A DNA stretch of 64,000 nt, from contig CAZSQS010000001.1 of assembly GCA_964608995.1 (NCBI GenBank), positions 130,659 through 194,658 of the forward strand. The letters are read 5' to 3'. Positions within the stretch are counted from its first letter, which is position 1; every line of letters begins with the position of its first letter. Positions 1 through 64,000 of this stretch are shown piece by piece. Made by a program: the position numbers and the translations under genes. The notes under the pieces were generated by a model. That model saw only the letters and a program-made list of their open reading frames with translations. It was not told the origin of the DNA and did not search any database. The DNA comes from an uncultured Smithella sp. Its GTDB lineage: Bacteria > Desulfobacterota > Syntrophia > Syntrophales > Smithellaceae.

Positions 1-831
1 CGTCATTGTTGAAAGCGAGGCTAAAATCTTCTCCAGTGTGTTTCGCTTCATGTTCGGGCAGATGGCCCGCTCCGAGACGGGATAAAACCGCTTGGAGGGA
101 TTTTCCTTTTGCATCCGGTGAATGATGCCCAGCTCGGTTCCAATGATGAATTCGTCGGCACTGTCCTCGCGGACGAAGTTGCACATCTTTTCCGTGGAGC
201 CCACCAGATCGGCAAGCTCGGTCAAAGACGGAGGACATTCCGGATGCACCAGGACTTTGGCCTGCGGATGCAGCTTTCGAGCGCGCACAATTTCTTTGGG
301 CTGAATGCGGGCGTGCGTCGGACAGAAGCCCTCCCAGACGATGAAGCGCTTTCCCAATTGATCCGACACGTAGCGCGCCAGATACTGATCGGGCACGAAA
401 ATGATTTCCGAATGTTTCTCCAGGATATGCCGCGCCATGTTGAGCGCGTTGCCGGAGGTGCAGCAATAGTCGCAAAGCGCCTTAACCTCGGCGGTGGTAT
501 TGACATAGCAGACCGATACCGCCCCGGGATGTTTGGCCTGAAGCGCGCGAAGGCCGGGGGCGTCAATCATATCCGCCATCGGGCAACCGGCTTTGGCATC
601 CGGCAGTAAAACGGTTTTGTCCGGTGAGAGGATCTTGGCGGTTTCCGCCATGAAATGTACGCCGCAAAATACGATCACGTCCGCATCGGTTTTGGCGGCC
701 TGTATGCTCAACCCCAGCGAGTCGCCCACAAAATCAGCAATGTCCTGAACTTCGGGCCGCTGGTAGTTATGCGCTAAAATGACGGCATTTTTTTCCTTTT
801 TAAGCTTTGATATTTCGTTTCGAATGTCCAT
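1..831 (-). CDS. nadA: Quinolinate synthase NadA (3' end runs off the window; absent from the ORF track)
   Basis: Manual minus-strand translation from ATG at 831: MDIRNEISKLKKEKNAVILAHNYQRPEVQDIADFVGDSLGLS...IVFCGVHFMAETAKIL...EFIIGTELGIIHR...AICPNMKRNTLEKI. These are classic NadA motifs; no stop before base 1. Confidence 0.95.
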   Translation of the reverse strand, partial: MDIRNEISKLKKEKNAVILAHNYQRPEVQDIADFVGDSLGLSIQAAKTDADVIVFCGVHFMAETAKILSPDKTVLLPDAKAGCPMADMIDAPGLRALQAKHPGAVSVCYVNTTAEVKALCDYCCTSGNALNMARHILEKHSEIIFVPDQYLARYVSDQLGKRFIVWEGFCPTHARIQPKEIVRARKLHPQAKVLVHPECPPSLTELADLVGSTEKMCNFVREDSADEFIIGTELGIIHRMQKENPSKRFYPVSERAICPNMKRNTLEKILASLSTMT

Positions 832-1276
832 GAGGTGACCTCTTTCTGGGTTGGATAGACGCTGTTTCAGGGATTTTACCACCGGCCAGGTCGTGCAGGG
901 TGACGGCTGCCAATGCATTGCGGAGGCCTGTGCTCAGGGCCTGCCAGACATGTCGTGTCGGGCAGCCGGGCACGCGGTCGCAGATCTCGGGATGGGTAGC
1001 GCAATCCACCAGGGAAATTTCCCCATCCACCGCTTCCACAATATCACAAAGCGAGATGTCTTGCGGCTCGTGCGCCAGCAGATAGCCGCCCTTTGCGCCC
1101 CGGACGGATCGGACGAGGCCTGCGCCTCTGAGTGGAAGCACGATCAGACTCAGATACTTTTCCGACAGGGCTTCGCTTGCGGCAATGTCCCGGAGGAAAA
1201 CGGGTTTTTCTCCGGCGTGTCTGGCCAGTTCAATCATCATGCGCACGCCGTAGCGTGAACGCGTGGATAGCTTCAT
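800..1276 (-). CDS. Rrf2-family transcriptional regulator with three-Cys (Fe-S-type) motif
   Basis: MKLSTRSRYGVRMMIELA...VRSVRGAKGGYLLA wHTH; C-terminal CATHPEICDRVPGCPTRHVW; overlaps the nadA start by 32 bp. Confidence 0.92.
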   Translation of the reverse strand: MKLSTRSRYGVRMMIELARHAGEKPVFLRDIAASEALSEKYLSLIVLPLRGAGLVRSVRGAKGGYLLAHEPQDISLCDIVEAVDGEISLVDCATHPEICDRVPGCPTRHVWQALSTGLRNALAAVTLHDLAGGKIPETASIQPRKRSPHGHSKRNIKA

Positions 1277-1454
1277 GGCAAAAAGGCTCCTCGAGTATTT
1301 GATTGGTCCGACCGTGCCGGCAGGCGGCCGCGCGGGGCTGTCTATACTCTATTTCACGGCTAGGAATTAGGATACAACCGTTTGTTTGTCAAGGATAATG
1401 CTTGGGCGCTTGGGGCGGACGGATAAAATTTTCACGGGGTGGAGGCGATGAGCC

Positions 1455-2015
1455 TTATCGCGGCTGGCGCATGAATTGATCGATGTGTCGCGCCACGGCA
1501 ATGCCCAGCTCTCTGGAGGATCGCTTGATGGATTTTTTACCCGGATCGGGGGCGAACAGGGTTGTTTCATTCACCGGTTTTCCGGTGGAGGCATCAATGA
1601 GCCTCACTTGCGCCGCAAGCTTTGTCCGCCGCTTGGCGGTGCTGCCGCGCGGTTTAAGCGTACTGTGCGTCATGACCAGGCGCACCCGGACCAGAAGCGT
1701 GTCGTCTTGTTTTTTAAGTGTCTTTGACGAGGATTTGATAATCATTGGGGTGGCGCCGATGTCCAGAAGCTCACGCAGGGCGGCATTTTCGCAATAGGTG
1801 CTCGCGCTGGGGTAAGAGCGGGCAACGTGGCCATCCGTTTCAAAAGTGTTGAGAATAAGCTTGAAGTAGGCGACGGGCGCCGCTTCGGGAACGGGTGGTG
1901 GTTCGGGAGTTTTCCGAGTGACGATGCCCTTTAGCGGCGCGCAGGCGGCCATCATCAGCACAACGGCAAACACCGCAAAAAAAACAGAATATGGAATGCG
2001 TTGGCGGGGTTTCAT
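1455..2015 (-). CDS. Hypothetical lipoprotein
   Basis: Basic N-terminus, hydrophobic stretch, lipobox-like MMAAC, Pro-rich linker; no family recognised. Confidence 0.7.
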   Translation of the reverse strand: MKPRQRIPYSVFFAVFAVVLMMAACAPLKGIVTRKTPEPPPVPEAAPVAYFKLILNTFETDGHVARSYPSASTYCENAALRELLDIGATPMIIKSSSKTLKKQDDTLLVRVRLVMTHSTLKPRGSTAKRRTKLAAQVRLIDASTGKPVNETTLFAPDPGKKSIKRSSRELGIAVARHIDQFMRQPR

Positions 2016-2109
2016 GAGCTCATTTTTCTCCCGATGCCTTGTTTCATTTTACGAAAGTTTACCTCAGTATTTTTTAAATTGACAGGTAATAGTTTGCAAA
2101 TCAGTTTCA

Positions 2110-3300
2110 TCAGTAAGGCGCCTCGATGAGGGTCTCGCCGATGGGCGCATCCGGGGATGCCGCTTGCGGATAAATATACAGCCGGTCGCCGGGTGAAATT
2201 TTTCCGCCGTTGGCGAGGTTGTTCCAGAGGTAGATCGCCCGCAGCGGGACGTTAAAGCGCGAGGCGATCGCCGTCAGGGTATCACCCCTTTTAACCGTGT
2301 AGGCGTTTTGTTCCTTTTGAGCCGCCCATTGACGCACGAGGTTGTCGTAGCGATTGGTAAATCCCGCCGATGACCCGTAAGGAACGCTCACATCATGGCG
2401 GCCCGGCGGCAGGAAATAACTGCGCAGCTGGGGATTGAGGTCGCGGATCTCTTTAAAATAGGTATTGGCCGCCTCGGCGATGATCTGCAGGGGAACCGCC
2501 TCCTGGGCGTCAACTGAAATCACCTCGAACCGGCGGGCCTCGTAAAGATCTTCCTTGGCCAGGATATAGCCGAAGCGGGACGGGTTGGACATAATAATCT
2601 TGGCCGCCAGAATGCGGAAAATGTATCGCTGGGTCTCCGGATAGAGGTGGAGTTTATAATAGTCGTTGACTTTTTGCACCAGCATTTCACCCCGCAGGCC
2701 ATCCTCACCCATGTTGTACGCTGCGGCGGCCAGTGTCCAGGAGCCGAAAAGGGTATAGAGTTCTTTTAAATACCGGGCGGCGGCCTCAGTGGCGGTGAAG
2801 ATGTTGCGGCGCTCGTCGATATGCGAATTGATGGTCAGTCCGTATTTTGCGCCCGTCGATTCAATAAACTGCCAGTAGCCCACCGCGCCCTTGCCGGAGG
2901 CCGCGTGGGTCAGTAGCGCGCTTTCTGCGATGGCGATGTATTTCAAATCATCTGGCAGGCCGTGCGCTTTGAAGACTTTTTCAATGTGCGGGAAATAGCG
3001 GTTGGCGCGTTTGAGCCACAAAATGATGCTGTCCGTGTTATCCAGAGATATCAGGAACTCGCGCTCCAGCCGCTCGCGCACGTCAGGGTTTTCAACCGGC
3101 ACCGGTTCTGCACAAAAGGTGATCTTGTCTTTGAGCTGGAGCCGCTCGATAATGACCGTGGCGGGGTGATGAAGCGTCAGAGAAGCGGCCCCGGCAGTCT
3201 GCGCACCGTCAAAGGCCGTCAGGCTGAACGAAGCGGCAACGAGCAATAGGAGGCTCTTCGTATGCAAAGCGCTCAATAGGCGAAACTTTTGCCATTTCAT
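2110..3300 (-). CDS. Lytic murein transglycosylase (MltD-like SLT domain + LysM)
   Basis: IAIAESAL...SGKGAVGYWQFIESTG...AAAAYNMGE SLT motifs; C-terminal YTVKRGDTLTAIASRFNV LysM. Confidence 0.92.
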   Translation of the reverse strand: MKWQKFRLLSALHTKSLLLLVAASFSLTAFDGAQTAGAASLTLHHPATVIIERLQLKDKITFCAEPVPVENPDVRERLEREFLISLDNTDSIILWLKRANRYFPHIEKVFKAHGLPDDLKYIAIAESALLTHAASGKGAVGYWQFIESTGAKYGLTINSHIDERRNIFTATEAAARYLKELYTLFGSWTLAAAAYNMGEDGLRGEMLVQKVNDYYKLHLYPETQRYIFRILAAKIIMSNPSRFGYILAKEDLYEARRFEVISVDAQEAVPLQIIAEAANTYFKEIRDLNPQLRSYFLPPGRHDVSVPYGSSAGFTNRYDNLVRQWAAQKEQNAYTVKRGDTLTAIASRFNVPLRAIYLWNNLANGGKISPGDRLYIYPQAASPDAPIGETLIEAPY

Positions 3301-3647
3301 TGGGCGTCTTTTCCCGACTTGAAGGGCTTGGTCAGTCCGTCCCCGATCTCCCTGGCTTCCTGCTTGGCGCCCTCCCCGGCGGTTTTAAGGGTTTTCAAGG
3401 ACTCGTCCCGTGCCTCTTTCAGGCTTGCGGGAATGTCTTCCTTCATCGATTTGGCGTCGCGAACGACGGCGTCTTTACTTTCCTGATACACGTCAACCGC
3501 CTTGCCTTTCACGTTTTTGCCCGCCTCCGTAGCGGATTCGACGACGGTTTTGTCCGATTTCGGTTTGTCGGCATCAGCCGGTTTCGCACTTTCGGCGCCG
3601 GCCAGAAAAACGACCAGGAATAAACAGCAAATAACGAATTTATTCAT
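3297..3647 (-). CDS. Small exported helical hypothetical protein
   Basis: Likely start MNKFVICCLFLVVFLAGAESA (signal peptide); charged Ala/Lys/Glu-rich body; stop overlaps the transglycosylase start (ATGA). Confidence 0.7.
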   Translation of the reverse strand: MNKFVICCLFLVVFLAGAESAKPADADKPKSDKTVVESATEAGKNVKGKAVDVYQESKDAVVRDAKSMKEDIPASLKEARDESLKTLKTAGEGAKQEAREIGDGLTKPFKSGKDAQ

Positions 3648-3914
3648 GTCTTTACTCCTTTTGAACAGTTTTTGAGATGCGGTTATTGGTAATTTTGTCC
3701 GGATTATAGGCAAAAATAAAAACAAATGTCAATCAGGACAAGGATCGGGCAAAAATCAGAAGAGGACGCGTCTTTTTGCCCGAAAGTTCAAATGTTTCCG
3801 AGGTTCATGGGGGTAACGCCGATGCGGGAGGCGCTTTGGTGCGTCGGCGGGTCTGGGACGAAATTCATTAAAGAATCTGATCAGAAAGACCGACTATGTA
3901 TCTATGCTTTCCGG

Positions 3915-4007
3915 TTGTTTGCCACCGGCACGGACGTGGAGCTTTCCACGCCGCTTGAAAACCTCGCGGCCCTGCGACGGGCCGTCGAAGACGACACATC
4001 GGGTTGA
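3915..4007 (+). pseudogene. Probable C-terminal remnant of a uroporphyrinogen decarboxylase/MtaA-CmuA-family methyltransferase gene
   Basis: LFATGTDVELSTPLENLAALRRAVEDDTSG* resembles the URO-D/MtaA C-terminal motif (ILSxGCxxPxxTPxENLxAhxxA), recalled from memory. It ends 3 bp before the DUF1638 gene; upstream codons lack similarity. Confidence 0.5.
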
Positions 4008-4010
4008 ATC

Positions 4011-7000
4011 ATGATCGATACACCCATTACCGTCATCGCCTGTTCCGTCTTGAAACCCGAATTGACCGCCTTGCGCAAAAAAGGGACGATTTCGTTTCCC
4101 GTGCGATTTGTGAGCTCAAAATATCACCTCCAGCCGGAAAAGCTTGCCCGGCGGCTTACAGCGCTGGTGCAAAAGGAACGCGCCTCAGGCGCCCGCGTCA
4201 TCCTGATGTTTGAAGACTGTTTTGCAGGCATGAGCGATCTGACAACCGGCGCGGACGTGGTTCGGGTAGCGGGTGTCAACGCCGCCGAGATGCTTCTGGG
4301 GAAAGAGCGCTACCTGTCGTTTGTCCGGGGCGGCGCCTTTTTTCTGTTTCCTGAATGGGTGACGCACTGGGAAGGAATTCTCTCGGTGTTTCCCGGAATG
4401 GACGCGGAAAGCCAAAAGGCGCTGATGCGCTCAAACCATACCCGCTTTGTGTATCTCGATACCGGTGTGATTGCCGTGCCCTTCGGCAAGCTTCAGGCTT
4501 GCAGTGATTTTTTCGGCCTTCCTTTTGAAGTGGTTGAAACGGGACTGGAGACGCTCGCGGGCGCGCTTCGCGAGGCTCTGGCGCGCCTGAGAACTTCCGG
4601 CGCTCCCCAAAGGCCCGCCTCCGGCGATTCCGGCGCGGCGGCTTTGATGATGCTCGATGTTCTGGCCACCGTCCTTAAAAATCCCGGAAGCCTCTCCGAA
4701 ACAGTGGCCAGGCTCTCCCGGAAAATTCGCGAGTTGACGGGCTCGCGCATGGTGATTCTGGCCCTGAAAAATGAATCCAAAAGCCCCTCCTCCGCCATTC
4801 GCCTGTTATCGGTGTATCCCGAGCGCCACGCCGCCGTGGGCCAGACGCAGGCGGTGCGGCAGATTCTCGAGGCCTCGTTTGGGATGGATTCGGCGACGGT
4901 GTTGCCGGGCTGTCCGGACCCGGAAGAAAAGACGCCGGCACGGGGCAAGCCCTGTCTGGTTCTTCCGATTAAAAGCCCAACGGAGCGCATCGGCACTATT
5001 GTTTCGATCGGTCTTTTGGACGAAAGCTTTGTCGCGCCGATTTTGAACATTTCAGATATTCTTTCAAGCGCAGTGGCCGTTGTTCTGACCAATGCGCTCC
5101 TGCTGGAGGCGCAATCGAAAAACCAGCGAAGGCTGGAAAACGAGATTGAGGAACACCGGCTGCTTTTTGAGCATGCCGTCTCCGCCATTGCCGTTCATGA
5201 AATTGTGCTCGACGAGGCAGGACGTCCGGTGGATTACGTTTTTCTTTCCGCCAATCCCGCGTTTGAGGCGCATACGGGATTGAAGGTGGCCGACGTGATC
5301 GGGCGACGCGCAAGTGACATTTTGCCCGGCATTGAAAAAACGCCGTTTATCGATCTTTACGGCCGGGTGGCGCTGTCGGGGAAACCCATCTCGTTTGAGC
5401 AGTATTCCGATGTATTGAAACGTCATTATTTCATCAGTGCCTACCGGGTGGGGCCTGGCCGGTTTGCGACGGCGTTTACCGACATGACTGCGCGTAAAAA
5501 GGCGGAGGCGGAACTGACCGACGCGCTGGAGGCGCTCAAAGACCGGGAAGAACGCATCAATCTGATGATGGAAGCCACCGACGAGGGGTTCTGGTTTTGG
5601 AACCGGCTGACCCACGAGCTCAAATTCAGCGCGAGCATGCTTCGCCATCTGGGGTTTGATGACGATGGCGCCGGATTCAGTTATCAGTGGTTTGCCGACT
5701 CTATCCATAAAAACAGCGTGTCCGTTTTTGACACGGCGCTCAACGACTATCTGACGGGGAAAAGCAAGTATTACGAGTTTCAATATCTGATCAAGGCAAA
5801 AAACGGCCAGTGGCGCTGGTTCTGGGCGCGCGGCGCCTGCACGGCCTATGGGCCCGACGGCAGCCCGCAGAAATTCATGGGCACACACCGGGACATCACC
5901 GAGCAAAAAAAACTCGGGAAGGAAAGGGAGGCCGCCCAGGAGGCCCTCAGGCAAAAAAGTGAGGAGCTGGAGCGATATTTTACCTCCAGTCTCGATCTGC
6001 TTTGCATTGCGGATACGGAAGGTCATTTTCTTCGTGTAAACCCCGAATGGGGAAACGTGCTGGGCTACAGCGCAGGCGAACTTCACGGGCGGCGATTTCT
6101 GGATTTTGTGCACCCTGACGATCTGGCCGCCACGCTTTCGGTCATCTCGGATCTTGAGGCACAAAACGACGTCTTGAGCTTTGAAAACCGCTATCTGGGC
6201 AAGGACGGCGCGTATCGCTGGATCGAGTGGCGCTCAAAGCCGCAGGGCAATCTGATCTACGCCGCCGCGCGCGACATTACTGCTCGTAAAAATGCGGAAC
6301 TGAATCTGCTGGAGATCAATCAGCGCCTCGAGAAAGCCATGGGGCGCGCCAAAGAGATGGCCCGACAGGCCGGCAAGGCCAACCGGGCGAAAAGCGAATT
6401 TCTGGCGAACATGAGCCACGAAATACGCACGCCGATGAATGCCGTCATCAGCTTAAGCCGGCTGCTTCTGGAAACGCCGCTCGATGATGATCAGCGAGAC
6501 TGCCTCAACAACATCAACGCCTCGTCGCGAATGCTGATGGGGATCATCAACGACATTCTGGATTATTCCAAAATCGAAGCGGGGAAGCTTGAGCTCGATC
6601 ATTCCGAGTTTCGGATCAATGATCTTCTGGAGCAGATGAAAAGTTTGTTTGCCTCGGCCGCCGCCGACAAGCGCCTTCAACTCGTTTTTGAGGCAGCTCA
6701 GGATCTTCCGTCCGTGGTGGTGGGCGATTTCCTGCGCCTGGCCCAGGTGCTGAGCAATCTGATGGGAAACGCCGTCAAGTTTACGAGGCAGGGGTTTGTG
6801 ACCCTGCGGATTTCGCGCACCGGCGGCGATGATACACAGGCGTTGCTATGCTTCGAGGTGAGTGATTCCGGCATTGGTCTGACCCAAGCGCAAATTCGCC
6901 GCTTGTTTAAAGCGTTTTCGCAGGGGGATTCCTCCACGACCCGCGAGTTCGGCGGCACCGGTCTGGGATTGTCCATCAGCCAAAAGCTCGTGGAGCGCAT

Positions 7001-8897
7001 GGGGGGCGCGCTTCAGGTGGAGTCCCTTCCCCAAAAGGGCAGCGTTTTCTTTTTTGAGCTGGAGATGCCGGTATCGGCGCTTCCGGCGGACGCGGGCATA
7101 TCCTCTGACGTCAAGGATTCAAAGGGCGGCTCTGCCGAGTCTGCGCGGGCAGGCAAAACGAAGATTCCTGATTTTTCCGGCTATTCCATTTTGCTGGTGG
7201 AAGACAATATCTTGAATCAGGAAGTGGCCAAACGCTGGCTGGAAAAAACCGGCGTGACCGTCACCGTGGCTGCAAATGGCGCGGAGGCGGTGTCGCTCGT
7301 CGATCAAAGGCGATTTGACCTGGTCCTGATGGATTTGCAGATGCCGGTGATGGACGGCTTTGAGGCCACCCGGCGGATTCGCAAACGGCATCGGGAGCTG
7401 CCGGTGATCGCCCTGTCGGCGGCCGTTTTGGAGGCCGACCGGCAAAAGGCGCGCCGCGCGGGGATGAACGCGCACCTGGCCAAGCCGATTGATAAAAACG
7501 AATTGTACCGGAAATTATCCGGATGGCTAAGACCGATGGATGCGGCTTCGGGTGATGCGGCCCAAATTCCATGGCTTGAGGGGCTTGAAGGGTTTGATGT
7601 GGTCAGCGGGCTTGGGTTGGCCGATGGTGATCCGGCGTTTTATCTCACGCTTTTGCATCACTTTAACGATCAGCTGGCAGACGAATTTGCGGGCCTGGTC
7701 AAACCGCCGGAGGGAATGGATCGTTCTCAAGCGGCTAAAAAGGCTCATGCGCTCAAGGGGGAGGCCGGCGCCGTCGGTCACACACGTCTGGCTGACATGG
7801 CCGCCGAGATGGACCGCGCTTTCAAAGCGGGAGAGTCGATTTCCGAAACACGGCTAGGCGAGTTGCGTGCCACCATGGAAGATGCGCGTCAGCGGCTGGC
7901 CGAGCTGCCTGTATCTCCCGGCGTCAATGCGCATCGTAACGCCGATACCGCAGCGCAGGACGCAAACCGCAGGGGCGCAGGCGAGGGGGAGGCGGCTAAA
8001 CCCGTTGTGCTGATCGTTGACGATCAACCCGCCAATCGCATGGTTTTATCCAAGCTGCTCAAAGACGACTATGCCATTGTGACGGCCGAAAGCGGCGCCG
8101 AGGCGCTACAGATCGCGGCGGGCGAACGTCCGCCTTCGCTCATGCTGCTGGACATTGAAATGCCGGACATGGATGGTTACGAAGTCTGCCGCAGGGTGAA
8201 GGCCAGTGTAAAAACCAGCGGCATCGCCGTGATTTTTGTGACCGGCCGGGATTCCGCACAGGATGAAGAGATGGGGTTTTCCCTGGGGGCGGTGGACTAT
8301 ATCTCCAAGCCCTTCCAGCCCGGCATTGTCCGCGCGCGTGTGCGCAATCACATCAACCTGAAAATTCGAACAGACCTGTTCGAATTGCTCTCCAGCCTCG
8401 ACGCGCTGACCAATATTCCCAACCGGCGCAGCTTCGAGGAGCATCTGGCCCGGGAATGGGCGCGCGCTGCGCGCAAAGGACAGCCCCTGTCGGTGGCGAT
8501 GATGGATATCGATCATTTCAAACTCTACAACGATCACTACGGCCACGGGGCGGGCGATGATTGCCTGCGCCTGGTTGCAAGGACGTTGAAGAAAACGCTC
8601 ACGCGTCCCACAGACATCATCGCCCGCTATGGGGGCGAGGAGTTTGTGGCACTGCTGCCGGATACGGATGCTAAGGGCGCTCGGCATATCGGTGAGCAGA
8701 TGCGCTCCGCCGTTGAGGCGGCGGCCATTGCCCATGACCATTCTCCCACGGCGCGCGTGGTGACCTTAAGCGTTGGCATGGCCACGCAGGTCCGGAAAGG
8801 TTCAAAAGACGCTGCCCGGCCATTGATCGATGCCGCCGATGCGGCCCTGTACCGGGCCAAAAGCTCCGGGCGAAACCAGACCTGCACAGCGGACTGA
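4011..8897 (+). CDS. Multidomain hybrid sensor: DUF1638-like, GAF-like, 3x PAS, HisKA/HATPase, REC, HPt, REC, GGDEF
   Basis: N-terminal VIACSVLKPEL...YHLQPEKL...FEDC...FVYLDTG (DUF1638-like); H-box FLANMSHEIRTPMN; GGTGLGL G2 box; LVLMDLQMPVMDG; HPt AHALKG; LMLLDIEMP; RPTDIIARYGGEEF. Confidence 0.93.
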   Translation: MIDTPITVIACSVLKPELTALRKKGTISFPVRFVSSKYHLQPEKLARRLTALVQKERASGARVILMFEDCFAGMSDLTTGADVVRVAGVNAAEMLLGKERYLSFVRGGAFFLFPEWVTHWEGILSVFPGMDAESQKALMRSNHTRFVYLDTGVIAVPFGKLQACSDFFGLPFEVVETGLETLAGALREALARLRTSGAPQRPASGDSGAAALMMLDVLATVLKNPGSLSETVARLSRKIRELTGSRMVILALKNESKSPSSAIRLLSVYPERHAAVGQTQAVRQILEASFGMDSATVLPGCPDPEEKTPARGKPCLVLPIKSPTERIGTIVSIGLLDESFVAPILNISDILSSAVAVVLTNALLLEAQSKNQRRLENEIEEHRLLFEHAVSAIAVHEIVLDEAGRPVDYVFLSANPAFEAHTGLKVADVIGRRASDILPGIEKTPFIDLYGRVALSGKPISFEQYSDVLKRHYFISAYRVGPGRFATAFTDMTARKKAEAELTDALEALKDREERINLMMEATDEGFWFWNRLTHELKFSASMLRHLGFDDDGAGFSYQWFADSIHKNSVSVFDTALNDYLTGKSKYYEFQYLIKAKNGQWRWFWARGACTAYGPDGSPQKFMGTHRDITEQKKLGKEREAAQEALRQKSEELERYFTSSLDLLCIADTEGHFLRVNPEWGNVLGYSAGELHGRRFLDFVHPDDLAATLSVISDLEAQNDVLSFENRYLGKDGAYRWIEWRSKPQGNLIYAAARDITARKNAELNLLEINQRLEKAMGRAKEMARQAGKANRAKSEFLANMSHEIRTPMNAVISLSRLLLETPLDDDQRDCLNNINASSRMLMGIINDILDYSKIEAGKLELDHSEFRINDLLEQMKSLFASAAADKRLQLVFEAAQDLPSVVVGDFLRLAQVLSNLMGNAVKFTRQGFVTLRISRTGGDDTQALLCFEVSDSGIGLTQAQIRRLFKAFSQGDSSTTREFGGTGLGLSISQKLVERMGGALQVESLPQKGSVFFFELEMPVSALPADAGISSDVKDSKGGSAESARAGKTKIPDFSGYSILLVEDNILNQEVAKRWLEKTGVTVTVAANGAEAVSLVDQRRFDLVLMDLQMPVMDGFEATRRIRKRHRELPVIALSAAVLEADRQKARRAGMNAHLAKPIDKNELYRKLSGWLRPMDAASGDAAQIPWLEGLEGFDVVSGLGLADGDPAFYLTLLHHFNDQLADEFAGLVKPPEGMDRSQAAKKAHALKGEAGAVGHTRLADMAAEMDRAFKAGESISETRLGELRATMEDARQRLAELPVSPGVNAHRNADTAAQDANRRGAGEGEAAKPVVLIVDDQPANRMVLSKLLKDDYAIVTAESGAEALQIAAGERPPSLMLLDIEMPDMDGYEVCRRVKASVKTSGIAVIFVTGRDSAQDEEMGFSLGAVDYISKPFQPGIVRARVRNHINLKIRTDLFELLSSLDALTNIPNRRSFEEHLAREWARAARKGQPLSVAMMDIDHFKLYNDHYGHGAGDDCLRLVARTLKKTLTRPTDIIARYGGEEFVALLPDTDAKGARHIGEQMRSAVEAAAIAHDHSPTARVVTLSVGMATQVRKGSKDAARPLIDAADAALYRAKSSGRNQTCTAD

Positions 8898-9072
8898 TCA
8901 GCCCCGCCAGGAACTCGATTTGAAATTATCCGATTTTACATTACGCGCTTTTCGTATTGTTTTCACCGCTGTCAACGATAATCATGTTGACAAAATATTT
9001 TCTAACAGATAGCGTCTATAAAATTCCCGAGATTACAGTAAATTGCATAAAAATGTTTAAGGAGGCGCGTCA

Positions 9073-9414
9073 ATGGGTACTTTCAGACCGGACATAACAA
9101 ACGTCGTTTTGGAAAGTTGCTGCAAAAAAACATTAACTCTCATCCGTGAAAAAATTGATCTGAGCAATTTAGCGCAAAACTTATTTTTCCCTGCTGTTTT
9201 TGCATCACTTTTTATTAGCCCGTCAGGGAGAGGGGCTGCAATGTCAACAATTATAGGCATTAACCAGACTGATTGGACGGGACTTGCAAATGCCGTTAAA
9301 GACATTGCAGCAGGGACAAAATATGCGGTCAGAAGAGAGGCTTCATATGAAGCCTCAATGCATTCAGGTCAACTCAGCGATTTCTGGGAAGGAATCGCTG
9401 ATGCTTTTAAATAG
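9073..9414 (+). CDS. Orphan 113-aa hypothetical protein (possible internal start at 9241)
   Basis: Strong AGGAGG RBS before ATG 9073; TTGACA at about 8987; AT-rich segment; second purine-rich RBS-like run before ATG 9241. Confidence 0.65.
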   Translation: MGTFRPDITNVVLESCCKKTLTLIREKIDLSNLAQNLFFPAVFASLFISPSGRGAAMSTIIGINQTDWTGLANAVKDIAAGTKYAVRREASYEASMHSGQLSDFWEGIADAFK

Positions 9415-9462
9415 AATAAATCCATCAAACATATGGGATCGTAAAGCATTATAACTAATGCC

Positions 9463-10287
9463 GTGAAACGAACGGACATCAAACGAAAAGGCGGGGTCAT
9501 GATGTTATTGAATACCACTCATCTGAAATCATTAATTCGAACTGTCATTTTTTTTATACTTTTTATTTCGACAACATCTGCTTATGTCAAGGCACAAGAC
9601 GCACATGAGATTCAAAACGATATTAAAAAGACATTGCGAGCCTTTAATTATTCAGAAAGCGAATCGGCCATCTTCGAGAAACTTGATGCTTTTCTGCTCA
9701 AAGATTATGGATACACAAACAGGGAATATCTGGACTCCCTGACGGAGCTGGGTATGGATTTATCCGAAGCGGTAAAGGCGATGAATTCCTGTATTGAGGA
9801 AGCGACCGATTACGAGAACCAATTCTCGCGAGAGTGGATCAATGATCTTTTAAGACAGTTTGACAAAGAATATATCCATAAAAATGAGTCTTCCATCCAG
9901 ATTATCCTATATGCGCTATGGGTCAGGGCGTATTACGCTTCCTGTAAAGAAATTGAAAAAGAAGTCATCCACAAGGAAATGCTTTATATGGAGATACGAG
10001 CAAACTACGTTAAATATTTTCTTGAATTTGCGGAAACGCTTGATGATAAGGAAAAAGATATATTTAAAAACAGAATCGCCTATGCTCAATATGTCAATAC
10101 CTTGCCGGATAAAAGTTTAAAGCAACTTCTTGCGGGCAATGGCATCCGGGTTGCCTTATCCTCAAGAGCCGTGAAGACACGAAAAGACGTTGATCCCAAA
10201 CTGGCAGCGTTTTTTTCTCATCATCCGTTCTTCTCCAAGCCGTTTGATCGATTACGTGCGATAAAGGAAATCCGGAAGATTAAATAG
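9463..10287 (+). CDS. Orphan exported, predominantly helical hypothetical protein (start may be 9499)
   Basis: 274-aa ORF with a hydrophobic N-terminal signal (TVIFFILFISTTSAYVKA-Q); AT-rich codon usage. Confidence 0.75.
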   Translation: MKRTDIKRKGGVMMLLNTTHLKSLIRTVIFFILFISTTSAYVKAQDAHEIQNDIKKTLRAFNYSESESAIFEKLDAFLLKDYGYTNREYLDSLTELGMDLSEAVKAMNSCIEEATDYENQFSREWINDLLRQFDKEYIHKNESSIQIILYALWVRAYYASCKEIEKEVIHKEMLYMEIRANYVKYFLEFAETLDDKEKDIFKNRIAYAQYVNTLPDKSLKQLLAGNGIRVALSSRAVKTRKDVDPKLAAFFSHHPFFSKPFDRLRAIKEIRKIK

Positions 10288-10406
10288 CTCGCTTTCGAAC
10301 CTTCTGTTTTTGTCGAGGCGCATGACTTTTGGACTAGCTTAAGACCAAAATACGCTGCTTAGTCCAATCCTTGAAAAACCCACTTCAAAGGGTTACTATC
10401 CTCTTC

Positions 10407-10446
10407 CCACAATACGGGCGTTATGATGCCCGTATTGTGGTCTTTG
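10407..10446 (+). terminator. 13-bp perfect hairpin, probable intrinsic terminator
   Basis: CCACAATACGGGC-GTTATGAT-GCCCGTATTGTGG followed by TCTTTG. Confidence 0.6.
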
Positions 10447-10505
10447 CGTTGGCCTTGCCGACACCTAGGATCCACAAAAAACAGATTGACTTTAGACGCG
10501 ATATG

Positions 10506-10536
10506 TTTAACTATGCGGTTAAACCGAATGGTTAAA
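10506..10536. promoter_or_regulatory. Putative TetR operator (tandem inverted repeats) in the efflux operon promoter
   Basis: TTTAAC-TATGCG-GTTAAA overlapping AACC-GAAT-GGTT, just downstream of TTGACT (10486) and about 40 bp upstream of the TolC start; a TetR gene lies within the operon. Confidence 0.45.
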
Positions 10537-10571
10537 TCTGAATGGGCCACAATTTATTTGAGAGTAGCGAT

Positions 10572-11906
10572 ATGAAAAAAAACAAGATCAGCCTCGCCGC
10601 TTTATTGGTATGCGTTTTCCTGTTTCCGGTTTCGAGTGTTTTTGGACAGACGCCTTTGAGCCTTGAGGACTGCATTATGCTTGGCCTCCAAAACAGCCCG
10701 GCGATGCGCAGCGCCGCCTCCGGCGTCAGGGCAGGCGACGCGCAAAAAAAAGAAGCCCTGACCGGTTTTTTCCCGGAGCTTCGCACATCCTACAGCTATA
10801 CCCGGCTCAATGAAGCACCCGAGTTGAAATTTCCGGGCATACCGCCATCCATTCCCGCCATGAATATTCCGGCAGGCGACCAAAATACGTATTTGTGGGC
10901 GCTCGAGGCCAGACAGCCGCTGTTTGCCGGTGGAAAAATTCTGGCCGGCTATCAGATAAGCGCGATTGTCCATGAGGCCTCACGCGTCAGCGCGAAAGCT
11001 CAGCGTCAGGAGGTGGTCTATGAAGTCAAGGCGGCCTATTTTGATGTCCTTCGCGCCAACAGGATACTGGAGACGGCCAGGCAGTCCGTAGAAATGCTGA
11101 CCCGGCACCAGGATGTGGCGGCCCATTTTTTTCAAGCGGGGCTCATTCCCAAAAATGATTTTCTGCGCGCCGATGTCGCGCTGGCCTTGGGCCAGCAGCG
11201 ACTGATCCGGGCCCAAAATGCGCTCGCGCTGGCCGGAGCGCGCCTCAACACGCTTCTGAAGCGCGATCCGTCCGAGCCGGTTTTGCTTGACGACATTCTT
11301 GACTATTCCCCCATGACGCAATCGTTTGATTCATCCCTGGCTGAGGCTCGCCAGAGGCGGCCGGAGCTTCTCCATGCAAAACTCCGCGCACAGATGGCCG
11401 CCAAACAGGTGGTGGCGGCCCGAAGCGAGTATTGGCCCAAGCTTCAACTGATTGCCAACTATTCCCGCTACGGCGATACGCCGTCGGTGTCCGGCAGTGA
11501 TTTGAGGGACGCCGAAAGCTGGTCGGTGATGGGAATGGCCAGCTGGACGTTTTGGGAATGGGGAAAAACCAAATTCCGCGTCGATGCCTCCCTGGCCGCT
11601 GAAAATCAGGCGATCGACGCCGTCGAGCAACTGGAGGATCACCTGCGGCTGGAGATCCTCAACGCCTATCTGCTGATCAGAGAGGCAGAAAGTCAGATTC
11701 GCGTTTCGGAAAAAGTCATTTTACAGGCCGACGAGAACTTCCGCATTTCCGAGGAGCGATACAAGCAGCGGGTGGCTGCGTCAACCGATGTGCTCGATGC
11801 GCAGACGATCCTGACCCGGGCAAAATTCGACTATGCCAACGCGCTGGCGGACTATGGTATTCAACAGGCCAGGCTTGAGCGGGCGATGGGAACCCTTGGG
11901 TTGTAA
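10572..11906 (+). CDS. TolC-family outer membrane efflux protein
   Basis: Signal peptide MKKNKISLAALLVC...; LSLEDCIMLGLQNSP, FPELRTSYSY, YWPKLQL, two OEP repeats. Confidence 0.93.
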   Translation: MKKNKISLAALLVCVFLFPVSSVFGQTPLSLEDCIMLGLQNSPAMRSAASGVRAGDAQKKEALTGFFPELRTSYSYTRLNEAPELKFPGIPPSIPAMNIPAGDQNTYLWALEARQPLFAGGKILAGYQISAIVHEASRVSAKAQRQEVVYEVKAAYFDVLRANRILETARQSVEMLTRHQDVAAHFFQAGLIPKNDFLRADVALALGQQRLIRAQNALALAGARLNTLLKRDPSEPVLLDDILDYSPMTQSFDSSLAEARQRRPELLHAKLRAQMAAKQVVAARSEYWPKLQLIANYSRYGDTPSVSGSDLRDAESWSVMGMASWTFWEWGKTKFRVDASLAAENQAIDAVEQLEDHLRLEILNAYLLIREAESQIRVSEKVILQADENFRISEERYKQRVAASTDVLDAQTILTRAKFDYANALADYGIQQARLERAMGTLGL

Positions 11907-11920
11907 AGGGGAGGTGCGGT

Positions 11921-12577
11921 TTGAACAGAAATGAAATGGATGCCCAGAAACGGACCCGGACGGCCGACAAGATCTTAACCGCGGCGCGCCAAACCTTTGC
12001 CGAATTCGGTTACAGCGGCACGTCTATGGACGAAATTGCCCGGCGCGCAGGCGTCAACAAGGCCACGCTTTACTACCAGATCGGCGACAAGGATACGCTC
12101 TATGGCGCCGTCATCCATTCAGTGATGGGCCATATCGCTAAAGGTGTCTCCGAGGTGGTGGCGCGGGCGCATGCGCCGGAAGAAAAACTTCGCGCCTATA
12201 TCGCCTTTATGGCCGACGCCATGGATCAAAATCCGGACTTGCCGCCCATCATGATCCGCGAGGTCGCCTCCGGCGGCGCGCATCTGCCGCGCCTGGCCGC
12301 CGAAGACATCGCCTCTGTTTTGACGGTGCTTATGGGGATTCTCGATGAGGGGAAAAAAAGAGGGGTCTTTGCCGACGTCGTTCCCTTTTTGCTTCACGCC
12401 ATGATTATGGGAACGACGCTGCTTTACAAACTGGGGACGCCGATCAAGGATCGGCAAATGTGGGTGCCGCGCGATCTCAAGGCGCGGGATAAAAAGATTA
12501 CGGGATCGCTGGGCGACGAAGTGGCGCGCCTGGTGCTTAAGGCGGTGAAAATAGAAACCGCATCGAAAACAGGTTGA
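11921..12577 (+). CDS. TetR/AcrR-family regulator (CecR-like position)
   Basis: ILTAARQTFAEFGYSGTSMDEIARRAGVNKATLYYQIGDKDTLY HTH; TTG start with GGAGG RBS. Confidence 0.93.
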   Translation: MNRNEMDAQKRTRTADKILTAARQTFAEFGYSGTSMDEIARRAGVNKATLYYQIGDKDTLYGAVIHSVMGHIAKGVSEVVARAHAPEEKLRAYIAFMADAMDQNPDLPPIMIREVASGGAHLPRLAAEDIASVLTVLMGILDEGKKRGVFADVVPFLLHAMIMGTTLLYKLGTPIKDRQMWVPRDLKARDKKITGSLGDEVARLVLKAVKIETASKTG

Positions 12578-12599
12578 TGATTCAACAAGGACAAACGCC

Positions 12600-13613
12600 G
12601 TGAAAAAAATAGTGGGAATAATCGTTCTGGGGCTCCTTTTGGTCAGCGTGGGGGCAGGGGTGTATTTTGGCCAGAAAAATAACCGGGCAGGCGAGCTTCT
12701 GTATTCCGGCACGATTGAGGCCACGGAGGTCACTCTGTCTTTCCAGGCGCCGGGCCGTGTGGCTGAGGTCTATGTCCAGGAGGGCCGTCGCGTGAAAAAA
12801 GGCGAGCTCCTGGCCGAGCTGGATCGCGCCGATTATGAAGCGCGCCACGCGCAGGCCCGGGCCAATCTGACCCGCGCTGAAAAAGCAAAACAACAGGCGC
12901 GCACAGCCCTGAATATCTATGAAAAAACACTTCCCGCCGAGGTCGCCCGCGCCGAAGCCGCGCTTGCCAGCGCAACGGATACGCTGGAAAACGCCAAAAA
13001 GAACTATCTGCGTTTTGAAGAATTATTTCAAAAAGGCGTCGTGTCGGAAAAAGAGCGCGACACGATGAAGCTAAGTTATGACCTCGCCGAGGCTCGCCTC
13101 GCCGAAGCGCAATCCCTTTTGCATTTAGCTAAGGGGAATCTGCCGCGCGCATTGGCGGCCAGGCAGGAGATTGAAGTTGCCGCCTCGCAAATTGAGGCGG
13201 CCCGGGCCGCCTTGCAGCAGGCGGCGGTTCATCTGGACTATACGCGGCTTTTATCGCCGCTTGATGGCGTGGTGACGAGCCGCGCCATTGAGCCTGGCGA
13301 AACCGTCGCTGTGGGGCGCGAAGTGATGACCCTTTCAGATCTTTCGCGGGTGGAGTTGAATATCTTTGTGGAAGAGACGCAAATCGGCCGAATTTCACCG
13401 GGGGCGAAAGCGCAGGTGACCATCGATACCTTCCCAGGGAAAGTTTATGAAGGCGTGGTGTCTTTCGTTTCACCCGAAGGCGAATTTACGCCGAAAATCA
13501 TACAGACGAAAAAGGAACGGGTGCGGCTGGTCTATCGCGTCAAGATCGCCATCGACAATCCGTCTTTGGAGCTTAAAACCGGAATGCCCGCCGACGCTGA
13601 GCTTAAACCCTGA
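12600..13613 (+). CDS. HlyD-family efflux adaptor (YbhG-like)
   Basis: N-terminal TM; SGTIEATEVTLSFQAPGRV, lipoyl halves, EGEFTPKIIQTKKERVRLVYRVK motif. Confidence 0.93.
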   Translation: MKKIVGIIVLGLLLVSVGAGVYFGQKNNRAGELLYSGTIEATEVTLSFQAPGRVAEVYVQEGRRVKKGELLAELDRADYEARHAQARANLTRAEKAKQQARTALNIYEKTLPAEVARAEAALASATDTLENAKKNYLRFEELFQKGVVSEKERDTMKLSYDLAEARLAEAQSLLHLAKGNLPRALAARQEIEVAASQIEAARAALQQAAVHLDYTRLLSPLDGVVTSRAIEPGETVAVGREVMTLSDLSRVELNIFVEETQIGRISPGAKAQVTIDTFPGKVYEGVVSFVSPEGEFTPKIIQTKKERVRLVYRVKIAIDNPSLELKTGMPADAELKP

Positions 13614-13626
13614 AAAAGAGGTGTCC

Positions 13627-14400
13627 ATGACCGCCTTGCCCGAACGACCCGCGTCGATGGTCAGCGTGCGCCACGTCTCCTGGCGCTACAAAGATGTTGA
13701 GGCCCTTGACGATATTTCTCTGGATGTGCCCAAAGGCAGTCTTTTTGGATTTGTTGGCTCCGACGGCGCGGGCAAATCCACCCTCTTGCGTTTGATTGCC
13801 ACACTGATGAAGCCCCGGCAGGGCAAAATCGTAGTGGATGGCCGCAACGTCGCCACCGAGGCGCGTTCGATCAAAAACATTCTCGGTTACATGCCCCAGC
13901 GATTCGGCCTGTATGCGGATTTGACCGTCGCAGAAAATTTTAATTTTTTTCTGGATGTCTTCGGTGTGGCCACCGCCTCCCGAAAAGCCATTCAAGAAAA
14001 GTATCTGGGGTTTTCCAATTTGCTGCCATTTGTTAACAGGCCCGCGGGGCAGCTTTCCGGCGGCATGAAGCAAAAACTGGGGCTGGCCTGCGTTTTGGCG
14101 CATGAGCCCCGGGTGCTGATTCTCGATGAGCCGACCAATGGTGTGGACCCCGTCTCGCGGCGCGAATTCTGGGATATCCTGCTTGGCATGAAAAAAGAAG
14201 GCATGACCCTCCTGGTGTCCACCGCGTATCTGGATGAGGCCAGGCTTTGCGACCAAATTGCGCTGATGCACCGGTCGGTCCTGCTCGATGTGGCGTCGCC
14301 CGACGTGCTGAGCGCGGGTTTTAAAACGTTGGAGGAAGCCGTTATTGCGCGTATTGTCGATGTAGATCAGGAGATTGAACATGACGCCTTCCTGTTCTGA
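13627..14400 (+). CDS. ABC transporter ATPase (YbhF N-half-like)
   Basis: Walker A GSDGAGKST, LSGGMKQ, LILDEPT; ATG 13627 preferred over the overlapping 13447 start. Confidence 0.92.
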   Translation: MTALPERPASMVSVRHVSWRYKDVEALDDISLDVPKGSLFGFVGSDGAGKSTLLRLIATLMKPRQGKIVVDGRNVATEARSIKNILGYMPQRFGLYADLTVAENFNFFLDVFGVATASRKAIQEKYLGFSNLLPFVNRPAGQLSGGMKQKLGLACVLAHEPRVLILDEPTNGVDPVSRREFWDILLGMKKEGMTLLVSTAYLDEARLCDQIALMHRSVLLDVASPDVLSAGFKTLEEAVIARIVDVDQEIEHDAFLF

Positions 14401-15136
14401 CGCCATCTGCGTCGAAAATCTGGAGAAACGTTTCGGAAATTTTATCGCGGTGAACAAAATCAGCTTTCAGGTGAAGCAAGGTGAAATCTTCGGCTTTCTG
14501 GGCGCCAACGGTTCCGGTAAATCCACGACGATCCGGATGCTGTGCGGTATTATGACGCCCACGTCGGGCGCGGGCCGGGTGGCCGGATTCGACATCGTCC
14601 GGCAGCCGGAAAGTGTCAAACAGGCCATCGGCTATATGTCGCAGAAATTTTCTTTGTATGAAGATTTAACGCCGTTTGAAAATCTGCGCTTTTACCTGGG
14701 CGTTTACAGTGTTTCTCCATCCTTGTGGACCGAGCGCATCGCGGGGGTGTTAAAGATGACACGGCTCGAGGAGGCGCGCCATCGGTTGACGCGGGAGCTG
14801 CCGCAAGGCCTGCGCCAGCGGCTGGCTCTGGGCTGCTCGCTTCTGCACCAGCCGAAAGTGTTGTTTCTCGATGAACCGACCTCCGGCGTCGATCCGGTCA
14901 CACGCCGGCGCTTCTGGGCCTTTATCGCGCAAATCGCCGGCAGCGGCACAACCGTTTTCGTAACCACGCATTACATGGATGAAGCGCAGTTTTGCGGGCG
15001 CATCGTCATGATTAACGCAGGCGACATTGTGGCTTCCGGAACGCCGCAGGAAATTATTGCATCCGCCTGCCCCGGCCGTCCCGAGGCCGATTTGAATGAC
15101 GCGTTTATCGCGCTGATGACGAGGTGCCCGTCTTGA
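14381..15136 (+). CDS. ABC transporter ATPase (YbhF C-half-like)
   Basis: GANGSGKST, LPQGLRQR signature variant, LFLDEPTSGVDP, TTHYMDEA; AGGAG RBS before ATG 14381. Confidence 0.92.
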   Translation: MTPSCSDAICVENLEKRFGNFIAVNKISFQVKQGEIFGFLGANGSGKSTTIRMLCGIMTPTSGAGRVAGFDIVRQPESVKQAIGYMSQKFSLYEDLTPFENLRFYLGVYSVSPSLWTERIAGVLKMTRLEEARHRLTRELPQGLRQRLALGCSLLHQPKVLFLDEPTSGVDPVTRRRFWAFIAQIAGSGTTVFVTTHYMDEAQFCGRIVMINAGDIVASGTPQEIIASACPGRPEADLNDAFIALMTRCPS

Positions 15137-16266
15137 ACCCGACGCGACTAAAAGCCATTCTCCGCAAGGAAGTCTTTCATCTTCTTCGAGACACCCAGAG
15201 TCTTTCTCTGGCTTTTGCCGTGCCGCTCGTTTTGATTGTCCTTTTCGGCTATGCGCTTTCCCTGGATGTGGATCAGGTGAAAACAGTTGTCGTGGATTCC
15301 GATCGCTCTTCGGCAAGCCGCGATTTCATCCGCCGCTTCGAGGCGTCAACATATTTTTCTGTTGATGGGTATCTGAGCCGGTCGAAAGATGCTATTGGCG
15401 TACTCGACCGCGACGAGGCGAAGGTCGTCCTCATCATTGGCCCGGATTTTGGAAAAAATCTTCAGGCGGATCGCGAAGCGCGCGTGCAGGTTCTCCTGGA
15501 AGGCAGCGACCCCAATTACGCAGGCATCGTCCGCGGCTACCTCACTGCGCTCGTCGAACAGTATAATCAGAAATTATTGGTCGAGTATTTAAACCGCCGG
15601 GGAATGGAACCCATTTCGCCGCCGGTGGAGGGCCGCATCCGCATCTGGTTTAACGAGGATCTCCAAAGCCGCAACTTCATCGTTCCGGGCATCATCGCCA
15701 TCATCATCATGATTGTGGGCGCGCTTTTGACGTCGCTCATCATCGCGCGCGAGTATGAGCAAGGCACGATGGAGACGCTCAAGTCCCTGCCGCTTAGCGC
15801 AGGCGAGCTTCTGCTGGGAAAGGCGCTGCCCTATTTTGGAATCGGTTTTGCCGATGTGTTGATCGCCATGCTGGGCGGGCAGATTCTTTTTGGCGTGGTG
15901 ATGAAAGGTTCTTTTGGGATCATGATGCTGGCCACCACGCTGTATTTGTGCGTGGCGCTGGCGTTGGGCCTCACCATCTCCACGCTGACGAAGTCGCAGC
16001 TTGTCGCCAATCAGGCGGCCATTTTAATCACCTACCTGCCGTCGGTGCTGCTTTCCAATTTTGTTTTCCCGATTGCCAACATGCCGAAGTTTCTGCAGGC
16101 CATCACGTATATCGTTCCGGCAAGATACTACATTGACATTCTGGGCGGCCTGTATCTGCGCAACACGAACTTAGCCTACCTGTGGCCGAGTCTGGCGGTG
16201 CTGGCCCTGATGGCCGCGGGGTTGACCGCCATCAGTTATCTGCTTTTGAAGAGGGAAGGGCTATGA
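15124..16266 (+). CDS. ABC-2 permease (YbhS-like)
   Basis: LRKE...LFGYALSLDV, IWFNEDLQSRNFIVPG, AREYEQGTMETL, C-terminal TMs. Confidence 0.92.
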   Translation: MPVLNPTRLKAILRKEVFHLLRDTQSLSLAFAVPLVLIVLFGYALSLDVDQVKTVVVDSDRSSASRDFIRRFEASTYFSVDGYLSRSKDAIGVLDRDEAKVVLIIGPDFGKNLQADREARVQVLLEGSDPNYAGIVRGYLTALVEQYNQKLLVEYLNRRGMEPISPPVEGRIRIWFNEDLQSRNFIVPGIIAIIIMIVGALLTSLIIAREYEQGTMETLKSLPLSAGELLLGKALPYFGIGFADVLIAMLGGQILFGVVMKGSFGIMMLATTLYLCVALALGLTISTLTKSQLVANQAAILITYLPSVLLSNFVFPIANMPKFLQAITYIVPARYYIDILGGLYLRNTNLAYLWPSLAVLALMAAGLTAISYLLLKREGL

Positions 16267-17384
16267 GCGCTCTGAGAATTCGGGAACTGGTGCGCAAGGA
16301 ATTTCTTCAGCTTTTTCGTGACAAGCGAATCCGGATGGTGCTTTTTGTGGCCCCCTTTCTGCAGATGCTGGTTTTCGGCTATGTGGTCAATTACGACATC
16401 CGCAACATTTCGATGGCGTTTCTGGACTATTCGCACACGGCTGAAAGCCGCCGTCTGGCCGAGGCTTTCACGGGCGGCCGCATTTTTGCGATCAAGCAGT
16501 ATTTAAAGGATGAGCGCGAGCTCGAAGAGGCGCTCCTGCGGGGAAAGGTGGATATGGCGGTGGTGGTGGGCCCCGATTTTGCAAATCGTATCCGCAAAGG
16601 CCAAAGCGCCGCCGTGCAGATTCTCGCCGATGGCTCGATGAGCAATATGGCCTCGATGCGCATGGCCTACACGATGAGCGTTCTGGAAAAATACAACCGC
16701 GAGATGCTCAGGGAGCTCTATCCGATGTCCATGTCGTATGGCCGAGTGGATGCGCGCCTTCGCGCCTGGTACAACCCGAACCTCGACAGCCGGCACTTTT
16801 TTGTTCCGGGAATTGTCGCCTTCCTGGTCATGCTGTTGTCGCTCCTTTTGACGTCAATTGCGATCATCCGGGAAAAAGAAGCGGGCACGATGGAGCAGTT
16901 GATCGTGACCCCGATAACGGCGGTTGAACTGATCATCGGCAAGACCATCCCCTATATTATTGTGTCTCTGGGGCAAATGATGGCGGTCATTGTGGTGGCG
17001 ATCCTCTGGTTTGATATTCCGCTTCGGGGCAGCATTCCCTTGCTGCTTTTCGCCTCGTGTCTGTTTTTACTGAGCACACTGGGCATCGGGCTTTTTATTT
17101 CGACCGTCTCCACGACGCAGCAGCAGGCGATGATGGCCACCTTCATGATCATCCTGCCCTTTTTTATGCTGAGCGGTTTTGTTTTCCCTATCGCCAATAT
17201 GCCCGAGGGAATCCAGTGGCTGACGCTTTTAAACCCGCTTCGCTATTTTCTGGTGATTATCCGCGGAATCTTTCTCAAGGGGGTGTCGCTGGAGGTGCTC
17301 TGGCCGCAGTTTCTGGCGCTGGCCATTTTGGGCATCATCGTTTTTTCCGGCGCGATGCTGCGCTTTAAAAAGCGTTTGGATTAA
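16263..17384 (+). CDS. ABC-2 permease (YbhR-like)
   Basis: ATGA overlap with the previous stop; WYNPNLDSRHFFVPG, IIREKEAGTMEQLIVTP. Confidence 0.92.
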   Translation: MSALRIRELVRKEFLQLFRDKRIRMVLFVAPFLQMLVFGYVVNYDIRNISMAFLDYSHTAESRRLAEAFTGGRIFAIKQYLKDERELEEALLRGKVDMAVVVGPDFANRIRKGQSAAVQILADGSMSNMASMRMAYTMSVLEKYNREMLRELYPMSMSYGRVDARLRAWYNPNLDSRHFFVPGIVAFLVMLLSLLLTSIAIIREKEAGTMEQLIVTPITAVELIIGKTIPYIIVSLGQMMAVIVVAILWFDIPLRGSIPLLLFASCLFLLSTLGIGLFISTVSTTQQQAMMATFMIILPFFMLSGFVFPIANMPEGIQWLTLLNPLRYFLVIIRGIFLKGVSLEVLWPQFLALAILGIIVFSGAMLRFKKRLD

Positions 17385-17390
17385 AGAACA

Positions 17391-17430
17391 GGCTGCGTCT
17401 CGCTTTTGAGAATTCGGGCGAAACGCAGCC
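17391..17430. terminator. Hairpin between convergent genes (probably bidirectional terminator)
   Basis: GGCTGCGTCTCGC...GCGAAACGCAGCC. Confidence 0.55.
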
Positions 17431-17457
17431 GTTTAGATAAAGAGTTGCGGGCGTCAA

Positions 17458-18180
17458 TTATTCCTTTACTTCTGGTGGCGCCTCGGAGACGTCCAGAAGC
17501 TCCACTTCATAGATCAGCAGGCTTCCGCCCGGAATGACGGGCGGATTTCCCATGTCGCCATAGGCGGTCTCCGGCGGGCAGTAAAATTTTGCCTTGCCGC
17601 CGACTTTCATGAGTTCCACACCTTCCGAAAAACACTGCAGGATTTGTCCCACAATATACTCCGAGGGCTTCTCGCGTTTGTAAGTGCTGTCAAATTCCTT
17701 TCCATTGATAAACGTGGCCGTGTAGTGAACCTTAATTTGCTTGCCTTCGGTGGGTTTGGCTCCGGCGCCCGCCGATATTTCCTGAAAAACAACACCCGAG
17801 GCGGTTTTTTTTGCGCCTTTTTCCGAGGCGGCTTTTTTGAGATACTCAAGCGCGGCCGCTTTGCGCTTTTCACGGCGCTCATCGATAATTTTGCGAAGTT
17901 GCGGCATGCTGGCGTCCGGTTCCGTGGCCAGTTTGTTGCCCGCCACCGCATCGGCCAGCCCCATTTGAACATATTTCCCCTCTTCGGGTGTCAGTTCCAG
18001 CTGGTAGGCGTCTCGATGCATAAACACTCCCAGCGAATAAAAGGCCTTCTCGTCGTCGTTTTTCAGAACGATCTCTGAGGCCTTGTCCTTTGCCTCCTTC
18101 GCAGAAGGCGCAGGAGATTGAGAGCAGGCGCACAAAACCGAGAGGGCGACTACAATCATCATCATGTTCCGGATCATCAT
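17458..18180 (-). CDS. FKBP-type peptidyl-prolyl isomerase (FkpA/Mip-like), lipoprotein signal
   Basis: LSVLCAC lipobox; VKVHY-like IKVHYTATFINGKEFDSTYKR; MKVGGKAKFYCPPETAYG...IPGGSLLIYEVELL. Confidence 0.93.
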   Translation of the reverse strand: MMIRNMMMIVVALSVLCACSQSPAPSAKEAKDKASEIVLKNDDEKAFYSLGVFMHRDAYQLELTPEEGKYVQMGLADAVAGNKLATEPDASMPQLRKIIDERREKRKAAALEYLKKAASEKGAKKTASGVVFQEISAGAGAKPTEGKQIKVHYTATFINGKEFDSTYKREKPSEYIVGQILQCFSEGVELMKVGGKAKFYCPPETAYGDMGNPPVIPGGSLLIYEVELLDVSEAPPEVKE

Positions 18181-18332
18181 TTTTTTTCATCCTCCTTAAG
18201 ATCAATAGGGTATTTTTATCTAAAATAAAAACGCGTTCAAGTCATCATAAATTTCAAGTTCCTGCAACAGATTCCTGTCCCCGCGGGGCGTTGACCCTCC
18301 TGGAAAATATCCGACGGCTTTTTATGGAGGGT

Positions 18333-18365
18333 AAAAAAATCCGGGTGGATTTTCATCCACCCGGA
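18333..18365 (-). terminator. Intrinsic terminator of hydrolase copy 1
   Basis: Minus strand CCGGGTGGAT-GAAA-ATCCACCCGG followed by ATTTTTTT. Confidence 0.85.
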
Positions 18366-18421
18366 AAGGGTTTCTTCCTCTGAAAGTTCAACCAGAGGAT
18401 AGGGTTCAAGGTTAACCGGGG

Positions 18422-19438
18422 CTAGATGCCGGAGGTTCTCCACGTCAAAGCGTCGCTCGGTCTCTTGATGTAAGTCTTCCAGCGGGTGTCGCCATCGAGA
18501 TACGTCTTCTGGAAGGCCAGGGCCAGAGCGCCTGCGTTCGGTGCGAAAACCGTATCCGGCCCGCCCCAATCAAAGTGACCGGCAATCGAGATGACATAAA
18601 GCGCTTTTGGAATACCGCGCGGAATCGCGTTGTAAACGCTTTCCGACTGATACATGCCGCCCAGAACCGTCAAATCCGTTGCGCCGTTCATGAGCAGCAT
18701 CGGGCACTTGGTGTAGCGGCCGCTTTTGTAAATACTGGTTGCGGACAGGTTGTGGCCCGCCAGAGACATGGCCGTTTTCGGACCGGTTTTGGCTGCGTTA
18801 ATCCAGGTGGCGCCGCCGCCCATCGACCAACCCAACAACCCGATTCTGCTGGTGTCGAGTTTGCCCTTAAGCGCATGGCCGTTGCGGGTGTTGAGTTTCT
18901 TGAGCGCATTGTAGGCGCTCCACTGCAGGGAGGCTCTCAGATCCACGGTATCCATCGTGGTGGCCGAATCGCAGTTCACATAAACGATGCCGTGCGAGGC
19001 AAAGAAGGGGCCCCAGTCGGAGTTCGCCGCCTGTGTTCCCATGAAGGGCTGCATGAAGATGAGGGCGGAGAAAGGCGGCGTGGCGTTTTGCGGAATGTAG
19101 ATGGACGCGCTGGCTGTAAATCCGGGGAAGTCACTGGTTCTGCTGGAGCCGTAAGGGCCGCTTTTGCTTGTCGATTTTGGTGTATCATCGCGGCAGATCG
19201 CGCCTGCGGGGCATCCGGGAATCGATCCGGACGAGCTCGATGAACTGGACGAACTCGATGAGCTCGTGGAGTACCACCACGACGAACCTGACGACGAACT
19301 GGACGAACTCGATGAACTGGAGGAACTGGTGGAGAACCACCACTGGGCATCACAGGTTGACGCGGTTGCGCCCGCTAAAAACAGGCACACAAACGACAGA
19401 ATTAAAAAACTCGTAACTGACTTTCTTTTCATAACCAT
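18422..19438 (-). CDS. Secreted PETase/cutinase-like (polyesterase-lipase-cutinase family) alpha/beta hydrolase, copy 1, with WW-polySer N-terminal tether (homologous start 19432)
   Basis: Signal peptide; WGPFFASHG, GKLDTSRIGLLGWSMGGG nucleophile elbow, NGATD (Asp), AGHF (His), LDGDTRW. The motifs are collinear with Ideonella PETase (WGPRLASHG, GKVDTARMGVMGWSMGGG, MDNDTRY), recalled from memory. Confidence 0.88.
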   Translation of the reverse strand: MVMKRKSVTSFLILSFVCLFLAGATASTCDAQWWFSTSSSSSSSSSSSSSGSSWWYSTSSSSSSSSSSSSGSIPGCPAGAICRDDTPKSTSKSGPYGSSRTSDFPGFTASASIYIPQNATPPFSALIFMQPFMGTQAANSDWGPFFASHGIVYVNCDSATTMDTVDLRASLQWSAYNALKKLNTRNGHALKGKLDTSRIGLLGWSMGGGATWINAAKTGPKTAMSLAGHNLSATSIYKSGRYTKCPMLLMNGATDLTVLGGMYQSESVYNAIPRGIPKALYVISIAGHFDWGGPDTVFAPNAGALALAFQKTYLDGDTRWKTYIKRPSDALTWRTSGI

Positions 19439-19648
19439 TTCCCTTCCGTTGAATGATAAGAGTTTTTTTGTTTTCGCGGCCCTTGCACTCTAATCCTCAG
19501 ATGGCAAAGTTCGCCCCTTTACGCGTTGTCTGTTTTCGGCCTTGGCTGACCCCCTGTTTCCAATAGTCCCTTTATCTCAAATAATAAAGTGGTAACGCTG
19601 TTTCGTTTTTACTATTTCCTGCAAATATTTAAATATATTTTATAAAAT

Positions 19649-19664
19649 TGCATGAAGTGTGCCA
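19649..19664 (-). promoter_or_regulatory. Sigma-54 (-24/-12) promoter of hydrolase copy 1
   Basis: Minus strand TGGCACACTTCATGCA = GG-N10-GC with TGGCAC; about 210 nt upstream of the start. Confidence 0.8.
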
Positions 19665-19760
19665 TGTTTGCTATAGTCATGTTATGTATCTGTATCTTTT
19701 AACGTATTTAATTATACGATGAACGGACGTTCATTTTTGCTTTTCAAAACCGTCTCAAAA

Positions 19761-19813
19761 GTGTTTCGTAAAAATTAAAAATGGGACACAAAATGGGACA
19801 CATTGTGGGGCGT
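19761..19813. promoter_or_regulatory. Candidate enhancer (UAS) array for a sigma-54 activator, copy 1
   Basis: GTGTTTC at 19761; ATGGGACAC at 19781 and 19793 (12-bp period); degenerate third unit at 19805. Confidence 0.6.
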
Positions 19814-19880
19814 TTTATCCGGACGCAGGCATTTCCCGACCTTTCAGTGAGGCTTGTCACGCAAAAAATTGTCACAAAGT

Positions 19881-19915
19881 AAAAAAATCCGGGTGGATGT
19901 GAAATCCACCCGGAT
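19881..19915 (-). terminator. Intrinsic terminator of hydrolase copy 2
   Basis: Minus strand ATCCGGGTGGAT-TTCAC-ATCCACCCGGAT followed by TTTTTTT; homologous to 18333-18365. Confidence 0.85.
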
Positions 19916-19965
19916 GGGGTTTATACCTCTATATGAAAGCAGAGGGGTTGTAAGGTTGACCGGGT

Positions 19966-20958
19966 CTAGATGTCGGAGCTTCTCCACGTCAAGGAATCGA
20001 GCGGTCTCTTGATGTAAGTCTTCCAGCGGGTGTCGCCATCGAGATACGTCTTCTGGAAGGCCAGGGCCAGAGCGCCTGCGTTCGGTGCGAAAACCGTATC
20101 CGGCCCGCCCCAATCAAAGTGACCGGCAATCGAGATGACATAAAGCGCTTTTGGAATACCGCGCGGAATCGCGTTGTAAACGCTTTCCGACTGATACATG
20201 CCGCCCAGAACCGTCAAATCCGTTGCGCCGTTCATGAGCAGCATCGGGCACTTGGTGTAGCGGCCGCTTTTGTAAATACTGGTTGCGGACAGGTTGTGGC
20301 CCGCCAGAGACATGGCCGTTTTCGGACCGGTTTTGGCTGCGTTAATCCAGGTGGCGCCGCCGCCCATCGACCAACCCAACAACCCGATTCTGCTGGTGTC
20401 GAGTTTGCCCTTAAGCGCATGGCCGTTGCGGGTGTTGAGTTTCTTGAGCGCATTGTAGGCGCTCCACTGCAGGGAGGCTCTCAGATCCACGGTATCCATC
20501 GTGGTGGCCGAATCGCAGTTCACATAAACGATGCCGTGCGAGGCAAAGAAGGGGCCCCAGTCGGAGTTCGCCGCCTGTGTTCCCATGAAGGGCTGCATGA
20601 AGATGAGGGCGGAGAAAGGCGGCGTGGCGTTTTGCGGAATGTAGATGGACGCGCTGGCTGTAAATCCGGGGAAGTCACTGGTTCTGCTGGAGCCGTAAGG
20701 ACCACTCTTGCTTGTTGATTTTGGTGTATCCTCGCGGCAGATCGCGCCTGAGGGACATCCGGGAATCGATCCCGACGAACTCGATGAGCTCGATGAACTG
20801 GTGGAATACCACCACGTTGAACCTGATGATGAGCTCGATGAGCTGGAGGAACTGGTGGAGAACCACCACTGGGCTTCACAGGTTGACGCGGTTGCGCCTG
20901 CTAAAAACAGGCACACAAACGACAGAATCAAAAGGTTTTTAACTGACTTTCTTTTCAT
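19966..20958 (-). CDS. Secreted PETase/cutinase-like alpha/beta hydrolase, copy 2
   Basis: Same motifs as copy 1; catalytic core identical; shorter Ser runs; different C-terminal tail (RPLDSLTWRSSDI versus RPSDALTWRTSGI). Confidence 0.88.
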   Translation of the reverse strand: MKRKSVKNLLILSFVCLFLAGATASTCEAQWWFSTSSSSSSSSSSGSTWWYSTSSSSSSSSSGSIPGCPSGAICREDTPKSTSKSGPYGSSRTSDFPGFTASASIYIPQNATPPFSALIFMQPFMGTQAANSDWGPFFASHGIVYVNCDSATTMDTVDLRASLQWSAYNALKKLNTRNGHALKGKLDTSRIGLLGWSMGGGATWINAAKTGPKTAMSLAGHNLSATSIYKSGRYTKCPMLLMNGATDLTVLGGMYQSESVYNAIPRGIPKALYVISIAGHFDWGGPDTVFAPNAGALALAFQKTYLDGDTRWKTYIKRPLDSLTWRSSDI

Positions 20959-21188
20959 AAATTTTTCCTTCCATCTGAAATAATAAATGATGAATTTCCC
21001 CTTTGCGCAGGCCTCGCTCTCTCATCCTTCAGATCGCCGGGGCTGCCCCTTCTACGCGTTGCCCTCTCAGGTTCCAGGCAATATCAATCGCTATTTTGAC
21101 TGATCTTACCAATAAACAATCTCAAACAATCCGCATGCAGAATTGTTGTGATTGCTCACTGGCCTATCTTATTATTGTCAATATTGTA

Positions 21189-21204
21189 GGCACGATGTAT
21201 GCCA
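21189..21204 (-). promoter_or_regulatory. Sigma-54 (-24/-12) promoter of hydrolase copy 2
   Basis: Minus strand TGGCATACATCGTGCC = GG-N10-GC; same offset to the upstream repeat array as in copy 1. Confidence 0.7.
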
Positions 21205-21300
21205 AAACGTCATGAATTGTTCTATGTATTTGTAATAATTGCATTTATTAAATAAAGCCCTGAAAGAGCCTTCGCGGGTGAACCTGAAGCTGTTTTAAAT

Positions 21301-21353
21301 GTGTTTCATGAATGTCTAAAATGGGACACTTCGTGGGACACAATTTGAGACAT
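21301..21353. promoter_or_regulatory. Candidate enhancer (UAS) array, copy 2
   Basis: GTGTTTC at 21301; ATGGGACAC 21321, GTGGGACAC 21333, TTGAGACAT 21345 (12-bp period). Confidence 0.62.
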
Positions 21354-21560
21354 TTTATTGCGGGTCTTGCAGATTAGACTGTTGATTTGAACGAGATGTT
21401 GCGATTCCATTAAAACTGAAAAAGCGGCCATTGAAAAATTTCAACTGGCAAATGAGTCTCAAATATGTTTCAGTTTGTTGCACTTAAAAATATTAGAAAA
21501 CATAACGAAGGCCGAACGAAAACCCTCTTTTCAGGCGGTAAAAAGGAGAATTCAAAGAAC

Positions 21561-23723
21561 ATGGCCATCAATGTCAAGGAAGAAGCGCCATTATTACAGA
21601 TTGACAGTTTTTCCCTGAAAGATAATACGGAAAACATATCATCCGGATGGGATAAAATGCTGGTGGATGCCATCGACCCCTCTTCGGTCAGCATTCAGGA
21701 TCTCGTCAGCATTGTGCTTTGGTTTCTGGAAAAAACACAGGACGAATGGACGCGGTTCGTCAACGGGGCCGATGATCTGGAGAGTTCCGTCATTCCCGAT
21801 CATATTGCCGAGGCCTGGGGGCGGTGCCGCAGCCGCCGGATGGACCCTTTCATAACGGAGGCGCAAAATCAGGTTTTAACCGGGCAGGCGCTCGAGGCGC
21901 TTCTGACGCAAAACAGGACCCTGATTGAAATCAGCAGGCCCTTCATCACCAAACTTTTCCAATGCACCAATACCACAAGCTTTGGCGTGGCGCTTTTCGA
22001 CCGCGAGGGCTATCTTCTGGACGTTCAGTCGGATGAGCGGTTTGTCTCGGACAACGACAAAACCCGATGGATCTGCGGGGCGCGCTGGGCGGAGCAGGAC
22101 GCCGGGAATAATTCCATCGATTACGTGCTGCGTTATGGAAAGCCGATCCAGGTCCTGTGCACGCAGCATTACCTTCAGCGCCTCAAGGAGGTCACGGCGT
22201 CAAGCGCGCCCATTCATGATCCCGAAGGCGTTTTAATCGGCGGCGTGGCGCTGACCACCTTTTATTTCGGTACGCATCCCCACACACTGGGCATGGCGGT
22301 GGCCGCCGCCCAGGCCATTGAAAATGAGTTGCGCATCACGAAGGCCTTTGCCGAATGCCGGCGGGCTTTTTTTCAGGCGGATATGGCCTACGGCCTGCAA
22401 AAGGCGATTACCGACGCCATGACGGATGCGATTGTCGCCGTAAATACCGAAGGGCGGATCACGGCGATCAATCCCCGCGCCGAACATCTTTTTGGCCTGG
22501 ATTGTGAGGATGTGAAGGGAAAACATCTTCTGGATATCTATCCCGGCGCGGATAACCGCTATTTCTGGGATATTCTGCGCTCCGGCCAGGCCGTAAGCGA
22601 TGCGGAAGTGCAAATCCGCACCCTTTCGGGGAGGGGGGATTATACGCTGACGTGCAATCGCATCCTGTCTTCCGATGGCGCCGCTATCGGCAAAGTGCTG
22701 ATCTTTTCGGAAATTCGGAAAATCAAGTCTCTGGTCAACCGGTTTTCCGGCGCCAGAGCCAATTTCAAGTTTTCCGACATTCAGGGGAAAAACGAGAAGT
22801 TTCGGGCTCTGATCGATCAGGCGGGGATGATTTCAAAAAGCGCCTCCAATGTTTTGCTCCTTGGAGAAAGCGGCTCCGGCAAGGACATTCTGGCGCAGGC
22901 CATTCATAACGAAAGCCCCCGTGCAGACGGGCCCTATATCGCCATCAACTGCGCGGCCATTCCCCGCGATCTCATTGCCAGTGAGCTGTTCGGTTATGAT
23001 GAGGGCGCGTTTACCGGTTCGCGGCGCGGCGGCAATCAGGGAAAATTCGAACTGGCCGACGGGGGCACGATTTTTCTCGATGAAATCGCGGAAACCCCAC
23101 TGGAGCTTCAAGCGGCGCTTCTGCGCGTCATTGAAGACAAGTGCGTGGTCCGCATCGGCGGCAATTCCAACCGGGTGGTGGATGTCCGGATTATCGCCGC
23201 CACCAATAAGGACCTCTTCGAGGAGGTTTCCCGGGGCAATTTCCGCAAGGATTTGTATTTCCGGCTCAACGTGTTCAATCTTCATTTGCCGCCGCTTCGC
23301 GAGCGGACGGACGATATTGCGCTTTTAGTGGAGATATTCATGAAGAAGTATGCGTCCAAAATGGGGAAGTCCCTTCGCGGGGTGGATGATCGGGTGTGGG
23401 AGGTTTTTTTGCAGCATGCCTGGCCGGGCAATATCCGCGAGCTTCAAAATGTCGTGGAGCGCATGGTCAACTTTGCCACATCGGAGCGGTTAACGTATGA
23501 CCTTATTCCGCCCGAGATTACGGGGGTGGCTCGAAAATCCTACGGCAAACTCGATCTGGAATCGCCCGTGGAAACGGAAAAAAGGATGATCCGGCACATG
23601 CTGACGCTTCGCTACAGCCGCCAGAAAATTGCAAAACAGCTTAACGTGTCGCGCGCGACGCTGTTTCGGCGAATGCGCAAATACGGCCTGCTGGAAAAAG
23701 ACTTTCCACAAGATGCGCCCTGA
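21561..23723 (+). CDS. Sigma-54-dependent enhancer-binding protein, GAF-PAS-AAA+-Fis HTH (AcoR/DhaR-like)
   Basis: IAEAWGRCRSRRMDP GAF start, LLLGESGSGKD, ASELFGYDEGAFTGS, LADGGTIFLDEI, RKDLYFRLNV, WPGNIRELQN, IAKQLNVSRATLFRRMRKYG; AAGGAG RBS before ATG 21561. Confidence 0.95.
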   Translation: MAINVKEEAPLLQIDSFSLKDNTENISSGWDKMLVDAIDPSSVSIQDLVSIVLWFLEKTQDEWTRFVNGADDLESSVIPDHIAEAWGRCRSRRMDPFITEAQNQVLTGQALEALLTQNRTLIEISRPFITKLFQCTNTTSFGVALFDREGYLLDVQSDERFVSDNDKTRWICGARWAEQDAGNNSIDYVLRYGKPIQVLCTQHYLQRLKEVTASSAPIHDPEGVLIGGVALTTFYFGTHPHTLGMAVAAAQAIENELRITKAFAECRRAFFQADMAYGLQKAITDAMTDAIVAVNTEGRITAINPRAEHLFGLDCEDVKGKHLLDIYPGADNRYFWDILRSGQAVSDAEVQIRTLSGRGDYTLTCNRILSSDGAAIGKVLIFSEIRKIKSLVNRFSGARANFKFSDIQGKNEKFRALIDQAGMISKSASNVLLLGESGSGKDILAQAIHNESPRADGPYIAINCAAIPRDLIASELFGYDEGAFTGSRRGGNQGKFELADGGTIFLDEIAETPLELQAALLRVIEDKCVVRIGGNSNRVVDVRIIAATNKDLFEEVSRGNFRKDLYFRLNVFNLHLPPLRERTDDIALLVEIFMKKYASKMGKSLRGVDDRVWEVFLQHAWPGNIRELQNVVERMVNFATSERLTYDLIPPEITGVARKSYGKLDLESPVETEKRMIRHMLTLRYSRQKIAKQLNVSRATLFRRMRKYGLLEKDFPQDAP

Positions 23724-23778
23724 CGGGGCGCGCGGCGGCTTTGAAGGCGCCGAAGGCAAGGCGGCCGGGGGGAGTGGC

Positions 23779-26373
23779 TCAGTTTGCCGCCATGGCTTGG
23801 TTCACCTTGCAAACCAGATTTCGGAGGCTGAAGGGTTTTTGCAGAAACTGCACGCCCTCTTCGAGGATGCCGTGACGGGCGATGGCGTCGGCGGTATAGC
23901 CCGACATGAACAGCACCTTGATGTCCGGCCGGATTTCAACCAGTTTGTCTCTTAATTCCCGGCCGCTCATCACCGGCATGACCACGTCGGTGATCACCAG
24001 ATCAATGCAGGTGGCTCTGTCTTGACACAGTGTGATGGCCTCTTGGGGCGTCTGGGGAACCGTGACGGCGTAACCGATGGATTCCAGCATATTTTTCGTG
24101 GCTTCCAAAACCATTCCATCATCTTCCACCAGCACAATGTTTCCCGTTGCCGAAAAGACCGGTTCTTCCGGAATCGCCTGATCGGCAATTTTTATTTCGG
24201 TGGTGCGCGGGAAGTAGATCGTGAAGGTGGTTCCCTGCCCCGGTTCGCTGTAAACGGAAATAAACCCGTCATTTTGCTTGACGATGCCGTAAACGGTGGC
24301 CAGTCCCAGCCCTGTGCCCTTGCCCGCTTCCTTCGTCGTAAAGAAGGGCTCAAAAATATTTTGCTGCATGTCCTTATTCATGCCGACGCCGTTGTCGCTG
24401 ACGCACAGCTGAACGTAGTAGCCGGGTTTCGCGCCGATATGCGCGCGGCAATAGGCCGCGTCCAGCACACAGTTGGCCGTTTCAAGCGTCAGCTTGCCGC
24501 CTGCGGGCATCGCATCCCGGGCGTTGACGGCGAGGTTCATGAGGATCTGTTCAACCTGTGACGGATCGAGTTTGATGGCCCAGAGGTCCTTGCCGGGCGC
24601 ATACTTGAACTGAACATCCTCCCCGATGAGGCGCACCAGCGCCTTTTGCGTATGTGAAACCAGATCGTTGAGATTGATAATTTTCGGGGCGATGATCTGC
24701 TTTCGGGAAAAGGCCAGAAGCTGGGCGGTAATATCGCGGGAACGGATGGCGGCTTTTTCAATTTCCGTGATATCTCTGAGCACGGGATGCTGCTGGGGCA
24801 GGCGCATCTTGGCCAGATCCACATAGCCCAGAATGACGCTCAACATGTTATTGAAGTCATGCGCCACGCCGCCGGCCAGCCGTCCGACGGTTTCCATCTT
24901 TTGCGCCTGGAGCAGTTGGCGCGCCAGTTTTTCTTTTTCTTCAACGGCCCGTCTGCGGGCGGTGATGTCCCGGCCCGCAAGCAATATGCCTGTGGGCCGT
25001 CCTGTATCGCTGCGGGAGAAGGTGGCCGAAACCTCCAGCCAGAGCGTATCGCCGTTTTTATGGTTCAGTTCCATTTCAACGGTTCTGATGCGGTGCGAAT
25101 CCAGGGAGGGGCCGCCCGCTTCACGGGCCAGCGCCGACGCCAGCGCGCTTTTGGCCGATGCGAAGGACTCCGGCGTTAAAAGCCGGTCCATCGGGATGTT
25201 CTCCATGTCTGCGGGCGTATAGCCGGTCAGCCATTTGCACGACGGACTGACGTATGTGCAGTTCAGATCAAGATCCGTCGTCAGGATGATCTCGTGGATG
25301 TTTTCAACGATCATCCGGTAGCGCTGTTCGCTTTCGCGCAGGGCCATCTCCATGGCCTTTTGTTCCGTGATTTTTCGGCCGACCAGGACGATTTCAAAGG
25401 GCCGGCCATGCGCATCGCGGTGAAAATAGGCTGTGAGCTCCTGCCAGAAAGTATGGCCGTCCTTGTGATACATCTCCAGTTCCACACTGACGGACGGCTG
25501 GGGCGCACGCGACGCGCCTTCGCCGAATTCCCGGTCGAAGGCGTCCGCCAGCATTCTTTCCGCCAGCGCATAAGAGGCGGGCGTCATCATTTGATTGAAA
25601 GGCAGGGCGATGGCTTCATCGGGGGTGAAGCCGCTGAAACGGATTTCCGACGGGCTGACGTAAGTCAGGTTGAGCTCGAGATCCATCGTGGAGATCGAAT
25701 CATGCATGTTTTCGATAATCAAGCGGTAGCGCTTTTCGTTGGCCTTGATCATTTCTTCCGTCTGTTTTTGGCGGGTAATGTCCCGCGCGACACCGACGAT
25801 CTCCAGGGGCGCGCCGTTTTCATCCAGGTGAAGCTCGGCGCTGACTTCCGCCCAGAAGCGCTCTTTGTTTTTCTTGGTGATCTGTGTTTTGAAAACGACT
25901 TTTGCGGGGTGTTGACTGCCGCTATGGGCGCAGGCCAGCTCCGAATCCAGGAGCGCCTGCGCTTTGGACCGGGCATCTGGCGGCAGGATATCTTGAATGG
26001 ACTCTCCCAGAAGATCATCGGGACGGACCCCCGCGATGGGCAGGACCGACGGACTGACATACGTTAACCGCCAGTTCAAATCCGCGGTCCAGATGATGTC
26101 AAGCGTGTGATCGGCAATCAGCCCGAGCTGCTTGTCGCGCTCCTGGACGGAACGCTCCGCCCAGGCTTTTTGAGCGGCGTCCTCTTTCAGGCGGGTGCTT
26201 TCAGCGTTATTTTGCGCTGCGGCCGCAAGGCAGGCATTGACGGCCCCGGCGATGGCCCCGAGTTCGTTATCGCCTGCCGTAAAGGACAGCCGGCCTGCGT
26301 AGTCGCCTTTTGCCGCTTTTTCAAGGGATTCAATGATTTGCTTCGCCAGATCCGTCTTGCGTGATGATGTCAT
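23779..26373 (-). CDS. Cytoplasmic hybrid histidine kinase (HAMP-like, 3x PAS, HisKA/HATPase, REC)
   Basis: GGVAHDFNNML H-box, [33 protein letters not shown]; no TM helix evident. Confidence 0.93.
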   Translation of the reverse strand: MTSSRKTDLAKQIIESLEKAAKGDYAGRLSFTAGDNELGAIAGAVNACLAAAAQNNAESTRLKEDAAQKAWAERSVQERDKQLGLIADHTLDIIWTADLNWRLTYVSPSVLPIAGVRPDDLLGESIQDILPPDARSKAQALLDSELACAHSGSQHPAKVVFKTQITKKNKERFWAEVSAELHLDENGAPLEIVGVARDITRQKQTEEMIKANEKRYRLIIENMHDSISTMDLELNLTYVSPSEIRFSGFTPDEAIALPFNQMMTPASYALAERMLADAFDREFGEGASRAPQPSVSVELEMYHKDGHTFWQELTAYFHRDAHGRPFEIVLVGRKITEQKAMEMALRESEQRYRMIVENIHEIILTTDLDLNCTYVSPSCKWLTGYTPADMENIPMDRLLTPESFASAKSALASALAREAGGPSLDSHRIRTVEMELNHKNGDTLWLEVSATFSRSDTGRPTGILLAGRDITARRRAVEEKEKLARQLLQAQKMETVGRLAGGVAHDFNNMLSVILGYVDLAKMRLPQQHPVLRDITEIEKAAIRSRDITAQLLAFSRKQIIAPKIINLNDLVSHTQKALVRLIGEDVQFKYAPGKDLWAIKLDPSQVEQILMNLAVNARDAMPAGGKLTLETANCVLDAAYCRAHIGAKPGYYVQLCVSDNGVGMNKDMQQNIFEPFFTTKEAGKGTGLGLATVYGIVKQNDGFISVYSEPGQGTTFTIYFPRTTEIKIADQAIPEEPVFSATGNIVLVEDDGMVLEATKNMLESIGYAVTVPQTPQEAITLCQDRATCIDLVITDVVMPVMSGRELRDKLVEIRPDIKVLFMSGYTADAIARHGILEEGVQFLQKPFSLRNLVCKVNQAMAAN

Positions 26374-26512
26374 GCGACCAGTACCCGTTTTTATTAAGTT
26401 ATCGGATGCAGGCGCGCTGAACTTAAGTAACGTATGAAAAAAATGGCGGATTGCTTACCCGGATTGACTGTGATAATGCCTCGAATCATTACATTCGGGG
26501 CATGAACATAAA

Positions 26513-27790
26513 ATGACGTTTGCCAGATATCGCTATGTCCTCTTCGCCGTTTTGGGCTCGGCCTATATACTGGTGTTCTTCCACCGGCTGGCGCCGGCGG
26601 TGGTTGCGGTCGATATGATGGCTGATTTGAAAACCGGCGGCGCGCTCATGGGTATTCTGGCTTCGGCCTACTTTTACCCCTATGGGCTGATGCAGATTCC
26701 CGCCGGACTGCTGTCGGACACGTGGGGGCCGCGACGCGCCATCGTTTTGTTTTTTATTCTCGGCGCGGCCGGCGCTTTTTTATTGGGGCTTTCGCAGGGG
26801 GTGGGGCTGGCCATCACCGCCCGGATCCTCGTGGGGCTGGGCGCATCGATGGTCTTTATCCCGACACTGAAAATTCTGACCCACTGGTTTGAATCGGAAA
26901 AGTTTTCCCGCATGAGCGGCATGCTGATGTCGCTGGGCGGCATTGGCGCCTTTTCCGCATCAACGCCGCTGGCGCTGCTAAGCGACGCCATCACCTGGCG
27001 CGGCGCCATGATGGTCATTGGCGCGTTGACGCTTTTGGTCACGGGGCTGGTCTGGTTTTGGGTGCGTGATCTGCCCGAGCAGGCGGGGTTTGCGCCGCTT
27101 GAGCACTGTGCAGCCGTTGATCGGGAGGGCAGACGAAAAATCGGCGCGCTCGAGGGCATTTTTTCCGTGGCCCGAAGCTGGCTTTTCTGGCCGACGGCGA
27201 TTTGCAGTTTTTTTGGCACGGCCGTGGTGTTGAGCCTAAGCGGCCTGTGGGGCGGCCCCTTCCTGATGCATGTCTATGGCCTGACCCGCACGCAGGCGGG
27301 CGGCGTGCTTTCGATGATGGCGCTGGGGATGATCTTCGGCGCGCCGTTTATGAGCTGGCTTTCCCACCGCGTGTTCTATTCCCGTAAAAAAGTATTGATG
27401 CTCAGCCACGGCAGCGCCTTTTGCGTGTTTGTTCCGCTGGCTTTTTTTACGGGGGATTTTTCGATGACGCAACTTTACGTGTGGTGTTTTGCCTTTAACT
27501 TCTGTCTGGCGAGCCTGGTCGTCGTCGGTTATGCGGCCATCAAGGATTCTTTCCCGATTCAAATTTCCGGCACGGCCACGGGGATGCTCAATATTTTCCC
27601 CTTCGCGGGCGTGGCGCTGGGGCAGCCGCTCATCGGCTGGGCGCTTGACCGGATCGGTCCTGTAGGCGGGCCCTATGATGTCGCGGCGTATTCCCTGGTG
27701 TTTAAATTCTGCCTGCTGTCTTTGCTTGCGGCATTTCTCGCAAGTCTGTTTGCCAAGGAAACTTTTCCGAAAAACCAAAGGGCCGGATAA
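26513..27790 (+). CDS. MFS transporter
   Basis: About 12 hydrophobic segments; MQIPAGLLSDTWGPRR motif-A variant. Confidence 0.9.
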   Translation: MTFARYRYVLFAVLGSAYILVFFHRLAPAVVAVDMMADLKTGGALMGILASAYFYPYGLMQIPAGLLSDTWGPRRAIVLFFILGAAGAFLLGLSQGVGLAITARILVGLGASMVFIPTLKILTHWFESEKFSRMSGMLMSLGGIGAFSASTPLALLSDAITWRGAMMVIGALTLLVTGLVWFWVRDLPEQAGFAPLEHCAAVDREGRRKIGALEGIFSVARSWLFWPTAICSFFGTAVVLSLSGLWGGPFLMHVYGLTRTQAGGVLSMMALGMIFGAPFMSWLSHRVFYSRKKVLMLSHGSAFCVFVPLAFFTGDFSMTQLYVWCFAFNFCLASLVVVGYAAIKDSFPIQISGTATGMLNIFPFAGVALGQPLIGWALDRIGPVGGPYDVAAYSLVFKFCLLSLLAAFLASLFAKETFPKNQRAG

Positions 27791-27822
27791 CGTCGAGCCA
27801 AACGCTCCTTTTTCAGACCGGC

Positions 27823-29742
27823 TTAAGCCATGGTGCAGTTGCGGCCGCTTTCTTTGGCGCGGTAAAGCGCATTGTCGGCCGCTTGAATCAGCCGGTTAAT
27901 CTCTTCGTCCTGCTTGGGTGTCCAGCCCGCCACGCCGATGCTGGCGCGCAGAAAAATCCGCTGGCCGCCATGGATGAAATGAAGGCTTTCGATGGCGACA
28001 CGCGCGCGGTCGGCCACCATCAGGGCGTTTTCCGGATAGGTGGAAGGCAGCACGATGGCAAATTCATCTCCGCCGAAGCGGGCAATGAAATCGCCGGTTC
28101 TGCGCAACTGTTGCTTGAGCGTATGCGAGACCAGGCGCAGGCATTCGTCGCCCACCAGATGCCCATGATTATCATTGATGTATTTGAAGTTGTCCAGATC
28201 CACGATGGCCAGCGACAGCGGCTGATGGATGCGTGATGCGCGTTTGAGCTCTTCGGTCAGAATCCGGTCGAAATAGCGGCGGTTGTAGGTATGCGTCAGC
28301 GGATCGGTGATGCTCAGATTGGAAAGCTCCGTGTTGGCCTCCTCCAGATTTTTCAGGGCCTCACGCAATTCCTGCGTGCGCTCGCTGACGCGCTTTTCAA
28401 GCTCGTCGTTGGATTTTTGCTGCGTCTCCATGATCTGCGCCTGCATGGACAGCTTCTCGAGCTGCGACTGATTGACTTGCCGGGTGAGCTCCAGCGACTC
28501 TTTCTGAGCGATTTCACGGGCGGCGCGTTCGCGGTTGATCTGGTCGGCCAGCGCCAGCGACAGAAGCGTAAGCTCAATGACAAAGCCCCCCATCTGGCCG
28601 TAATCCGTAAAGAGGTTGCGCGGGATGACCCCTGAAAAGCCCAGAAGCATAACCGTTGTTCCCACGGCCAGAAAAGCGTAGGCGATCGTATAGTATTTGG
28701 CCTGAACGTTGCCTTTGAACCACAGATAAACAGAGGTGATCATGCCGGCAGCCGGACACAGCAGGGCCAATAACGTAACGATGGAAATATAGGCCGAATA
28801 CGATTGCAACGGACTGAGCAAGACGGCAATAATCCACAAAGCGACAAAGACATTGTTGAGATGCAAAAGCCAGCCGCCATAGCTTTTCAGGGACAGAAAA
28901 TAGCGCAGAAACAGCGTGGCCGACAAAAAGCTCAGCGAGGCAAAAAGCACATACGCGTGCTCGCGAAGCCACAGCGACGATTCCCACAGATAGCGCGCGC
29001 CCAGGCCGCCGGCCGACGCGATATAAAAAATGACGGTGAAGACATAGGCGGAATAAAACAGATAGTTGGTGTCGCGGGTCAAGACGTAAAGCGACAGGTT
29101 GTATAGCACCATGATGATGAGGATGCCGAAAAAAAGCCCTACAATGAGCGCGCGTTGATAATCATGCTGCCCGAAGGCGTCGGCGCGCCAGAGGTCGAGT
29201 CGGATAAACAGGCCCAGGCGTGATTCAACGCGCACATAAACGCTGTAGCGATCGCCGGGCGCAAGCGGCAGGGGAAACACAAAGTTTGCCTGTTTCAGGG
29301 GCCACTGGCCCAACCGGACCAGGTTGCCAGCTGTCTGCGGCCCAAGCCAGCGCCGTGTTTTATGGCTGTAAATATGGACGTCGATGCGGTCGAGCAGCTC
29401 CTGGCCGATCTCCATCCGCCAGTCCTGCTTTGTTCCGGAGCGATCCGTCAGGTCAAAGCGCAGCCACACCGGCGCATGGAAGTTGCCAAAATGGAAATTA
29501 GGGCCCGAGAGACGCTGCCACTGGGTCTCGTACTTCTTCCCGGAGACGGCAAGAGGCGTCAGCGGCTCAGGTTCCGCCAGGTATTCGACGGCGTCAACTT
29601 GCAGCCGCTGGGTGTCGGCCGACAAAGCAAAGTCCACGGCCCGGGCGTGCGTCGGCGCAAAGGCGAGAAAGAAAAAAAGCGCGATCAGTGCGCCGGCAAC
29701 ACGAATGCCGGCGCACCATAAAAGAGACGGTGTCTTTCCCAT
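27823..29742 (-). CDS. Membrane diguanylate cyclase, 7TMR-DISMED2 + 7TM-DISM + GGDEF (start uncertain; ORF open to 29856)
   Basis: NFHFGNFHAPVWLRFDL...LDRIDVHI DISMED2; GLFFGILIIMVLYNLSLY 7TM; TDPLTHTYNRR, RTGDFIARFGGDEF. Confidence 0.9.
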   Translation of the reverse strand: MGKTPSLLWCAGIRVAGALIALFFFLAFAPTHARAVDFALSADTQRLQVDAVEYLAEPEPLTPLAVSGKKYETQWQRLSGPNFHFGNFHAPVWLRFDLTDRSGTKQDWRMEIGQELLDRIDVHIYSHKTRRWLGPQTAGNLVRLGQWPLKQANFVFPLPLAPGDRYSVYVRVESRLGLFIRLDLWRADAFGQHDYQRALIVGLFFGILIIMVLYNLSLYVLTRDTNYLFYSAYVFTVIFYIASAGGLGARYLWESSLWLREHAYVLFASLSFLSATLFLRYFLSLKSYGGWLLHLNNVFVALWIIAVLLSPLQSYSAYISIVTLLALLCPAAGMITSVYLWFKGNVQAKYYTIAYAFLAVGTTVMLLGFSGVIPRNLFTDYGQMGGFVIELTLLSLALADQINRERAAREIAQKESLELTRQVNQSQLEKLSMQAQIMETQQKSNDELEKRVSERTQELREALKNLEEANTELSNLSITDPLTHTYNRRYFDRILTEELKRASRIHQPLSLAIVDLDNFKYINDNHGHLVGDECLRLVSHTLKQQLRRTGDFIARFGGDEFAIVLPSTYPENALMVADRARVAIESLHFIHGGQRIFLRASIGVAGWTPKQDEEINRLIQAADNALYRAKESGRNCTMA

Positions 29743-30170
29743 GCCGGTTCTTTTGCGCCTGAGCCGTGGAGGATGGGCGGGTGCATTTTTTAATAATGAC
29801 CGGCCTGTCCGGCCGCGATGGGGCGCTGTCACGCAGAGCATGGGCGTATCCTTCAAAACATTGAGCTACCGTCAGGGGGCAATCATCCTCTGTCCGGGGA
29901 TGGTTCGCGCTTTGGCGCAAGGCATTCCTTTTATCCATTCGGCTCAATCGCGATGAAACTTGAATCCAAAGGCATCCTGACCGGCACAAGTCGCGCTTAA
30001 GGGCCTGTCAACGCATACGTCTTGAGGCTATCGCTGGCCGCCTCGAAGATGCGCAATAAATGATTTTCCATGGAAAAGCAAAAGAATCCTTGGAATGACG
30101 CGGGAAATATGTATATTAAGACAACAGAAATTTGGAAAGAGGATTTGGGAATTTTCTATGGAGGTCATCA

Positions 30171-31241
30171 GTGCCGGTTGAGATAGCGCCAAAAAAAATC
30201 CCGGTCGTTTTATTGTATAATCTTGATCCCCAATGGACACAGGCGGAAAAACAAGAAGTCCTTTCTTTATCAGCTAAGCTTAGTCAATCCTTAAGTGATA
30301 TCGGATTTTCCACGGTCATGGTTCCCGTAAGTGACGACAATCTCGCCTTGCATCTTGCATCATTTGATCCTGAAGACTATATCATCTTTAACTGGTGTGA
30401 AGAATTACCCGGCATCCATCACAGCGAGTGGCTTGTCGCCAGGCGCCTCGAGATGCTGGGCTATACCTTTACCGGCGCCGACTCGGAGGCGCTCGCGCTG
30501 GCGCAGGACAAGTTTCGCGTCAAGACGCTTCTGGATCAGGCCGCCATTCCAACGCCCGCCTGGCATGTGTATTCCCGGGGCGAAACGATTGCCTGGGACC
30601 GCTTTCCCGCCATTGTCAAACCCATGAACGAGCATTGCTCCTCGGGCATCACGCGTGATGCCGTCGTGCTCGATTCCGCAGAGCTTGCGCGCCGCCTGCC
30701 CTTTATCTGGGATCATTACCATCAACCGGCGCTGGTGGAGGACTTCATTGACGGGCGTGAATTTCACGTCTCCGTCTGGGGCAACGACACGCTTACGGTA
30801 TTGCCGGTGGCGGAAATGGATTTTTCATCTTTCCCCAATGTCAAAGACCGGCTTTGCACCTACGATGCCAAGTTTCTTCCCGGCTCCGACCCGTATGAAA
30901 ACATTTCGACGCTTCTGCCCGCGCCGCTTTCCGCCTTAGAGCTTGCGGCGCTCGAAGGGGTCTCCCGCGCCGCCTACCGGGCGCTTGGCTGCCGCGATTA
31001 CGCCCGCCTGGATATTCGTCTGCGCGACAACACCTTTTATGTGCTTGATGTCAATCCCAATGCGGATATCAGCATCGACGCCAGCATGGCCTGTGCCGCC
31101 GAGGTTGCGGGGATGAACTATGGACAGATGGGTTCCGTTATCGTGCGGATGGCCGCAGCGAGGCATCCGGTTTTGAGCCGTCTGGCTGCAAGGCGCCCGG
31201 TCTCTGGAAAGGTTTTAAAGGCGCGAAGGCCGCGCCCCTGA
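30171..31241 (+). CDS. D-Ala-D-Ala-ligase-like ATP-grasp protein of unknown substrate
   Basis: YTFTGADS...LAQDK, AIVKPMNEHCSSGI, LVEDFIDGREFHV, CRDYARLDIR, YVLDVNPN; GTG start after GGAGG. Confidence 0.85.
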   Translation: MPVEIAPKKIPVVLLYNLDPQWTQAEKQEVLSLSAKLSQSLSDIGFSTVMVPVSDDNLALHLASFDPEDYIIFNWCEELPGIHHSEWLVARRLEMLGYTFTGADSEALALAQDKFRVKTLLDQAAIPTPAWHVYSRGETIAWDRFPAIVKPMNEHCSSGITRDAVVLDSAELARRLPFIWDHYHQPALVEDFIDGREFHVSVWGNDTLTVLPVAEMDFSSFPNVKDRLCTYDAKFLPGSDPYENISTLLPAPLSALELAALEGVSRAAYRALGCRDYARLDIRLRDNTFYVLDVNPNADISIDASMACAAEVAGMNYGQMGSVIVRMAAARHPVLSRLAARRPVSGKVLKARRPRP

Positions 31242-31446
31242 AAAGCCTTTATACCCAAAGAGGCCCTCGCCATGGCGTTGGATTCCCCGTCGGGCCGCTT
31301 TTGGCCTGATCTTTTCTGAAAAATGGATGGCGCATCCATAATCCGCCGCTAAAAAAACTTCCACTTCCCCGATCAAAGATGATATAAAACCCCGCACTGA
31401 AAGTGACATCGGCCATTGCGATTTCATCATCCAGGAGGGGGATAAC

Positions 31447-33852
31447 GTGAGGAAAAAAGAAAAAATTAAAGCGCTGCTTCGGGATTCGATCGTAATTCTG
31501 GATGGCGCCACCGGCACGGAGTTGCAAAAGGCGGGGCTGCCGGCGGGCGTTTGTCCGGAAAACTGGTGCCTGGATCATCCGGATGTGATCTGCGGCATTC
31601 ATCGCGCCTATGTTCAGGCCGGTGCGCGCATCGTCTATAGCTGCACCTTCGGCGCCAACCGCTTCAAGCTTCAGCAATACGGCGTCAATAAGGATGCGTA
31701 TGCGGTCAACATGGCGCTGGCGGGGCTGGCGCGGCAGACCTGCGGCAAAAAAGCGCTGGTGGCAGGCGATATCGGGCCCACCGGCCTGTTTATCGAACCC
31801 TTCGGGCCGCTGGCCTTTGAAGATGCGGTGGATGCCTTCCGTGAACAGGTGCGGGGCCTGATCGACGGAGGCTGCGATCTGATCGTCATCGAAACCATGA
31901 TTGACATTCAGGAGGCGCGTGCGGCGCTTCTGGCCGTCAAGGAGTTTGCGGATATCTTCACCATCGTTTCTCTGACCTTTGAAAAAGACGCGCACACGCT
32001 GGGTGGCACGCCGCCTGCGGCCGCGCTCGTCACGCTGCAGAGCCTCGGCGCGGACGCGGTGGGCTGCAACTGTTCGGCGGGCCCCGAGCAGATGGTTGAA
32101 TTTATCGCTGCCATGAAACCCTGGGCCACCGTGCCGCTTCTGGCCAAACCCAACGCGGGCATGCCGCGCCTGGCCGGGAAAAATACAGTTTTTGATATGG
32201 ATGCCCAAACCTTTGCCGCCTTCGGACGCAATCTGGTGAGCGCGGGCGCGAATCTGATCGGCGGCTGCTGCGGCACGACGCCGGAGCACATCACGGAGCT
32301 TAACCGGACGGTGGGCAAGCGAAGACCTGTGTTGCCGAAGCGCAAGTCCATAAGCGCGCTGAGCTCGTCTCGGCGCTTTCTGTCCATTGACCCGGATGAG
32401 CCGCTCTATATTGTGGGCGAGCGCATCAATCCCACCGGGAAAAAAGCGCTCCAGCAGGAACTGATGGAGGGCAAGCTCTCGATCATCCGCCAGATGGCCA
32501 AAGAGCAGGAGGCGCAAGGCGCATCGCTGCTGGATGTCAATATCGGTCAGCCCGGCATTGATGAGGTGCAGACGATCAAAAACGTCATCGGGCTTTTAGC
32601 CACGTCCAGCTCGCTGCCGCTGGTCGTCGATTCGTCACGCGTCGAAACCATTGAAGCGGCGCTTAGGCTGTATCCGGGCCGCATGCTGATCAACTCCATC
32701 TCCGGCGAAAAGGAAAAACTCGAGCGGTTGTTGCCGCTGGCGGCCAAATACGGTGCGATGTTCATTTTGCTGCCGCTGACGGACGGTGAGCTTCCGGCTA
32801 CGGCGAAAAAGCGCCGTAAAGTCATCGAAGACATTTTCCGCCGGGCGCAAAAGCACGGATTCACCAAGGACGATTTTATCGTGGACGGTCTGACGATGGC
32901 GGTGGCCTCCGATGGCCAGGCGGCCAGGGAAACGCTGGCGACGCTGTTGTGGTGCAAGAGAACCTTTCGGGCCAAAACGATTCTGGGACTTTCCAACGTG
33001 TCGTTCGGCATGCCGGGGCGCCCCTGGTTAAACGCCGCTTTCGTGGCGATGGCCCAGTTGTGCGGCCTGACGATGGCCATTGCCAATCCGGCGGGTACGG
33101 AATTCATGCAGATTAAAAAAGCGGGCGATGTGCTGACGGCGCGTGAAAAGGCGTCAACCCTCTACATAAACCATTTTGCCCAGCCGCAGGAAACGCCGAC
33201 AGAGCCGGCCAAACCCGCCGCCGCGATGCGGCCTGAAGAAAAAGTGGCCGCGGCTGTGCAGGAAGGGGATCGGGACCGAATTCTTGCCCTGATTGAAGAG
33301 GCGCTCCTGTCGGGTACGACCGCCTCCGGGCTGGTCGATGGGTTCATGATTCCGGCCATTGTGCGCGTGGGCGAGCTCTACGAGAAGAAAATCTATTTCC
33401 TGCCGCAGCTTATGGCGTCGGCGGAAGCCATGAAAAAAGGGCTTGCGCATCTGGAGCCCCTGCTCAAGCAGCGCGCCTCACAGGAAAAGGGAAAGGTGCT
33501 GATGGCGACGGTTCGCGGCGACATCCACGATATCGGCAAAAATATCGTGGCGCTGCTTTTGAAAAACTACGGCTATTGTGTTATTGACCTGGGCAAGGAT
33601 GTCTCCGAGGCCACCATTATCGAGGCGGCCCGCAAGGAAAAACCCGATGTGATCGGTCTTTCCGCACTGATGACGACCACGATGGTCAATATGAAAGAGG
33701 TGATCACGCTGGCGCGCGCAGAGGGGATTTCAACGGATTTTCTCGTTGGTGGCGCGGTGGTGACCCGCGAATACGCCCGCTCCATCGGCGCGCATTTTGC
33801 CGCCGATGGCGTCGAAGCGGTGAAAGTGGTTGAAAAGATTGTCGGCAAATAA
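31447..33852 (+). CDS. metH: Cobalamin-dependent methionine synthase, short form without reactivation domain
   Basis: ILDGATGTEL, GCNC and GGCCGT Zn ligands, IVGERINPTGKK pterin domain, GDIHDIGKNIV B12 motif; the ORF ends after the B12 domain. Confidence 0.9.
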   Translation: MRKKEKIKALLRDSIVILDGATGTELQKAGLPAGVCPENWCLDHPDVICGIHRAYVQAGARIVYSCTFGANRFKLQQYGVNKDAYAVNMALAGLARQTCGKKALVAGDIGPTGLFIEPFGPLAFEDAVDAFREQVRGLIDGGCDLIVIETMIDIQEARAALLAVKEFADIFTIVSLTFEKDAHTLGGTPPAAALVTLQSLGADAVGCNCSAGPEQMVEFIAAMKPWATVPLLAKPNAGMPRLAGKNTVFDMDAQTFAAFGRNLVSAGANLIGGCCGTTPEHITELNRTVGKRRPVLPKRKSISALSSSRRFLSIDPDEPLYIVGERINPTGKKALQQELMEGKLSIIRQMAKEQEAQGASLLDVNIGQPGIDEVQTIKNVIGLLATSSSLPLVVDSSRVETIEAALRLYPGRMLINSISGEKEKLERLLPLAAKYGAMFILLPLTDGELPATAKKRRKVIEDIFRRAQKHGFTKDDFIVDGLTMAVASDGQAARETLATLLWCKRTFRAKTILGLSNVSFGMPGRPWLNAAFVAMAQLCGLTMAIANPAGTEFMQIKKAGDVLTAREKASTLYINHFAQPQETPTEPAKPAAAMRPEEKVAAAVQEGDRDRILALIEEALLSGTTASGLVDGFMIPAIVRVGELYEKKIYFLPQLMASAEAMKKGLAHLEPLLKQRASQEKGKVLMATVRGDIHDIGKNIVALLLKNYGYCVIDLGKDVSEATIIEAARKEKPDVIGLSALMTTTMVNMKEVITLARAEGISTDFLVGGAVVTREYARSIGAHFAADGVEAVKVVEKIVGK

Positions 33853-34593
33853 ATGCTCATGAGTGAAACCCGAATAAATACATGGTTCTGGGTCTCGGTC
33901 TCCGTCGGGCTCCATGCCCTTTTGGCGGCCGTATTGCTCTTTGGTGCCCCCGGCGCCGGGGTTTTTTCGCAAAAACCGGACAGTTTCCATTTTACATGGG
34001 TGATGCTTCCCGGTGCGCACAGCCCCGCTGTGCACAAGGCTGCGCCTTCCGGCGAGCGTCCGGCGGCAAAGGGGTTAAGCGAGGCGTCCGTGCCGGTTTC
34101 GGACAGGCCCGAAATCGAGCGTTCCGTCCAGCCGCCGAATCAGATGCTTGCTGCTTCATCGGACAACCGCATCGAGATTTCGCGGGCGGCTTACACACCG
34201 GCTGGTTTCGATGACGAACCGGTGTCGTCTTACGCTGCCCGCGACGCCTCAACCGAAGGGGAGGGCGAACCTTCCGGGATGGGCCGCGGCGGAGCGGCCA
34301 TCACCCGTGCGCTTCCCCTGTATCGCGAGAATCCGCCGCCCGGCTACCCCGCCATCGCCCGCCTGCGCGGGTATCAGGGTGTCGTTTTAGTGGAGGCAGA
34401 AATTTTACCGGACGGCCAGGTGGGCCAGGTCAATCTCCGCAAATCATCCGGCTACGCCATTCTGGATCGGGCCGCGCTTTCCGCCGTCAAGTCCTGGAAG
34501 TTTGAGCCGGCCAGAAAATCCGGCATCCCTTACACAACGCGGGCTGAACTGCCGATCAAGTTTGTCTTGAACGATTCGAGCCTGTCATCTTAA
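33853..34593 (+). CDS. TonB-family energy transducer (N-terminal TM + TonB_C)
   Basis: SVGLHALLAAVLLF TM with SxxxH; NPPPGYPAIARLRGYQGVVLV...SSGYAILDRAALSAVKSWKFEPA. Confidence 0.88.
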   Translation: MLMSETRINTWFWVSVSVGLHALLAAVLLFGAPGAGVFSQKPDSFHFTWVMLPGAHSPAVHKAAPSGERPAAKGLSEASVPVSDRPEIERSVQPPNQMLAASSDNRIEISRAAYTPAGFDDEPVSSYAARDASTEGEGEPSGMGRGGAAITRALPLYRENPPPGYPAIARLRGYQGVVLVEAEILPDGQVGQVNLRKSSGYAILDRAALSAVKSWKFEPARKSGIPYTTRAELPIKFVLNDSSLSS

Positions 34594-34618
34594 ACCCGAA
34601 ACCTGGAGGAAATGAATC

Positions 34619-35215
34619 ATGTCGATGGATAAAAATATCGCCCGGGAGCGTCTGGGCGAAATGCTTCTGGAGCGCTCTTTTAAATACAGCGACAATCCGC
34701 CTTTTACGCTGGCGTCCGGAAAAAAGAGCAACTTCTACTTCAACTGCAAGCCGACCACACTCGATCCCGAAGGGATGAATCTGATCGGCGAGGTTCTGTT
34801 TGACATGCTGGCGGCCACGCCCGTGACGGCCGCGGGGGGACTGACGCTGGGGGCCGATCCCCTCGCCAATGCGCTTTCGGTTATCTCCTTTCAGAAAGGC
34901 AGACCCGTCAAGTCGCTTATCGTCCGCAAGGACGCCAAGGCGCACGGAACGAAAAGCGCTGTTGAGGGCAATGTGAAGCCCGGCGACACGGTGGCGATTC
35001 TCGACGACGTCATCACCACCGGCGGCTCGACGATCACGGCAATTGAACAGGCCAAACAAGCCGGGCTGATCGTCGATCGCGTCATTGCGCTCATTGACCG
35101 CGAAGAAGGCGGACGGGAAAATATTTTAAAGCACGTGAATGTCGTGCAATCCGTCTTTACCCGCAGCGAGCTGATGGCCCTGCGTGAAGAGCTTCTCTCG
35201 GACAAAAAAAATTAA
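34619..35215 (+). CDS. pyrE: Orotate phosphoribosyltransferase
   Basis: FTLASGKKSNFYFNCK, VRKDAKAHG, VAILDDVITTGGS PRPP motif. Confidence 0.95.
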   Translation: MSMDKNIARERLGEMLLERSFKYSDNPPFTLASGKKSNFYFNCKPTTLDPEGMNLIGEVLFDMLAATPVTAAGGLTLGADPLANALSVISFQKGRPVKSLIVRKDAKAHGTKSAVEGNVKPGDTVAILDDVITTGGSTITAIEQAKQAGLIVDRVIALIDREEGGRENILKHVNVVQSVFTRSELMALREELLSDKKN

Positions 35216-35269
35216 GAAGCGTTCGGGCTGAGCACGCAGTGTTTTCCGCAAACTCGAGAAAGGATTCCC

Positions 35270-38251
35270 ATGTCTTCAAAAAACTTGACGCCCCCGCCCG
35301 CCCTGGCCGCAGGGGATGTATTGCACGGATTTAAAGTCCTGCGCGTAACACCCATTTCGTCCATACGGCTCACCGCTTATGAAATGGAGCATCTGCGCAC
35401 CGGCGCACAGGCGCTGCACCTGCATGCCTTTGAGCGCGAAAATCTCTTTGCCGTGGGCTTTCGCACGCCGCCTGCCGATTCCACGGGCCTGCCGCACATC
35501 CTGGAGCATTCGGTTTTAGCGGGGTCCGAAAAATATCCGCTCAAGGACGCCTTCAAGGAACTGATGCGCTCCTCCATGCAGACCTTTATCAACGCCTTTA
35601 CGTATCCCGACAAAACCGTTTATCCGGTGGCCAGTTCGATCGAGGCGGATTTTTTCAATCTGGCGCGGGTCTATATGGATCTGGTGTTGCACCCGCGCCT
35701 GCTGCCGGAGACGTTTTTGCAGGAAGGCCACCATCTGGAGCTTGAAGATCCGGAAAATCTCCAAAGTGATCTGATTGTTTCCGGCATTGTCTTTAACGAG
35801 ATGAAAGGCGCGTATTCCTCGCCCGATTCACTGATGTTTAAGCTTATTCAGGAGCAGCTCTTTCCCGATACCGTCTATGCGCTCGATTCCGGCGGCGATC
35901 CGGAGGTGATACCGTCTTTGACCTACGAGCAGTTTTGCCTGTTCCATCGCGCCTACTACTCGCCCACCAACGCACGTTTTTTTCTTTACGGCGATATTCC
36001 CACTGTCCGCCACCTGGCGTTTCTCGAAGAGATGCTGACGGGGTTTGAACGCGTGGAGGTTCACTCCGACATCGCCAGCCAGCCCGTGTTTTCAATGCCC
36101 CGGCGCATAACGGGAACCTACCCGGTGGATCCGGATGAAGGCGCTCAGGGTAAAACCATGGTGAATCTGGCTTGGGTGCTGGCGGAAAATAAGGAGTTCG
36201 ACACGGCGCTCGCGCTGGAAATTCTTGCGGGCCTCCTGGTGGGCTCGCCGGCCTCGCCGCTTCGCAAGGCGCTCATTGATTCGAACCTGGGTGAAGACAT
36301 GACGCCGGTGACCGGCATGGAGTCGGACCTGAGGCAGCTGCTGTTTTGCGCGGGGCTTCGCCATGTTCAGGACGCAAACGTCGAAAAAGTCGAACGCCTG
36401 ATTTTGGCAACGCTTGAGGACATTGCCCAGAAAGGGTTTGAAAACGATTTGATCGAGGGTATTTTGCATTCGATCGAATTTTCCGGCAAGGAAATCTCGC
36501 GCGGGTCCTACCCCTACGGCATCACGCTCATGGGCCATGTGTTTCAGACCTGGCTCTATGACGGTGATCCGCTGGTCGGGCTCGATTTCGCCCGCGCCAT
36601 CGAAGACATCCGCCGCTCATTTGCCGCCGATCCGGCCTTTTTCCAGAAACTGATTCAACGGTGGCTTCTGGAGAATCCCCATCGGCTTCTGGCCGTGATG
36701 ACGCCGGATCCCCGGTTTAACGATCATAATGAAAAAAAATGGAAAGAAAAAATGGCTGCGCTCAAGGCCGGACTTTCCGAAGATGAGCTTCGCGACATCA
36801 ACGAGCAGGCGGCAAGGCTCAAAGCCTTCCAATCCGAGGAGGATTCACCAGAAGTCGCGACCTGTCTTCCCACCTTGAATCTCTCGGACATTCCGCGCGC
36901 CGTGGAAACGATTCCAACCGCGCACGGATCGATTCTTTCCGTCGAGACGCTGCGGCATGACCTCTTTACCAACGGCATCGCCTACATCGATCTGGCCTTT
37001 GATCTTTCGCACATTCCCGAGGAGCTCCAGCCCTATCTGCCGCTTCTGGGGAAGATGACGCTGGGCATGGGCGCGGCAGGGCTCACCTACGATGAGATGG
37101 CCAAACGCATGTCGCTTTACACCGGCGGCGTGGGCTATGATCTTTCCACCGGTTTTACGGCGGATGCCTCAGGCGACTGGCAGAAAGTCATTCTTTCCTT
37201 TCGGGCGTTTTACCGCAACCTTCCCGAAGCGGTCCGGATCGTCCGCGATCTTCTTTGCGAGGGAGACCTCGACGATGAGGCGCGCATGAAGGATTTGCTG
37301 GCCGAGCGCAAAAACAATCTGCAATCCGCCATTGTGCCCTCCGGCCATGTCTTTGCCAAACGTGCGGCCGGGGCAGCGCTCACCGTGCCTGCCTATCGTG
37401 ACGAACAGTGGCATGGGCGCACGCAACTGCGCTTTGTGCAAAGCCAGACCGCTCAGTTTTCGCGCTCGGGCCAGTCCCTGCGCGAAACGCTTCGCCTCCT
37501 CAAGAGCCTGATCTTTACCCGAAGCGCTTTGACCATCAACCTGACGGCCGAAGACGATGGCTTGCGACTTGCCGAAGAGGCGCTCCCCGCGCTTTTAGAG
37601 CGCCTGCCTGAGGGCCGGAGGATGGAACGTCTCGCGCCGCCTGAGCTTTCGCCCGTGCGCGCAGGTGTGGCCGTCCCCACACAGGTCTCGTATGTCGCGC
37701 GCGCCTTCCGCGCGCCCGCCTACACCGATCCGGCATCGGCCCATTTGATGCTGGCTTCGAAAGATCTGTCCAACAGCTATCTGTACAAACACATCCGCGT
37801 GCGGGGCGGGGCCTACGGCGGCATGTCGTCTTTCGATCCGAGCCTGGGGATATTTTCGTTTCTGTCCTACCGCGATCCGCACATCGTTGAGACGCTTTCG
37901 GTCTTTGACGAGGCAAAGGCTCTGTATTCCCGCCAGGCGCTGGGCGCAGACGATATGGAAAAGGCGCTCATCAGCACGCTTGGCGCGCTGGACAAGCCGC
38001 TCGATCCGGCGGGGCGAGGCTATGTGTCACTGATCCGGCACTTTGCCTGCGCCACCGACGAGATGCGACAGACGTTTCGCGACCGGCTGTTTGCCACAAC
38101 ACCGGGGCAGATTCGAGAGACGCTGGCCCACTATTTTGAGAAAACCGCATCCGATCAGGCCGTGGCCGTCTATTCCGCACAGGAAAAACTCGAAGAGGCC
38201 AACCGGCAACTGGCGGATAAGCTGAAGCTGGAAAAATTGTCCGAATCTTAG
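35270..38251 (+). CDS. M16C metallopeptidase (presequence protease/PreP-like)
   Basis: TGLPHILEHSVLAGSEKYP (HXXEH), FINAFTYPDKTVYP, VFNEMKG, IRVRGGAYG, SYRDP. Confidence 0.95.
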   Translation: MSSKNLTPPPALAAGDVLHGFKVLRVTPISSIRLTAYEMEHLRTGAQALHLHAFERENLFAVGFRTPPADSTGLPHILEHSVLAGSEKYPLKDAFKELMRSSMQTFINAFTYPDKTVYPVASSIEADFFNLARVYMDLVLHPRLLPETFLQEGHHLELEDPENLQSDLIVSGIVFNEMKGAYSSPDSLMFKLIQEQLFPDTVYALDSGGDPEVIPSLTYEQFCLFHRAYYSPTNARFFLYGDIPTVRHLAFLEEMLTGFERVEVHSDIASQPVFSMPRRITGTYPVDPDEGAQGKTMVNLAWVLAENKEFDTALALEILAGLLVGSPASPLRKALIDSNLGEDMTPVTGMESDLRQLLFCAGLRHVQDANVEKVERLILATLEDIAQKGFENDLIEGILHSIEFSGKEISRGSYPYGITLMGHVFQTWLYDGDPLVGLDFARAIEDIRRSFAADPAFFQKLIQRWLLENPHRLLAVMTPDPRFNDHNEKKWKEKMAALKAGLSEDELRDINEQAARLKAFQSEEDSPEVATCLPTLNLSDIPRAVETIPTAHGSILSVETLRHDLFTNGIAYIDLAFDLSHIPEELQPYLPLLGKMTLGMGAAGLTYDEMAKRMSLYTGGVGYDLSTGFTADASGDWQKVILSFRAFYRNLPEAVRIVRDLLCEGDLDDEARMKDLLAERKNNLQSAIVPSGHVFAKRAAGAALTVPAYRDEQWHGRTQLRFVQSQTAQFSRSGQSLRETLRLLKSLIFTRSALTINLTAEDDGLRLAEEALPALLERLPEGRRMERLAPPELSPVRAGVAVPTQVSYVARAFRAPAYTDPASAHLMLASKDLSNSYLYKHIRVRGGAYGGMSSFDPSLGIFSFLSYRDPHIVETLSVFDEAKALYSRQALGADDMEKALISTLGALDKPLDPAGRGYVSLIRHFACATDEMRQTFRDRLFATTPGQIRETLAHYFEKTASDQAVAVYSAQEKLEEANRQLADKLKLEKLSES

Positions 38252-38278
38252 GGGGGACTTTAAGAAATACCCGTTGCG

Positions 38279-38303
38279 GTCATTCCCGCGAAAGCGGGAA
38301 TCC
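38279..38303. repeat. REP-like palindromic element
   Basis: GTCATTCCCGC-GAAA-GCGGGAATCC; the antisense strand reads DSRFRGND, typical of this widespread extragenic palindrome class. Confidence 0.75.
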
Positions 38304-38393
38304 GGTTTGGGGGTTGATGCAAGGCTCCCCAAGCAGCACAGAAACTAACCGTCTGCCAAAACGGATAGGATTTAAAAAATTGGCTGGTCGCAG

Positions 38394-38606
38394 ATGACAA
38401 AAGAAAATCAACATCCAGGCACGCTCATTAATTGCTTTTTCTGTGAGCAATTTTACATCACCTACGACGTCAAATTTCCTTACGGCTGCCGCACCATGGG
38501 CTTCAAGTCGGCGCGGATGCCGTCCGTCGATGTCTTCCAAAGCTCCGGCGTGGACTGCGCGCTCTTTGTCCGCAAAAAAGTCAAACCGCATAAGCATCAT
38601 GATTGA
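38394..38606 (+). CDS. Small four-Cys protein (family often labelled 'uracil-DNA glycosylase', function unproven)
   Basis: INCFFCEQFYITYDVKFPYGCRTMGFKSARMPS...SSGVDC. Confidence 0.75.
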   Translation: MTKENQHPGTLINCFFCEQFYITYDVKFPYGCRTMGFKSARMPSVDVFQSSGVDCALFVRKKVKPHKHHD

Positions 38607-38707
38607 TCGGGAATCAGGAAAAAGTGTGCCACGACATTAAGGTGATGGTCGTGACCTATAATGCCGGATATGCGAGACCACCCCATTCATCACAGATAGT
38701 TTTTCGA

Positions 38708-39097
38708 TTAAGCGGCATTTTTTCCGTGTCCGTCGGCATACAGCCCGAACTGGACAGAAAAATCCGTTGCCTCGACGATGGGTTTAAGGTTTCGATTGAC
38801 CTTTTCGATCTTCACGATGCCATAGCGGGCCATCGTCTTGAGCGTTCGGGAGAGATTGCTGCTGCTTCGCCCCGTCGCCGCTTCCAGTTCCTTGAGGGAC
38901 TCAGGCTTGCGTTCCAGAATGATTTTCAGCAGCAGTTGGTTTTCATTGCTCAGAACCTGCGCCATGGATTGCAGCGATTCAAACCAGATTTTGGGTTCAT
39001 CGGATTTCGGGCGGTATTTTCCCCGGGCGATAGCCATGGATCGCTTTTTGTAATCCGGATAAGAAATAATGCCAATGTTCAGTACTTTCTGTTTCAT
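38708..39097 (-). CDS. HTH antitoxin/regulator (HVO_A0114-like wHTH)
   Basis: IWFESLQSMAQVLSNEN...PESLKELEAATGRSSSNLSRTLKTMARYGIV; ATGA overlap with the upstream gene. Confidence 0.8.
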   Translation of the reverse strand: MKQKVLNIGIISYPDYKKRSMAIARGKYRPKSDEPKIWFESLQSMAQVLSNENQLLLKIILERKPESLKELEAATGRSSSNLSRTLKTMARYGIVKIEKVNRNLKPIVEATDFSVQFGLYADGHGKNAA

Positions 39098-39492
39098 TTT
39101 ATTGCCTCTCCTTCCTGCCCCAGGAATTTTTCGACTTCGCGCCAGAAATCATCCAGCAATTGACTGGCTGATTCGTATTCATAGGGTAATATCTTGTCGC
39201 AGTTGTGTTTATGGTCCCAGGTGACCTTTCTTGCGCCATAGCCCTTTTTAGCCGTCCGTACGGCGTGGGCGTTGTCAAATCCGAGCACCCGCCGGTTGTA
39301 GCGGTCATGAAGCGTCAGGGAATAGCGGATGCCATGGGGAATATGCGGCTCAGGAGATATACGACGAACCTCGAACTTGGTCCAAAAGCCGCTATCCATG
39401 GGAAAGATTTCACCGTCCAGATGCAGAAGCGTGGCGAGGGGTTGATCCTCGATTTCAACAAGAGGGGGCTTGGCCTTAATCTTCATGGTCAT
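39094..39492 (-). CDS. Probable toxin, DUF6516/TumE-like
   Basis: PHGIRYSLTLHD...RVLGFDNAH...WDHKH...LLDDFWREV; two-gene module with the HTH partner downstream. Confidence 0.7.
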   Translation of the reverse strand: MTMKIKAKPPLVEIEDQPLATLLHLDGEIFPMDSGFWTKFEVRRISPEPHIPHGIRYSLTLHDRYNRRVLGFDNAHAVRTAKKGYGARKVTWDHKHNCDKILPYEYESASQLLDDFWREVEKFLGQEGEAIK

Positions 39493-39495
39493 AAG

Positions 39496-39514
39496 ATTAT
39501 CATCTGGTGATAAT
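39496..39514. promoter_or_regulatory. Perfect inverted repeat (operator) inside the TA promoter
   Basis: ATTATCA-TCTGG-TGATAAT; minus strand TTGCAT-N17-TAATCT promoter spans it. Confidence 0.7.
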
Positions 39515-39674
39515 TAATGCAAGCATCTTAGGGAGAGCAATAACGATAGGCTCGCGCCAATTTTACGATCACCGGGGGGGATCCATTCCGCGGGAGTCCA
39601 CTACCGGAAACAGCGCTGCCTGTTTATACGTCTTCACTAACTGAAAATGCGCCTGTTCAATATGGCCCATCAGT

Positions 39675-40178
39675 TTACGCACGGTGACGGTCGCCGCTGC
39701 CTGTGGCATTGCCCTGCAGCCGTGTTTCAATCAGGTTGAGGATTTCTTCATTTTGCGGAATGTCCGCCATGGAATGGCCGTAGTGGACGAATCGCACCCG
39801 TCCCTCTTTGTCGATGAGCATTTGCGCCGGCAGGCGTCCCAGCTTGAAAAGCTTGACCTCCTGTCCGTAGAGTTTCAAAACGCGATGCTCGGGGTCGGGC
39901 AGTCCGATGAAAGGCAGGTCTTCTTTCTGCCAGTACTCCCGAAACGCCTGCGCGGTTTCCGGTCCCGCCACAAGGATTTCTGTATCCAGCGCTGCATATT
40001 TTTCATAATCGCGGCGCAACTGCGCCATGTGCGCACGGCAGAAGGGTCAGAAAAATCCCCGGTTGAAGACAAACAGGAGATGCTTTTTGCCGGTAAAATC
40101 GGACAGGGAGACGCTTTTACCGGTGTAATCGTCAAGCGTAAAATCCGGCGCCCGGGTGCTGAGTTCAACTTTCGGCAT
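39675..40178 (-). CDS. Peroxiredoxin-like (AhpC/TSA) selenoprotein, 167 aa, in-frame UGA at codon 44 (UPFC)
   Basis: GGAGG RBS; MPKVELSTRAPDFTLDDYTGKSVSLSDFTGKKHLLFVFNRGFF-TGA(40049-40047)-PFCRAHMAQL continues in frame into ORF 39675..40028. Confidence 0.88.
40021..40035 (-). other. Candidate bacterial SECIS hairpin
   Basis: UGCGC-ACAUG-GCGCA stem-loop beginning 11 nt after the UGA. Confidence 0.55.
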
Positions 40179-40340
40179 GAATTTTATTCCTCCTTCGGTT
40201 TTCCGGCGTTTCCATTTTTCTCTTGTTGATACGATAAAGGGAGGCTATGCAGGAGTCAATGGGAAAAATGGGCAATGCCTTGCGGAGCCATGAGGCCTCC
40301 GATGATGCCCCGTCGGCAAGCGCAAAAGGATCTTAGAGAG

Positions 40341-40967
40341 TTGGAAACGTATTCGCTGTTGCAAAACATTCTGCTGGGACTGACGCTTGCCGCGCCGATC
40401 GGCCCGGTCAATGTGGAGATCATTCAGCGCGGCCTCAAGGACGGCTTTCGTCAGGCGCTCTTCACCGGCGCGGGTGCGATGTGCGCCGATGCCACGTATC
40501 TCACGCTGATATTTTTCGGCATGACGGCATTTTTGAACAACGCCCTTTTGTCCAGCTTTCTGGGCTATGCGGGAAGTTTTGTTCTGATGTACCTCGGGTC
40601 TGTCAGCCTCCGGGAGGTTTTTCAAAAGGAAAACCGGCAGGCCCGGCCACCGCGGCGCATTTTCAAATATGCGTTTGTCGCAGGTTACGCTCTGGCGATT
40701 TCGAGCCCGATGACCATCGTGTGGTGGACGGGGATTTTCGGCGCCTTGATGGCCTCGCAGGGGCCTGTAAAAACCAGTCTCTCCGCGTTTGTCTCCTGCC
40801 TGTCGATCCTTCTGGGGTGTTTTTTGTGGGTGTTGTTTCTGGCCGTCAGTCTCCACTGGGGAAAGAAAATGCTTAACGCATCAATGATCCGCATGGTTAA
40901 TCTGGCCGCAGGCCTGTTCCTGATCGGGTTTGGCATCTATTTTTTCTGGCGAACGCTTGGCGCTTGA
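40341..40967 (+). CDS. LysE/RhtB-family exporter (start uncertain; ORF open to 40275)
   Basis: LLGLTLAAPIGPVNVEII...G...ADATY; AISSPMTIVWW. Confidence 0.88.
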   Translation: METYSLLQNILLGLTLAAPIGPVNVEIIQRGLKDGFRQALFTGAGAMCADATYLTLIFFGMTAFLNNALLSSFLGYAGSFVLMYLGSVSLREVFQKENRQARPPRRIFKYAFVAGYALAISSPMTIVWWTGIFGALMASQGPVKTSLSAFVSCLSILLGCFLWVLFLAVSLHWGKKMLNASMIRMVNLAAGLFLIGFGIYFFWRTLGA

Positions 40968-41003
40968 ATTTTCTACGATATCAATCAAGCAAAAAATAAT
41001 CGA

Positions 41004-41846
41004 TCATGCCTTTTGCCAGGTTGCCATATATTCCAGCGATCCCGCGCCGGGCGGCGTATCCTGCCTTTGCCAGTGTCCCGCAATCCCCGCCTCTTGAGTG
41101 GTCAGATCAAAGTGGCACTTGGCGATGCCCATGTCGATCTCCTGAAGGGACATCTCCCGGATGTGCCGGTATCCGGTAGAGCGGGAGAGGTAAAAGTGAA
41201 AGGCCTGACGCTCCGGATCCCGGATAATCCGCCACGGCTGCTTATTGGAGGCGGACGGTGCGAGACGCACATTTTCCAGTGCCTGGGCAAAAGGGCCTGC
41301 CTCTTCGGAGGAAAGCGGGATTGCGCAATTGCGGTCGAAAAAAAGCTCCCGCCACGGTTTGCGGGAATCGGAGCCGGCAAAGCCGCGAAACAGGCGATCT
41401 GTCAGGCTGGGTTTGGCGGCCGCATATCCAACCGGGGTTACGGTGGGGAGGATCTCGCCTGCCTGGAGACCCGCCGCGTTGGCAAAAGCGCTGATCGAAA
41501 ATGTGCCGCCCAGCCAGCAGGTGCCCAGTCCCAGTTCGGTGGCCTTCAGAATGAGTCTTTCCTTGCAGTAGCCGTAATCGCAGGCGGCCCCGGGCGCGGG
41601 ACGGATGAGGCCCGCCAGATACAGATGCGCGTTTTTAATGACGCCGTAGGTGCCGAGTTTCTTCCAGCGCTCATGCGATAAGGTTTCCAGAGTGAGAAGG
41701 ACGAATTGGGGCGTGTTGCCAAACGGTCCGGCTTGAGGTGCGCTGATCGCCTCATCCAGTGCCTTTAGCGTTGAAGGTTCAATGATTTGATCTGAGTATG
41801 ACCGGCATGAACACCGCATTCGAATGATGTCTGAAATGGACGGCAT
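41004..41846 (-). CDS. Nitroreductase-family protein (two-lobed form)
   Basis: IIRMRCSCRSY, ATELGLGTCWLGG, VRLAPSASNKQPWR, IDMGIAKCHF. Confidence 0.88.
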   Translation of the reverse strand: MPSISDIIRMRCSCRSYSDQIIEPSTLKALDEAISAPQAGPFGNTPQFVLLTLETLSHERWKKLGTYGVIKNAHLYLAGLIRPAPGAACDYGYCKERLILKATELGLGTCWLGGTFSISAFANAAGLQAGEILPTVTPVGYAAAKPSLTDRLFRGFAGSDSRKPWRELFFDRNCAIPLSSEEAGPFAQALENVRLAPSASNKQPWRIIRDPERQAFHFYLSRSTGYRHIREMSLQEIDMGIAKCHFDLTTQEAGIAGHWQRQDTPPGAGSLEYMATWQKA

Positions 41847-41952
41847 AAGGCCCCCTGTTTTTCAAAATTGCGCTTGGCAAATCGCAGGGGCTTATTCTAT
41901 ACTATCTATGTTTTATTTCATAATGAATCATACGTGAATTGAGGAGAACATC

Positions 41953-43521
41953 ATGAAACTGGCCACGGTCAAACAAATGCGGGAGATGGATCGCTTTGCC
42001 ATCGAGACGCTGGGCATCGCCGAAGATATTTTAATGGAGAATGCAGCGCATGCCTCCACGGTGCTGCTTGAGCGCAAGATCGGCATTCGGGGCAGGAAGT
42101 TCGTGATCTTCTGCGGCGCGGGAAACAATGGCGGCGATGGTCTGGCCGTGGCGCGCCTGATTATCTCCGCGGGCGGCATCGCCAAAGTGTTTCTGGTGGC
42201 GTCGCCTAAAAAATACACCGGCGCGGCCAAAAACAATTATGACATTCTATGCAATCTGGCAGGCGATGTGCAGCTTATCGCCCGGGCCGAGGAAGCCCGC
42301 TTCGACGCGTTTCATTGCGACGCGATGGTCGATGCGATTTTCGGCACGGGTTTGGACCGCGAGGTGAAGGGGCTGGCCGCAGAGGTGATTGCGCTTATGA
42401 ACGCAAGCCCCAAGCCTGTTCTGAGTCTCGACATTCCCTCCGGCGTCTCGGGCGATACGGGCGCCGTGATGGGAACCGCAGTGAGCGCCGACTGGACGGT
42501 GACGTTTGGCCTGCCGAAGCTCGGCAATCTGCTGTATCCTGGCGCGGCCAAATGCGGAGAGCTTTTTGTGACGCATATTTCGTTTCCGCCGTCTCTGTAT
42601 GAGCGCGAAGCACTGATGTGTCGGACCAATGATGCTGTTTCGCTTCCCGTCCGGCCCGCCGAGGCTTATAAGGGCTCGATGGGCGAGGGCCTCTTTATCG
42701 CGGGTGGCGCCAATTATTTCGGCGCACCCTACTTTTCGGCCATGGCGTTTTTAAAGTCGGGCGGGGGCTACTCAAGGCTTGCCGCGCCCGCGTCGATTAT
42801 TCCCTTTGTCGCGCAGGCGGGCCCTGAAATCGTCTATCTGCCGCAACGCGAAACCGTTCAATTCAGCCTGTCGCTCAAGGCCAAGCCGGAACTGTTGTCG
42901 CTTTCGGAAAAGGCGGACGTCGTCGTTTTAGGTCCGGGGCTTTCGATTCATGAGGAGACAGGCAAACTGATCCGGGAGCTGACAGCGGGAATCGCCAGGC
43001 CGCTCGTCATTGATGGCGATGGGCTGACGGCGCTGGCCGAGCGGCCGGAAATTCTGCTCAAACGCAAGGCCCCAACCATCCTGACGCCGCACGCAGGCGA
43101 AATGGCGAGGCTTGCGCGCAAAACCGTCGGGGAGGTCAATGCCGACAAAATCGGCACTGTGCGCGAGATGGCCAGAAATTACAACGTGACGGTGGTTTTC
43201 AAGGGTGCGCATTCGCTCATCGGCACGCCGTCAGGTGAGGTCTTTGTCAATCTCAGTGGCAATCCGGGCATGGCGTCGGCCGGAAGCGGCGATGTACTGA
43301 CCGGCTGCATTGCCGCCATGATCGGCCTGGGGCTTGACCCGGTGGAGGCCGCGCGAAAAGGTGTCTTTTTGCATGGGTACGCAGGCGATCTGGCCGCGCG
43401 CCAGAAAGGCGAAGACGGCATGACGGCCTCCGACATTCTGGCGTGTCTGCCGGCCGCGCTGAAAGACGATCGCAGTGGCGCCATCGAACAAAAATATGAT
43501 GCGCCGCCGCTCATGGTGTAA
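41953..43521 (+). CDS. nnr: Bifunctional NAD(P)H-hydrate epimerase/dehydratase
   Basis: LMENAA, CGAGNNGGDG, VDAIFGTG, LDIPSG; YKGSMG, LGPGL, VIDGDG, LTPHAGEMARL, MASAGSGDVLTG. Confidence 0.95.
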   Translation: MKLATVKQMREMDRFAIETLGIAEDILMENAAHASTVLLERKIGIRGRKFVIFCGAGNNGGDGLAVARLIISAGGIAKVFLVASPKKYTGAAKNNYDILCNLAGDVQLIARAEEARFDAFHCDAMVDAIFGTGLDREVKGLAAEVIALMNASPKPVLSLDIPSGVSGDTGAVMGTAVSADWTVTFGLPKLGNLLYPGAAKCGELFVTHISFPPSLYEREALMCRTNDAVSLPVRPAEAYKGSMGEGLFIAGGANYFGAPYFSAMAFLKSGGGYSRLAAPASIIPFVAQAGPEIVYLPQRETVQFSLSLKAKPELLSLSEKADVVVLGPGLSIHEETGKLIRELTAGIARPLVIDGDGLTALAERPEILLKRKAPTILTPHAGEMARLARKTVGEVNADKIGTVREMARNYNVTVVFKGAHSLIGTPSGEVFVNLSGNPGMASAGSGDVLTGCIAAMIGLGLDPVEAARKGVFLHGYAGDLAARQKGEDGMTASDILACLPAALKDDRSGAIEQKYDAPPLMV

Positions 43522-43535
43522 TTCGACAACAGAGG

Positions 43536-44285
43536 TTGATCATGGACGATTCGGTGAAGGTCAAACAGTTCACGCTTCGCATCGAAACGCCGGACGGGGC
43601 GATGCCGCCCGCCCGCATTGAGGTGCCGGATGTGCCGCTTTGTCTGGTGGAGATTGTTTCTCCGCTTTATGAGCTGTGCGACGCGGGAGTGTCGCTGGCT
43701 GTGCGCAAAGCCGCAAGCGGCGGCGCACAGATTTCCTGTCAAAAAGGCTGCGGGGTGTGCTGCTGCCAGTTGGTTCCCGTGTCCATTCCCGAGGCGCTTT
43801 TGATAGCCGATCAGACGCTTGCCGCAAATACGGAGCGCTCCCGAAGGTTCCGGCGCGGATTTGACGCAGCGCAGAAAACATTAAGCACCGCCGGGCTCTG
43901 GGACGCGCTGCAAACGATCGATGCCGCCGAAGATCAGACGCCATTGGCCCGCGCCTACTGGGAGTTGGGCATCCCCTGCCCGTTTCTGGAGAATGAGGCC
44001 TGTGCCATTCATGCCATTCGTCCCTGCGCCTGCCGCGAGTATAATGTGAAAAGCGATCCGGTCTTTTGCCGCAATCCTTTTGGGGAAGGCCCGGAGCGCA
44101 TAGCGATTCCGCGCAAAACTACAACCGCTCTGGCCAATGTGGCGGCGCAATTGCTCGGTGAACCCCCGCAGCTGATTCCGCTGATTGCGCTTCCTTCGTG
44201 GTTTGAGGCGCACGCCGAAATCGCCACGCACACCTGGGGCGGCATCGAGCTATTCGATCTGGCGTTGCAAAAGGCGCTTTCTTAG
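43536..44285 (+). CDS. YkgJ/CxxCxxCC-family cysteine-cluster protein
   Basis: CQKGCGVCCCQ and CPFLENEACAIHAIRPCACR. Confidence 0.85.
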   Translation: MIMDDSVKVKQFTLRIETPDGAMPPARIEVPDVPLCLVEIVSPLYELCDAGVSLAVRKAASGGAQISCQKGCGVCCCQLVPVSIPEALLIADQTLAANTERSRRFRRGFDAAQKTLSTAGLWDALQTIDAAEDQTPLARAYWELGIPCPFLENEACAIHAIRPCACREYNVKSDPVFCRNPFGEGPERIAIPRKTTTALANVAAQLLGEPPQLIPLIALPSWFEAHAEIATHTWGGIELFDLALQKALS

Positions 44286-44309
44286 CCCACCTTTACAAGG
44301 AGTTCCCTC

Positions 44310-46031
44310 ATGATCCGAAATCGCGACCGCTTTTCAGCTCTTGGTCGGGTGGGCCTTTGCCTGCTGATCCTGCTTTGGGTCAGTTCGTGCGTCCGGCAGG
44401 AATACAGTTACACCTTGACGCTGGTTCATCTCAACGATACGCATTCGCATCTGGAAGCGCTGCCTGTGACCTTGACTGTGGACGGTGTTCGGACCACTGC
44501 GGTGGCAGGCGGTTTTCCCCGGTTGAAAACAGCGGTTGATGAGATGCGCGCGGTCAATCCCGGTATGCTCCTGTTGCACGGGGGGGATGCGGTGCAGGGG
44601 ACGCTTTACTTTACGCTCTTTAACGGAGAGGTGGAGTATGATTTTCTCAATTTGCTGGGGATTGATGCGATGACGTTCGGCAATCACGAATTTGACCGGG
44701 GCTGCACTCCGATCCCCGGCTGGATCGACCGTAGCGCCTTCCCCTGGATTTCCGCCAATATCGATTTTTCAGGCGAGCCTGACATTGCCGCGCGTGTGCG
44801 CCCCACCCTGATTAAGGACGTAGGCGGCGAGCGCGTGGCCGTCATCGGGCTGACCACCGAGACCACGCCCGAGATCACGCGGAATGTCGGACACGCCGTC
44901 TTCCTCGATGCCGTGGAAAGTACGAGGCGTCAGGTGAATTTACTGACCGCGCAGGGCATCAACAAGATTATTGTCCTGTCGCATCTCGGTTATGACCGGG
45001 ATCGGGATCTTGCCCGGAGCATTTCGGGTGTGGATATTGTCGTCGGTGGCCACAGCCACTCGCTTCTGGGACAGGAAGAAGGTCTTGCGCATATCGGCCT
45101 GGTTCCAGTCGGGGATTATCCCACGGCGCTGGTTGCGCCGGATGGCAAACGCGTGCTGGTGTTGCAGGCGTGGCGCTGGGGGCATGTTCTGGGCAGGATG
45201 CACGTGCGTTTCTCAAAAGACGGAGAGATTCTCGCCTATACCGCCCGCGCAACTGTTCCGGTGGGGGATGCGTTTGTCCAAAACGGCCAGCCTGTGGATC
45301 CGTCCAGCCCAGTCTATGCAAAGATTCTTGAGGCGCTGGCCGCAAGCGGCACGGCTAAAATATATGCCGAAGATCCGGCCGTGGTGGCGCGTCTGGCCCC
45401 CTATGCCGAAGCCGTCGAGCAGTTTCGGTCGGTCAAAGTGGCCACCGCCGTCAATCCGATTACGATCGGACTCAACAGCGGGCCCGGGCCGCTGGCCTGC
45501 GATTCGATGCTGGCTGCCTTTGCTCCTGCCCGTGCGGCGATTCTCAATTACGGCGGCGTCCGCCGCGATCTGACCCAGGGCGATATCACCGTGGGGGATG
45601 TGCTGGAGGTCATGCCGTTTGGCAATACGCTGGTGCTGGTGGATCTGACGGGCGCCGAGATCAAAGACGCACTGGAGGAGGACATTGACTATCTGCTTGC
45701 GCATTATCCGGGATATGATCCGCCGCTTGTGCCCTATGTCGGGGGGATGACGTTTTCCTTCCATCCGCAGGCCCAGGCCGGATCGAGGGTGTTGAACCTG
45801 AAAATCCGCGACGCCCAGGGCGACTATTGCCCGGCTGCCGACGCTGAGGTCTATAGTCTGGTGACCAACGCCTTTGTGGCAGGCGGCGGCGACGGGTTTG
45901 CCGCCATTAAAAATGCGACCGGCTTCCGCTCCGATACGGGGATGATTGACGGCGACGCCTTTCGGGAATACCTCAAGGCGCTAATCCATGTGGAAAATCC
46001 GACCGAGCAGCGGGTCGTCATTGTTCCGTAG
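44310..46031 (+). CDS. 5'-nucleotidase (UshA-like metallophosphatase + C-terminal domain), lipoprotein
   Basis: WVSSC lipobox; LVHLNDTHSHL, GGDAVQGT, FGNHEFD, VVGGHSH, NYGGVR, VMPFGN, NAFVAGGGDG. Confidence 0.93.
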   Translation: MIRNRDRFSALGRVGLCLLILLWVSSCVRQEYSYTLTLVHLNDTHSHLEALPVTLTVDGVRTTAVAGGFPRLKTAVDEMRAVNPGMLLLHGGDAVQGTLYFTLFNGEVEYDFLNLLGIDAMTFGNHEFDRGCTPIPGWIDRSAFPWISANIDFSGEPDIAARVRPTLIKDVGGERVAVIGLTTETTPEITRNVGHAVFLDAVESTRRQVNLLTAQGINKIIVLSHLGYDRDRDLARSISGVDIVVGGHSHSLLGQEEGLAHIGLVPVGDYPTALVAPDGKRVLVLQAWRWGHVLGRMHVRFSKDGEILAYTARATVPVGDAFVQNGQPVDPSSPVYAKILEALAASGTAKIYAEDPAVVARLAPYAEAVEQFRSVKVATAVNPITIGLNSGPGPLACDSMLAAFAPARAAILNYGGVRRDLTQGDITVGDVLEVMPFGNTLVLVDLTGAEIKDALEEDIDYLLAHYPGYDPPLVPYVGGMTFSFHPQAQAGSRVLNLKIRDAQGDYCPAADAEVYSLVTNAFVAGGGDGFAAIKNATGFRSDTGMIDGDAFREYLKALIHVENPTEQRVVIVP

Positions 46032-46039
46032 AGGGAGAG

Positions 46040-46387
46040 TTATTTCTTGATTTTAGCGATATAGTTTTCGCGTTTTTCAACCTCTTCGGCCTCGGTGGTG
46101 ATAAACTCAATCCCTGCCTCGAAGGATTCATCTCTGAAGAGGGATTTGATCCATTTGACCTGGCCGATGGCCGATATTTTCGCGTAGAGATCTTTGAGCG
46201 TGAAGTCGATCTGAATCAGGGAGTTTACCGGCACGAAATAATTCAGCTGTATTTTGGTTCCCAAAACGGAAATATCCTTGCTTTGAGAGCAGATGATTTT
46301 CTCCGGCGCCTGGGCGTCGCCCGGGACGGCAGTGATGGTCACTTCGCTTTCGTCTTTAAATCGTTTTGCCTTTCTTCTTTCCTGCAT
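46040..46387 (-). CDS. PilZ-domain protein
   Basis: MQERRKAKRF (RxxxR) and KDISVLG (D/NxSxxG); GGAGG-like RBS upstream. Confidence 0.8.
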   Translation of the reverse strand: MQERRKAKRFKDESEVTITAVPGDAQAPEKIICSQSKDISVLGTKIQLNYFVPVNSLIQIDFTLKDLYAKISAIGQVKWIKSLFRDESFEAGIEFITTEAEEVEKRENYIAKIKK

Positions 46388-47753
46388 ACGTCCGCCTTTC
46401 CTTATTTGCGATGTTCTTGCTAACGGGCTTCGCGAATAAATCATAGTGATCCGCACCTGTGATGACGCAGGGGAGAATGTCCCCGATTTTTCCCCGGCCG
46501 CTCTGGATGTACGTCACGCCGTCGATGTCCGGCGCCTGGCGGCGGCAGCGCCCGACAAAGGCGTAGCCTTCGCGATCGCTCTTTTCTTCGAGAATCACCT
46601 CCTGCACAGAGCCGATCAGCGTGGCGTTGATGGCGTGGGAGATGCCCGCCTGCTCGCTCATGATCGCTTCGCGTCGCCGTTCTTTTTCCTTTTCGGAAAT
46701 GTGTGAGCGCATCTGTGCGGCAGGCGTGTCCTCTTCGCGTGAATAGGTGAAAACGCCCAGATGGTCAAACCTGGCCTCCCGGACGAACTCCAGCAGCCGA
46801 TCAAAGCGCTTTGGCGTCTCGCCGGGAAATCCCGCGATGATGGAGGTTCGAATCGCGACATCGGGAATCATCTGCCGCGCTTCGGCAAGAATATCGGCAA
46901 TCCGCGCCGCGGTGACCTTGCGGCCCATCGCCTGAAGGATGGTATCGTCGATGTGCTGAATCGGCAGATCAAGATAGCGGCAAATTTTATTGTGTCGCGC
47001 CATGACCTCAAAGACGTCCGGGGTGATATGCGCCGGGTGCGTGTAAAGCAGGCGGATCCAGGAAAGCGGCTCGATGGCGGCGAGCCTTTCCATCAGATTC
47101 GCCAGCGTGGGCCTTTCCGGAAGATCGCGGCCGTACGCGGTGGTGTCCTGGGCGATTAAAATGATTTCTTTAACGCCTTGCGAGGCCAGACGGTGTGCTT
47201 CCTCGATGATGTCGTCGGGGAGGCGGCTGCGCGCCTTGCCGCGAATCGATGGAATGGCGCAATAGGCGCAGCGGTTGGAGCAGCCGTCGGCAATTTTCAA
47301 ATAGGCGGTAAAGGCGTTGCCGGATAAAATCCGCTCATGCCGGGCGGTCATTAAAAAATCCGGTTTTGTGATGACGGCCCGGCGCTTCGTTGCCGCGAGG
47401 TGCTCCACGATATTGCCCACTTCACCGGTGCCGATCCACAGATCGACTTCCGGAATGTCGTCAAGGAGCTTGCGGCCGTAGCGCTGGGCCAGGCAGCCCG
47501 CGACCATCAGGCGCAGAGGCGATGCGCCTTGCTTTTTCTTTTCGACCAGCGTCAGGATGACCTCAATCGCTTCTTCCTTGGCCGGGTTAATAAAGCCGCA
47601 GGTGTTGATGAGGACGGTATCGGCGGCTTCGACGGTATCGACGAGCTTCACGCCCGCAGCGGAAGCCAATCCGCCCATGACTTCCGAATCGACCAGGTTT
47701 TTGGAACAGCCCAGGGAGATGATGTGCAGTTTGCCGGTTGTTCTATTTTTCAT
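46356..47753 (-). CDS. rimO: Ribosomal protein S12 methylthiotransferase RimO
   Basis: SLGCSKNLVDSE, NTCGFINPAKEEAI, AGCLAQRY, KIADGCSNRCAYCAIP, QAPDIDG TRAM. Confidence 0.95.
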   Translation of the reverse strand: MKNRTTGKLHIISLGCSKNLVDSEVMGGLASAAGVKLVDTVEAADTVLINTCGFINPAKEEAIEVILTLVEKKKQGASPLRLMVAGCLAQRYGRKLLDDIPEVDLWIGTGEVGNIVEHLAATKRRAVITKPDFLMTARHERILSGNAFTAYLKIADGCSNRCAYCAIPSIRGKARSRLPDDIIEEAHRLASQGVKEIILIAQDTTAYGRDLPERPTLANLMERLAAIEPLSWIRLLYTHPAHITPDVFEVMARHNKICRYLDLPIQHIDDTILQAMGRKVTAARIADILAEARQMIPDVAIRTSIIAGFPGETPKRFDRLLEFVREARFDHLGVFTYSREEDTPAAQMRSHISEKEKERRREAIMSEQAGISHAINATLIGSVQEVILEEKSDREGYAFVGRCRRQAPDIDGVTYIQSGRGKIGDILPCVITGADHYDLFAKPVSKNIANKERRTYAGKKKGKTI

Positions 47754-49980
47754 GGGGGAGTTTCCGGATGAGAACTTTTCTGGGTTTTGCGCCATCGGAG
47801 GGGCCGACAATGCCTTCTCGCTCCATCTGCTCGATCATGCGCGCCGCGCGGTTATAGCCGATTTTCATATAGCGCTGCACCAGCGAGATGGATGCCTGAC
47901 CCAGTTCGCCCACCAGCGCCACGGCCTCGTCATATTTTGCATCAAGCCCGTCGTCTTCTGCCTGGGTCTGGGACGATTCGTATTCAAACCGCTCAATGGA
48001 GGTGTCATACGTCGGCTGAGCCTGGCGCTTGATGAATTCGACCACGCGGGAAATTTCCGGATCGGAGACATACGCGCCGTGAATGCGCACGAGCTTGGAG
48101 GTGCCCGGCGGGATGAAGAGCATGTCGCCTGAGCCCAGAAGCGCCTCCGCACCCGGCTGGTCGATAATCGTGCGCGAGTCGATTTTGGAGGACACCTTGA
48201 AGGAGATGCGCGTGGGAAAGTTGGCCTTGATCAATCCGGTGATGACATCCACCGAGGGGCGCTGCGTGGCGATGATCAAGTGAATGCCGGCCGCGCGCGC
48301 CATTTGCGCCAGACGGGTCAGCGAGTCTTCGACATCGCGTGAGGCGACCATCATGAGGTCGGCCAGCTCATCGATGATGACGATGATGTAGGGCAGCGCA
48401 ACATGCTCAAATGTCGCGGGGCGCTTCTGCGCCGGCTCGGCGGTGTTCTCATTGGTGGCGTCCGTCGATGGGCGGGCAGGTGCGGCTTTGCCTTTCGCGC
48501 CCGTCAGCAGGGCTTCATTGTAGGCGTCAATACTTTTGACGTTGAATTCGCTGATCACTCGATAGCGGCGCTCCATTTCCTCAACGGTCCAGCGCAGCAC
48601 CTGCGAGGCTTTTTTGGGATCGACCACAACCGGATGCATCAGATGCGGAATGCCTTCGTAGGAGGAAAGCTCCAGGCGCTTGGGATCGACCATCAGGAAC
48701 TTGACCTGGTCGGGCTGGGTCCGGAAAAGGAGGCTGCAAATCATGGCGTTGAGCGCCACGCTTTTGCCGGAACCGGTGGTGCCGGCAATGAGCAGGTGCG
48801 GCATTTTAGCCAGATCGGCGATGACCGGCGAGCCGATGAAATCCACGCCCAGCGCGATCGGCAGGCGGTGAGAGGATTTCAAAAAAGCATCGGCATTTAA
48901 AACGTCCTTGAGAAAAACGGAATCGCGCTTGAGATTGGGCAGCTCAATGCCGATGACGGATTTGCCGGGGATCGGCGCAATAATGCGGATGCTGGGCGCC
49001 ATGAGCGCCAGCGCCAGATCGTCAGAGAGGTTCGTAATGCGGTTGATTTTAACGCCCGCCGCCGGTTCCACTTCATACATGGTAATGACGGGTCCGGGCT
49101 GGACTTCCACCACGCGCGCCTCAACGCCAAAATCCGCAAGTTTCTTTTCGAGAATGCGCGAGTTGGCCAAAAGCAGATCCCGCTTGACGCGCGTGTCTTT
49201 TTGAGGCGCTTCTTCTAAAAGCGTGAAAGGCGGGAGCTCATACTGGCCGTCGGATTTCTTCCGGCCGAAGTCAAAATGCGTCTGTTCGACTTTCTTGGGC
49301 TTGAATTTTTTGGAGCGGGCATCGGTTTCCGGCATGACCGGATTTGCGTGTATCTCAACTTTCGGCCTCGATTTTAAACGCGCATAAAGGGTCTGGAAGC
49401 GATCCTTCAGATCGCCCGCGATTCCGCCCGTCCAGGCGGAGAGCCGGCCGGTGACGGAAACGAGTGAATAGTCGATAATGAAATACAGAGAAATCACAAG
49501 AATGGCGGTTAAAATGATGTAGGTTCCGGCGGCGTTGAAATAGGTCAGGAGCAACCCGGCAAATCCCCTGCCTATGAGACCTCCGGTTTTGAGCGGAACA
49601 CCCTGGACGGACACGCCCTGTTGAAACAGGTTGGCCAGGAGGCCGGACAGGGAGAGCGTAAAAAAAATGAAACCGAAAATCTGCGGGGGATTTAAAGAAA
49701 AAGACGGGCGCAAAAAGTAATGGAAGGCGCAGGCCAGAAGCGCAAGGGGGATCAGAAACGACGTCATGCCCAGGAGGCGAATGATGGAATCCGCCGTGTA
49801 GGCGCCAAACGTTCCCGTCAGGTTGTGCGTATCGGGCGCGTCAGCCACAAACCTGGTAAACGAGGGATCCTGCGGGGAGTAAGAAAAAAGGCACAACAAC
49901 AGAAAAACGGCCAGGGCCAGACAGATCACCCCTTGAATTTCACGGAATCGCTTTTTTTGATGAACGGGGGCTTCTTCCAT
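47743..49980 (-). CDS. ftsK: DNA translocase FtsK/SpoIIIE
   Basis: N-terminal 4TM, GPVITMYE, MPHLLIAGTTGSGKSV, IIDELADLMM, ATQRPSVDVITG, gamma domain QRYMKIGYNRAARMIE. Confidence 0.96.
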   Translation of the reverse strand: MEEAPVHQKKRFREIQGVICLALAVFLLLCLFSYSPQDPSFTRFVADAPDTHNLTGTFGAYTADSIIRLLGMTSFLIPLALLACAFHYFLRPSFSLNPPQIFGFIFFTLSLSGLLANLFQQGVSVQGVPLKTGGLIGRGFAGLLLTYFNAAGTYIILTAILVISLYFIIDYSLVSVTGRLSAWTGGIAGDLKDRFQTLYARLKSRPKVEIHANPVMPETDARSKKFKPKKVEQTHFDFGRKKSDGQYELPPFTLLEEAPQKDTRVKRDLLLANSRILEKKLADFGVEARVVEVQPGPVITMYEVEPAAGVKINRITNLSDDLALALMAPSIRIIAPIPGKSVIGIELPNLKRDSVFLKDVLNADAFLKSSHRLPIALGVDFIGSPVIADLAKMPHLLIAGTTGSGKSVALNAMICSLLFRTQPDQVKFLMVDPKRLELSSYEGIPHLMHPVVVDPKKASQVLRWTVEEMERRYRVISEFNVKSIDAYNEALLTGAKGKAAPARPSTDATNENTAEPAQKRPATFEHVALPYIIVIIDELADLMMVASRDVEDSLTRLAQMARAAGIHLIIATQRPSVDVITGLIKANFPTRISFKVSSKIDSRTIIDQPGAEALLGSGDMLFIPPGTSKLVRIHGAYVSDPEISRVVEFIKRQAQPTYDTSIERFEYESSQTQAEDDGLDAKYDEAVALVGELGQASISLVQRYMKIGYNRAARMIEQMEREGIVGPSDGAKPRKVLIRKLPHEK

Positions 49981-50741
49981 TATGGCGTCGCTTTGAACTC
50001 CGGCTGAATGTCTTTGATGCAGACCGTATCGGAATTACGATGCGCGTCGTAATTCCGGATGATGATACCTCGGACGGTATCGATGAGCGCCTGACGATTT
50101 TCGAGGGTATAACCTGTTGTGTCAATGGGCTTGTCGATCACCAGTTTGATTTTGCCCGGTCGGATCTGGAGAGAGCGTTTCGGCATGATTTCGCCGCTGC
50201 CGATGATGCTGATCGGGACAATCGGCGCGCCGGACTGAATGGCCAGATAAAACGTACCGGGCTTGAAAGGTTTGATTTCGCCGTTTCGGCTGCGCGTGCC
50301 TTCCGGAAAGGTCATTACGGATTTGCCCCGCCGGATATGCTGGGCGGCCACATCCAGGCTTTGCAGCGCCTTTTCATGATTTTGCCGGTCTATTTCGATA
50401 TATCCCGCGCTGCGCATCGCCTGTCCGAAAATCGGAATCGTGAATAATTCCTTTTTCGCGATCCAGCGAAACTGGCCGGGAACGTGCGCCAGCACAATGA
50501 GAATGTCAAAGTCGCTCTGATGATTGGCCATCAGCACCTGGGGCCGATGATGCAGAATGTTTTTGCCCCCGATGACCTCAACCTGGGTGGCGCAGATGAA
50601 CAGCAGAACCCGGCTCCAGATGTTGGCTACTTTGTGGATATTATTTTCGGCGTTGCGAAAAAAAGAAAAGACAACGGCCCAGAAGGAAAAAAATCCGGTG
50701 ATGGCTATGCCTAGTGCGACAAGGAGTCCCGAACGTATCAT
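49980..50741 (-). CDS. plsC: 1-acyl-sn-glycerol-3-phosphate acyltransferase
   Basis: ANHQSDFD, FIDR-like IEIDR, FPEGTRS. Confidence 0.92.
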   Translation of the reverse strand: MIRSGLLVALGIAITGFFSFWAVVFSFFRNAENNIHKVANIWSRVLLFICATQVEVIGGKNILHHRPQVLMANHQSDFDILIVLAHVPGQFRWIAKKELFTIPIFGQAMRSAGYIEIDRQNHEKALQSLDVAAQHIRRGKSVMTFPEGTRSRNGEIKPFKPGTFYLAIQSGAPIVPISIIGSGEIMPKRSLQIRPGKIKLVIDKPIDTTGYTLENRQALIDTVRGIIIRNYDAHRNSDTVCIKDIQPEFKATP

Positions 50742-51165
50742 GAATCATTTTTCCCAAATCAAGTCAGTTTGATGCTTTGTTTTCTACTTGATAAGCCCCC
50801 CGAAGTCAATAAAGAATAATGTGTGAAGCCCACGAAACCGCTGTCGTCTGTTCAATTTACCAACATCTCGCTCCAGCTACAAAGGCTGCGGTTTATGGCT
50901 CAACCCCGATGACTGTCAGTCACGTCAATGCCGCGCGGGGCTTGCGATTCAGGTGATTCGCGAACTTTGCTAAATTTGCTTTTTTTACCGTTTTTTTTCT
51001 TGACAAACCATTTTGGGTCAATTAAGAACGCACATTACGTCGGTGAACCTAAAACTTTGATGATAGACCGAAGCAAAAGCGCCGTCTAATCTCAAAATGA
51101 GGGATTATTTTAAAACAGGCAGCCCGGGCTGCGACGAAGCGCCCCTGAGGCGCGATGGAGTTTAA

Positions 51166-52035
51166 ATGGACCTTTTTCTACAGCAGATTTTTAATGGAAT
51201 AATGTTGGGCAGTACATATGCCATCGTCGCACTGGGGTTGACGCTGGTTTACGGTATTTTGCATGTGCCGAATTTCGCACACGGGCACATGTACATGCTG
51301 GGGGCATACGTCTGCTTCTTTTTAATCACGATTTTTGGTTTTGCCTACTGGCCCGCCGTGGCGATGGCGGCGATTCTTCTGGGGCTGGCCGGTGTCGTAC
51401 TCGAATTTCTGGTCTATAAACCCCTTCGTAACGTGGGGGGCATCACACCGTTTATCGCGGCGCTGGGCGCCCTGATTGTTCTGGAAAACGCAGTCATCGT
51501 TTTGTGTGGCCCCGAGGGGCACCGCATCCCCAATCCGTATCCCGGCAATATGGACGTATTCGGTATTACCATGTCCACGCAGCGCCTGCTCGTTATCGGG
51601 GTTGCGTTTCTCATGATCATTTTACTTCAGATCTTCATTAAAAAAACGACGCTGGGCAGCACGATCGAGGCGGTTGCCCAGAACAAGGAAGGCGCAACGC
51701 TGGTGGGCATCAATGTCAATTTCGTATCCGCCATGACCTTTGCCATTTCAACGGCCCTGGCTGCGATCGCTGCCTGCATGGTTGCACCCATCTTTATGAT
51801 TTCACCGAGCATGGGTTCCCTGGTCGGATTAAAATCTTTCGTTATTGTTATTCTCGGTGGATTGGGCAGCATTCCCGGAGCCATTGTCGGTGGCTTGATT
51901 CTGGGATTAATTGAAGCCATCGGGGGCGGCTACTTATCCGCTGCTTACAAGGATGTTTTTGGTTTCGGTGCGCTGGTGCTGATCCTGGCCATAAAGCCAA
52001 CCGGATTGTTCGGGAAGGAGATTAAGGGCAGATGA
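51166..52035 (+). CDS. livH: HAAT-family ABC permease (LivH-like)
   Basis: NGIMLGSTYAIVALGLTLVYG...NFAHG; VILGGLGSIPGA. Confidence 0.88.
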   Translation: MDLFLQQIFNGIMLGSTYAIVALGLTLVYGILHVPNFAHGHMYMLGAYVCFFLITIFGFAYWPAVAMAAILLGLAGVVLEFLVYKPLRNVGGITPFIAALGALIVLENAVIVLCGPEGHRIPNPYPGNMDVFGITMSTQRLLVIGVAFLMIILLQIFIKKTTLGSTIEAVAQNKEGATLVGINVNFVSAMTFAISTALAAIAACMVAPIFMISPSMGSLVGLKSFVIVILGGLGSIPGAIVGGLILGLIEAIGGGYLSAAYKDVFGFGALVLILAIKPTGLFGKEIKGR

Positions 52036-53012
52036 TGAAGTGGTTGAAGGAAAATTGGTTTTATCTGGTTGTTTTGGTTGTAGCCCTGGTCATACCGCTC
52101 GTGATCACCACGAATCGTTACTATTCGCAGGTCATTACCATGAGCCTGCTGTTTGCCATTGCCGCGCTCAGTCTGAACCTGATTCTGGGATACACGGGCC
52201 AGGCGACGCTGGCGCATGGCGGATTTTTCGCTCTGGGTGCTTACGGCGTTGCGATTATGACCTACACGTTGGGTTGGAATTTCTGGATTGCGCTCCCGCT
52301 GGCGGCGCTTTTTGCAGCGTCCGTCGGTTTGATTGTCGGCATACCGACTTTGCGAACAACGGGATCATACTTCGCCATTGCCACGCTGTGTCTGGGCGAG
52401 ATCATTTACCTGGTCGCCGGCAACTGGATCGAATTGACGGGTGGACATAATGGGATCGTTGGCGTTCCTCTGCCGAGTCCAATCACTATTCCCGGTGTCG
52501 GTTCTCTGACGTTTGAAAGTCCGATTCCACAATATTACCTGGTCTTATTCTTTTTGCTTTTAACGCTGTTTGTCATGTACCGCATTCGCGAGTCGCTTCG
52601 GGGCAGAACGTTCATGGCGGTGCTGACGAACCCTGATCTGGCGGAGGCGGTTGGCATCAACACCTTTCGCACGAAGCTGCTTTCTTTTATTGTAGCCAAT
52701 TTCTTCGCAGCGCTTGCTGGCGGTCTTTACGCGAGTCTGATCGGAAGTATTTCTCCGAGTGTAGCCAACATCGGTATGACGTTTAATTTCCTGATGTATG
52801 TGCTCTTGGGCGGTGTGGGCACGCTGGCCGGGCCGATCATCGGCGCTTTCGCGATTCCCATTCTGCTCGAATATCTGCAATTCATGCAGGATTATCAGAT
52901 GATTTTCTTCGGCGTTTTACTGATCGTGGTGATTATTTACTTCCCGTCAGGGTGCATGGGATTGTATGCAAAAGTGCGTGACAAGATTAAGAAAACGAAG
53001 GTGGGGGCGTAA
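52032..53012 (+). CDS. livM: HAAT-family ABC permease (LivM-like)
   Basis: LNLILGYTGQATLAHGGFF, YFAIATL, AEAVGIN, LLGGVGTLAGP. Confidence 0.88.
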   Translation: MMKWLKENWFYLVVLVVALVIPLVITTNRYYSQVITMSLLFAIAALSLNLILGYTGQATLAHGGFFALGAYGVAIMTYTLGWNFWIALPLAALFAASVGLIVGIPTLRTTGSYFAIATLCLGEIIYLVAGNWIELTGGHNGIVGVPLPSPITIPGVGSLTFESPIPQYYLVLFFLLLTLFVMYRIRESLRGRTFMAVLTNPDLAEAVGINTFRTKLLSFIVANFFAALAGGLYASLIGSISPSVANIGMTFNFLMYVLLGGVGTLAGPIIGAFAIPILLEYLQFMQDYQMIFFGVLLIVVIIYFPSGCMGLYAKVRDKIKKTKVGA

Positions 53013-53013
53013 C

Positions 53014-53778
53014 GTGCTGCTTAAAGGTGAAAATCTGGTCAAAAGTTTTGGCGGCACGATCGCTGTCAATGATGTGACCTTCGATGTCAATGAGGGAGAA
53101 ATTCTTTCCATTATCGGTCCGAATGGCGCTGGTAAATCCGTTTTGTTTAGTTTGATTAGCGGTGTGAACAAGCCAACGTCCGGAAGCGTAAAATTTATGG
53201 GGGAAGAAATCGGCAATTTGAGCGCAAACCAGGTTTCCCGAAAGGGGATTGCGCGCACCTTCCAGCTGACGGCTCTTTTTGATCGTCTGCCTGTGACGCT
53301 CAATTTGGCGCTGGGGTATTACAAATGCACTAAATCCGGTTTCTGGGGAGGGCTGTTTCATACCCCGCAGTGGAAACGCGATAAGGAGAAAGTGACTGAA
53401 AAAGTCATCGAAATGCTGGGATTTATCGGATTGGGCGATAAGGCATTCGATGTGGCTTCCACATTGTCGCAGGGCGAACAGCGATTGCTGTCCATCGGAA
53501 TTGCACTCATCAGTGAGCCGAAGCTCATTCTTTTTGACGAACCGACAGGCGGATTGATTCAGGAAGATACGGAGATGATTACGGAACTCATCAGGAAGAT
53601 CAACAAAAAAGGGATTACCGTTTGTCTGATCGAACATAAAATGCGGATGATCATGGATCTGGCCGACAGAATTGTTGTGTTAAACTATGGTAAGAAAATT
53701 GCTGAAGGGAAGCCGGCGGATGTTGCCGCGGATCCGCAAGTAATCGAAGCCTACTTAGGAAGAAAAAAGGATGCTTAA
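53014..53778 (+). CDS. livG: HAAT-family ABC ATPase (LivG-like)
   Basis: GPNGAGKS, GIARTFQ, LSQGEQR, LFDEPTGG, IEHKM, VIEAYLG; GTG start. Confidence 0.9.
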   Translation: MLLKGENLVKSFGGTIAVNDVTFDVNEGEILSIIGPNGAGKSVLFSLISGVNKPTSGSVKFMGEEIGNLSANQVSRKGIARTFQLTALFDRLPVTLNLALGYYKCTKSGFWGGLFHTPQWKRDKEKVTEKVIEMLGFIGLGDKAFDVASTLSQGEQRLLSIGIALISEPKLILFDEPTGGLIQEDTEMITELIRKINKKGITVCLIEHKMRMIMDLADRIVVLNYGKKIAEGKPADVAADPQVIEAYLGRKKDA

Positions 53779-54475
53779 ATTAACAAATGTAACCACGATG
53801 ATTGGCGAGCATCAGGTGATTCATGATGTTTCGTTGCATATTGCTCACGGAGACTTTGTCGCTCTTCTGGGTGGAAACGGCGCCGGAAAGACAACCTTGT
53901 TTAAAACCATTGTTGGCTTGCATAAACCGAAAAAGGGAACGATTGAATTCAAGGGAGAAGAAATCAGTCACATGCCAGCGCACAAAGTTGTTGGAAAAGG
54001 ACTGGCGCTTTGTCCCGAGGGAAGACAGTTGTTTCCTCAGCTTCCGGTGTATAAAAATCTGATGCTTGGCGCCTATCACCGAAGTGATAAAAAGGGTATT
54101 GAAGAGAGCCTGGAGCAGGTTTATACCCTTTTTCCGCGATTGAAGGAACGCTATAAGCAAGTGGCGGGAACCTTCAGCGGCGGTGAACAGCAGATGCTGG
54201 CGATCGGTCGGGCATTGATGTCTAAACCTGAAATGCTGCTGTTGGATGAGCCGTCGATGGGGCTTGCGCCACTGGTGGTTGAAGGGATTGCCGAAGCGGT
54301 GACCCATCTGAATAACTTGGGAATTACCGTGTTTCTCTCTGAGCAAAATGCGCAGATTGCACTGATGATCACCCGACATGGCTATGTTCTGGAAAACGGT
54401 CATCTGGTTCTGGAAGGTCCAAGCAAGGAACTGATCAGTAATGATAAGGTGAAAAAGGCGTATCTGGGAACATGA
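53771..54475 (+). CDS. livF: HAAT-family ABC ATPase (LivF-like)
   Basis: GGNGAGKTT, CPEGRQLFP, FSGGEQQMLAIGRALM, LLDEPSMGLAP. Confidence 0.92.
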   Translation: MLKLTNVTTMIGEHQVIHDVSLHIAHGDFVALLGGNGAGKTTLFKTIVGLHKPKKGTIEFKGEEISHMPAHKVVGKGLALCPEGRQLFPQLPVYKNLMLGAYHRSDKKGIEESLEQVYTLFPRLKERYKQVAGTFSGGEQQMLAIGRALMSKPEMLLLDEPSMGLAPLVVEGIAEAVTHLNNLGITVFLSEQNAQIALMITRHGYVLENGHLVLEGPSKELISNDKVKKAYLGT

Positions 54476-54512
54476 TGATCGGCGCAGCCTTTCATTAAAA
54501 CCATTTCACAAT

Positions 54513-54550
54513 AAAGAGCTCGGACCTTTAAGGGAAAGAGCTCTTTTTTT
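54513..54550. terminator. Hairpin between convergent livF and kinase genes
   Basis: AAAGAGCTC...GAGCTCTTTTTTT. Confidence 0.6.
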
Positions 54551-54578
54551 ATGTCTTTTTATGGATGAGTTTCTAGGG

Positions 54579-56819
54579 TTATCCCTGCCGTTGGGCGCGA
54601 CAGCCGGAATGTGCCGTCTTCGTGTCGAGAACTTTTCTGATTGCGCCCGCCAGAATTTCACGGGAAAAGGGTTTGAGGATGAAATCCTTGATACCCATGG
54701 TCGCCGCTTTTTCAGGATCGATAAAATCACTGTAACCTGTGCATAGAATAATAGGCTGATCGGGACGAACATTCGTGACCTGCCGGCTCAGATCGCTTCC
54801 GGATATTTTCGGCATCGTCATGTCGGTGATGATCAGATCAAATTTATCCGGATCGGCCTGAAAGAGTCTGAGCGCTTCCCGGCTGTCACAGCAGGCGGTG
54901 ACCGTGTAGCCCAGCGCTGAAAGGTTTCTCTGTGCCAAATCAACCAGGGGCCTCTCGTCATCGACGAAAAGGATATGCTCCGTTCCTCCGGGAATCATGG
55001 TTTTAGCTGAGGTGGCTGCTATCCGGGACGCTGAAGCGCATTGAAGATGCGGAAGATAAATACTGAAGGTCGTTCCCTCATGAAGCGTGCTGGATGCGCG
55101 GATGCATCCGTCATGCTGTTTGACGATGCCATAGACGACAGATAATCCCAGGCCTGTGCCTTTCCCGATTTGCTTTGTGGTGAAAAACGGATCAAATATT
55201 TTATCCATAATGGATGGATCGATTCCGCAGCCGGTGTCTGAAATGCTGAGTTTGACATAAGCGCCGGGTATCAATTGCAAATCGCCTGCCGCGGGCAGCG
55301 TCAGCTCCTCGGTGCAAAGACGAACGGTCAGCACGCCACCTGCTTCGCCCATGGCGTGCGCCGCGTTGGCGCAAACGTTCATCAGGACTTGATGCATGTG
55401 TGTGGGATCGCCGGAAATGGTAAAAGGGATATTTTCAAAACAGGTGTGTATTTCAACGTTTGTCGGGATGATGGAGCGAATCATTTTCAGGGTCTCCTTG
55501 ACAATAATCCGCAGATCCATCGGTTTTCTGTTGTGTTCGGAATGACGGCTGATGGTTAAGATTTGCGCCACCAGATCCTTTGCCCGCAGGCCGGCCGCCA
55601 GAATCTGATCCGTGTAGCGTCGAATTTTTTGGGGATCTCGCTGACAGGCGGCTATTTCCGCATAGCCGATGACAGCGCCGAGAATATTGTTGAAATCATG
55701 GGCAATACCGCCGGCCAGCGTTCCTATCGCTTCCAATTTCTGCGATTCATAGAGTTGTTTTTCGAGCAGCCGTCTGTCTTCTTCGGCCTTTTGAGTTTGT
55801 GTCTCATCCACGATGATCGACAGCAGACAGGATTCGGTGGCCAGTTGGACGGACTCAGCAAAATAGCGGGTTGACAGGATTTTCCCGTCCCTGGTTTTCA
55901 GGCGAACCTCCCGTCCTGCCACGGTTGGACAGGTTTTAAGGATTTCGAGAATGGCGATCCTGGAGGGTTCGTCAATCAGTTGTCCAAGATTGGTGATGCT
56001 CGAATCGATGAGCTCTTCGCGCCGGTAGCCTGTCAATGTTTCAAAAGCCGGATTGATATCCACGATGCGGCCGGTGAGGTGTCGCGTAATGGCCATAGCG
56101 GCGGGATTGGCTTTAAAGACCTTGGCAAAGGTTTCCTCGGATCGTTTAAGCGACTCTTCCGCACGCCGGTTTTCACTGATATCGTTGAAGATCACAACGA
56201 TTTCGCATGTGGGCAGCCGATAGACCGAGTTTTGTTTCCAGCTGCGTCGTCGATCCTCCCGGTAATACCGGGCCGGCTGATATTCGGCAACGCCCGTTCG
56301 CCACACCCGATACAGTAAATCAAACAGGCCAAACTCCCGAATGCCCCGGAAAACGTCGCAGACAGACTTTCCGATGACATCGCGTCGGTCCAGATTTTCT
56401 GAACTGAGCGCCGCTGAATTTATTTCTCGAATCGTGAAGTCTTGTCCATTTGCCCTTGCTTCAAGGATTATGGCGCCGCTGTTCATATGGTTGAAAAGCG
56501 AATTCAGCCGCTGCTCACTTTGTCTGCATTTTTGTTCGGCACGCAGGCGTTTTTGCGTCTGTTGTGAAACAAAGGCTTTCTGAAGATAGAGGGTTGAAAT
56601 GCCCAGAAAAGCGAAGATCAGAAGAACCAAGGCTGCGTTGTGGTTGAGATATTCCCAGGCGAGGATGGCGCAAAGCGGAAGCGCCAAGACCAAAACGGCC
56701 ATCCCCAGCGATTGGTTTAGCGCAGACCTTCCGGCAATCCATGCGCCATAAGCCGCAAGGTTTGGGCCTCGCTCTTGACCGGATGAACAAAAATTGCTCT
56801 TTCGTGGCGGCTGATCCAC
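54579..56819 (-). CDS. Hybrid histidine kinase (2 TM, 2x PAS, HisKA/HATPase, REC); start may be about 56702
   Basis: [32 protein letters not shown]...LIITDMTMP. Confidence 0.9.
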   Translation of the reverse strand: MDQPPRKSNFCSSGQERGPNLAAYGAWIAGRSALNQSLGMAVLVLALPLCAILAWEYLNHNAALVLLIFAFLGISTLYLQKAFVSQQTQKRLRAEQKCRQSEQRLNSLFNHMNSGAIILEARANGQDFTIREINSAALSSENLDRRDVIGKSVCDVFRGIREFGLFDLLYRVWRTGVAEYQPARYYREDRRRSWKQNSVYRLPTCEIVVIFNDISENRRAEESLKRSEETFAKVFKANPAAMAITRHLTGRIVDINPAFETLTGYRREELIDSSITNLGQLIDEPSRIAILEILKTCPTVAGREVRLKTRDGKILSTRYFAESVQLATESCLLSIIVDETQTQKAEEDRRLLEKQLYESQKLEAIGTLAGGIAHDFNNILGAVIGYAEIAACQRDPQKIRRYTDQILAAGLRAKDLVAQILTISRHSEHNRKPMDLRIIVKETLKMIRSIIPTNVEIHTCFENIPFTISGDPTHMHQVLMNVCANAAHAMGEAGGVLTVRLCTEELTLPAAGDLQLIPGAYVKLSISDTGCGIDPSIMDKIFDPFFTTKQIGKGTGLGLSVVYGIVKQHDGCIRASSTLHEGTTFSIYLPHLQCASASRIAATSAKTMIPGGTEHILFVDDERPLVDLAQRNLSALGYTVTACCDSREALRLFQADPDKFDLIITDMTMPKISGSDLSRQVTNVRPDQPIILCTGYSDFIDPEKAATMGIKDFILKPFSREILAGAIRKVLDTKTAHSGCRAQRQG

Positions 56820-57052
56820 AGTTCTTCCTCCCCTCAGAAAGACTCTGTTTCACACAGGTGTAACCGCTTACAACGAACTGGCCAATATCAATAGCTGGAT
56901 AATGAATTTGAAGGAATCATAAAAGGATCGTTCGGCGATGTCAAGCTGAAATAAAAGAACGATGATGCAATGGGGAAACACGGCTGATTGAACAAAACTT
57001 GCATTTGCGGACGTGTCCAGCATAGGAAGATCAAGATAGCGCAAGCAGGCGC

Positions 57053-59794
57053 TTATGCGAATCCGTCTATGATTTCAGTTGGTTGGCTTTCGTCAAGGAT
57101 TTGCCGGATGGCCCGGGCCAGTTCGCTGCGGGAGGCGGGTTTCATGATGAAGGACTTAATGCCCAGCCGGGCAGCTTTTTCCTCATCCATATAGGAGCTA
57201 AAGCCGGTGCAAAGCATAATGCGCTGCTGTGGCCGTACCCGCAGAATCGCTTGGGCGAGATCGCTTCCCGAAAGATGCGGCATGGTCATGTCTGTAATAA
57301 TCAGATCATAATTTTCCGGATCTGCTTTGAAACGCTCCAGCGCCTCGCGGCTGTCTGTAAACGCTGTGACCGAATACCCCAGCGCGCTCAAGTGTGTATA
57401 AGCCAGTTCGGTCAGATCGGCTTCATCGTCAACAAAAAGGAGGCGCTCGGTGCCGCCCGGAATGTTTTCATCCGTCCGGAGGCGCGGTTCGATGGTGGCC
57501 TGTTCGATGAGAGGCAGAAAGATGTGAAATGTTGCACCCTTGCCCGGGCGGCTTTCCACCTGGACCGCGCCGCTATGGTTTTTCACGATGCCGTAAACAA
57601 CGGACAGGCCCAGCCCGGTGCCTTTGCCGATGTCTTTGGTGGTGAAGAACGGGTCGAATATACGGGGAAGAATTGTCTCGTCAATGCCGGGGCCCGAGTC
57701 GGCTACCGTCAGGCGAACGTATTGACCGGGGCGCAAGGAATGTTCTTCCGTCAAAGGGGCGGCATCTATTGATTCCGTGGACAGCGAGATTGTCAGCTGT
57801 CCGCCCTTTTCCCCCATGGCCTGAGCGGCATTGGTGCACAGGTTCATGACGACCTGATGCATCTGGGTGATGTCCGCTAAAACTGTATAGGCCTGGTTGG
57901 CGATTTTTTGCCGGATGTCAATCGTTTTGGGCATGGTGGCCCGCAGAAGCTTGATTTCTTCCTTGACAATCAGTTTCAGATCAATCGGTCTTTTGTCTTG
58001 TTCGACGTGACGGCCAAACGCCAGAATCTGATTGACGAGATTTTTGGCGCGCTCCGCCGCCACTAAAAGTCTTTTGATATTTTCATGTTGCATAGGCTGA
58101 TCGTGGCTGTCGCGGATGAGTTCCGCATATCCCATGATGGCGGCGAGGATATTATTAAAGTCATGCGCGATGCCCCCGGCCAGCGTTCCCACAGCTTCCA
58201 TCTTCTGGGCCTGAAACAGTTGCTTTTCGAGTTTGAGCCGCTCCTCTTCCGCTTTTTTGCGCTCGGTGATGTCCCGCGCGACAAACAAAATACCCGAGGG
58301 TTGTCCGTTTTCTGTTAAAAGCTGAGAGCGGACATCCACAATAAAGGGCTGGCCGGAGAGATTTTTCATCTCCCACTCGAAACTGAACGCATCGGCTACG
58401 CCATTGCGCCGTTTTTCCATCAGGGCTTCCTGCACTGGGCGGTATTGGTCCGGTGTAAAGTCTGTAATGCTCACGCCCACCGGGTCGAGCCCCTGCAAGA
58501 GGTCATAGACAGCTTTGTTGGCGAAGGTAATGCAGAGGTTCAAATCCGTTGTTATAATAAAGTCATAGGCGCATTCCGACACCATCTGATACCGTTGATT
58601 GCTCTCTTGCAGCGCCCGCTGCGCTTTTCTCTGATCTGTAATATCACGGATAACATGCGCGATACCGATTACTTCTCCCTCGGTGTTGACGGCCGGATCT
58701 GCAACGATATATAAGACGCGGCCATCTGTCTCTTCAAGCTCCGTCACTTCTCGCGTTTTACTTTTCAGGCAGCGCACAAGCGGGCAATGGTCGATGGGAC
58801 ACGTGGCGTCGTGCACCAGTGCATGGCATTTTTGACCTTTAATCGTTTTGATATCCCGATGAACAAACTCCGCGAAGGCCCGGTTTGATTTTTCAATGCA
58901 ACCCTCCGGTGTCAGAAAGACCATGGGGTCGAGCATGGCGTCAAACGTACTTCGCCACTTCTGGCTGGCTTCACGGATTTCTGTTTCAGCCTTTTTGCTT
59001 AACGTAATATCGCGAATATTGCCGATGACCCGGACGACCCGTCCTTCAGAGCGCTCAGTCTTTCCGATCGTGCGAATCCATTTTTTATGTCCTTGCGGCG
59101 TTTGAAGTTGCACTTCAAAGTCAAAGTCGAGGCCGTGGTGGATGGCGTCAGAAAAGGCATTTTTGAGAAGATCGCGTGTTTTTGCATCATAGAACAGGCT
59201 GCTCCAGTTTGCCTCATTCGGATTAAAGCTCTGGGGCACCTCGTAGATGCGATAGGTTTCAAGGCTCCAGGTCAATTGATCTGATAAAACATCATATTCC
59301 CACCCGCCTGTATGGGACAGAGCCTGAATGTCGTTGAGCATTTTTTCATTTCGGCGCAACAGGGCTTCAGTGGCTTTTTGTTCGGCCATCTGATCGTGCA
59401 GGCGCGCTGTGCGCTGAGCCACCATCTTTTCCAGACGGGCCGAATACGCTTGATTGAGGCTGCGCTGCACCCGTTCTTCCAGAATGACGGCCAGCATAAA
59501 ACAGAAATTGTTGAGATAATCCCGGTAGGGGGCAAAAGCCGCCTCATCAGAAATTTGCAGGATCAATTCCCCTTGGCAGGCGTTTCCAACCATCAGGGGA
59601 AAATGATCGGTGTTTTCGTCGGGGCTGTCCTCCCGACAGGGGCTGTGCCGGACGGAGACAATGCCCGGAATATCCGAAAGTCCCCGGCAGACAAAACTAA
59701 AAATAGTCTTTTCATCGGGCAGTCCGGCGAGGATGCTCTGCATCAGGAGCAATTGGCCAAGAATTTCTGCCTTCAGGACGGTCTGTTGCTTCAT
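57053..59794 (-). CDS. Hybrid histidine kinase (GAF-like N-terminus, 3x PAS, HisKA/HATPase, REC)
   Basis: [32 protein letters not shown]...LIITDMTMP; cytoplasmic. Confidence 0.93.
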
Positions 59795-59806
59795 AGACTT
59801 TCATGC

Positions 59807-60472
59807 CTAATGATATTTCAGGAATTCTTCCGGCTCAATGTAGAACGGGTTATGCACGACAACACTTCGAACCACCATCAGGGGATGCACTTTCAAAACA
59901 TCCATGATCGTGGCCCCGTCAAATACACGGGCGTCATACTGACACACGGTCGTTACCGGATATTGACGCTGCAACTGACTGACACGCGCCTCATACTCCA
60001 AAAGCCGCTCTCCGCCCGGAATAGCCTGCACTTGAGGCACCATCTCTCCGATGACACGCGCCGCTGAAAATCCCAACTGTATGGATTGTTCGTAATATTC
60101 ACGAAGCAGACTGATCATGTCTTCAGGGTCAAAGCATTGATTCCGGAAATAGACATCTTCGGTTGGGGACAGGGCCAATGCTCTGGCATCACGCGCCTGC
60201 ATATAAGACACACCATGTTTTCTCAGGAAGACTTCGATTTTTCGTTCGCTGATTTTACTGGAAAAACAACTGGTTCGCTCTTTCGACACGACGCCGCTTA
60301 AGACAAATCGCAAAAGAGAATCGTCCCGTTCGCCGTCTGTGCTGAAGATCTGGCAGATATGAACGCCAGGCGTAAACTTTTGTGATGTAAAACCAAGTGA
60401 TATGTTTCCTGTGCCGTTTTGCATCATGACGCACCCCCATGACGAATGAATGATACGTTGTTGCGGGTTCAA
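59807..60472 (-). CDS. Stand-alone MEDS (DcmR-like sensory) domain protein
   Basis: GVHICQIFSTDGERDDSLLRFVLSG...ARVIGEM...LLEYEARV...VCQYDARVFDGATIMDVLKVHP. Confidence 0.85.
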   Translation of the reverse strand: MNPQQRIIHSSWGCVMMQNGTGNISLGFTSQKFTPGVHICQIFSTDGERDDSLLRFVLSGVVSKERTSCFSSKISERKIEVFLRKHGVSYMQARDARALALSPTEDVYFRNQCFDPEDMISLLREYYEQSIQLGFSAARVIGEMVPQVQAIPGGERLLEYEARVSQLQRQYPVTTVCQYDARVFDGATIMDVLKVHPLMVVRSVVVHNPFYIEPEEFLKYH

Positions 60473-60670
60473 AATGGTTTACGCGGCAAAATACAATTCA
60501 CGAGATAACATCGACAGAACTGCGAAAAAACTTGAAAAAAGAAATTTATGGGGCCGGCCGGAGGATCATTAAGCGTAAGGCCGGTAAAATCCATAGATCG
60601 CTTCCTGCATCAGGGCCGGGCGGTGGGGGATTGTTGTTAATACGCTGATAATAAAAGTATTTATAGAAAC

Positions 60671-60697
60671 GCAGGGAGCGCTTTAGCGGCTCCCTGC
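60671..60697 (-). terminator. Hairpin downstream of the Fn3 lipoprotein gene
   Basis: GCAGGGAGC-N9-GCTCCCTGC. Confidence 0.6.
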
Positions 60698-60713
60698 TTG
60701 TGCGGTTTATCGA

Positions 60714-61109
60714 TCATTTGGAGTGTGTGACTTGGGAGGTAAAAAGGCTTTCGTTGCCGGAGTCGTCATAGGCCGTCACAGCAAAGTAATAGGTTCCGGA
60801 GGCCAGGTTTAACACATGCGACGTCGCGCCCGCGTTCGGGATATTGACTTTTTGCGTATAGCCGCACATGCCGCACATTTTGGGGTCGTCGCCCGTTCTC
60901 GGAGATGTCCCGTAATACACATTATAACCGGACAGGCCGGTTAAGGCGCCGCCTCCCTCGTCCGTGGCCGGGGCATTCCAGCTCAACGTAAAAGCGACGG
61001 TTGGCGTTGATCCGCCACCTGAATCGCCGCTTCCCCCGCCGCAGGCAAAAAAAAGGATGGAAAGCGAAATTAGTGCAACACTTTTTGCTACTCTGAGTTT
61101 CCAGCGCAT
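60714..61109 (-). CDS. Fibronectin type III-like lipoprotein
   Basis: LFFAC lipobox, Gly/Ser linker, TLSWNAP...LSGYNVYYG...GTYYFAVTAYD..GNES. Confidence 0.85.
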   Translation of the reverse strand: MRWKLRVAKSVALISLSILFFACGGGSGDSGGGSTPTVAFTLSWNAPATDEGGGALTGLSGYNVYYGTSPRTGDDPKMCGMCGYTQKVNIPNAGATSHVLNLASGTYYFAVTAYDDSGNESLFTSQVTHSK

Positions 61110-61417
61110 AGCGTTCCTCCGTTTTTGACTTCTTTATGGATATGTTGTTTAAGTGATGTTTCAATACCGTTAAAAATATTGTCCGACATTAAGCCAATTT
61201 CAAACGGATGTCAATCATCGAATCGGTGGATCGAACAGCTGAGCAAGATTACCCGGCGAAGAAAGGGAAGGTTCATCTGCCTGCATGGCTCATGTAAGGC
61301 AATATATTGAAAAAATTGATCGATTGGCCAAAATTCATCTTGACATCGTGATGGGTCTTTGCAAGATTACGATCCCTGATTTTTTTTCATACATCATAGC
61401 ATTCAAGGAGGCAAGAG

Positions 61418-62224
61418 ATGATCGGCAAGCAGATTAGGATGGAGCGTATTATGAACCGTGAAAATGGAAGGACATTGATCGTTCCCATGGATCACGGCGT
61501 GTCGTCGGGGCCCATAGCCGGCCTGGTGGATATGAAAGACGCCATCGGCAAAGTGGTGGACGGCGGGGCCAACGCGATTGTCATTCACAAAGGCGTTGTC
61601 CGGCAGGGACATCGCGGACGCGGCCACGACGTCGGCTTGATTATTCATCTGTCTGCCAGCACGTCGCTCAGCCCCGATCCCAATTCCAAAGTTCTGGTCT
61701 GCTCGGTCGAAGAAGCCATTAAACTCGGTGCGGATGGTGTCTCCATCCATGTTAATATCGGCGCGGATGACGAAAAAGACATGCTCAGGGATTTTGGAGA
61801 AGTGGCCAAGCAGTGTCAGACCTGGGGCATACCGCTTCTGGCGATGATGTACACGCGCGGCAAGAAAATCAAAACGGAAAGCGATGTCGAAGTTGTCAAG
61901 CACGCGGCGCGCGTGGCCGCCGAACTGGGTGCGGACCTGGTCAAGGTCAATTATACCGGCGATGCGGAAAGTTTCCGTTCTGTTGTGGATGGCTGCGGTG
62001 TTCCCGTGTTGATCGCCGGGGGTGAAAAGGCCAAAAGTGATGTGGATGTGTTGAAAAACATCAAAAATGCGATTTCGGCCGGGGGCGGTGGCGTGTCCAT
62101 TGGCCGCAATGTCTTTCAGCATGAAAATCCCACCCGGATGATTAAGGCGACCAAAGCGATCATTCATGAGAATGCCAGTGTCGAGGCCGCCCGAGCCATT
62201 CTGGAAGGGAAGGCGAAAAAATGA
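61418..62224 (+). CDS. aroA': 2-amino-3,7-dideoxy-D-threo-hept-6-ulosonate synthase (AroA', class I aldolase/DhnA family)
   Basis: [60 protein letters not shown]; coupled to AroB'. Confidence 0.88.
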
Positions 62225-63216
62225 AAACCGTGTGGCTGGATTGCCGAAACTGGCAGAAGGATCTCGTGACCACGGCCATTGAAAGCGGTGTGGATGCGGT
62301 GGTGGTCGCGCCCGGCGATGTGGAAAAGGTCAAAGCGCTGGGGCTCATTTCCGTGATTGCCGGGGCGGAAAACGCCGATCTGAAACTGGGTCAGGATGTT
62401 GTTGAAATTATCATTAAGAATAAGAAGGATGAAGAGCGCGTCGCTTCATTGACGCGGGAAATGGCGATTGTGGAGGGGCAGGACTGGACCATTATTCCCT
62501 TGGAGAATATCATCGCGCAGGGCGCTAAAGTGGTGTTCCCGGTGACCTCCCTTGAGGAGGCCAAAGTGGCGCTCACCATTCTGGAAAAGGGCGTCTGGGG
62601 AATACTCATCCGGGCGGAGCGGCCCGCCGTGGTCAAAGAGATTGTTCAATACGCCAAGGGCCTCGGGTCGGAACTGGCGCTTTCGGAGTTCATCATCAAG
62701 GATGTCCGGAAAGTCTCGATGGGCGACCGGGTGTGTATCGATACGATCACGGATATGAAGCAGGGCGAAGGCATGCTCATTGGAAACTACAGCCATGCGT
62801 TTTTCCTGGTGCACGCCGAAAGCGTTGAAAACCCCTATGTCGAGCCCCGGCCCTTCCGTGTCAATGCGGGCGCCGTGCATGCCTATATCCTGATGCCGGG
62901 AGGTAAAACCAAATATCTCGACGAGCTCAAGACTGGCGATGATGTTTTGATCGTCAATCAAAAAGGCGAAAGCTTTGCCTCGAGTGTCGGGCGGCTCAAA
63001 ATCGAGAAACGCCCCATGCTCAATATCGTGGCGGATGCGGGGGGAAAAGACGTCTCCCTCATTTTGCAAAATGCAGAGACCATCCGTCTCACCCGGCCTT
63101 CAGGCGAGCCCATCTCCGTGGTCAAACTGGCCAAGGGGGACAAGGTTTTAGGTTATGCCGAGGAGGGGGGCAGGCACTTCGGTTTTAAAATTAAAGAAAC
63201 GATCAACGAGAAATAG
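62221..63216 (+). CDS. aroB': 3-dehydroquinate synthase type II (AroB')
   Basis: [71 protein letters not shown]. Confidence 0.95.
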
Positions 63217-63224
63217 TCTTTTGC

Positions 63225-63279
63225 AAAAAACCGGGAGTTGCGGCGTCTTCCCAACGAGACGCGGCAACTCCCGGTTTTT
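63225..63279. terminator. Bidirectional intrinsic terminator between aroB' and asd
   Basis: AAAAAACCGGGAGTTGC...GCAACTCCCGGTTTTT. Confidence 0.8.
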
Positions 63280-63281
63280 AT

Positions 63282-64000
63282 TTACACCAGTTTCAGATAA
63301 TGCTTCACCAGATACTCGGCCGTTTGCAGTGCGCCTTTGGCCGCGCCCAGCTTGGTGTTGTGCGCCAGGCAGACGTACTTGATGCCGTTTTCCAGAATCG
63401 GGTCTTTGCGGACACGCCCCACGGTGACGGTCATGCCGCCGCCCTTGTCGCGATCCACGCGCGGCTGCGGACGAAACGGATCTTCCGTGACGTCGATGAG
63501 GTGCTCGGGCGAGCTCGGCAGGTGCAGCTCGGCGAAATCCTTGCCGTAGTCCGTCATGACTCTTTTTACGTCTTCGGGCGTGCAGGGTTTTTCGGTTTGC
63601 ACAAACGCGCACACCAGATGGCCGTCGATGACCGGCACGCGGTTGCAGGCGGCGGTGATGCCAAAGGGCGCATTGGCAATCCGATCGCCCATCAGTTTTC
63701 CAAGGATCTTCAAGGGCTCCGTTTCCACCTTGGGTTCTTCGCCGGAAATGTAGGGAACGACGTTTTCCGTCATATCCATGGCTGAGAGCCCCGGCGTGCG
63801 GCCCGCGCCCGACATGGCCTGCATGGAGGTTGCGATGACCTGTTTGACACCGAAGTTGTCCAGAATCGGTTTGAGCGAGATGACCAGTCCCGCGATGGTG
63901 CAGTTGGACTTGGGCGAAATGAATCCCTTCCATCCGCGGTTTTTCTGCTGAATGGCCAAAAGGGCCGCATGCTCCATATTGACGCCACCGACCAGAATCG
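63282..64000 (-). CDS. asd: Aspartate-semialdehyde dehydrogenase, archaeal/fungal-like subtype (5' end outside the window)
   Basis: Frame open to the window edge (ILVGGVNMEH); QQKNRGWKGFISPKSNCT, TSMQAMSGAG, YISGEEPKVETE, CNRVPVIDGH, LAHNTKLGAAKGA. Confidence 0.92.
   Translation of the reverse strand, partial: ILVGGVNMEHAALLAIQQKNRGWKGFISPKSNCTIAGLVISLKPILDNFGVKQVIATSMQAMSGAGRTPGLSAMDMTENVVPYISGEEPKVETEPLKILGKLMGDRIANAPFGITAACNRVPVIDGHLVCAFVQTEKPCTPEDVKRVMTDYGKDFAELHLPSSPEHLIDVTEDPFRPQPRVDRDKGGGMTVTVGRVRKDPILENGIKYVCLAHNTKLGAAKGALQTAEYLVKHYLKLV

Follow-up and report, generated by a model that had tools for sequence, protein, structure and literature searches.

A divergent sigma-54 activator gene beside tandem genes for secreted PF12740 hydrolases in a Smithella-like syntroph

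Layout of the hydrolase-activator locus

Positions 18333-23723 of the window (the whole 64-kb stretch of DNA that was analysed) hold two tandem monocistronic hydrolase genes on the minus strand and a divergent activator gene on the plus strand. A first-pass annotation had listed twin hydrolases, terminators, -24/-12 promoters, repeats and an activator here, and we found every element where it had been placed. Specifically, hydA (18422..19438, minus strand) encodes a secreted PF12740 serine hydrolase of 338 aa, with an alternative start at 19432 that gives MKRKS. The second copy, hydB (19966..20958, minus strand), encodes a PF12740 serine hydrolase of 330 aa with an identical catalytic domain, shorter Ser tracts and four different C-terminal residues. 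The motif series previously ascribed to these enzymes can be read from the translation (DWGPFFASHG, GKLDTSRIGLLGWSMGGG, NGATD, AGHFDW and YLDGDTRW).

Both hydrolases carry secretion signals, recognized by inspection, in agreement with their proposed secretion. In hydA, the Sec-type signal peptide MVMKRKSVTSFLILSFVCLFLAGATASTCDA (19346..19438, minus strand), also assigned by inspection, is kept in homologues P0002 and L009, forms helix 9-28 in the AF2 model and has QWW... as its predicted mature N-terminus. The adjoining N-terminal low-complexity extension (19223..19345, minus strand) consists of two WW[FY]ST-polySer-GS units written in mixed Ser codons; it is predicted to be disordered (AF2 pLDDT <50, residues 28-69), and shorter forms occur in P0002, L005 and L009. 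Hydrolases of this subclade have a conserved CPxGAICR motif at the mature N-terminus, together with a Ser/Trp-rich tail.

Each gene has its own strong intrinsic terminator, with an 11-bp stem plus T7 for hydA (18340..18365, minus strand) and a 12-bp stem plus T7 for hydB (19887..19915, minus strand). Downstream of hydA, beyond its terminator, lies a gene for an FKBP-type peptidyl-prolyl isomerase with a lipoprotein-like signal (17458..18180, minus strand). The same neighbour is present in L005 and L041, and this weakly associated protein is a possible folding helper.

Both genes are preceded by sigma-54-type -24/-12 promoters, TGGCACACTTCATGCA for hydA (19649..19664, minus strand, 226 nt upstream of the ATG) and TGGCATACATCGTGCC for hydB (21189..21204, minus strand, 246 nt upstream of the ATG). 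Against an expectation of 1.5, the window contains 6 matches to the pattern TGGCAY-N6-TGC, a count reached in 0 of 100 shuffles, and the copies at the two promoters are correctly oriented relative to their genes. A candidate upstream activator site for hydA (19761..19801, minus strand), roughly 125-135 nt upstream of the -24 element, comprises two exact 12-nt direct repeats GTGTCCCATTTT (19778-19801) and an inverted GTGTTTC half-site (19761-19767). The hydB candidate (21301..21354, minus strand) lies within the divergent intergenic region common to the activator gene. It reads TGTCTCA / TGTCCCA / TGTCCCA at 12-nt spacing with flanking inverted arms, and shows GTGTCCCA-N4-GTGTCCCA at 21322-21341 and an inverted GTGTTTC half-site at 21301-21307. 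Matches to GTGTCCCA number five in 64 kb (1.0 expected), four of which are the hydA and hydB upstream repeats.

Head-to-head with hydB, the activator gene (21465..23723, plus strand) encodes a sigma-54 enhancer-binding protein of 752 aa. Its Pfam domains are PAS, Sigma54_activat (E 2e-64), AAA_lid_14 and HTH_50/HTH_8, and its AAA+ motifs are Walker A GESGSGK at 467, GAFTG at 514 and DEI at 539. The regions are a DhaR-like, GAF-like sensor (about residues 106-303), PAS (about 311-417) and a C-terminal HTH (703-742). Pfam calls no GAF domain in the activator. The NCBIfam DhaR model aligns its N-terminal sensor to residues 106-303 (E 1e-20), and 4LRX, the solved GAF-like/PAS sensor of DhaR, aligns to residues 106-358 (E 5e-7). 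Together with the Pfam domains, these matches bear out the DhaR/AcoR-type architecture first suggested. Since the first ~90-100 residues of the open reading frame show no conservation in homologues, the real start may be Met33 (21561).

The host is likely an anaerobe, as had been supposed: the closest loci are from Smithella MAGs, and genes for PFOR and of the Fe-S/NADH-dehydrogenase type are found on the related contigs L001-L004.

Enzyme family and likely substrates

Both hydrolases are recognized by Pfam PF12740, "PET hydrolase-like", at 98 bits (E 5e-28; cut-off 28). The best PDB sequence matches are PE-H (3.6e-25) and IsPETase (~1e-21), and for the AF2 model (pLDDT 86) the top Foldseek matches are all IsPETase, PE-H, Ple629 or PET30 (E 1e-20, TM 0.86), with IsPETase structures first. 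The best structural matches thus fall inside the cutinase/PETase clade, and the earlier assignment to the polyesterase-lipase-cutinase family stands. The hydA triad S205/D255/H288 is invariant in 69 homologues and aligns to IsPETase S160, D206 and H237. The best PDB identity is 27-30%, the same range as to any solved polyester hydrolase, and the enzymes belong to a subclade of PF12740 whose members are all distant from solved or assayed enzymes.

The neighbours of related hydrolase genes point to lipase-type biology. A Lif lipase chaperone (PF03280) adjoins the hydrolase in eight gammaproteobacterial loci, in L054 and in Smithella L012. At L018, an AF_1763-like lipase adjoins the hydrolase, and a paralogous activator is divergent from an acyl-CoA synthetase gene; neighbours in other loci include an Abhydrolase_3 esterase and a type-B carboxylesterase. 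Genes for type II secretion, Lif or fatty-acid catabolism are absent from the 64-kb window itself. On balance, we favour the reading that the module is an inducible secreted lipase/aliphatic-esterase unit feeding a fatty-acid-oxidising syntroph, rather than a PETase, with both the substrate class and the inducer being putative.

It is unlikely, though worth weighing, that the enzymes instead target plant cell-wall esters (cutin/suberin, acetyl-xylan, feruloyl) in polymer breakdown, not lipids. The family includes cutinases. A hint of such substrates, as opposed to lipids, comes from Smithella L009, where the hydrolase is immediately followed downstream by an 845-aa GH62+GH10 arabinofuranosidase/xylanase. 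Moreover, polysaccharide degraders, among them Microbulbifer, Teredinibacter and Clostridium manihotivorum, have orthologues. However, a glycoside-hydrolase neighbour is seen at one locus only, Lif chaperones and lipases are more frequent as neighbours, and the 64-kb window has no carbohydrate-active genes.

We consider it highly improbable that the twin enzymes truly depolymerise aromatic polyesters (PET/PBAT type) as IsPETase or LCC do, even though PET hydrolases are their best sequence and structural matches, GWSMGGG is intact with Met after Ser, W204 corresponds to IsPETase W159, and the Y87 position is occupied by another aromatic residue, F132. The aromatic-clamp Trp of IsPETase, W185, is replaced by His229, with His-Asn in its place and the His invariant across the subclade. 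Both PETase disulfides (C273-C289 and C203-C239) are missing, and the tail reads DGDTRWKTYIK instead of DxDxR..FxC. Furthermore, the Pfam score is only 98 bits, whereas a canonical paralogue from Smithella L012 reaches 296, and the Lif and lipase neighbours suggest lipids. In a published motif scheme, PET degradation is confined to variants carrying the complete M5 motif, and proteins of the present kind are pseudo-PETases acting on other substrates (PMC12224614). The label "PETase-like" therefore holds at the family level but not at W185, the disulfides or the tail, and the enzymes resemble lipases more closely than they do true PET degraders.

Link between activator and hydrolases

The layout is real and conserved among related bacteria. 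Across Syntrophales, an activator homologue (36-62% identity) adjoins one to four hydrolase genes in 10 of the 12 informative loci, which come from Smithella/Smithellaceae/Syntrophaceae (paired in L001, L002, L005, L006, L008, L009, L011, L015, L018 and L042). The flanks beyond the pair differ between paired loci. TGTCCCA/TGGGACA motifs and TGGCAY-N5-TTG[CT] promoters are also found upstream of hydrolases in other genomes: 19 of 56 motif matches lie within 100-600 nt upstream of hydrolase genes, a zone covering 3.4% of the sequence (binomial p 1.6e-14), and in L001 even a fourth, separated hydrolase copy has motif and promoter upstream. The site definition, which was derived from this window itself, is loose, since five activator-bearing loci (L005, L006, L008, L009 and L018) have no exact TGTCCCA in the 100-600 nt zone and L005 has related variant GTGTTTCA repeats farther upstream, beside its activator gene.

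Because pairing, promoter type and repeat motif recur despite different flanks, the regulatory link, and with it the sigma-54 control proposed earlier, is well supported across Smithellaceae loci, though not proven. That the activator has no control over the hydrolases, adjacency and shared motifs being leftovers of tandem duplication and common ancestry, seems very unlikely to us. The units are indeed duplicates, so that the islands common to their upstream regions might reflect residual homology, and the loci with no exact motif fit such a view. Nevertheless, the repeats, promoter and ribosome-binding site form conserved islands within upstream regions that now share just 54% identity, activator and hydrolase stay together amid unrelated flanks although the activators are only 36-62% identical, and motif and promoter recur upstream of hydrolases elsewhere, including the separated L001 copy.

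The two units are not independent copies, since a 699-bp block in hydA (18458..19156, minus strand) is 100% identical to 20002-20700 in a copy-to-copy comparison, against just 54% identity in the upstream regions. The ends of the coding sequences outside the block are 80-90% identical, and a conserved island in the long 5' leader (19475..19528, minus strand), for which no stable RNA fold was supported, matches 21005-21062 in the hydB leader. The identity of the block reflects either gene conversion between copies or an assembly effect. That assembly created part of the twin layout (from a single true gene, or from two more diverged genes with collapsed cores) would suit the contrast between block and coding ends and a source that is probably a metagenome assembly, but is the least credible alternative, given that flanks, Ser-tract lengths, promoters and terminators differ between units, that tandem arrays of two or three copies (74-84% identity) are the rule in related genomes and that gene conversion is an ordinary explanation of such a block.

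Altogether, the locus is best explained as a self-contained regulatory unit of a Smithella-like syntroph. We propose that the one-component DhaR/AcoR/MimR-type activator would bind the TGTCCCA half-site arrays ~130 bp upstream of both -24/-12 promoters and, upon a small-molecule or partner signal, use ATP to open the sigma-54 holoenzyme complex in vivo, leading to transcription of the two monocistronic genes; rpoN is absent from the 64-kb window. E. coli DhaR senses protein partners (DhaK/DhaL) and no small molecule, so that the effector here need not be one either, and induction by a hydrolysis product, as put forward in the first-pass annotation, is pure speculation. The products would be essentially one secreted Ser-Asp-His carboxylic-ester hydrolase, exported via the Sec signal peptide and presumably onward past the periplasm, whose disordered Ser/Trp-rich tail may anchor it to the surface or substrate. 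Its extracellular targets would most likely be aliphatic esters (triacylglycerols, wax esters, cutin/suberin-type esters, aliphatic bio-polyesters), and the freed fatty acids and alcohols could undergo syntrophic oxidation.

Comparison with known systems

IsPETase (6EQE, 6KUO) and PE-H of Halopseudomonas aestusnigri (6SBN) share with the present enzymes the alpha/beta-hydrolase fold, the Ser-Asp-His triad, GWSMGGG, the W159 equivalent, the Y87-position aromatic, the DxDTR C-terminal helix motif and a secretion signal. The present enzymes differ in their 27-30% identity, in having His-Asn for W185 and neither disulfide, in the added CPxGAICR motif and Ser/Trp-rich tail, and in their anaerobic syntrophic host.

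The activator has the domain order of E. coli DhaR, AcoR and MimR (GAF-like, PAS, AAA+, HTH). It aligns to the DhaR model end to end (residues 106-746 against 15-641 of 643), but its 369 bits lie below the equivalog cut-off of 551, and homologues in L001-L004 carry Pfam MimR_N. Unlike in the DhaR, AcoR and MimR settings, dhaKLM, aco and mim genes are not near the activator, and its putative targets are secreted hydrolases.

Among lipases, PF12740 also takes in the family III bacterial enzymes Streptomyces exfoliatus LipA and Moraxella Lip1. Streptomyces lipA-lipR likewise joins a secreted lipase to a dedicated adjacent transcriptional activator, but LipR is a LuxR-family protein acting at a -35-type promoter, not a sigma-54 enhancer-binding protein (PMC12134079). 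The first-pass annotation knew of no described regulon of this form. This needs narrowing, since sigma-54 control of secreted lipase genes by NtrC-family activators at upstream sites is already known in Pseudomonas (PMC12134079); we found no description in the literature of a syntroph in which PF12740 hydrolases are paired with a one-component activator of the DhaR-like type. Pseudomonas lipA/lipH (lip/lif) combines a secreted lipase gene, a -24/-12 promoter and an enhancer-binding protein, LipR (LipQ/R) or CbrB, acting from upstream sites, as proposed here. Lif is genetically linked there, as in the gammaproteobacterial orthologues and Smithella L012, unlike in this window. Finally, the Pseudomonas lipases belong to family I.1/I.2 rather than PF12740, and their activator is a phosphorylated two-component response regulator, whereas the one described here is a one-component protein with a GAF-like/PAS sensor.

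Tandem hydrolase genes and their control regions

The ORF calls place two secreted-hydrolase genes in tandem on the minus strand, hydA (18422-19438, 338 aa) and hydB (19966-20958, 330 aa), with the gene of a DhaR/AcoR-type activator divergent from them on the plus strand (21465-23723, 752 aa); no further hydrolase or activator copies occur within the 64-kb window. Each hydrolase gene is followed by a strong hairpin with a T7 tract (18340-18365 for hydA and 19887-19915 for hydB) and is preceded by a -24/-12 element, namely TGGCACACTTCATGCA at 19649-19664 for hydA, 226 nt upstream of the ATG, and TGGCATACATCGTGCC at 21189-21204 for hydB, 246 nt upstream of the ATG. These target promoters fit the -24 GG/-12 GC type (TGGCAC-N5-ATGCA and TGGCAT-N5-GTGCC) and are conserved in other genomes. 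The pattern TGGCAY-N6-TGC occurs six times in the window against 1.5 expected, a count reached in none of 100 shuffles.

Approximately 125-135 nt upstream of each -24/-12 element lies a repeat array, consisting of two exact GTGTCCCATTTT repeats for hydA (19778-19801) and of TGTCTCA/TGTCCCA/TGTCCCA at 12-nt spacing for hydB (21311-21354), and an inverted GTGTTTC half-site follows each array. Four of the five GTGTCCCA matches in the 64 kb are these upstream arrays. Altogether, the ORFs, terminators, promoters, and repeats bear out the proposal of the first-pass annotation that the window carries two secreted tandem hydrolase units and a divergent activator.

Two more stretches match the -24/-12 pattern and are further candidate sigma-54 promoters; one (10140-10154, plus) precedes an OEP/TetR/HlyD/ABC efflux cluster that runs from 10542 onward, and the other (51209-51223, minus) precedes a gene that ends at 50741.

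Comparison of the two copies shows a 699-bp core (18458-19156 and 20002-20700) that is 100% identical, flanked by CDS ends that are 90% (5') and 81% (3') identical. Upstream, identity is only 54%, and against this background the repeats, the -24/-12 element, the ribosome-binding site, and one leader island are conserved. The mature catalytic domains are identical, and differences between the proteins are confined to signal-peptide residues, the lengths of the Ser tracts, and four residues at the C-terminus. This pattern fits an old duplication in which the cores were homogenized by gene conversion and the control elements were kept by selection; the identical block itself reflects either gene conversion or assembly collapse.

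The leader island, CAACGCGTA.AAGGGGC...ATCTGA.GGAT.AGAG.GC.AGG, lies 40-100 nt before the ATG of each gene (19475-19528 and 21005-21062, minus). A riboswitch or other leader RNA was considered for the ~210-230-nt 5' leaders, for which Rfam at permissive E-values gave only a chance His_leader match over the hydA terminator. Since the folding z-scores of the islands were also close to zero (-0.16 and +0.55), indicating no stable fold, a structured leader RNA is unsupported. The region upstream of the closest Smithella hydrolase (locus L005, 9300-9760) contains two promoters of sigma-54-like type, TGGCATGCATCATGCT and TGGCATGACATCTGCT, each followed by a conserved element of ~100 nt (CCCCTTAGTCC..CCGG..) with a terminator-like hairpin at its end. 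Rfam returned nothing significant on this element, which may represent a small RNA or a leader that acts by attenuation.

The called 210-aa product (P0001) begins at an internal Met, and homologues back the full-length ORF with its signal peptide. By inspection only, this peptide has a K/R-rich n-region, a hydrophobic core, and a cleavage-type site ending in ...A|Q, all conserved in homologues. The mature N-termini (19223-19345 and 20770-20871, minus) carry two tandem WW[FY]ST-polySer-GS units, with 13+12 and 10+9 Ser residues. The mix of TCN and AGY codons in these Ser/Trp tails, which AF2 predicts to be disordered, speaks for selection on the protein and against slippage. The nearest Smithella homologues have shorter QWW(W)-polySer tails, and one homologue (P0016) has a Trp-rich C-terminal tail, PDYPWWYWWR. 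Such tails may be surface- or substrate-anchoring peptides. Within the poly-Ser tract of the closest homologue (L005, ~10140-10150) there is an in-frame TGA, which marks either a pseudogene or a sequencing or assembly error in a low-complexity stretch.

Family membership and active site of the enzymes

Both proteins match the "PET hydrolase-like" family PF12740, the counterpart of the polyesterase-lipase-cutinase family of ESTHER, with 98.6 and 98.3 bits (cut-off 28) over profile positions 31-248 of 263. Their best sequence matches in the PDB are PE-H (3.6e-25) and IsPETase (~1e-21). The AF2 model computed from 69 homologues (pLDDT 86, residues 28-69 disordered) gave its best Foldseek matches to IsPETase, PE-H, Ple629, and PET30 (E 1e-20, TM 0.86, 27% identity), and the top 50 PDB matches (E ~1e-20, TM 0.79-0.87) comprise PETase, PE-H, cutinase, Ple629, PET30, and one "novel hydrolase" (7vpb). 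Thus, the model has an alpha/beta-hydrolase fold, and its best structural matches lie within the cutinase/PETase group to which the enzymes had been assigned at first pass. The triad S205, D255, and H288, present with a G-W-S-M-G-G nucleophile elbow, is invariant in the 69 aligned sequences and corresponds to S160, D206, and H237 of IsPETase, while W204, M206, and F132 align to W159, M161, and Y87. For this residue alignment we used what we take to be the IsPETase sequence; the alignment to PE-H agrees. Given the PDB matches, the model-based matches, and these aligned residues, membership in PF12740 is solid, and the products are almost certainly secreted serine esterases of this family.

The features that distinguish PETases within this family are a separate matter. 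The position of the clamp Trp (W185 of IsPETase) is occupied by His229 in both the phmmer alignment to PE-H and the BLASTP alignment to IsPETase, and His229-Asn230 is invariant, in a G-H-N context, in all 69 sequences of the subclade formed by hydA, hydB, and their homologues. Neither disulfide is present: there is no Cys beyond residue 244, which removes C273-C289, and the residues aligned to C203-C239 are N252 and D290. The tail reads DGDTRWKTYIKRP, containing DGDTRWKTYIK and no Cys, and the motif DxDxR(Y)xxFxC is absent. Met206 follows the catalytic Ser, and F132, at the position of the aromatic oxyanion-hole residue, stands in a Q-P-F context (family consensus P-P-Y), as opposed to the [PG]-G-[YF] of the M5 motif. 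This motif takes in the clamp, the Met, and the C-terminal Cys; PET degradation is reported solely for variants that carry all of it, "pseudo-PETases" with less of it probably acting on other substrates (PMC12224614). With the clamp Trp, both disulfides, and the C-terminal motif missing, the earlier emphasis on PETase and polyester activity is not supported. Among solved or assayed enzymes, none exceeds ~30% identity.

The Ketobacter PET hydrolases 403, 409, and 412 were considered as subclade members and set aside, since modelled Ketobacter PETases keep the clamp Trp (PMC13020383); the Ketobacter members of the subclade are therefore probably separate paralogues, as judged from these published models.

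The activator and its conservation beside the hydrolases

The Pfam domains of the activator are PAS, Sigma54_activat (PF00158, E 1.8e-64), an AAA lid, and a Fis-type HTH (HTH_50 and HTH_8 at residues 703-742), and its AAA+ motifs comprise a Walker A GESGSGK at 467, the GAFTG loop at 514, and a Walker B DEI at 539. Pfam made no GAF call in this protein. Its residues 106-746 nevertheless span the DhaR model of NCBIfam from end to end (positions 15-641 of 643), scoring 368.8 bits, below the equivalog cut-off of 551. Residues 106-303 alone match the N-terminal sensor of this model (E 1e-20), and residues 106-358 match the solved GAF-like/PAS sensor of DhaR (4LRX). Because of these sensor matches and the AAA+ motifs, the original description of the protein as GAF-PAS-AAA+-HTH is acceptable. 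The N-terminal ~90-100 residues as called find no match in homologues, so that the true start may be Met33 (21561). No dha genes occur in the window, and hence there is no dhaKLM linkage; rpoN is likewise absent from the 64 kb.

A protein search returned ~240 relatives of the subclade at E ≤ 1e-5, homologues of 50-70% identity being common, and PDB, literature, and annotation searches found no characterized or solved member. The nearest genomic loci are in Smithella/Smithellaceae MAGs, which makes this group the most likely origin of the window, and related contigs carry PFOR and Fe-S/NADH-dehydrogenase-type genes, which fits an anaerobic host. In 10 of 12 informative Syntrophales loci (L001, L002, L005, L006, L008, L009, L011, L015, L018, and L042, with the near-duplicates L003, L004, and L007 counted with L002), a homologous activator adjoins one to four hydrolase genes, mostly divergently; sensor identity among these activators is 36-51%, and overall identity is 46-62%. 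Flanking genes vary among the loci, and the kinase, MFS, and ABC-2 neighbours of the window are not conserved. Since the pairing is kept while the flanks differ, the comparison indicates that activator and hydrolase travel as a unit. At orthologue loci outside Syntrophales (Gammaproteobacteria, Clostridia, Syntrophomonadaceae, Desulfatitalea, and myxobacterial MAGs), this activator is absent.

The control elements recur as well. TGTCCCA/TGGGACA arrays and TGGCAY-N5-TTG[CT] promoters lie upstream of hydrolases in L001, L002, L011, L015, L021, and L042, including a fourth, separated hydrolase copy in L001. In 278 kb of Syntrophales sequence, 19 of 56 matches to the motif, which was derived from the window, fall in the 3.4% of sequence 100-600 nt upstream of hydrolases (p 1.6e-14). 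The exact motif is absent from this interval in the activator-bearing loci L005, L006, L008, L009, and L018; in L005, a variant made up of GTGTTTCA repeats occurs farther upstream, adjoining the activator gene of this locus. This is consistent with paralogous activators recognizing related half-sites.

The DhaR-like activator family is expanded in Smithella, with three copies in L005 and two each in L009 and L018, where several paralogues cluster around single hydrolase genes.

As possible further members of the module, the hybrid histidine kinase (23779-26373), the MFS transporter, and the ABC-2 permeases were rejected, as they are not conserved beside hydrolases elsewhere, the sole kinase exception being a generic kinase ~8 kb off in Desulfatitalea. 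The window is unusually rich in signalling genes, given a 1628-aa protein with DUF1638, PAS, histidine kinase, two receiver domains, Hpt, and GGDEF (4011-8897, plus), a second GGDEF protein (27823-29856), and three PAS hybrid kinases (23779-26373, 54579-56819, and 57053-59794).

Likely substrate and relation to known systems

A lipase chaperone (Lif, PF03280) adjoins the orthologue in eight gammaproteobacterial loci (four Microbulbifer, one Teredinibacter, two Halioxenophilus, and one Gynuella) and is also found in L054, so that the Lif-bearing loci of Cellvibrionales-like Gammaproteobacteria are L023, L025, L026, L028, L029, L030, L033, L037, and L054. In Smithella L012 (12223-12906), the subclade hydrolase is followed first by a canonical PF12740 enzyme (296 bits) and then by Lif. 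We know of no description of such a pairing for PETase-family enzymes. An HMM search of the six-frame translation found no PF03280 in the window, which also contains no secretion or beta-oxidation genes. In Smithella L018, a Lipase_2/Lipase_C/AF_1763-like lipase comes after the hydrolase, and the second activator paralogue faces an AMP-binding acyl-CoA synthetase gene. An Abhydrolase_3 esterase, a type-B carboxylesterase, and AraC regulators also occur among the neighbours; in L009, a GH62+GH10 enzyme lies downstream of the hydrolase instead. On balance, the neighbours suggest a secreted lipase or aliphatic esterase, a role that suits the Smithella lineage, which subsists on fatty acids and alkanes that it oxidizes in syntrophy. 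We give an aliphatic lipid or ester as the substrate about an even chance. The proposed switching-on by a hydrolysis product is not supported.

Directly 3' of the hydrolase, an FKBP_N+FKBP_C isomerase with a lipoprotein-like signal is encoded in the window (17458-18180, minus), in L005 (11069-11782), and in L041 (625-1305). The L005/L041 genes (closest Smithella MAG) show 61-63% identity, and in the window the hydA terminator intervenes. The isomerase could be a periplasmic folding helper or inherited synteny. Ketobacter-type loci (L013, L014, L016, L017, L020, L022, L024, and L031) encode, ~20-140 nt 3' of the hydrolase match, a conserved 224-270-aa protein with an N-terminal membrane anchor, a helical body, and no Pfam family. 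It was rejected as a divergent Lif (hhalign probability 0.3%) and may be an analogous accessory factor.

The Smithellaceae count as secondary syntrophs that feed on products. A broader reading, which we consider doubtful, is that they deploy an expanded set of secreted hydrolases from a functionally new PF12740 subclade, each copy with its own sigma-54 activator. The subclade carries His-Asn at the position of the aromatic clamp, an N-terminal CPxGAICR motif, and Ser/Trp-rich tails that would serve as anchors; its enzymes would directly depolymerize lipids, wax esters, cutin/suberin, or aliphatic bio-polyesters under anoxia, with paralogous DhaR-like activators each sensing a different released alcohol, ketone, or acid. 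If true, an obligate syntroph would have a depolymerase regulon that senses products, and anaerobic polyesterases would have a new source. Should the module operate as proposed, Smithella-type syntrophs would be primary hydrolysers of extracellular esters and not only consumers of fatty acids and alkanes that others supply; for digesters and anoxic sediments, this would alter models of the carbon flow that starts from fats, waxes, and biodegradable polyesters. The invariant His-for-Trp swap offers a clean test of the part that the PETase clamp position plays in substrate choice, and the activator/UAS/promoter cassette is a candidate biosensor for the ester-derived molecule detected. For plastic-enzyme mining, a Pfam "PETase" match together with a top structural PETase match does not make a PET hydrolase.

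Regulation of the hydrolase genes by the activator and sigma-54 is, in our assessment, quite likely, and we regard the composite mechanism as a whole as reasonably probable. Searches on sigma-54 polyester hydrolases, Smithella PETase, and lipase chaperone-PETase found no description of this arrangement, and a search on MimR brought up nothing relevant. To this extent the first-pass statement that no regulon of this form had been described holds; as a general statement it is too strong, since secreted lipase genes in Pseudomonas are driven by sigma-54 and UAS-bound NtrC-family activators (LipQ/R, CbrA/B) (PMC12134079). In addition, a PF12740-type lipase of Streptomyces exfoliatus has its own adjoining activator, LipR (PMC12134079). 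In contrast to both systems, the module described here combines a one-component DhaR/AcoR/MimR-like sensor-activator with an enzyme of the His-for-Trp subclade in another host lineage, and its tandem copies are monocistronic, each with a full control region.

Follow-up and report, generated by a model that had tools for sequence, protein, structure and literature searches.

Searches for plastic-degrading enzymes usually count any match to PF12740, or any DLH-like match, as a candidate PETase. Following the criteria of Joo et al. 2018 as relayed in PMC12442448, a type I enzyme has one conserved C-terminal disulfide (the equivalent of C273-C289 in IsPETase), an unextended loop after the catalytic His and a His before the nucleophile. 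Type II, with IIa (PE-H) and IIb (IsPETase), has two conserved disulfides according to the account in PMC12442448, including C203-C239 at the active site. The type III PETases HaloPETase1 and PmC possess a G-H-S-Q-G box, Thr at the position of Y87 and Tyr at that of W185, and such enzymes without the full clamp still hydrolyse PET weakly (PMC12442448). Divergent Microbulbifer 'PETases' group with HaloPETase1 (PMC13234336). Finally, the 'M5' motif consists of the clamp Trp, [PG]-G-[YF], S-M and DxDxR(Y)xxFxC with a disulfide Cys, and in the respective study PET activity was shown only by M5 enzymes (PMC12224614).

Here we describe two tandem genes for PETase-like hydrolases in a Smithella sp. 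The window, that is the whole stretch of DNA analysed, comprises 64,000 nt. An initial annotation had pointed to one of the genes, here copy 1, as a PETase-type enzyme with altered subsites and without the family disulfides; the tandem copy 2 went unmentioned there. The genes and their parts are:

18422..19438, minus strand: hydrolase gene copy 1, 338 aa plus stop, with signal peptide, WW-polySer module and PF12740 catalytic domain
19358..19438, minus strand: predicted signal peptide (MVMKRKSVTSFLILSFVCLFLAGATAS), about aa 1-27, read by inspection
19223..19345, minus strand: N-terminal low-complexity module, aa 32-72, QWWFST-S14-GS / SWWYST-S12-GS
18425..19222, minus strand: catalytic alpha/beta-hydrolase domain, aa 73-338, starting with the conserved C76-x5-C82 pair
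aa 128-134 of copy 1: FMQPFMG motif
aa 203-209 of copy 1: GWSMGGG motif
18824..18826, minus strand: predicted catalytic Ser205 in G-W-S-M-G, from the alignment
aa 225-231 of copy 1: SLAGHNL motif
18749..18754, minus strand: His229-Asn230 (His229 at 18752-18754), invariant in the subfamily, in place of the aromatic-clamp Trp185-Asp186 of IsPETase
aa 251-265 of copy 1: NGATDLTVLGGMYQS segment, containing Asp255
18674..18676, minus strand: predicted catalytic Asp255, followed by the invariant L-x2-LGG-x2-QS loop (Gln264 at 18647-18649)
aa 286-292 of copy 1: AGHFDWG motif
18575..18577, minus strand: predicted catalytic His288 in AGHFDW, from the alignment
19966..20958, minus strand: hydrolase gene copy 2, tandem paralog, 330 aa plus stop, 97% amino acid identity, Ser197/Asp247/His280
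20767-20871: copy 2 equivalent of the WW-polySer module

All five peptides quoted in the initial annotation lie within the single minus-strand ORF 18422..19438. Its location, 18422-19170, holds for the catalytic domain; the rest of the ORF had been left out and the strand was not stated. A database gene call (P0001, the window's own database protein, with no contig on record) shortens the protein to 210 aa. Judged by eye, the signal peptide of copy 1 is cleaved at ATA|S or after CDA. The WW-polySer module is lineage-specific; most homologs in the alignment are without it, and a single-unit version is present in P0012 and L006.

Membership in the family is clear. Copy 1 matches the Pfam family PF12740 "PETase" with E=5.2e-28 and 98.6 bits, copy 2 with E about 5e-28 and 98.3 bits, both above the cut-off of 28, and the features of the family are found in full: Ser-Asp-His triad, G-x-S-M-G elbow and alpha/beta-hydrolase fold. 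The best single-sequence match in the PDB (phmmer) is PE-H (6sbn, E=3.6e-25), followed by dozens of IsPETase entries at about 1e-21; overall, the matches to PE-H and IsPETase range from 1e-25 to 1e-20 by sequence and from 1e-49 to 1e-42 by profile. An AF2 model of high confidence (pLDDT 95.3, pTM 0.93) was superimposed by Foldseek on IsPETase and PE-H with TM 0.80-0.86 and rmsd 2.3-2.6 A. Triad and elbow columns are invariant over the subfamily plus IsPETase, LCC and TfCut2 (alignment A1). From this alignment and the superposition of the whole fold, we infer Ser205/Asp255/His288 as the triad of copy 1. The initial annotation had named a model with Asp and His far from the Ser as an argument against its own reading; instead, the whole fold superposes on IsPETase with the triad in invariant columns.

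The IsPETase positions used for comparison (Y87, W159, S160, M161 and W185, likewise C203, D206, H237, C239, C273 and C289) match the IsPETase sequence employed here. In alignment A1 they correspond to the following residues of copy 1: Y87 to F132, W159 to W204, S160 to S205, M161 to M206, W185 to H229, D186 to N230, C203 to G252, D206 to D255, S214 to Q264, H237 to H288, C239 to D290, C273 to K325 and C289 to I338. Hence the Trp ahead of the nucleophile is kept (W204), the replacement of W185 by His is confirmed (His229), and the four cysteines of the family disulfides are all replaced. The cysteines of copy 1 are only 18, 29, 76, 82, 156 and 245, so there is indeed none close to the catalytic His or to the C-terminus. 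The conserved pair C76 and C82 in the N-terminal CPxxAIC had been overlooked; it probably forms a small disulfide loop. Two further claims stand in part. The change of PGY to QPF is present here, yet it is not a general feature, QPF being limited to the closest clade; most of the subfamily carries PP[YF] at this site, and an aromatic residue still occupies the Y87 position. The loop after the catalytic Asp is Gly-rich as described, with an invariant LGGxxQS, but its extension amounts to just one residue. In IsPETase S214 packs on the W185 position, and in TfCut2 and LCC a His does so. Since His-Asn for W185-D186 and Gln for S214 are both invariant in the subfamily, subsite I would therefore be polar rather than an aromatic clamp. 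Thus, the different substrate cleft proposed in the initial annotation is supported, as far as sequence goes.

These deviating features are not peculiar to copy 1 and are shared across a subfamily with the signature CPxxAIC...GWSMGGGA...AGHN...D-x3-LGGxxQS...GH, in the following called the AGHN clade. At least 244 database proteins are homologous to copy 1 at E<=1e-5, and the signature recurs in about 30 clusters at 50% identity among 1982 family representatives. Over 64 aligned homologs (47-67% identity) the elements G-W-S-M-G-G-G-A, A-G-H-N, D-x3-L-G-G-x2-Q-S and H..W are invariant; the W185 column holds His in 64 of 64, Gln at S214 and Gly at C203 are constant as well, and C273/C289 are missing throughout. 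Lower-scoring, more distant relatives revert to Pro-Trp at the His-Asn site. A crude neighbour-joining tree, calculated with capped distances and LCC as outgroup, places 32 of 33 His-bearing sequences in one clade with modest support (19 of 30 bootstraps); earlier trees of this kind, rooted at the midpoint or built on uncapped distances, failed to show it. Members were found in Smithella, Syntrophomonadaceae, Desulfatitalea, Ketobacter, Microbulbifer, Vibrio, Clostridium and Myxococcota, that is, over several distantly related phyla. Searches of the PDB by sequence and profile and of the literature yielded neither a solved structure nor a publication on this clade, although one relative (P0059) is automatically annotated as 'Poly(ethylene terephthalate) hydrolase'. 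The subfamily appears to be coherent and so far uncharacterised. The distinct subfamily proposed earlier is borne out by the invariant deviating residues, the approximately 30 clusters and the tree; the counter-argument that it might be common and already characterised does not hold, no characterised member having turned up in these searches, but the subfamily is not rare.

The subfamily fits neither the defining features of types I, II and III nor those of the M5 motif. Copy 1 lacks the type I features, having K325/I338 at the disulfide columns, Trp204 before Ser205 and a longer loop. The extended loop after the catalytic His and the Trp before the nucleophile agree with type II, whose disulfides are not found (G252/D290 and K325/I338; the C203 column is Gly throughout the subfamily sample) and whose clamp of Y/F87 and W185 is present only by half, F132 being kept and W185 replaced by His229. 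From the M5 motif, taken here as worded in PMC12224614 rather than as the exact PHI-BLAST pattern of its authors, only S-M is present; the clamp Trp is replaced by AGH, [PG]-G-[YF] by Q-P-F, and DGDTRWKTYIKR has no Cys. Such published motif criteria would class copy 1 as a non-PET 'pseudo-PETase'. Membership in type III was rejected because box, Y87 and W185 positions differ (G-W-S-M-G, Phe132, His229); among the 60 best PDB matches, by sequence and by profile alike, 9hl5 and PmC are absent and type II enzymes lead. Neither do the published Ketobacter PETases (403/409/412, KsPETase) belong to the AGHN clade. The Ketobacter members of the clade identified in this work represent another paralog: the clamp Trp is still there in KsPETase, classed as type II, and in the enzyme from K. 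alkanivorans (Trp201 and Trp205), and PETase 403 is reported with three disulfides. The PCL depolymerase Ag0826 was likewise dismissed as a member, as it is type III-like with 51% identity to HaloPETase1.

The surroundings of the two genes contain the following elements:

18340..18365, minus strand: intrinsic terminator hairpin and T-run after copy 1, also repeat D5
19887..19915, minus strand: intrinsic terminator hairpin and T-run after copy 2
19650..19664, minus strand: sigma-54-like -24/-12 element TGGCACacttcATGC, 226 nt upstream of the copy 1 ATG
21189..21204, minus strand: weaker sigma-54-like element TGGCATacatcGTGC, 246 nt upstream of the copy 2 ATG
19782..19801, minus strand: direct repeat GTGTCCCA-N4-GTGTCCCA upstream of the putative copy 1 promoter, also repeat D4
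21322..21341, minus strand: direct repeat GTGTCCCA-N4-GTGTCCCA upstream of the putative copy 2 promoter
21465..23723, plus strand: divergent sigma-54 enhancer-binding protein (EBP) with N-terminal sensor region, PAS, AAA+ Sigma54_activat and HTH (Pfam)
17458..18180, minus strand: FKBP-type peptidyl-prolyl isomerase with lipoprotein-like signal (Pfam), downstream of copy 1

Relative to the consensus TGGCAC-N5-TTGCA, the copy 1 element (TGGCAC-N5-ATGC) has one mismatch and the copy 2 element (TGGCAT-N5-GTGC) three. Counted over the window, sigma-54-like patterns are not more frequent than by chance; the copy 1 element was called for its position, its duplication and the adjacent EBP. The GTGTCCCA repeat upstream of copy 1 is a candidate activator-binding site, and a similar GTGGGACA pair is present in the related Smithella locus L001. 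An EBP beside the hydrolase is conserved in 18 loci, and the one in the window is orthologous over about 650-670 aa to those in Smithella L006 and L001 (57% and 47% identity). Elements resembling -24/-12 promoters also occur upstream in L001, L006 and L018. Only the last was found in a strict consensus scan of related loci at <=1 mismatch, most relatives having no element at this threshold; the looser ones in L001 and L006 were seen by eye. Searched against Rfam, the region 17-22 kb contains no match to a leader RNA or riboswitch at E<=1. Taken together, each copy may constitute a transcription unit of its own, running from a sigma-54-type promoter through a leader of about 225-245 nt and the ORF to a terminator, and would probably be switched on by the adjacent PAS-containing EBP upon a small-molecule signal. 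Sigma-54 control of the hydrolase genes is thus a prediction from the arrangement of these elements.

What could be the function of these proteins? We consider it likely that they are secreted, sigma-54-regulated carboxylesterases or lipases with a polar subsite I and a natural ester substrate. The two tandem genes would encode serine carboxylesterases of the PETase/cutinase-like alpha/beta-hydrolase fold, exported by virtue of the predicted signal peptide and, judged from homology, catalytically competent. Ser205 in the G-W-S-M-G elbow would be activated by His288 and Asp255, and the backbone NH groups of Met206 and Phe132 may form the oxyanion hole. As the subfamily is a separate branch with a differently built pocket, PET is probably not the ester that the proteins cleave; lipid or aliphatic (poly)ester material is the most plausible substrate. 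The acids released could sustain a Smithella-group syntroph that oxidises fatty acids in anaerobic digesters, and the sequence was detected in wastewater, bioreactor and manure metagenomes. With regard to the substrate class, guilt by association gives mixed hints, since Lif chaperones point to a lipase and Ricin/CBM13 fusions in Vibrio to a glycan-associated substrate.

The first of these hints leads to a possible, if doubtful, alternative, namely a true lipase requiring a steric chaperone and functionally resembling family I.1/I.2, which would cleave long-chain acylglycerols or wax esters and need a dedicated helper for folding in the periplasm, Lif in gammaproteobacteria and perhaps the downstream FKBP lipoprotein in the window. 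A gene for a Lif-type chaperone (PF03280 / NF002334) adjoins the hydrolase in 10 loci, from Microbulbifer, Teredinibacter, Gynuella, Halioxenophilus, one Smithella MAG and one unclassified Proteobacteria MAG (L055), and in none of these ten is a classical lipase located beside it. To our knowledge, this steric chaperone has so far been linked only to lipases of family I.1/I.2. The hosts include organisms that beta-oxidise fatty acids or alkanes (Smithella, Syntrophomonadaceae, Syntrophothermus, Desulfatitalea, Ketobacter), and the same FKBP gene, suggested here as a possible folding helper, follows the hydrolase in L006 and L043. However, this FKBP link is restricted to two genomes and in the window a terminator lies between it and copy 1; no Lif homolog was found in any frame of the 64-kb window; the Lif genes are often divergent or convergent to the hydrolase, not co-transcribed with it; and the cutinase-like fold shows no evident lid domain and no sequence kinship with the I.1/I.2 lipases. 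A 225-270-aa membrane/coiled-coil protein downstream of Ketobacter-type members was considered as a divergent Lif and discarded (hhalign probability 6%). More speculative and rather unlikely is the idea that the AGHN clade is a new functional class of disulfide-free, helper-dependent lipases/polyesterases of the PETase fold with a polar His-Asn-Gln subsite I, which recruited Lif in gammaproteobacteria and expanded into sigma-54-controlled tandem arrays in Smithella. Equipped with these, strict anaerobes that oxidise fatty acids could themselves break down ester-linked lipids or aliphatic polyesters in digesters. On this reading, the WW-polySer N-terminus would anchor the enzyme, either at the cell envelope or on hydrophobic surfaces of the substrate.

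The second hint, towards a carbohydrate esterase, for instance one that removes acetyl or feruloyl groups from polysaccharides of plants or algae, appears improbable. A polar subsite I, with His, Asn, Gln and Ser invariant around the pocket, would suit sugar-linked esters; Ricin-type (CBM13-like) lectin domains are fused to Vibrio members (L048, L051, P0118), a GH3 gene adjoins the Microbulbifer loci, and polysaccharide degraders are frequent among the hosts (Microbulbifer, Teredinibacter, Gynuella, Clostridium manihotivorum, Acetivibrio). On the other hand, the neighbourhood in the window has no CAZyme genes, the Lif association indicates a lipase, and the relative with a pectin-acetylesterase fusion carries the Trp and stands outside the clade. 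Furthermore, we know of no polysaccharide degraders among Smithella and the syntrophic fatty-acid oxidisers.

It is still harder to regard the proteins as genuine hydrolases of PET or other aromatic polyesters, i.e. as a fourth PETase 'type' in which His229 stacks in place of Trp185 and Phe132 provides the other half of the clamp. The nearest solved structures are IsPETase and PE-H, the W-S-M elbow, the aromatic residue at the Y87 position and a loop of type II length after the His are retained, and P0059 bears the annotation mentioned above. Type III PETases degrade PET without canonical clamp and M5 motif, so that some polyester activity is still possible in the absence of the Trp. But the clamp Trp is replaced, with His-Asn and Gln invariant at subsite I, the stabilising disulfides are missing, and so are the M5 elements [PG]-G-[YF] and DxDxR..FxC, which were present in all PET-active enzymes of one study (PMC12224614). 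Moreover, the hosts are strict anaerobes or syntrophs and the spread of the clade over distantly related phyla speaks for a natural substrate of long standing.

That the duplicate pair is an assembly artefact or an inactive relic is very improbable: the central 699 nt (codons 95-327 of copy 1) show no DNA difference between the copies, the database gene call is shortened, the L006 ortholog has an in-frame TAG within the polySer linker and expression evidence is negligible (a search of RNA runs recovered only 4-5% of words in three runs, nothing convincing), but neither ORF is disrupted and both triads are complete, a promoter-like element and a terminator accompany each copy, and related Smithella loci as a rule contain tandem arrays of 2-4 paralogs. 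That the tandem exists is shown by the spacer contig 19319-20031 (copy 1 start to copy 2 end), which was found in 4 of 4 independent public runs. One Smithella MAG holds at least seven such hydrolase genes.

If the proteins are secreted esterases with a natural substrate, as we favour, multi-copy sigma-54-regulated enzymes of this kind in Smithella-type syntrophs would bear on the first hydrolysis of lipids or polyesters in anaerobic digesters. The AGHN clade is a sizeable, phylogenetically broad branch that keeps the PETase elbow while subsite I is rebuilt and both stabilising disulfides are dropped. It is therefore useful as a negative or contrast case for motif-based prediction of PETases, and it may be a source of new cleft geometries for engineering. 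The initial annotation saw in it an interest for enzyme mining; where PET is concerned, this value is tempered by the 'pseudo-PETase' label that the motif criteria would give. Should the Lif association be functional, the clients of lipase-specific foldases would extend to a different hydrolase fold subclass, and potential failures of heterologous expression would be explained. Established knowledge is not overturned, and as long as no substrate has been identified the value stays moderate.

Among the known systems, the Lif-dependent lipases (family I.1/I.2, LipA with LipH/Lif of P. aeruginosa and Burkholderia) resemble copy 1 as secreted alpha/beta-hydrolases; there is no sequence relationship, and copy 1 belongs to the cutinase-like fold subclass with no lid evident. 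[quoted passage not shown] However, the half of the clamp lost in type III is the opposite of that lost in copy 1, and type III has two disulfides at other sites, copy 1 a single N-terminal Cys pair. LCC and TfCut2 (type I) agree in fold, triad, the Phe after the catalytic His and the lack of an active-site disulfide, whereas copy 1 differs in their His before the Ser, their clamp Trp and their C-terminal disulfide; the loop after the catalytic His is three residues shorter in them, and copy 1 has those three plus one.

The similarity to type II is closest. PE-H from Halopseudomonas aestusnigri (type IIa, 6sbn) has the G-W-S-M-G elbow, Phe at the oxyanion/clamp position and, like copy 1, an aromatic residue directly after the catalytic His, but it retains the clamp Trp and, as type IIa, the two type II disulfides, neither of which is found in copy 1. 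IsPETase (type IIb; e.g. PDB 5xjh, 6eqd) has the same fold (Foldseek TM 0.81-0.86), the same Ser-Asp-His columns, G-W-S-M-G and an aromatic residue at the Y87 position, and copy 1 matches the type II length of the loop after the catalytic His. Identity is merely 26-28%, W185-D186, S214 and S238 are exchanged for His-Asn, Gln and Phe, the disulfides C203-C239 and C273-C289 are both missing, and one residue more follows the catalytic Asp. Unlike IsPETase, copy 1 has the N-terminal CPxxAIC pair, the WW-polySer module and a predicted context of sigma-54 regulation.

The hydrolase initially annotated at 18422-19170 is one of a tandem pair. That interval covers the catalytic domain of copy 1, whereas the whole ORF runs to 19438, and all five peptides quoted in the initial annotation are present in it.

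18422..19438, minus strand: hydrolase copy 1, ORF of 338 aa, with FMQPFMG (aa 128-134), GWSMGGG (aa 203-209), SLAGHNL (aa 225-231), NGATDLTVLGGMYQS (aa 251-265) and AGHFDWG (aa 286-292)
19966..20958, minus strand: hydrolase copy 2, 330 aa, 97% identical to copy 1
19223-19345 (copy 1) and 20767-20871 (copy 2), minus strand: low-complexity WW-polySer module between signal peptide and catalytic domain

Copy 2 sits 527 bp upstream of copy 1 on the same strand, in a tandem repeat unit of about 1544 bp which includes promoter region and terminator. The tandem arrangement is real: all four public runs examined contain a 713-nt contig over 19319-20031 that links copy 1, at its start, with the end of copy 2. 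The core common to both copies appears in public runs as a single contig with 6–13 variant letters. Codons 95-327 (18458-19156 versus 20002-20700) share 100% DNA identity over 699 nt, and the 12 differing codons, six of them synonymous and six not, all lie at the two ends. This identical core looks like the outcome of recent gene conversion or of a very recent duplication.

Both copies match Pfam PF12740 ('PETase') with about 98 bits (cut-off 28; E about 5e-28). By sequence, the closest solved structures are PE-H (6sbn, E=3.6e-25) and numerous entries for IsPETase, and a subfamily profile run against the PDB ranks IsPETase variants first (E about 1e-49 to 1e-45). Residues 71-338 were modelled with AlphaFold2 from a 64-sequence alignment (pLDDT 95.3, pTM 0.93), and the model superposes in Foldseek on IsPETase and PE-H with TM 0.80–0.86, rmsd 2.3–2.6 A and 26–28% identity. 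From this whole-fold superposition and the invariant columns in which the initially proposed triad lies, the geometry of S205/D255/H288 is predicted to be consistent with the family.

Residues were mapped by MAFFT with sequences which we take to be the IsPETase, LCC and TfCut2 references. The IsPETase string agrees with the literature at Y87, W159, S160, M161, W185, D186, C203, D206 and S214 as well as at H237, S238, C239, C273 and C289, all the positions used, and this bears out those of the initial annotation. The triad S160, D206 and H237 aligns to S205, D255 and H288, and at the elbow and oxyanion positions W159, M161 and Y87 align to W204, M206 and F132. At subsite I and among the residues that pack against it, W185 becomes H229, D186 N230, S214 Q264 and I218 V268, and S238 after the catalytic His becomes F289; the retained Trp before Ser and the His in place of W185 had both been recognized correctly. 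The disulfide positions C203, C239, C273 and C289 are G252, D290, K325 and I338. Copy 1 has Cys at 18, 29, 76, 82, 156 and 245 only; the last one is at 245, and the reported lack of Cys near the catalytic His and the C-terminus holds. The loop after the catalytic Asp, described as extended, is indeed longer, but by a single residue. The invariant residues around subsite I include His, Asn, Gln and Ser; they give a polar pocket in place of the aromatic clamp of PETases.

A word-seeded search with the catalytic domain returned 244 proteins (E<=1e-5, mostly 50–70% identity), which, where named at all, are mostly called 'dienelactone hydrolase family protein'; these sequences are already public under generic names. 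The 64-sequence alignment shows the invariant blocks G-W-S-M-G-G-G-A-x-W-I, A-G-H-N, G-x2-D-x3-L-G-G-x2-Q-S-x2-V, H...W..P and L-A-F-x-K-x2-L-x-G-D-x-R-W, and a conserved N-terminal C-P-x-x-A-I-C-R with Cys columns that are not strictly invariant. When 1.84 billion representatives were searched exhaustively with a profile, 1982 family matches were obtained at E<=1e-3, 144 of these at E<=1e-30. Among the best 150 of the 1982, which were inspected, the signature CC/[FY]WSM/AGH[N]/GD/LGGxxQS/H..W occurs in about 30 clusters at 50% identity, and lower-scoring relatives have Pro-Trp back at the clamp position. In a crude NJ tree rooted with LCC, 32 of 33 His-bearing sequences form one clade (bootstrap 19/30); other rootings, tried earlier, did not recover it. 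The change from PGY to QPF stands for copy 1 and its closest Smithella-type clade, to which it is restricted, but elsewhere in the subfamily the motif is PP[YF]. The hybrid features of copy 1 belong to a subfamily and not to one gene. The earlier suggestion of a distinct subfamily with a probably different cleft is supported, and no characterised or solved member of this AGHN clade (His-Asn at W185-D186) was apparent within the libraries searched. Two unusual fusions were seen among relatives: a 653-aa protein with two PETase-like domains in a Bacillota MAG (L039, 5905-7866) and, in Myxococcales (L054, 4651-6741; database protein P0159), a pectin-acetylesterase (PAE) domain joined with a PETase-like domain that bears Trp and falls outside the AGHN clade.

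The N-terminus of copy 1, MVMKRKSV...LAGATAS, is a signal peptide as judged by eye. The following module reads QWWFST-S14-GS, then SWWYST-S12-GS, i.e. two units of WW[FY]-ST-polySer-GS. Among 268 homologs a one-unit module (QWWWFSTSSSSSSGG, or QWWT-polySer) occurs in two Smithella-type relatives only, protein P0012 and locus L006 (5920-5990), whereas many Myxococcota relatives have clear lipoboxes followed by Gly/Ser-rich linkers instead. The module may tether the enzyme to the envelope or to a substrate surface through a flexible linker. The L006 hydrolase has an in-frame TAG within its polySer linker. The database gene calls for the window protein (P0001, 210 aa) and a Smithella ortholog (P0010, 211 aa) take the Met of the internal MQP[FY]MG as their start, without signal peptide, linker and first beta-strands; automated surveys would therefore not recognise these enzymes as secreted and full-length.

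The surroundings of the pair contain the following elements.

18365-18340, minus strand: terminator (strong hairpin and T-run) after copy 1
19915-19887, minus strand: terminator (strong hairpin and T-run) after copy 2
19664-19650, minus strand: sigma-54-like element TGGCACacttcATGC, 226 nt upstream of the copy 1 ATG
21204-21190, minus strand: sigma-54-like element TGGCATacatcGTGC, 246 nt upstream of the copy 2 ATG
19782-19801 and 21322-21341: direct repeat GTGTCCCA-N4-GTGTCCCA, about 120 nt further upstream of each sigma-54-like element
19439-19650 and 20959-21189: leaders of about 210–230 nt from element to start codon, with the partly conserved segment CAACGCGTA[AG]A(A)GGGGC...
21465-23723, divergent to the hydrolases: enhancer-binding protein (EBP) gene with PAS, Sigma54_activat, AAA_lid and HTH domains
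17458-18180, minus strand: FKBP-type PPIase directly downstream of copy 1, with lipoprotein-like signal …LSVLCACSQ
4011-8897: DUF1638-PAS-histidine kinase-receiver-Hpt-GGDEF protein, 1628 aa
10542-17384: efflux cluster of OEP, TetR, HlyD, two ABC ATPases and two ABC-2 permeases
23779-26373: PAS hybrid kinase
26513-27790: MFS transporter
27823-29856: 7TMR-DISM GGDEF protein

Of 56 loci, 18 have an EBP gene beside the hydrolase; nearly all of these are Smithella-type, where arrays hold 2–4 tandem hydrolase paralogs and often a DUF3541-like gene. The window EBP resembles those at L006 (57% identity over 672 aa) and L001 (47% over 650 aa), including the N-terminal sensor region. Sigma-54-like elements were also seen at L001 (TGGCACaaacaTTGTA), L018 (TGGCACatgtaTTGCT) and, in two copies of TGGCAT-N5-xTGCT, at L006. 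We infer sigma-54 control of the hydrolase genes with good reason; it is kept at that strength because the strict consensus is not general among related loci and the pattern is not enriched across the 64-kb window. An Rfam scan of the leaders gave no match at E<=1. Upstream of the L006 hydrolase (5140-5610) there are two copies of a unit that combines the sigma-54-like promoter TGGCAT-N5-xTGCT, a conserved stretch of about 50–90 nt and a strong terminator hairpin; these units may encode small RNAs that depend on sigma-54, or may be what is left of duplicated leaders.

A scan with one genome per species gave 51 loci. The nearest (56–75% identity) belong to Smithella, Smithellaceae and Syntrophaceae MAGs; the Smithella MAG CAZGDK01 holds at least seven hydrolase genes on six contigs, and one complete Smithellaceae chromosome holds three. 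Other hosts are Syntrophothermus, Syntrophomonadaceae, Desulfatitalea, Ketobacter and other Pseudomonadales, Microbulbifer, Teredinibacter, Gynuella, Halioxenophilus, Vibrio ruber, Clostridium, Acetivibrio, Anaerosacchariphilus and Myxococcota. Window DNA was detected in metagenomes from wastewater, bioreactor, manure and food fermentation. Judged by nearest homologs and habitat, the host is most likely a Smithella-group syntroph of anaerobic digesters.

A gene for a Lif-type chaperone (lipase-specific foldase; PF03280, E down to 2e-26, also NCBIfam 'lipase secretion chaperone') directly adjoins the hydrolase in ten loci, at about 100–1000 bp: four Microbulbifer, one Teredinibacter, one Gynuella, two Halioxenophilus, Smithella (L013) and an unclassified Proteobacteria MAG (L055), the others being L024, L026, L027, L029, L030, L031, L034 and L038. 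No classical lipase is near the hydrolase in these ten loci, where neighbouring genes encode AraC or LysR regulators, a GDSL protein, GH3 and others, and we found no literature pairing foldases with PETase-like enzymes. No Lif homolog was found in any frame of the window. An FKBP gene also follows the hydrolase at L006 (6907-7620) and L043 (472-1341), both in a related Smithella MAG, with 61–63% identity; in the window a terminator separates it from copy 1, the comparison covers two genomes, and its protein might be a folding helper or merely reflect local synteny. At the Ketobacter/Pseudomonadales-type loci L014, L017, L019, L021, L023, L025 and L033, a conserved 225–270-aa protein lies directly downstream; it has an N-terminal membrane segment, a Glu/Gln-rich helical region, a weak NCBIfam LIC_20245-family match and no Pfam match. 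An hhalign probability of 6% does not support a similarity of this protein to Lif. The window is rich in signalling and efflux genes at 4011-17384 and 23779-29856, and genes for lipid or polyester catabolism were not seen beside its hydrolases.

Vibrio members carry N-terminal ricin/CBM13-like lectin domains, and many hosts oxidise fatty acids or alkanes. Taking Lif neighbours, FKBP, lectin fusions, host metabolism and the polar subsite I together, we favour copies 1 and 2 as probable secreted carboxylesterases or lipases acting on a natural ester. Copy 1 would work like a cutinase-type serine esterase; that it works as a PETase is doubtful. If they are esterases, their likeliest substrate class is lipid or aliphatic (poly)ester, at an even chance or somewhat less, the main alternative being a glycan-linked ester. 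A demonstration of foldase dependence or of an unusual substrate would raise the significance of the secreted esterase. What the analysis adds is the conserved signature with its phylogenetic spread, the lack of fit to any type definition, the pairing with Lif genes, the sigma-54/EBP arrays of syntrophs and the WW-polySer module.

Type I PETases have one C-terminal disulfide and no extended loop (PMC12442448), and copy 1 differs in both. Type II enzymes combine two disulfides, the extended loop and the clamp (PMC12442448); copy 1 has the loop and the Trp159 equivalent, but neither the disulfides nor the clamp Trp. Type III (HaloPETase1, PmC) carries G-H-S-Q-G, with Thr in place of Y87 and Tyr in place of W185 (PMC12442448); all three positions differ in copy 1, and the HaloPETase1 entry 9hl5 is not among its best 60 PDB matches. 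The Ketobacter PETases described in the literature represent a different paralog: KsPETase, classed as type II, and the K. alkanivorans enzyme have the clamp Trp. PETase 403, with three reported disulfides, is likewise set apart from the AGHN clade. Of the 'M5' functional-PETase motif, i.e. clamp Trp, [PG]-G-[YF], S-M and DxDxR..FxC (PMC12224614), copy 1 shows only S-M, and that scheme would therefore name it a 'pseudo-PETase'. By its sequence, copy 1 is placed inside PF12740 and outside every named PETase type.

What the first reader, a model, noticed from the sequence alone, without database searches (positions are those of the whole stretch)
19170..19360. Unusual N-terminal tether: two WW(F/Y)ST motifs each followed by a poly-serine run, then a Cys pair
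Seen in both copies: after the signal peptide, QWWFST-S(n)-GS[S/T]WWYST-S(n)-GSIPGCP[A/S]GAICR. Ser runs are longer in copy 1 (six more residues overall). Ser codons are mixed (TCC/TCG/AGT/AGC/TCA), so this is a protein-level feature and not a simple microsatellite. Established: poly-Ser linkers separate modules in secreted polymer-degrading enzymes such as those of Cellvibrio and Saccharophagus. Inference: there is no folded binding module here, so the Trp-Trp-aromatic tetrapeptides may themselves be minimal adhesive anchors for hydrophobic surfaces (plastic, wax, lipid droplets), or cell-surface or glycosylation signals.
Basis: partly seen in the sequence, partly recalled or inferred. Interest (0 to 1): 0.7.

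Follow-up and report, generated by a model that had tools for sequence, protein, structure and literature searches.

The report
Trp-tipped poly-serine tether on esterases
Two neighbouring genes for secreted PETase-like esterases in a Smithella-like anaerobe each begin with a floppy poly-serine string carrying two tryptophan-pair "tips". Relatives carry similar tips at either end of the protein, so the tips are probably a very small sticky anchor for membranes or greasy surfaces, which has not been tested.

Summary
Two tandem minus-strand genes, 95% identical, encode signal peptide, QWWFST, Ser13/10, GS[S/T], WWYST, Ser12/9, GSIPG, then a PETase-like (PF12740) alpha/beta-hydrolase.

One part of the reading is wrong. 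The Cys pair (CPxGAICR) is not part of the tether. It is the conserved first element of the catalytic domain in more than 100 homologues, most of which have no tether.

The tether is predicted to be disordered. Its Ser runs are (AGY-TCN-TCN)n, a 9-nt repeat, and the two copies differ by one 9-nt unit in each run.

Three further Smithella-type genes carry A|QWW[W/F/T] plus poly-Ser. A-Q-W-W is invariant in all five genes, while the upstream Cys is not. This points to signal peptidase I cleavage that exposes QWW, not to a lipoprotein.

Other family members carry Trp clusters at the opposite end behind short linkers (…DYPWWYWWR, …CLWWQWWCR, …CRWWFCR). Thirteen homologues have a lipobox Cys plus a linker in the N-terminal position instead. 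Ordinary linkers in the family contain no Trp.

Best reading (about 0.5): a lipid-free interfacial anchor made of Trp clusters on a flexible spacer. It is a new variant of a known modular design, supported only in silico.

The parts
18422..19432 (-). Copy 1 gene, PETase-like esterase with N-terminal tether. 336 aa from the second ATG at 19432; the ORF formally opens at 19438. The stop codon is included.
   Evidence: ORF. The RBS GGAAGG lies before ATG-GTT-ATG. PF12740 hit at 5e-28.
19346..19432 (-). Copy 1 signal peptide MKRKSVTSFLILSFVCLFLAGATASTCDA. Predicted signal peptidase I cut after Ala29 (A|QWW).
   Evidence: A29-Q30-W31-W32 invariant in five genes. AF2 models a helix at residues 6-24. 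The cut site is inferred from the -3/-1 rule and from alignment with A|QTCP and A|ASCP homologues.
19328..19345 (-). Tip 1, QWWFST. Predicted N-terminus of the mature protein.
19289..19327 (-). Ser run 1: 13 Ser encoded as (AGY TCN TCN)n.
19265..19288 (-). GSS followed by tip 2 (WWYST). An internal duplicate of tip 1.
   Evidence: (family D2).
19229..19264 (-). Ser run 2: 12 Ser.
19214..19228 (-). GSIPG, the junction to the folded domain.
   Evidence: pLDDT rises above 90 from about residue 71.
19190..19213 (-). CPAGAICR, a Cys-x5-Cys loop. It is the first conserved element of the catalytic domain family and is not part of the tether.
   Evidence: I79 and R81 near-invariant; motif present in >100 homologues. 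(pLDDT 94).
18425..19213 (-). Catalytic alpha/beta-hydrolase domain. G-W-S203-M-G-G at 18815-18832, Asp253 at 18674-18676, His286 at 18575-18577.
   Evidence: S203, D253 and H286 invariant; IsPETase 6kuo, TM 0.86.
19966..20958 (-). Copy 2 gene, 330 aa, same architecture. Signal peptide 20872-20958, QWWFST 20854-20871, Ser10 20824-20853, GST+WWYST 20800-20823, Ser9 20773-20799, GSIPG 20758-20772, CPSGAICR 20734-20757.
19649..19664 (-). Sigma-54 type promoter of copy 1, TGGCAC-N5-aTGCA (GG-N10-GC).
   Evidence: Read from the sequence and verified. By consensus only.
21189..21204 (-). Sigma-54 type promoter of copy 2, TGGCAT-N5-gTGCC.
   Evidence: By consensus only.
19778..19802 (-). Direct repeat GTGTCCCATTTT x2 about 120 nt upstream of the copy 1 promoter. 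A related pair lies at about 21322-21340 upstream of copy 2. Candidate binding site for the activator.
   Evidence: (D4). The function is inferred.
21465..23723 (+). Divergent sigma-54 enhancer-binding protein (PAS + Sigma54_activat + HTH). The same neighbour sits beside the tethered homologue in L001.

Best explanation
Each gene encodes a Sec-exported PETase-like serine esterase. Signal peptidase I is predicted to cut at A|Q, so the mature protein starts with Gln-Trp-Trp-Phe. A disordered spacer of about 40 residues follows: Ser13/10, a second Trp-Trp-Tyr cluster, Ser12/9, then Gly-Ser-Ile-Pro-Gly. The spacer joins the folded domain at its conserved CPxGAICR loop. I propose that the Trp clusters are a lipid-free interfacial anchor. 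Trp, Phe and Tyr side chains partition into the interface of a membrane or another hydrophobic surface, and the hydrophilic poly-Ser acts as a flexible leash. This would hold the enzyme reversibly on the producer's envelope or vesicles, or on greasy substrate particles. I lean slightly towards the envelope, because relatives use a lipoprotein anchor at the same position. Duplicating the tip gives four Trp in total, the same number as the C-terminal WWYWW and WWQWW tips of relatives, and this would raise avidity. Shown: the architecture, disorder of the tether, conservation of AQWW, recurrence of Trp tips at the other terminus, and absence of Trp from ordinary linkers. Inferred: the cleavage site, possible pyroglutamate formation, the adhesion itself, and the surface that is bound.
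For: (1) A-Q-W-W is invariant across five tethered genes from at least three Smithella-type genomes, while the signal peptide, the residue after WW and the linker length all vary. (2) Both paralogues keep both tips, although all 52 differing alignment columns between the copies (18 of them the gaps in the two Ser runs) fall in the first 300 nt and last 50 nt. (3) There were separate acquisitions at the C-terminus. The Smithellaceae cluster P0016/P0139-148 ends in ...TTPDYPWWYWWR or ...SSCLWWQWWCR, P0114 in ...DYPWWYWWR, and the unrelated singleton P0038 in ...ACRWWFCR. Of 136 family C-termini, only 5 extend by more than 8 aa. All 3 short tails end in a Trp cluster, and the other 2 are folded domains. 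(4) 21 other N-terminal linkers of the family (390 aa) contain 0 Trp. The chance of WW+aromatic in such a tail is below 10^-3. (5) The tether is disordered (pLDDT <50 for residues 27-67), and the C-tail of P0016 is not confidently docked (pLDDT 50-62), as expected for a free leash. (6) 13 homologues have a lipobox Cys plus a low-complexity linker at the same place, so tethering is a recurrent solution in this family. (7) Summed Wimley-White interfacial free energies (scale values from memory) are about -4 kcal/mol per window tip and -7 to -8 for the four-Trp C-tips. From memory, that is about the contribution of one myristoyl chain. (8) Aromatic residues drive the binding of engineered material-binding peptides (PMC12529122). 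A cyclic Arg/Trp hexapeptide is strongly membrane-active (PMC5343580).
Against: There is no experimental evidence of any kind, and no RNA run could be listed. Only five N-tethered genes are known, all in one bacterial family, so they represent a single evolutionary origin. One of them (L002) has an in-frame TAG inside the Ser/Thr run. A search with the tether alone against 1.84 billion representative proteins found no true relative on any other protein family, so this is not a widespread module. One tip of about -4 kcal/mol is a weak binder on its own. Whether the enzyme leaves the periplasm is unknown. The poly-Ser runs differ in length between the paralogues, which fits relaxed constraint on spacer length.
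Confidence: 0.5

Rival explanations
1. Neutral by-product. The tether is only a slippage-prone low-complexity spacer that expanded by 9-nt repeat duplication. On this view the WW motifs were copied along with it and have no function of their own.
For: The Ser runs have 9-nt periodicity, and length differs between the paralogues by 9-nt units. Tip 2 looks like an internal duplicate of tip 1. Most homologues work without any tether. One tethered gene carries an in-frame stop.
Against: AQWW is invariant in five genes that are otherwise 59-67% identical over the N-terminal ~130 residues aligned. Trp clusters arose separately at C-termini. Other linkers contain no Trp. Tether sequence and length are identical in metagenomes from four different studies.
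Confidence: 0.15
2. Recognition signal rather than physical anchor. The N-terminal QWW and the C-terminal WWxWW-R would be read by a secretion, sorting, vesicle-loading or modifying system, for example O-glycosylation of the Ser runs or a lineage-specific sorting enzyme.
For: The tips sit at the extreme termini, and the N-terminal tips and most C-terminal tips are restricted to Smithellaceae. Gln is invariant at +1 and Arg is invariant as the last residue of all C-tips. Ser-rich linkers are typical glycosylation substrates (own knowledge).
Against: The same kind of motif works at either end and also internally (tip 2), which is unusual for a sorting signal. There is no transmembrane segment or basic tail as in the known C-terminal sorting signals such as PEP-CTERM or GlyGly-CTERM (own knowledge). 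P0038 comes from a gammaproteobacteria-like lineage. No candidate sorting gene lies next to the genes.
Confidence: 0.15
3. Lipoprotein. The Cys in ...ASTC|DAQWW is diacylglyceryl-modified and cut by signal peptidase II, so the enzyme hangs from a lipid and the WW motif merely lies beside it.
For: The signal peptide aligns with those of 13 lipoprotein-type homologues (MKRKS...LLLTGF[IV]CSC[DE]T), and the Cys falls at the same place and is followed by D/E as in 10 of them.
Against: The lipobox is not canonical. Positions -3 to -1 are A-S-T or F-S-T, whereas the PROSITE and DOLOP patterns require [GAS] at -1 (own knowledge). The Cys is absent in L006 (GATFSSEA|QWWW) and L002 (STVNA|QWWT), while A|QWW is kept.
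Confidence: 0.08
4. Intramolecular role. The aromatic tips fold back into the hydrophobic substrate cleft as a pseudo-substrate, autoinhibitor or folding aid until the enzyme meets its substrate.
For: PETase-like clefts bind aromatic rings (own knowledge). A leash of about 40 residues could reach the active site.
Against: AF2 does not dock either the N-tether (pLDDT <50) or the C-tail of P0016 (pLDDT 50-62). Tips occur at both ends of the fold.
Confidence: 0.07

Closest known systems
Polyserine linkers (PSL) and lipobox-anchored carbohydrases of Saccharophagus degradans, Cellvibrio japonicus and Teredinibacter (PMC2386152)
   Same: Both are secreted Gram-negative polymer- or ester-degrading enzymes with long Ser runs acting as flexible hydrophilic spacers. 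The Ser runs sit between an attachment element and the catalytic domain, and surface attachment is the proposed purpose.
   Different: In those systems the PSL joins folded modules (CBM-GH) or a lipidated Cys. Here the element at the far end is only a 3-4 residue Trp cluster, the host is an anaerobic Smithella-like deltaproteobacterium, and the domain is a PETase-like esterase.
PET hydrolase-like / cutinase-like alpha/beta hydrolases (Pfam PF12740; IsPETase 6kuo, PE-H 6sbn)
   Same: The fold matches (Foldseek TM 0.86). Also shared are the G-W-S-M-G-G nucleophile elbow, the Ser-Asp-His triad and secretion by a signal peptide.
   Different: Identity is only about 26-29%. This clade has its own N-terminal CPxGAICR loop. 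It has an invariant A-G-H-N where PE-H has A-P-W-D, the position of the 'wobbling' Trp. It has no Cys next to the catalytic Asp. PET activity is not implied.
Bacterial lipoprotein anchors (lipobox Cys plus linker), as in 13 homologues of this same family
   Same: The anchor occupies the same position (directly after the signal peptide and before CPxGAICR) and has the same layout of hydrophobic end, low-complexity linker and domain.
   Different: The window proteins have no canonical lipobox, and the Cys is dispensable in relatives. The anchor would be built from encoded side chains rather than from acyl chains.
Trp/Arg-rich interfacial peptides (tritrpticin and indolicidin from memory; cyclo-RRRWFW, PMC5343580) and engineered material-binding 'anchor peptides' fused to polyester hydrolases (LCI, PMC12529122)
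   Same: These are short clusters of Trp and other aromatic residues, often with Arg, that bind membrane interfaces or polymer surfaces without a folded domain. CRWWFCR and CLWWQWWCR look like disulfide-closed versions.
   Different: Those are free antimicrobial or engineered peptides. Here the cluster is a natural terminal appendage of an enzyme. The N-terminal version has no Arg and sits on poly-Ser.

Membership tests
PET hydrolase-like alpha/beta hydrolase (Pfam PF12740) | Profile match above the Pfam gathering score | tested here: met
   98.6 and 98.3 bits against a cut-off of 28.
PET hydrolase-like alpha/beta hydrolase (Pfam PF12740) | Ser-Asp-His triad with a G-x-S-x-G nucleophile elbow | tested here: met
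   GWS203MGG, D253 and H286 are invariant in a 49-sequence alignment. Coordinates.
PET hydrolase-like alpha/beta hydrolase (Pfam PF12740) | Fold similar to solved PETases and cutinases | tested here: met
   AF2 gives pLDDT >90 for the domain. Foldseek hits 6kuo at E 3.5e-21 with TMt 0.86.
PET hydrolase-like alpha/beta hydrolase (Pfam PF12740) | Hydrolysis of PET or other polyesters | not testable with these tools
   The subsite Trp of PE-H (LAPWD) is replaced by an invariant AGHN, so the substrate cannot be assumed.
Polyserine linker (PSL) as in Saccharophagus and Cellvibrio enzymes | Long, nearly pure Ser run in a secreted enzyme | tested here: met
   Ser13 and Ser12 in copy 1, Ser10 and Ser9 in copy 2.
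Polyserine linker (PSL) as in Saccharophagus and Cellvibrio enzymes | Joins two folded functional modules | tested here: not met
   There is no second Pfam domain, and the N-terminal part is disordered. The run joins a 3-4 residue Trp cluster to the domain.
Bacterial lipoprotein (signal peptidase II substrate) | Lipobox [LVI][ASTVI][GAS]-C at the end of the signal peptide | tested here: not met
   The window has A-S-T-C and P0002 has F-S-T-C. Thr at -1 lies outside the pattern (pattern from own knowledge; sequences).
Bacterial lipoprotein (signal peptidase II substrate) | The Cys is conserved among orthologues | tested here: not met
   The Cys is absent in L006 and L002, while A|QWW is kept.
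Folded substrate-binding module (CBM or PHA-depolymerase-type binding domain) | Independently folding domain of 40 or more residues, recognisable by profile or model | tested here: not met
   There is no Pfam hit outside PF12740. pLDDT is <50 for residues 27-67. phmmer against 1.84e9 representatives finds no true relative.
C-terminal sorting signals (PEP-CTERM, GlyGly-CTERM, LPXTG type), considered for the C-tips of relatives | Signature motif followed by a transmembrane helix and a basic tail | tested here: not met
   The tails end 1-2 residues after the Trp cluster (…WWYWWR, …WWQWWCR, …WWFCR), which leaves no room for a transmembrane helix.

The most novel reading that the evidence does not exclude
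Trp-cluster tips on flexible Ser/Thr/Gly/Pro leashes are a naturally evolved, fully gene-encoded substitute for lipidation or for a binding domain. They would form a minimal terminal anchor that can be added to either end of a secreted enzyme. On this reading they arose more than once in one esterase family, and in the window genes they were doubled to tune avidity. The relic Cys at the old lipobox position in the window proteins and P0002 would record a switch from lipid anchor to Trp anchor.
Probability: 0.35. Interest if true: 0.75.

Novelty: new variant of a known kind. Interest (0 to 1): 0.55.

Why it matters
If the Trp tips really anchor the enzyme, they would be the smallest natural surface-attachment module described for a secreted hydrolase. 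It would need no lipidation machinery and no folded domain, and it would be portable to either terminus. That bears directly on the engineering of polyester and plastic hydrolases, where synthetic anchor peptides are fused on to raise adsorption. It also bears on how energy-limited syntrophic anaerobes in digesters keep exoenzymes and their products close to the cell.

The work also defines an uncharacterised clade of PF12740 enzymes, marked by the CPxGAICR loop and by AGHN in place of the subsite Trp. This clade is abundant in Smithellaceae, Ketobacter, Microbulbifer and clostridia. Finally, the stored gene call (P0001, 210 aa) starts at an internal Met and lacks the whole N-terminal region.

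Tried and rejected
1. Word-indexed protein search with a shortened tether peptide: no candidate shared three 5-mers.
3. phmmer with the 48-aa tether against 1.84e9 representatives: the single hit, P0121, is a repetitive, unrelated translation. Caveat: 50% clustering may hide tethered members behind untethered representatives.
4. Metagenome scan with the N-terminal 84 aa: 599 pattern matches, none confirmed.
5. Second metagenome scan with the five-gene alignment: it returned only untethered relatives plus the C-tipped P0016 locus.
6. RNA runs to test expression and the transcription start: none could be listed.
7. Population variation in Ser-run length: none was seen in Logan contigs of four runs. 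Contigs drop rare variants, so low-frequency slippage is not excluded.
8. Lipoprotein reading: rejected on the lipobox and on Cys conservation.
9. Antisense ORFs encoding (DEL)n on the + strand (19164..19493, 20708..20983): rejected as mirror images of (AGY TCN TCN)n, because the minus-strand frame continues into a domain with hundreds of homologues.
10. Howard et al. 2004 on PSLs (PMC2286767): not held.
Full report

Yes. The window carries two tandem genes on the minus strand: copy 1 at 18422..19438 and copy 2 at 19966..20958. They are 95% identical, and the only gaps are three Ser in each of two Ser runs.

In copy 1 the ribosome-binding site GGAAGG precedes ATG-GTT-ATG. Copy 2 and all homologues start at MKRKS or MERKS, so I take 19432 as the start of copy 1 (336 aa).

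Translation of exact sub-ranges gives these parts for copy 1:
- signal peptide, 19346-19432
- QWWFST, 19328-19345
- Ser13, 19289-19327
- GSS, 19280-19288
- WWYST, 19265-19279
- Ser12, 19229-19264
- GSIPG, 19214-19228
- CPAGAICR, 19190-19213

Copy 2 has the same order with Ser10 and Ser9. No other plausible coding frame in the 64 kb contains WW+aromatic or a Ser run of 6 or more.

**2. DNA level**

The arrangement, however, is (AGY TCN TCN)n. TRF reports period-9 arrays, and the two copies differ by exactly one 9-nt unit in each run. The feature is therefore not a mono- or trinucleotide microsatellite, but it is a 9-nt repeat that has changed length by whole units. The + strand ORFs reading DELDELDEL are its mirror image.

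The paralogues differ at 52 of 1011 aligned columns (18 of these are the gap columns in the two Ser runs). All 52 lie in the first 300 nt and the last 50 nt, and nt 300-960 are identical. The upstream regions are only 72-88% alike. This indicates gene conversion of the catalytic core, with independent drift in the signal peptide and tether. Both Trp motifs survive that drift in both copies.

Independent Logan contigs from four wastewater and bioreactor metagenomes, each from a different study, reproduce both tethers with no indels and at most one difference.

**3. What the protein is**

Both proteins match Pfam PF12740 (PET hydrolase-like) at 98 bits against a cut-off of 28. The best solved relatives are the polyester hydrolase PE-H (6sbn, E 3.6e-25) and IsPETase variants. 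An AF2 model built on 49 sequences has pLDDT >90 over the domain, and Foldseek matches IsPETase 6kuo with TM 0.86.

GWS203MGG, D253 and H286 are invariant. The clade also has features of its own. It has an invariant A-G-H-N where PE-H has A-P-W-D, and it has no Cys beside the catalytic Asp. Polyester or PET activity therefore cannot be assumed.

**4. Where the tether ends**

In more than 100 homologues, CP[SA]GAICR follows the signal peptide directly (…YA|QTCPSGAICR, …FA|ASCPSGAICR). I79 and R81 are near-invariant, and this segment is modelled at pLDDT 94.

The true insertion lies between the signal-peptidase site and that loop. Residues 27-67 have pLDDT <50 and no Pfam match.

**5. Relatives with the same tether**

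The closest relatives are Smithella and Smithellaceae MAGs. Three further genes carry the device:
- P0002/L001: STCEA|QWWWFST-S7-GGTTTG-CPSGAICR
- L006: GATFSSEA|QWWW-S8-GSTSG-CPSGAICR
- L002: STVNA|QWWT-S9-TSSTSSS-TAG-GSSNG-CPSGAICR, which has an in-frame stop

In the alignment of all five genes, A-Q-W-W is invariant. The residue after WW, the 'ST' and the linker all vary. The Cys just upstream (…STC[DE]A) is missing in L006 and L002, and the putative lipobox (A/F-S-T-C) has Thr at -1.

From this I infer signal peptidase I cleavage at A|Q, the same register as A|QTCP in untethered homologues. That leaves Gln-Trp-Trp at the free N-terminus. From general knowledge, an N-terminal Gln can cyclise to pyroglutamate, which would remove the terminal charge.

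The second tip (GSSWWYST…) is found only in the two window genes and looks like an internal duplication.

**6. Trp tips at the other end**

In the same family, the Smithellaceae cluster around P0016 (12 members) ends in …NTASLPSTGGTTPDYPWWYWWR. Three of its members end instead in …LPSTGTTPPPSSCLWWQWWCR. P0114 ends in …TPTPDYPWWYWWR. P0038 is a singleton whose nearest relatives are Microbulbifer- and Ketobacter-like, and it ends in …NTSPIDPACRWWFCR.

Of 136 C-termini, only five extend more than 8 aa beyond the domain. Three are these short tails, and all three end in a Trp cluster plus Arg. The other two are folded domains: a second hydrolase domain and a ricin-type lectin.

By contrast, 21 other N-terminal linkers of the family contain no Trp in 390 residues. 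These are the Ketobacter type MSQVPPTDPGDDP and the lipoprotein types. The chance expectation for WW+aromatic in such a tail is 2-6 x 10^-4.

Thirteen homologues have a canonical lipobox Cys followed by a 15-30 residue low-complexity linker at exactly the tether position. Ten of them have D/E at +2, and their signal peptides align with those of the window proteins.

**7. Rarity**

phmmer with the 48-aa tether against 1.84 billion representative proteins returned one hit at E <= 0.001, an unrelated repetitive translation. Two metagenome scans found no further N-tethered genes. The device is therefore lineage-restricted. The caveat is that 50% clustering and truncated gene calls can hide it.

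The collection's own gene call for a window gene, P0001, is only 210 aa and starts at MQPFMG. It lacks the signal peptide, the tether and the first 50 residues of the domain.

**8. Context**

Each copy has its own sigma-54 type promoter: TGGCACacttcaTGCA at 19649-19664 and TGGCATacatcgTGCC at 21189-21204, both on the minus strand. Each also has a GTGTCCCA direct repeat further upstream and a 5' leader of about 215-230 nt.

A divergent sigma-54 activator with PAS domains lies at 21465-23723. The tethered homologue in L001 has the same neighbour and a matching promoter.

Downstream of copy 1 lies an FKBP-type isomerase, and beyond it, on the opposite strand, an OEP/TetR/HlyD/ABC/ABC-2 efflux cluster. 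The organism occurs in anaerobic digester and wastewater metagenomes.

**9. Mechanism**

The family shows one recurring layout: a hydrophobic end, a flexible hydrophilic leash and the catalytic domain. The hydrophobic end is either a lipidated Cys or a Trp cluster.

My best explanation (about 0.5) is that the Trp clusters are a lipid-free interfacial anchor. Using Wimley-White interfacial values recalled from memory, each window tip is worth about -4 kcal/mol. The four-Trp C-tips are worth -7 to -8, and the two window tips together are in the same range. From memory, that is about the contribution of one myristoyl chain, enough for reversible attachment.

The window genes and the C-tips both carry four Trp in total, which fits selection for a given avidity. 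Neither AF2 model docks the tips confidently on the domain, so an autoinhibitory role gains no support.

Whether the surface bound is the cell's own envelope or vesicles, or a hydrophobic substrate, cannot be decided here. The lipoprotein homologues and the terminal Arg of the C-tips make me lean slightly towards the envelope.

The rivals, with my estimates, are:
- neutral repeat expansion (0.15)
- a recognition or modification signal (0.15)
- a true lipoprotein (0.08)
- an intramolecular role (0.07)

**10. Comparison with what is known, and novelty**

Poly-Ser linkers and lipobox anchoring of secreted degradative enzymes are established in Saccharophagus, Cellvibrio and Teredinibacter (PMC2386152). 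Aromatic-rich peptides are used as engineered material-binding anchors (PMC12529122). A small cyclic Arg/Trp peptide is strongly membrane-active (PMC5343580).

I found no description of a natural enzyme whose attachment element is reduced to a terminal Trp cluster on a leash. I did not search the literature exhaustively.

I rate the catalytic domain as a new member of a known family. I rate the tether as a new variant of a known modular design. Interest is 0.55: the comparative pattern is striking and directly testable, but it rests on few genes and on no experiment.

Noticed in passing
window 19649-19664 (-), 21189-21204 (-), 19778-19802, about 21322-21340; L001 2762-2777: Each paralogue has its own sigma-54 type -24/-12 promoter with a GTGTCCCA direct repeat upstream and a 5' leader of about 215-230 nt. 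A divergent PAS/sigma-54 activator lies at 21465-23723. The tethered homologue in L001 has the same arrangement.
   Followed up: partly
window 18422-19432 compared with 19966-20958: All 52 differing alignment columns between the paralogues lie in the first 300 nt and the last 50 nt. The central 660 nt are identical, although the upstream regions are only 72-88% alike. This looks like gene conversion confined to the catalytic core.
   Followed up: partly
window, about 18422-19054 and 19966-20598 (protein P0001): The stored gene call for a window esterase is only 210 aa and starts at the internal MQPFMG. It therefore lacks the signal peptide, the tether, the Cys loop and the first strands of the domain. 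L002's gene is likewise called from MQPYMG (P0011).
   Followed up: partly
L002 3085-3160: The tethered homologue in Smithella MAG SRP263991_co7_550 has an in-frame TAG inside its Ser/Thr run (…TCA TCA TAG GGA TCC…). It could be a pseudogene, an assembly error or read-through. This was not resolved.
   Followed up: no
window 18749-18760 (AGHN) and alignment A1: This clade of PF12740 has an invariant A-G-H-N where PE-H has A-P-W-D, the position of the substrate-subsite Trp. It also has an invariant LGG-x-GQS after the catalytic Asp. No member of the clade appears among solved structures.
   Followed up: partly
homologues P0056, P0065, P0076, P0077, P0082, P0085, P0102, P0111, P0119, P0133, P0134, P0137, P0138: Thirteen family members are predicted lipoproteins with a low-complexity linker before CPxGAICR. 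Ten have Asp or Glu at +2, which in some bacteria acts as a sorting signal.
   Followed up: no
P0071, N-terminal extension (residues about 25-70): One homologue carries …NMGNDCSKCHGDKYS… ahead of its linker. This includes a CxxCH motif like a c-type haem attachment site.
   Followed up: no
L027 (Bacillota MAG), C-terminus of a 657-aa two-domain protein; L032 2518-3000: L027 ends in a Trp/Asp/Lys-rich tail (…STWDRGYSIWDWDGSKWNFDSSKWKDWFKN). L032 has an N-terminal linker made of VTGGRDTS(Q/E) tandem repeats. These are further examples of unusual appendages in this family.
   Followed up: no
window 18331-18373 and 19879-19921: A G+C-rich inverted repeat followed by a T-run on the minus strand lies just downstream of each esterase gene, likely as intrinsic terminators. 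The small ORFs 18237..18569 and 19844..20113 that span these repeats are probably not genes.
   Followed up: no
window 17458-18180 (-) and 10542-17384 (+): Downstream of copy 1 is an FKBP-type prolyl isomerase whose N-terminus looks like a lipoprotein signal (…LSVLCAC). Beyond it, on the + strand, lies an OEP/TetR/HlyD/2xABC/2xABC-2 efflux cluster.
   Followed up: partly
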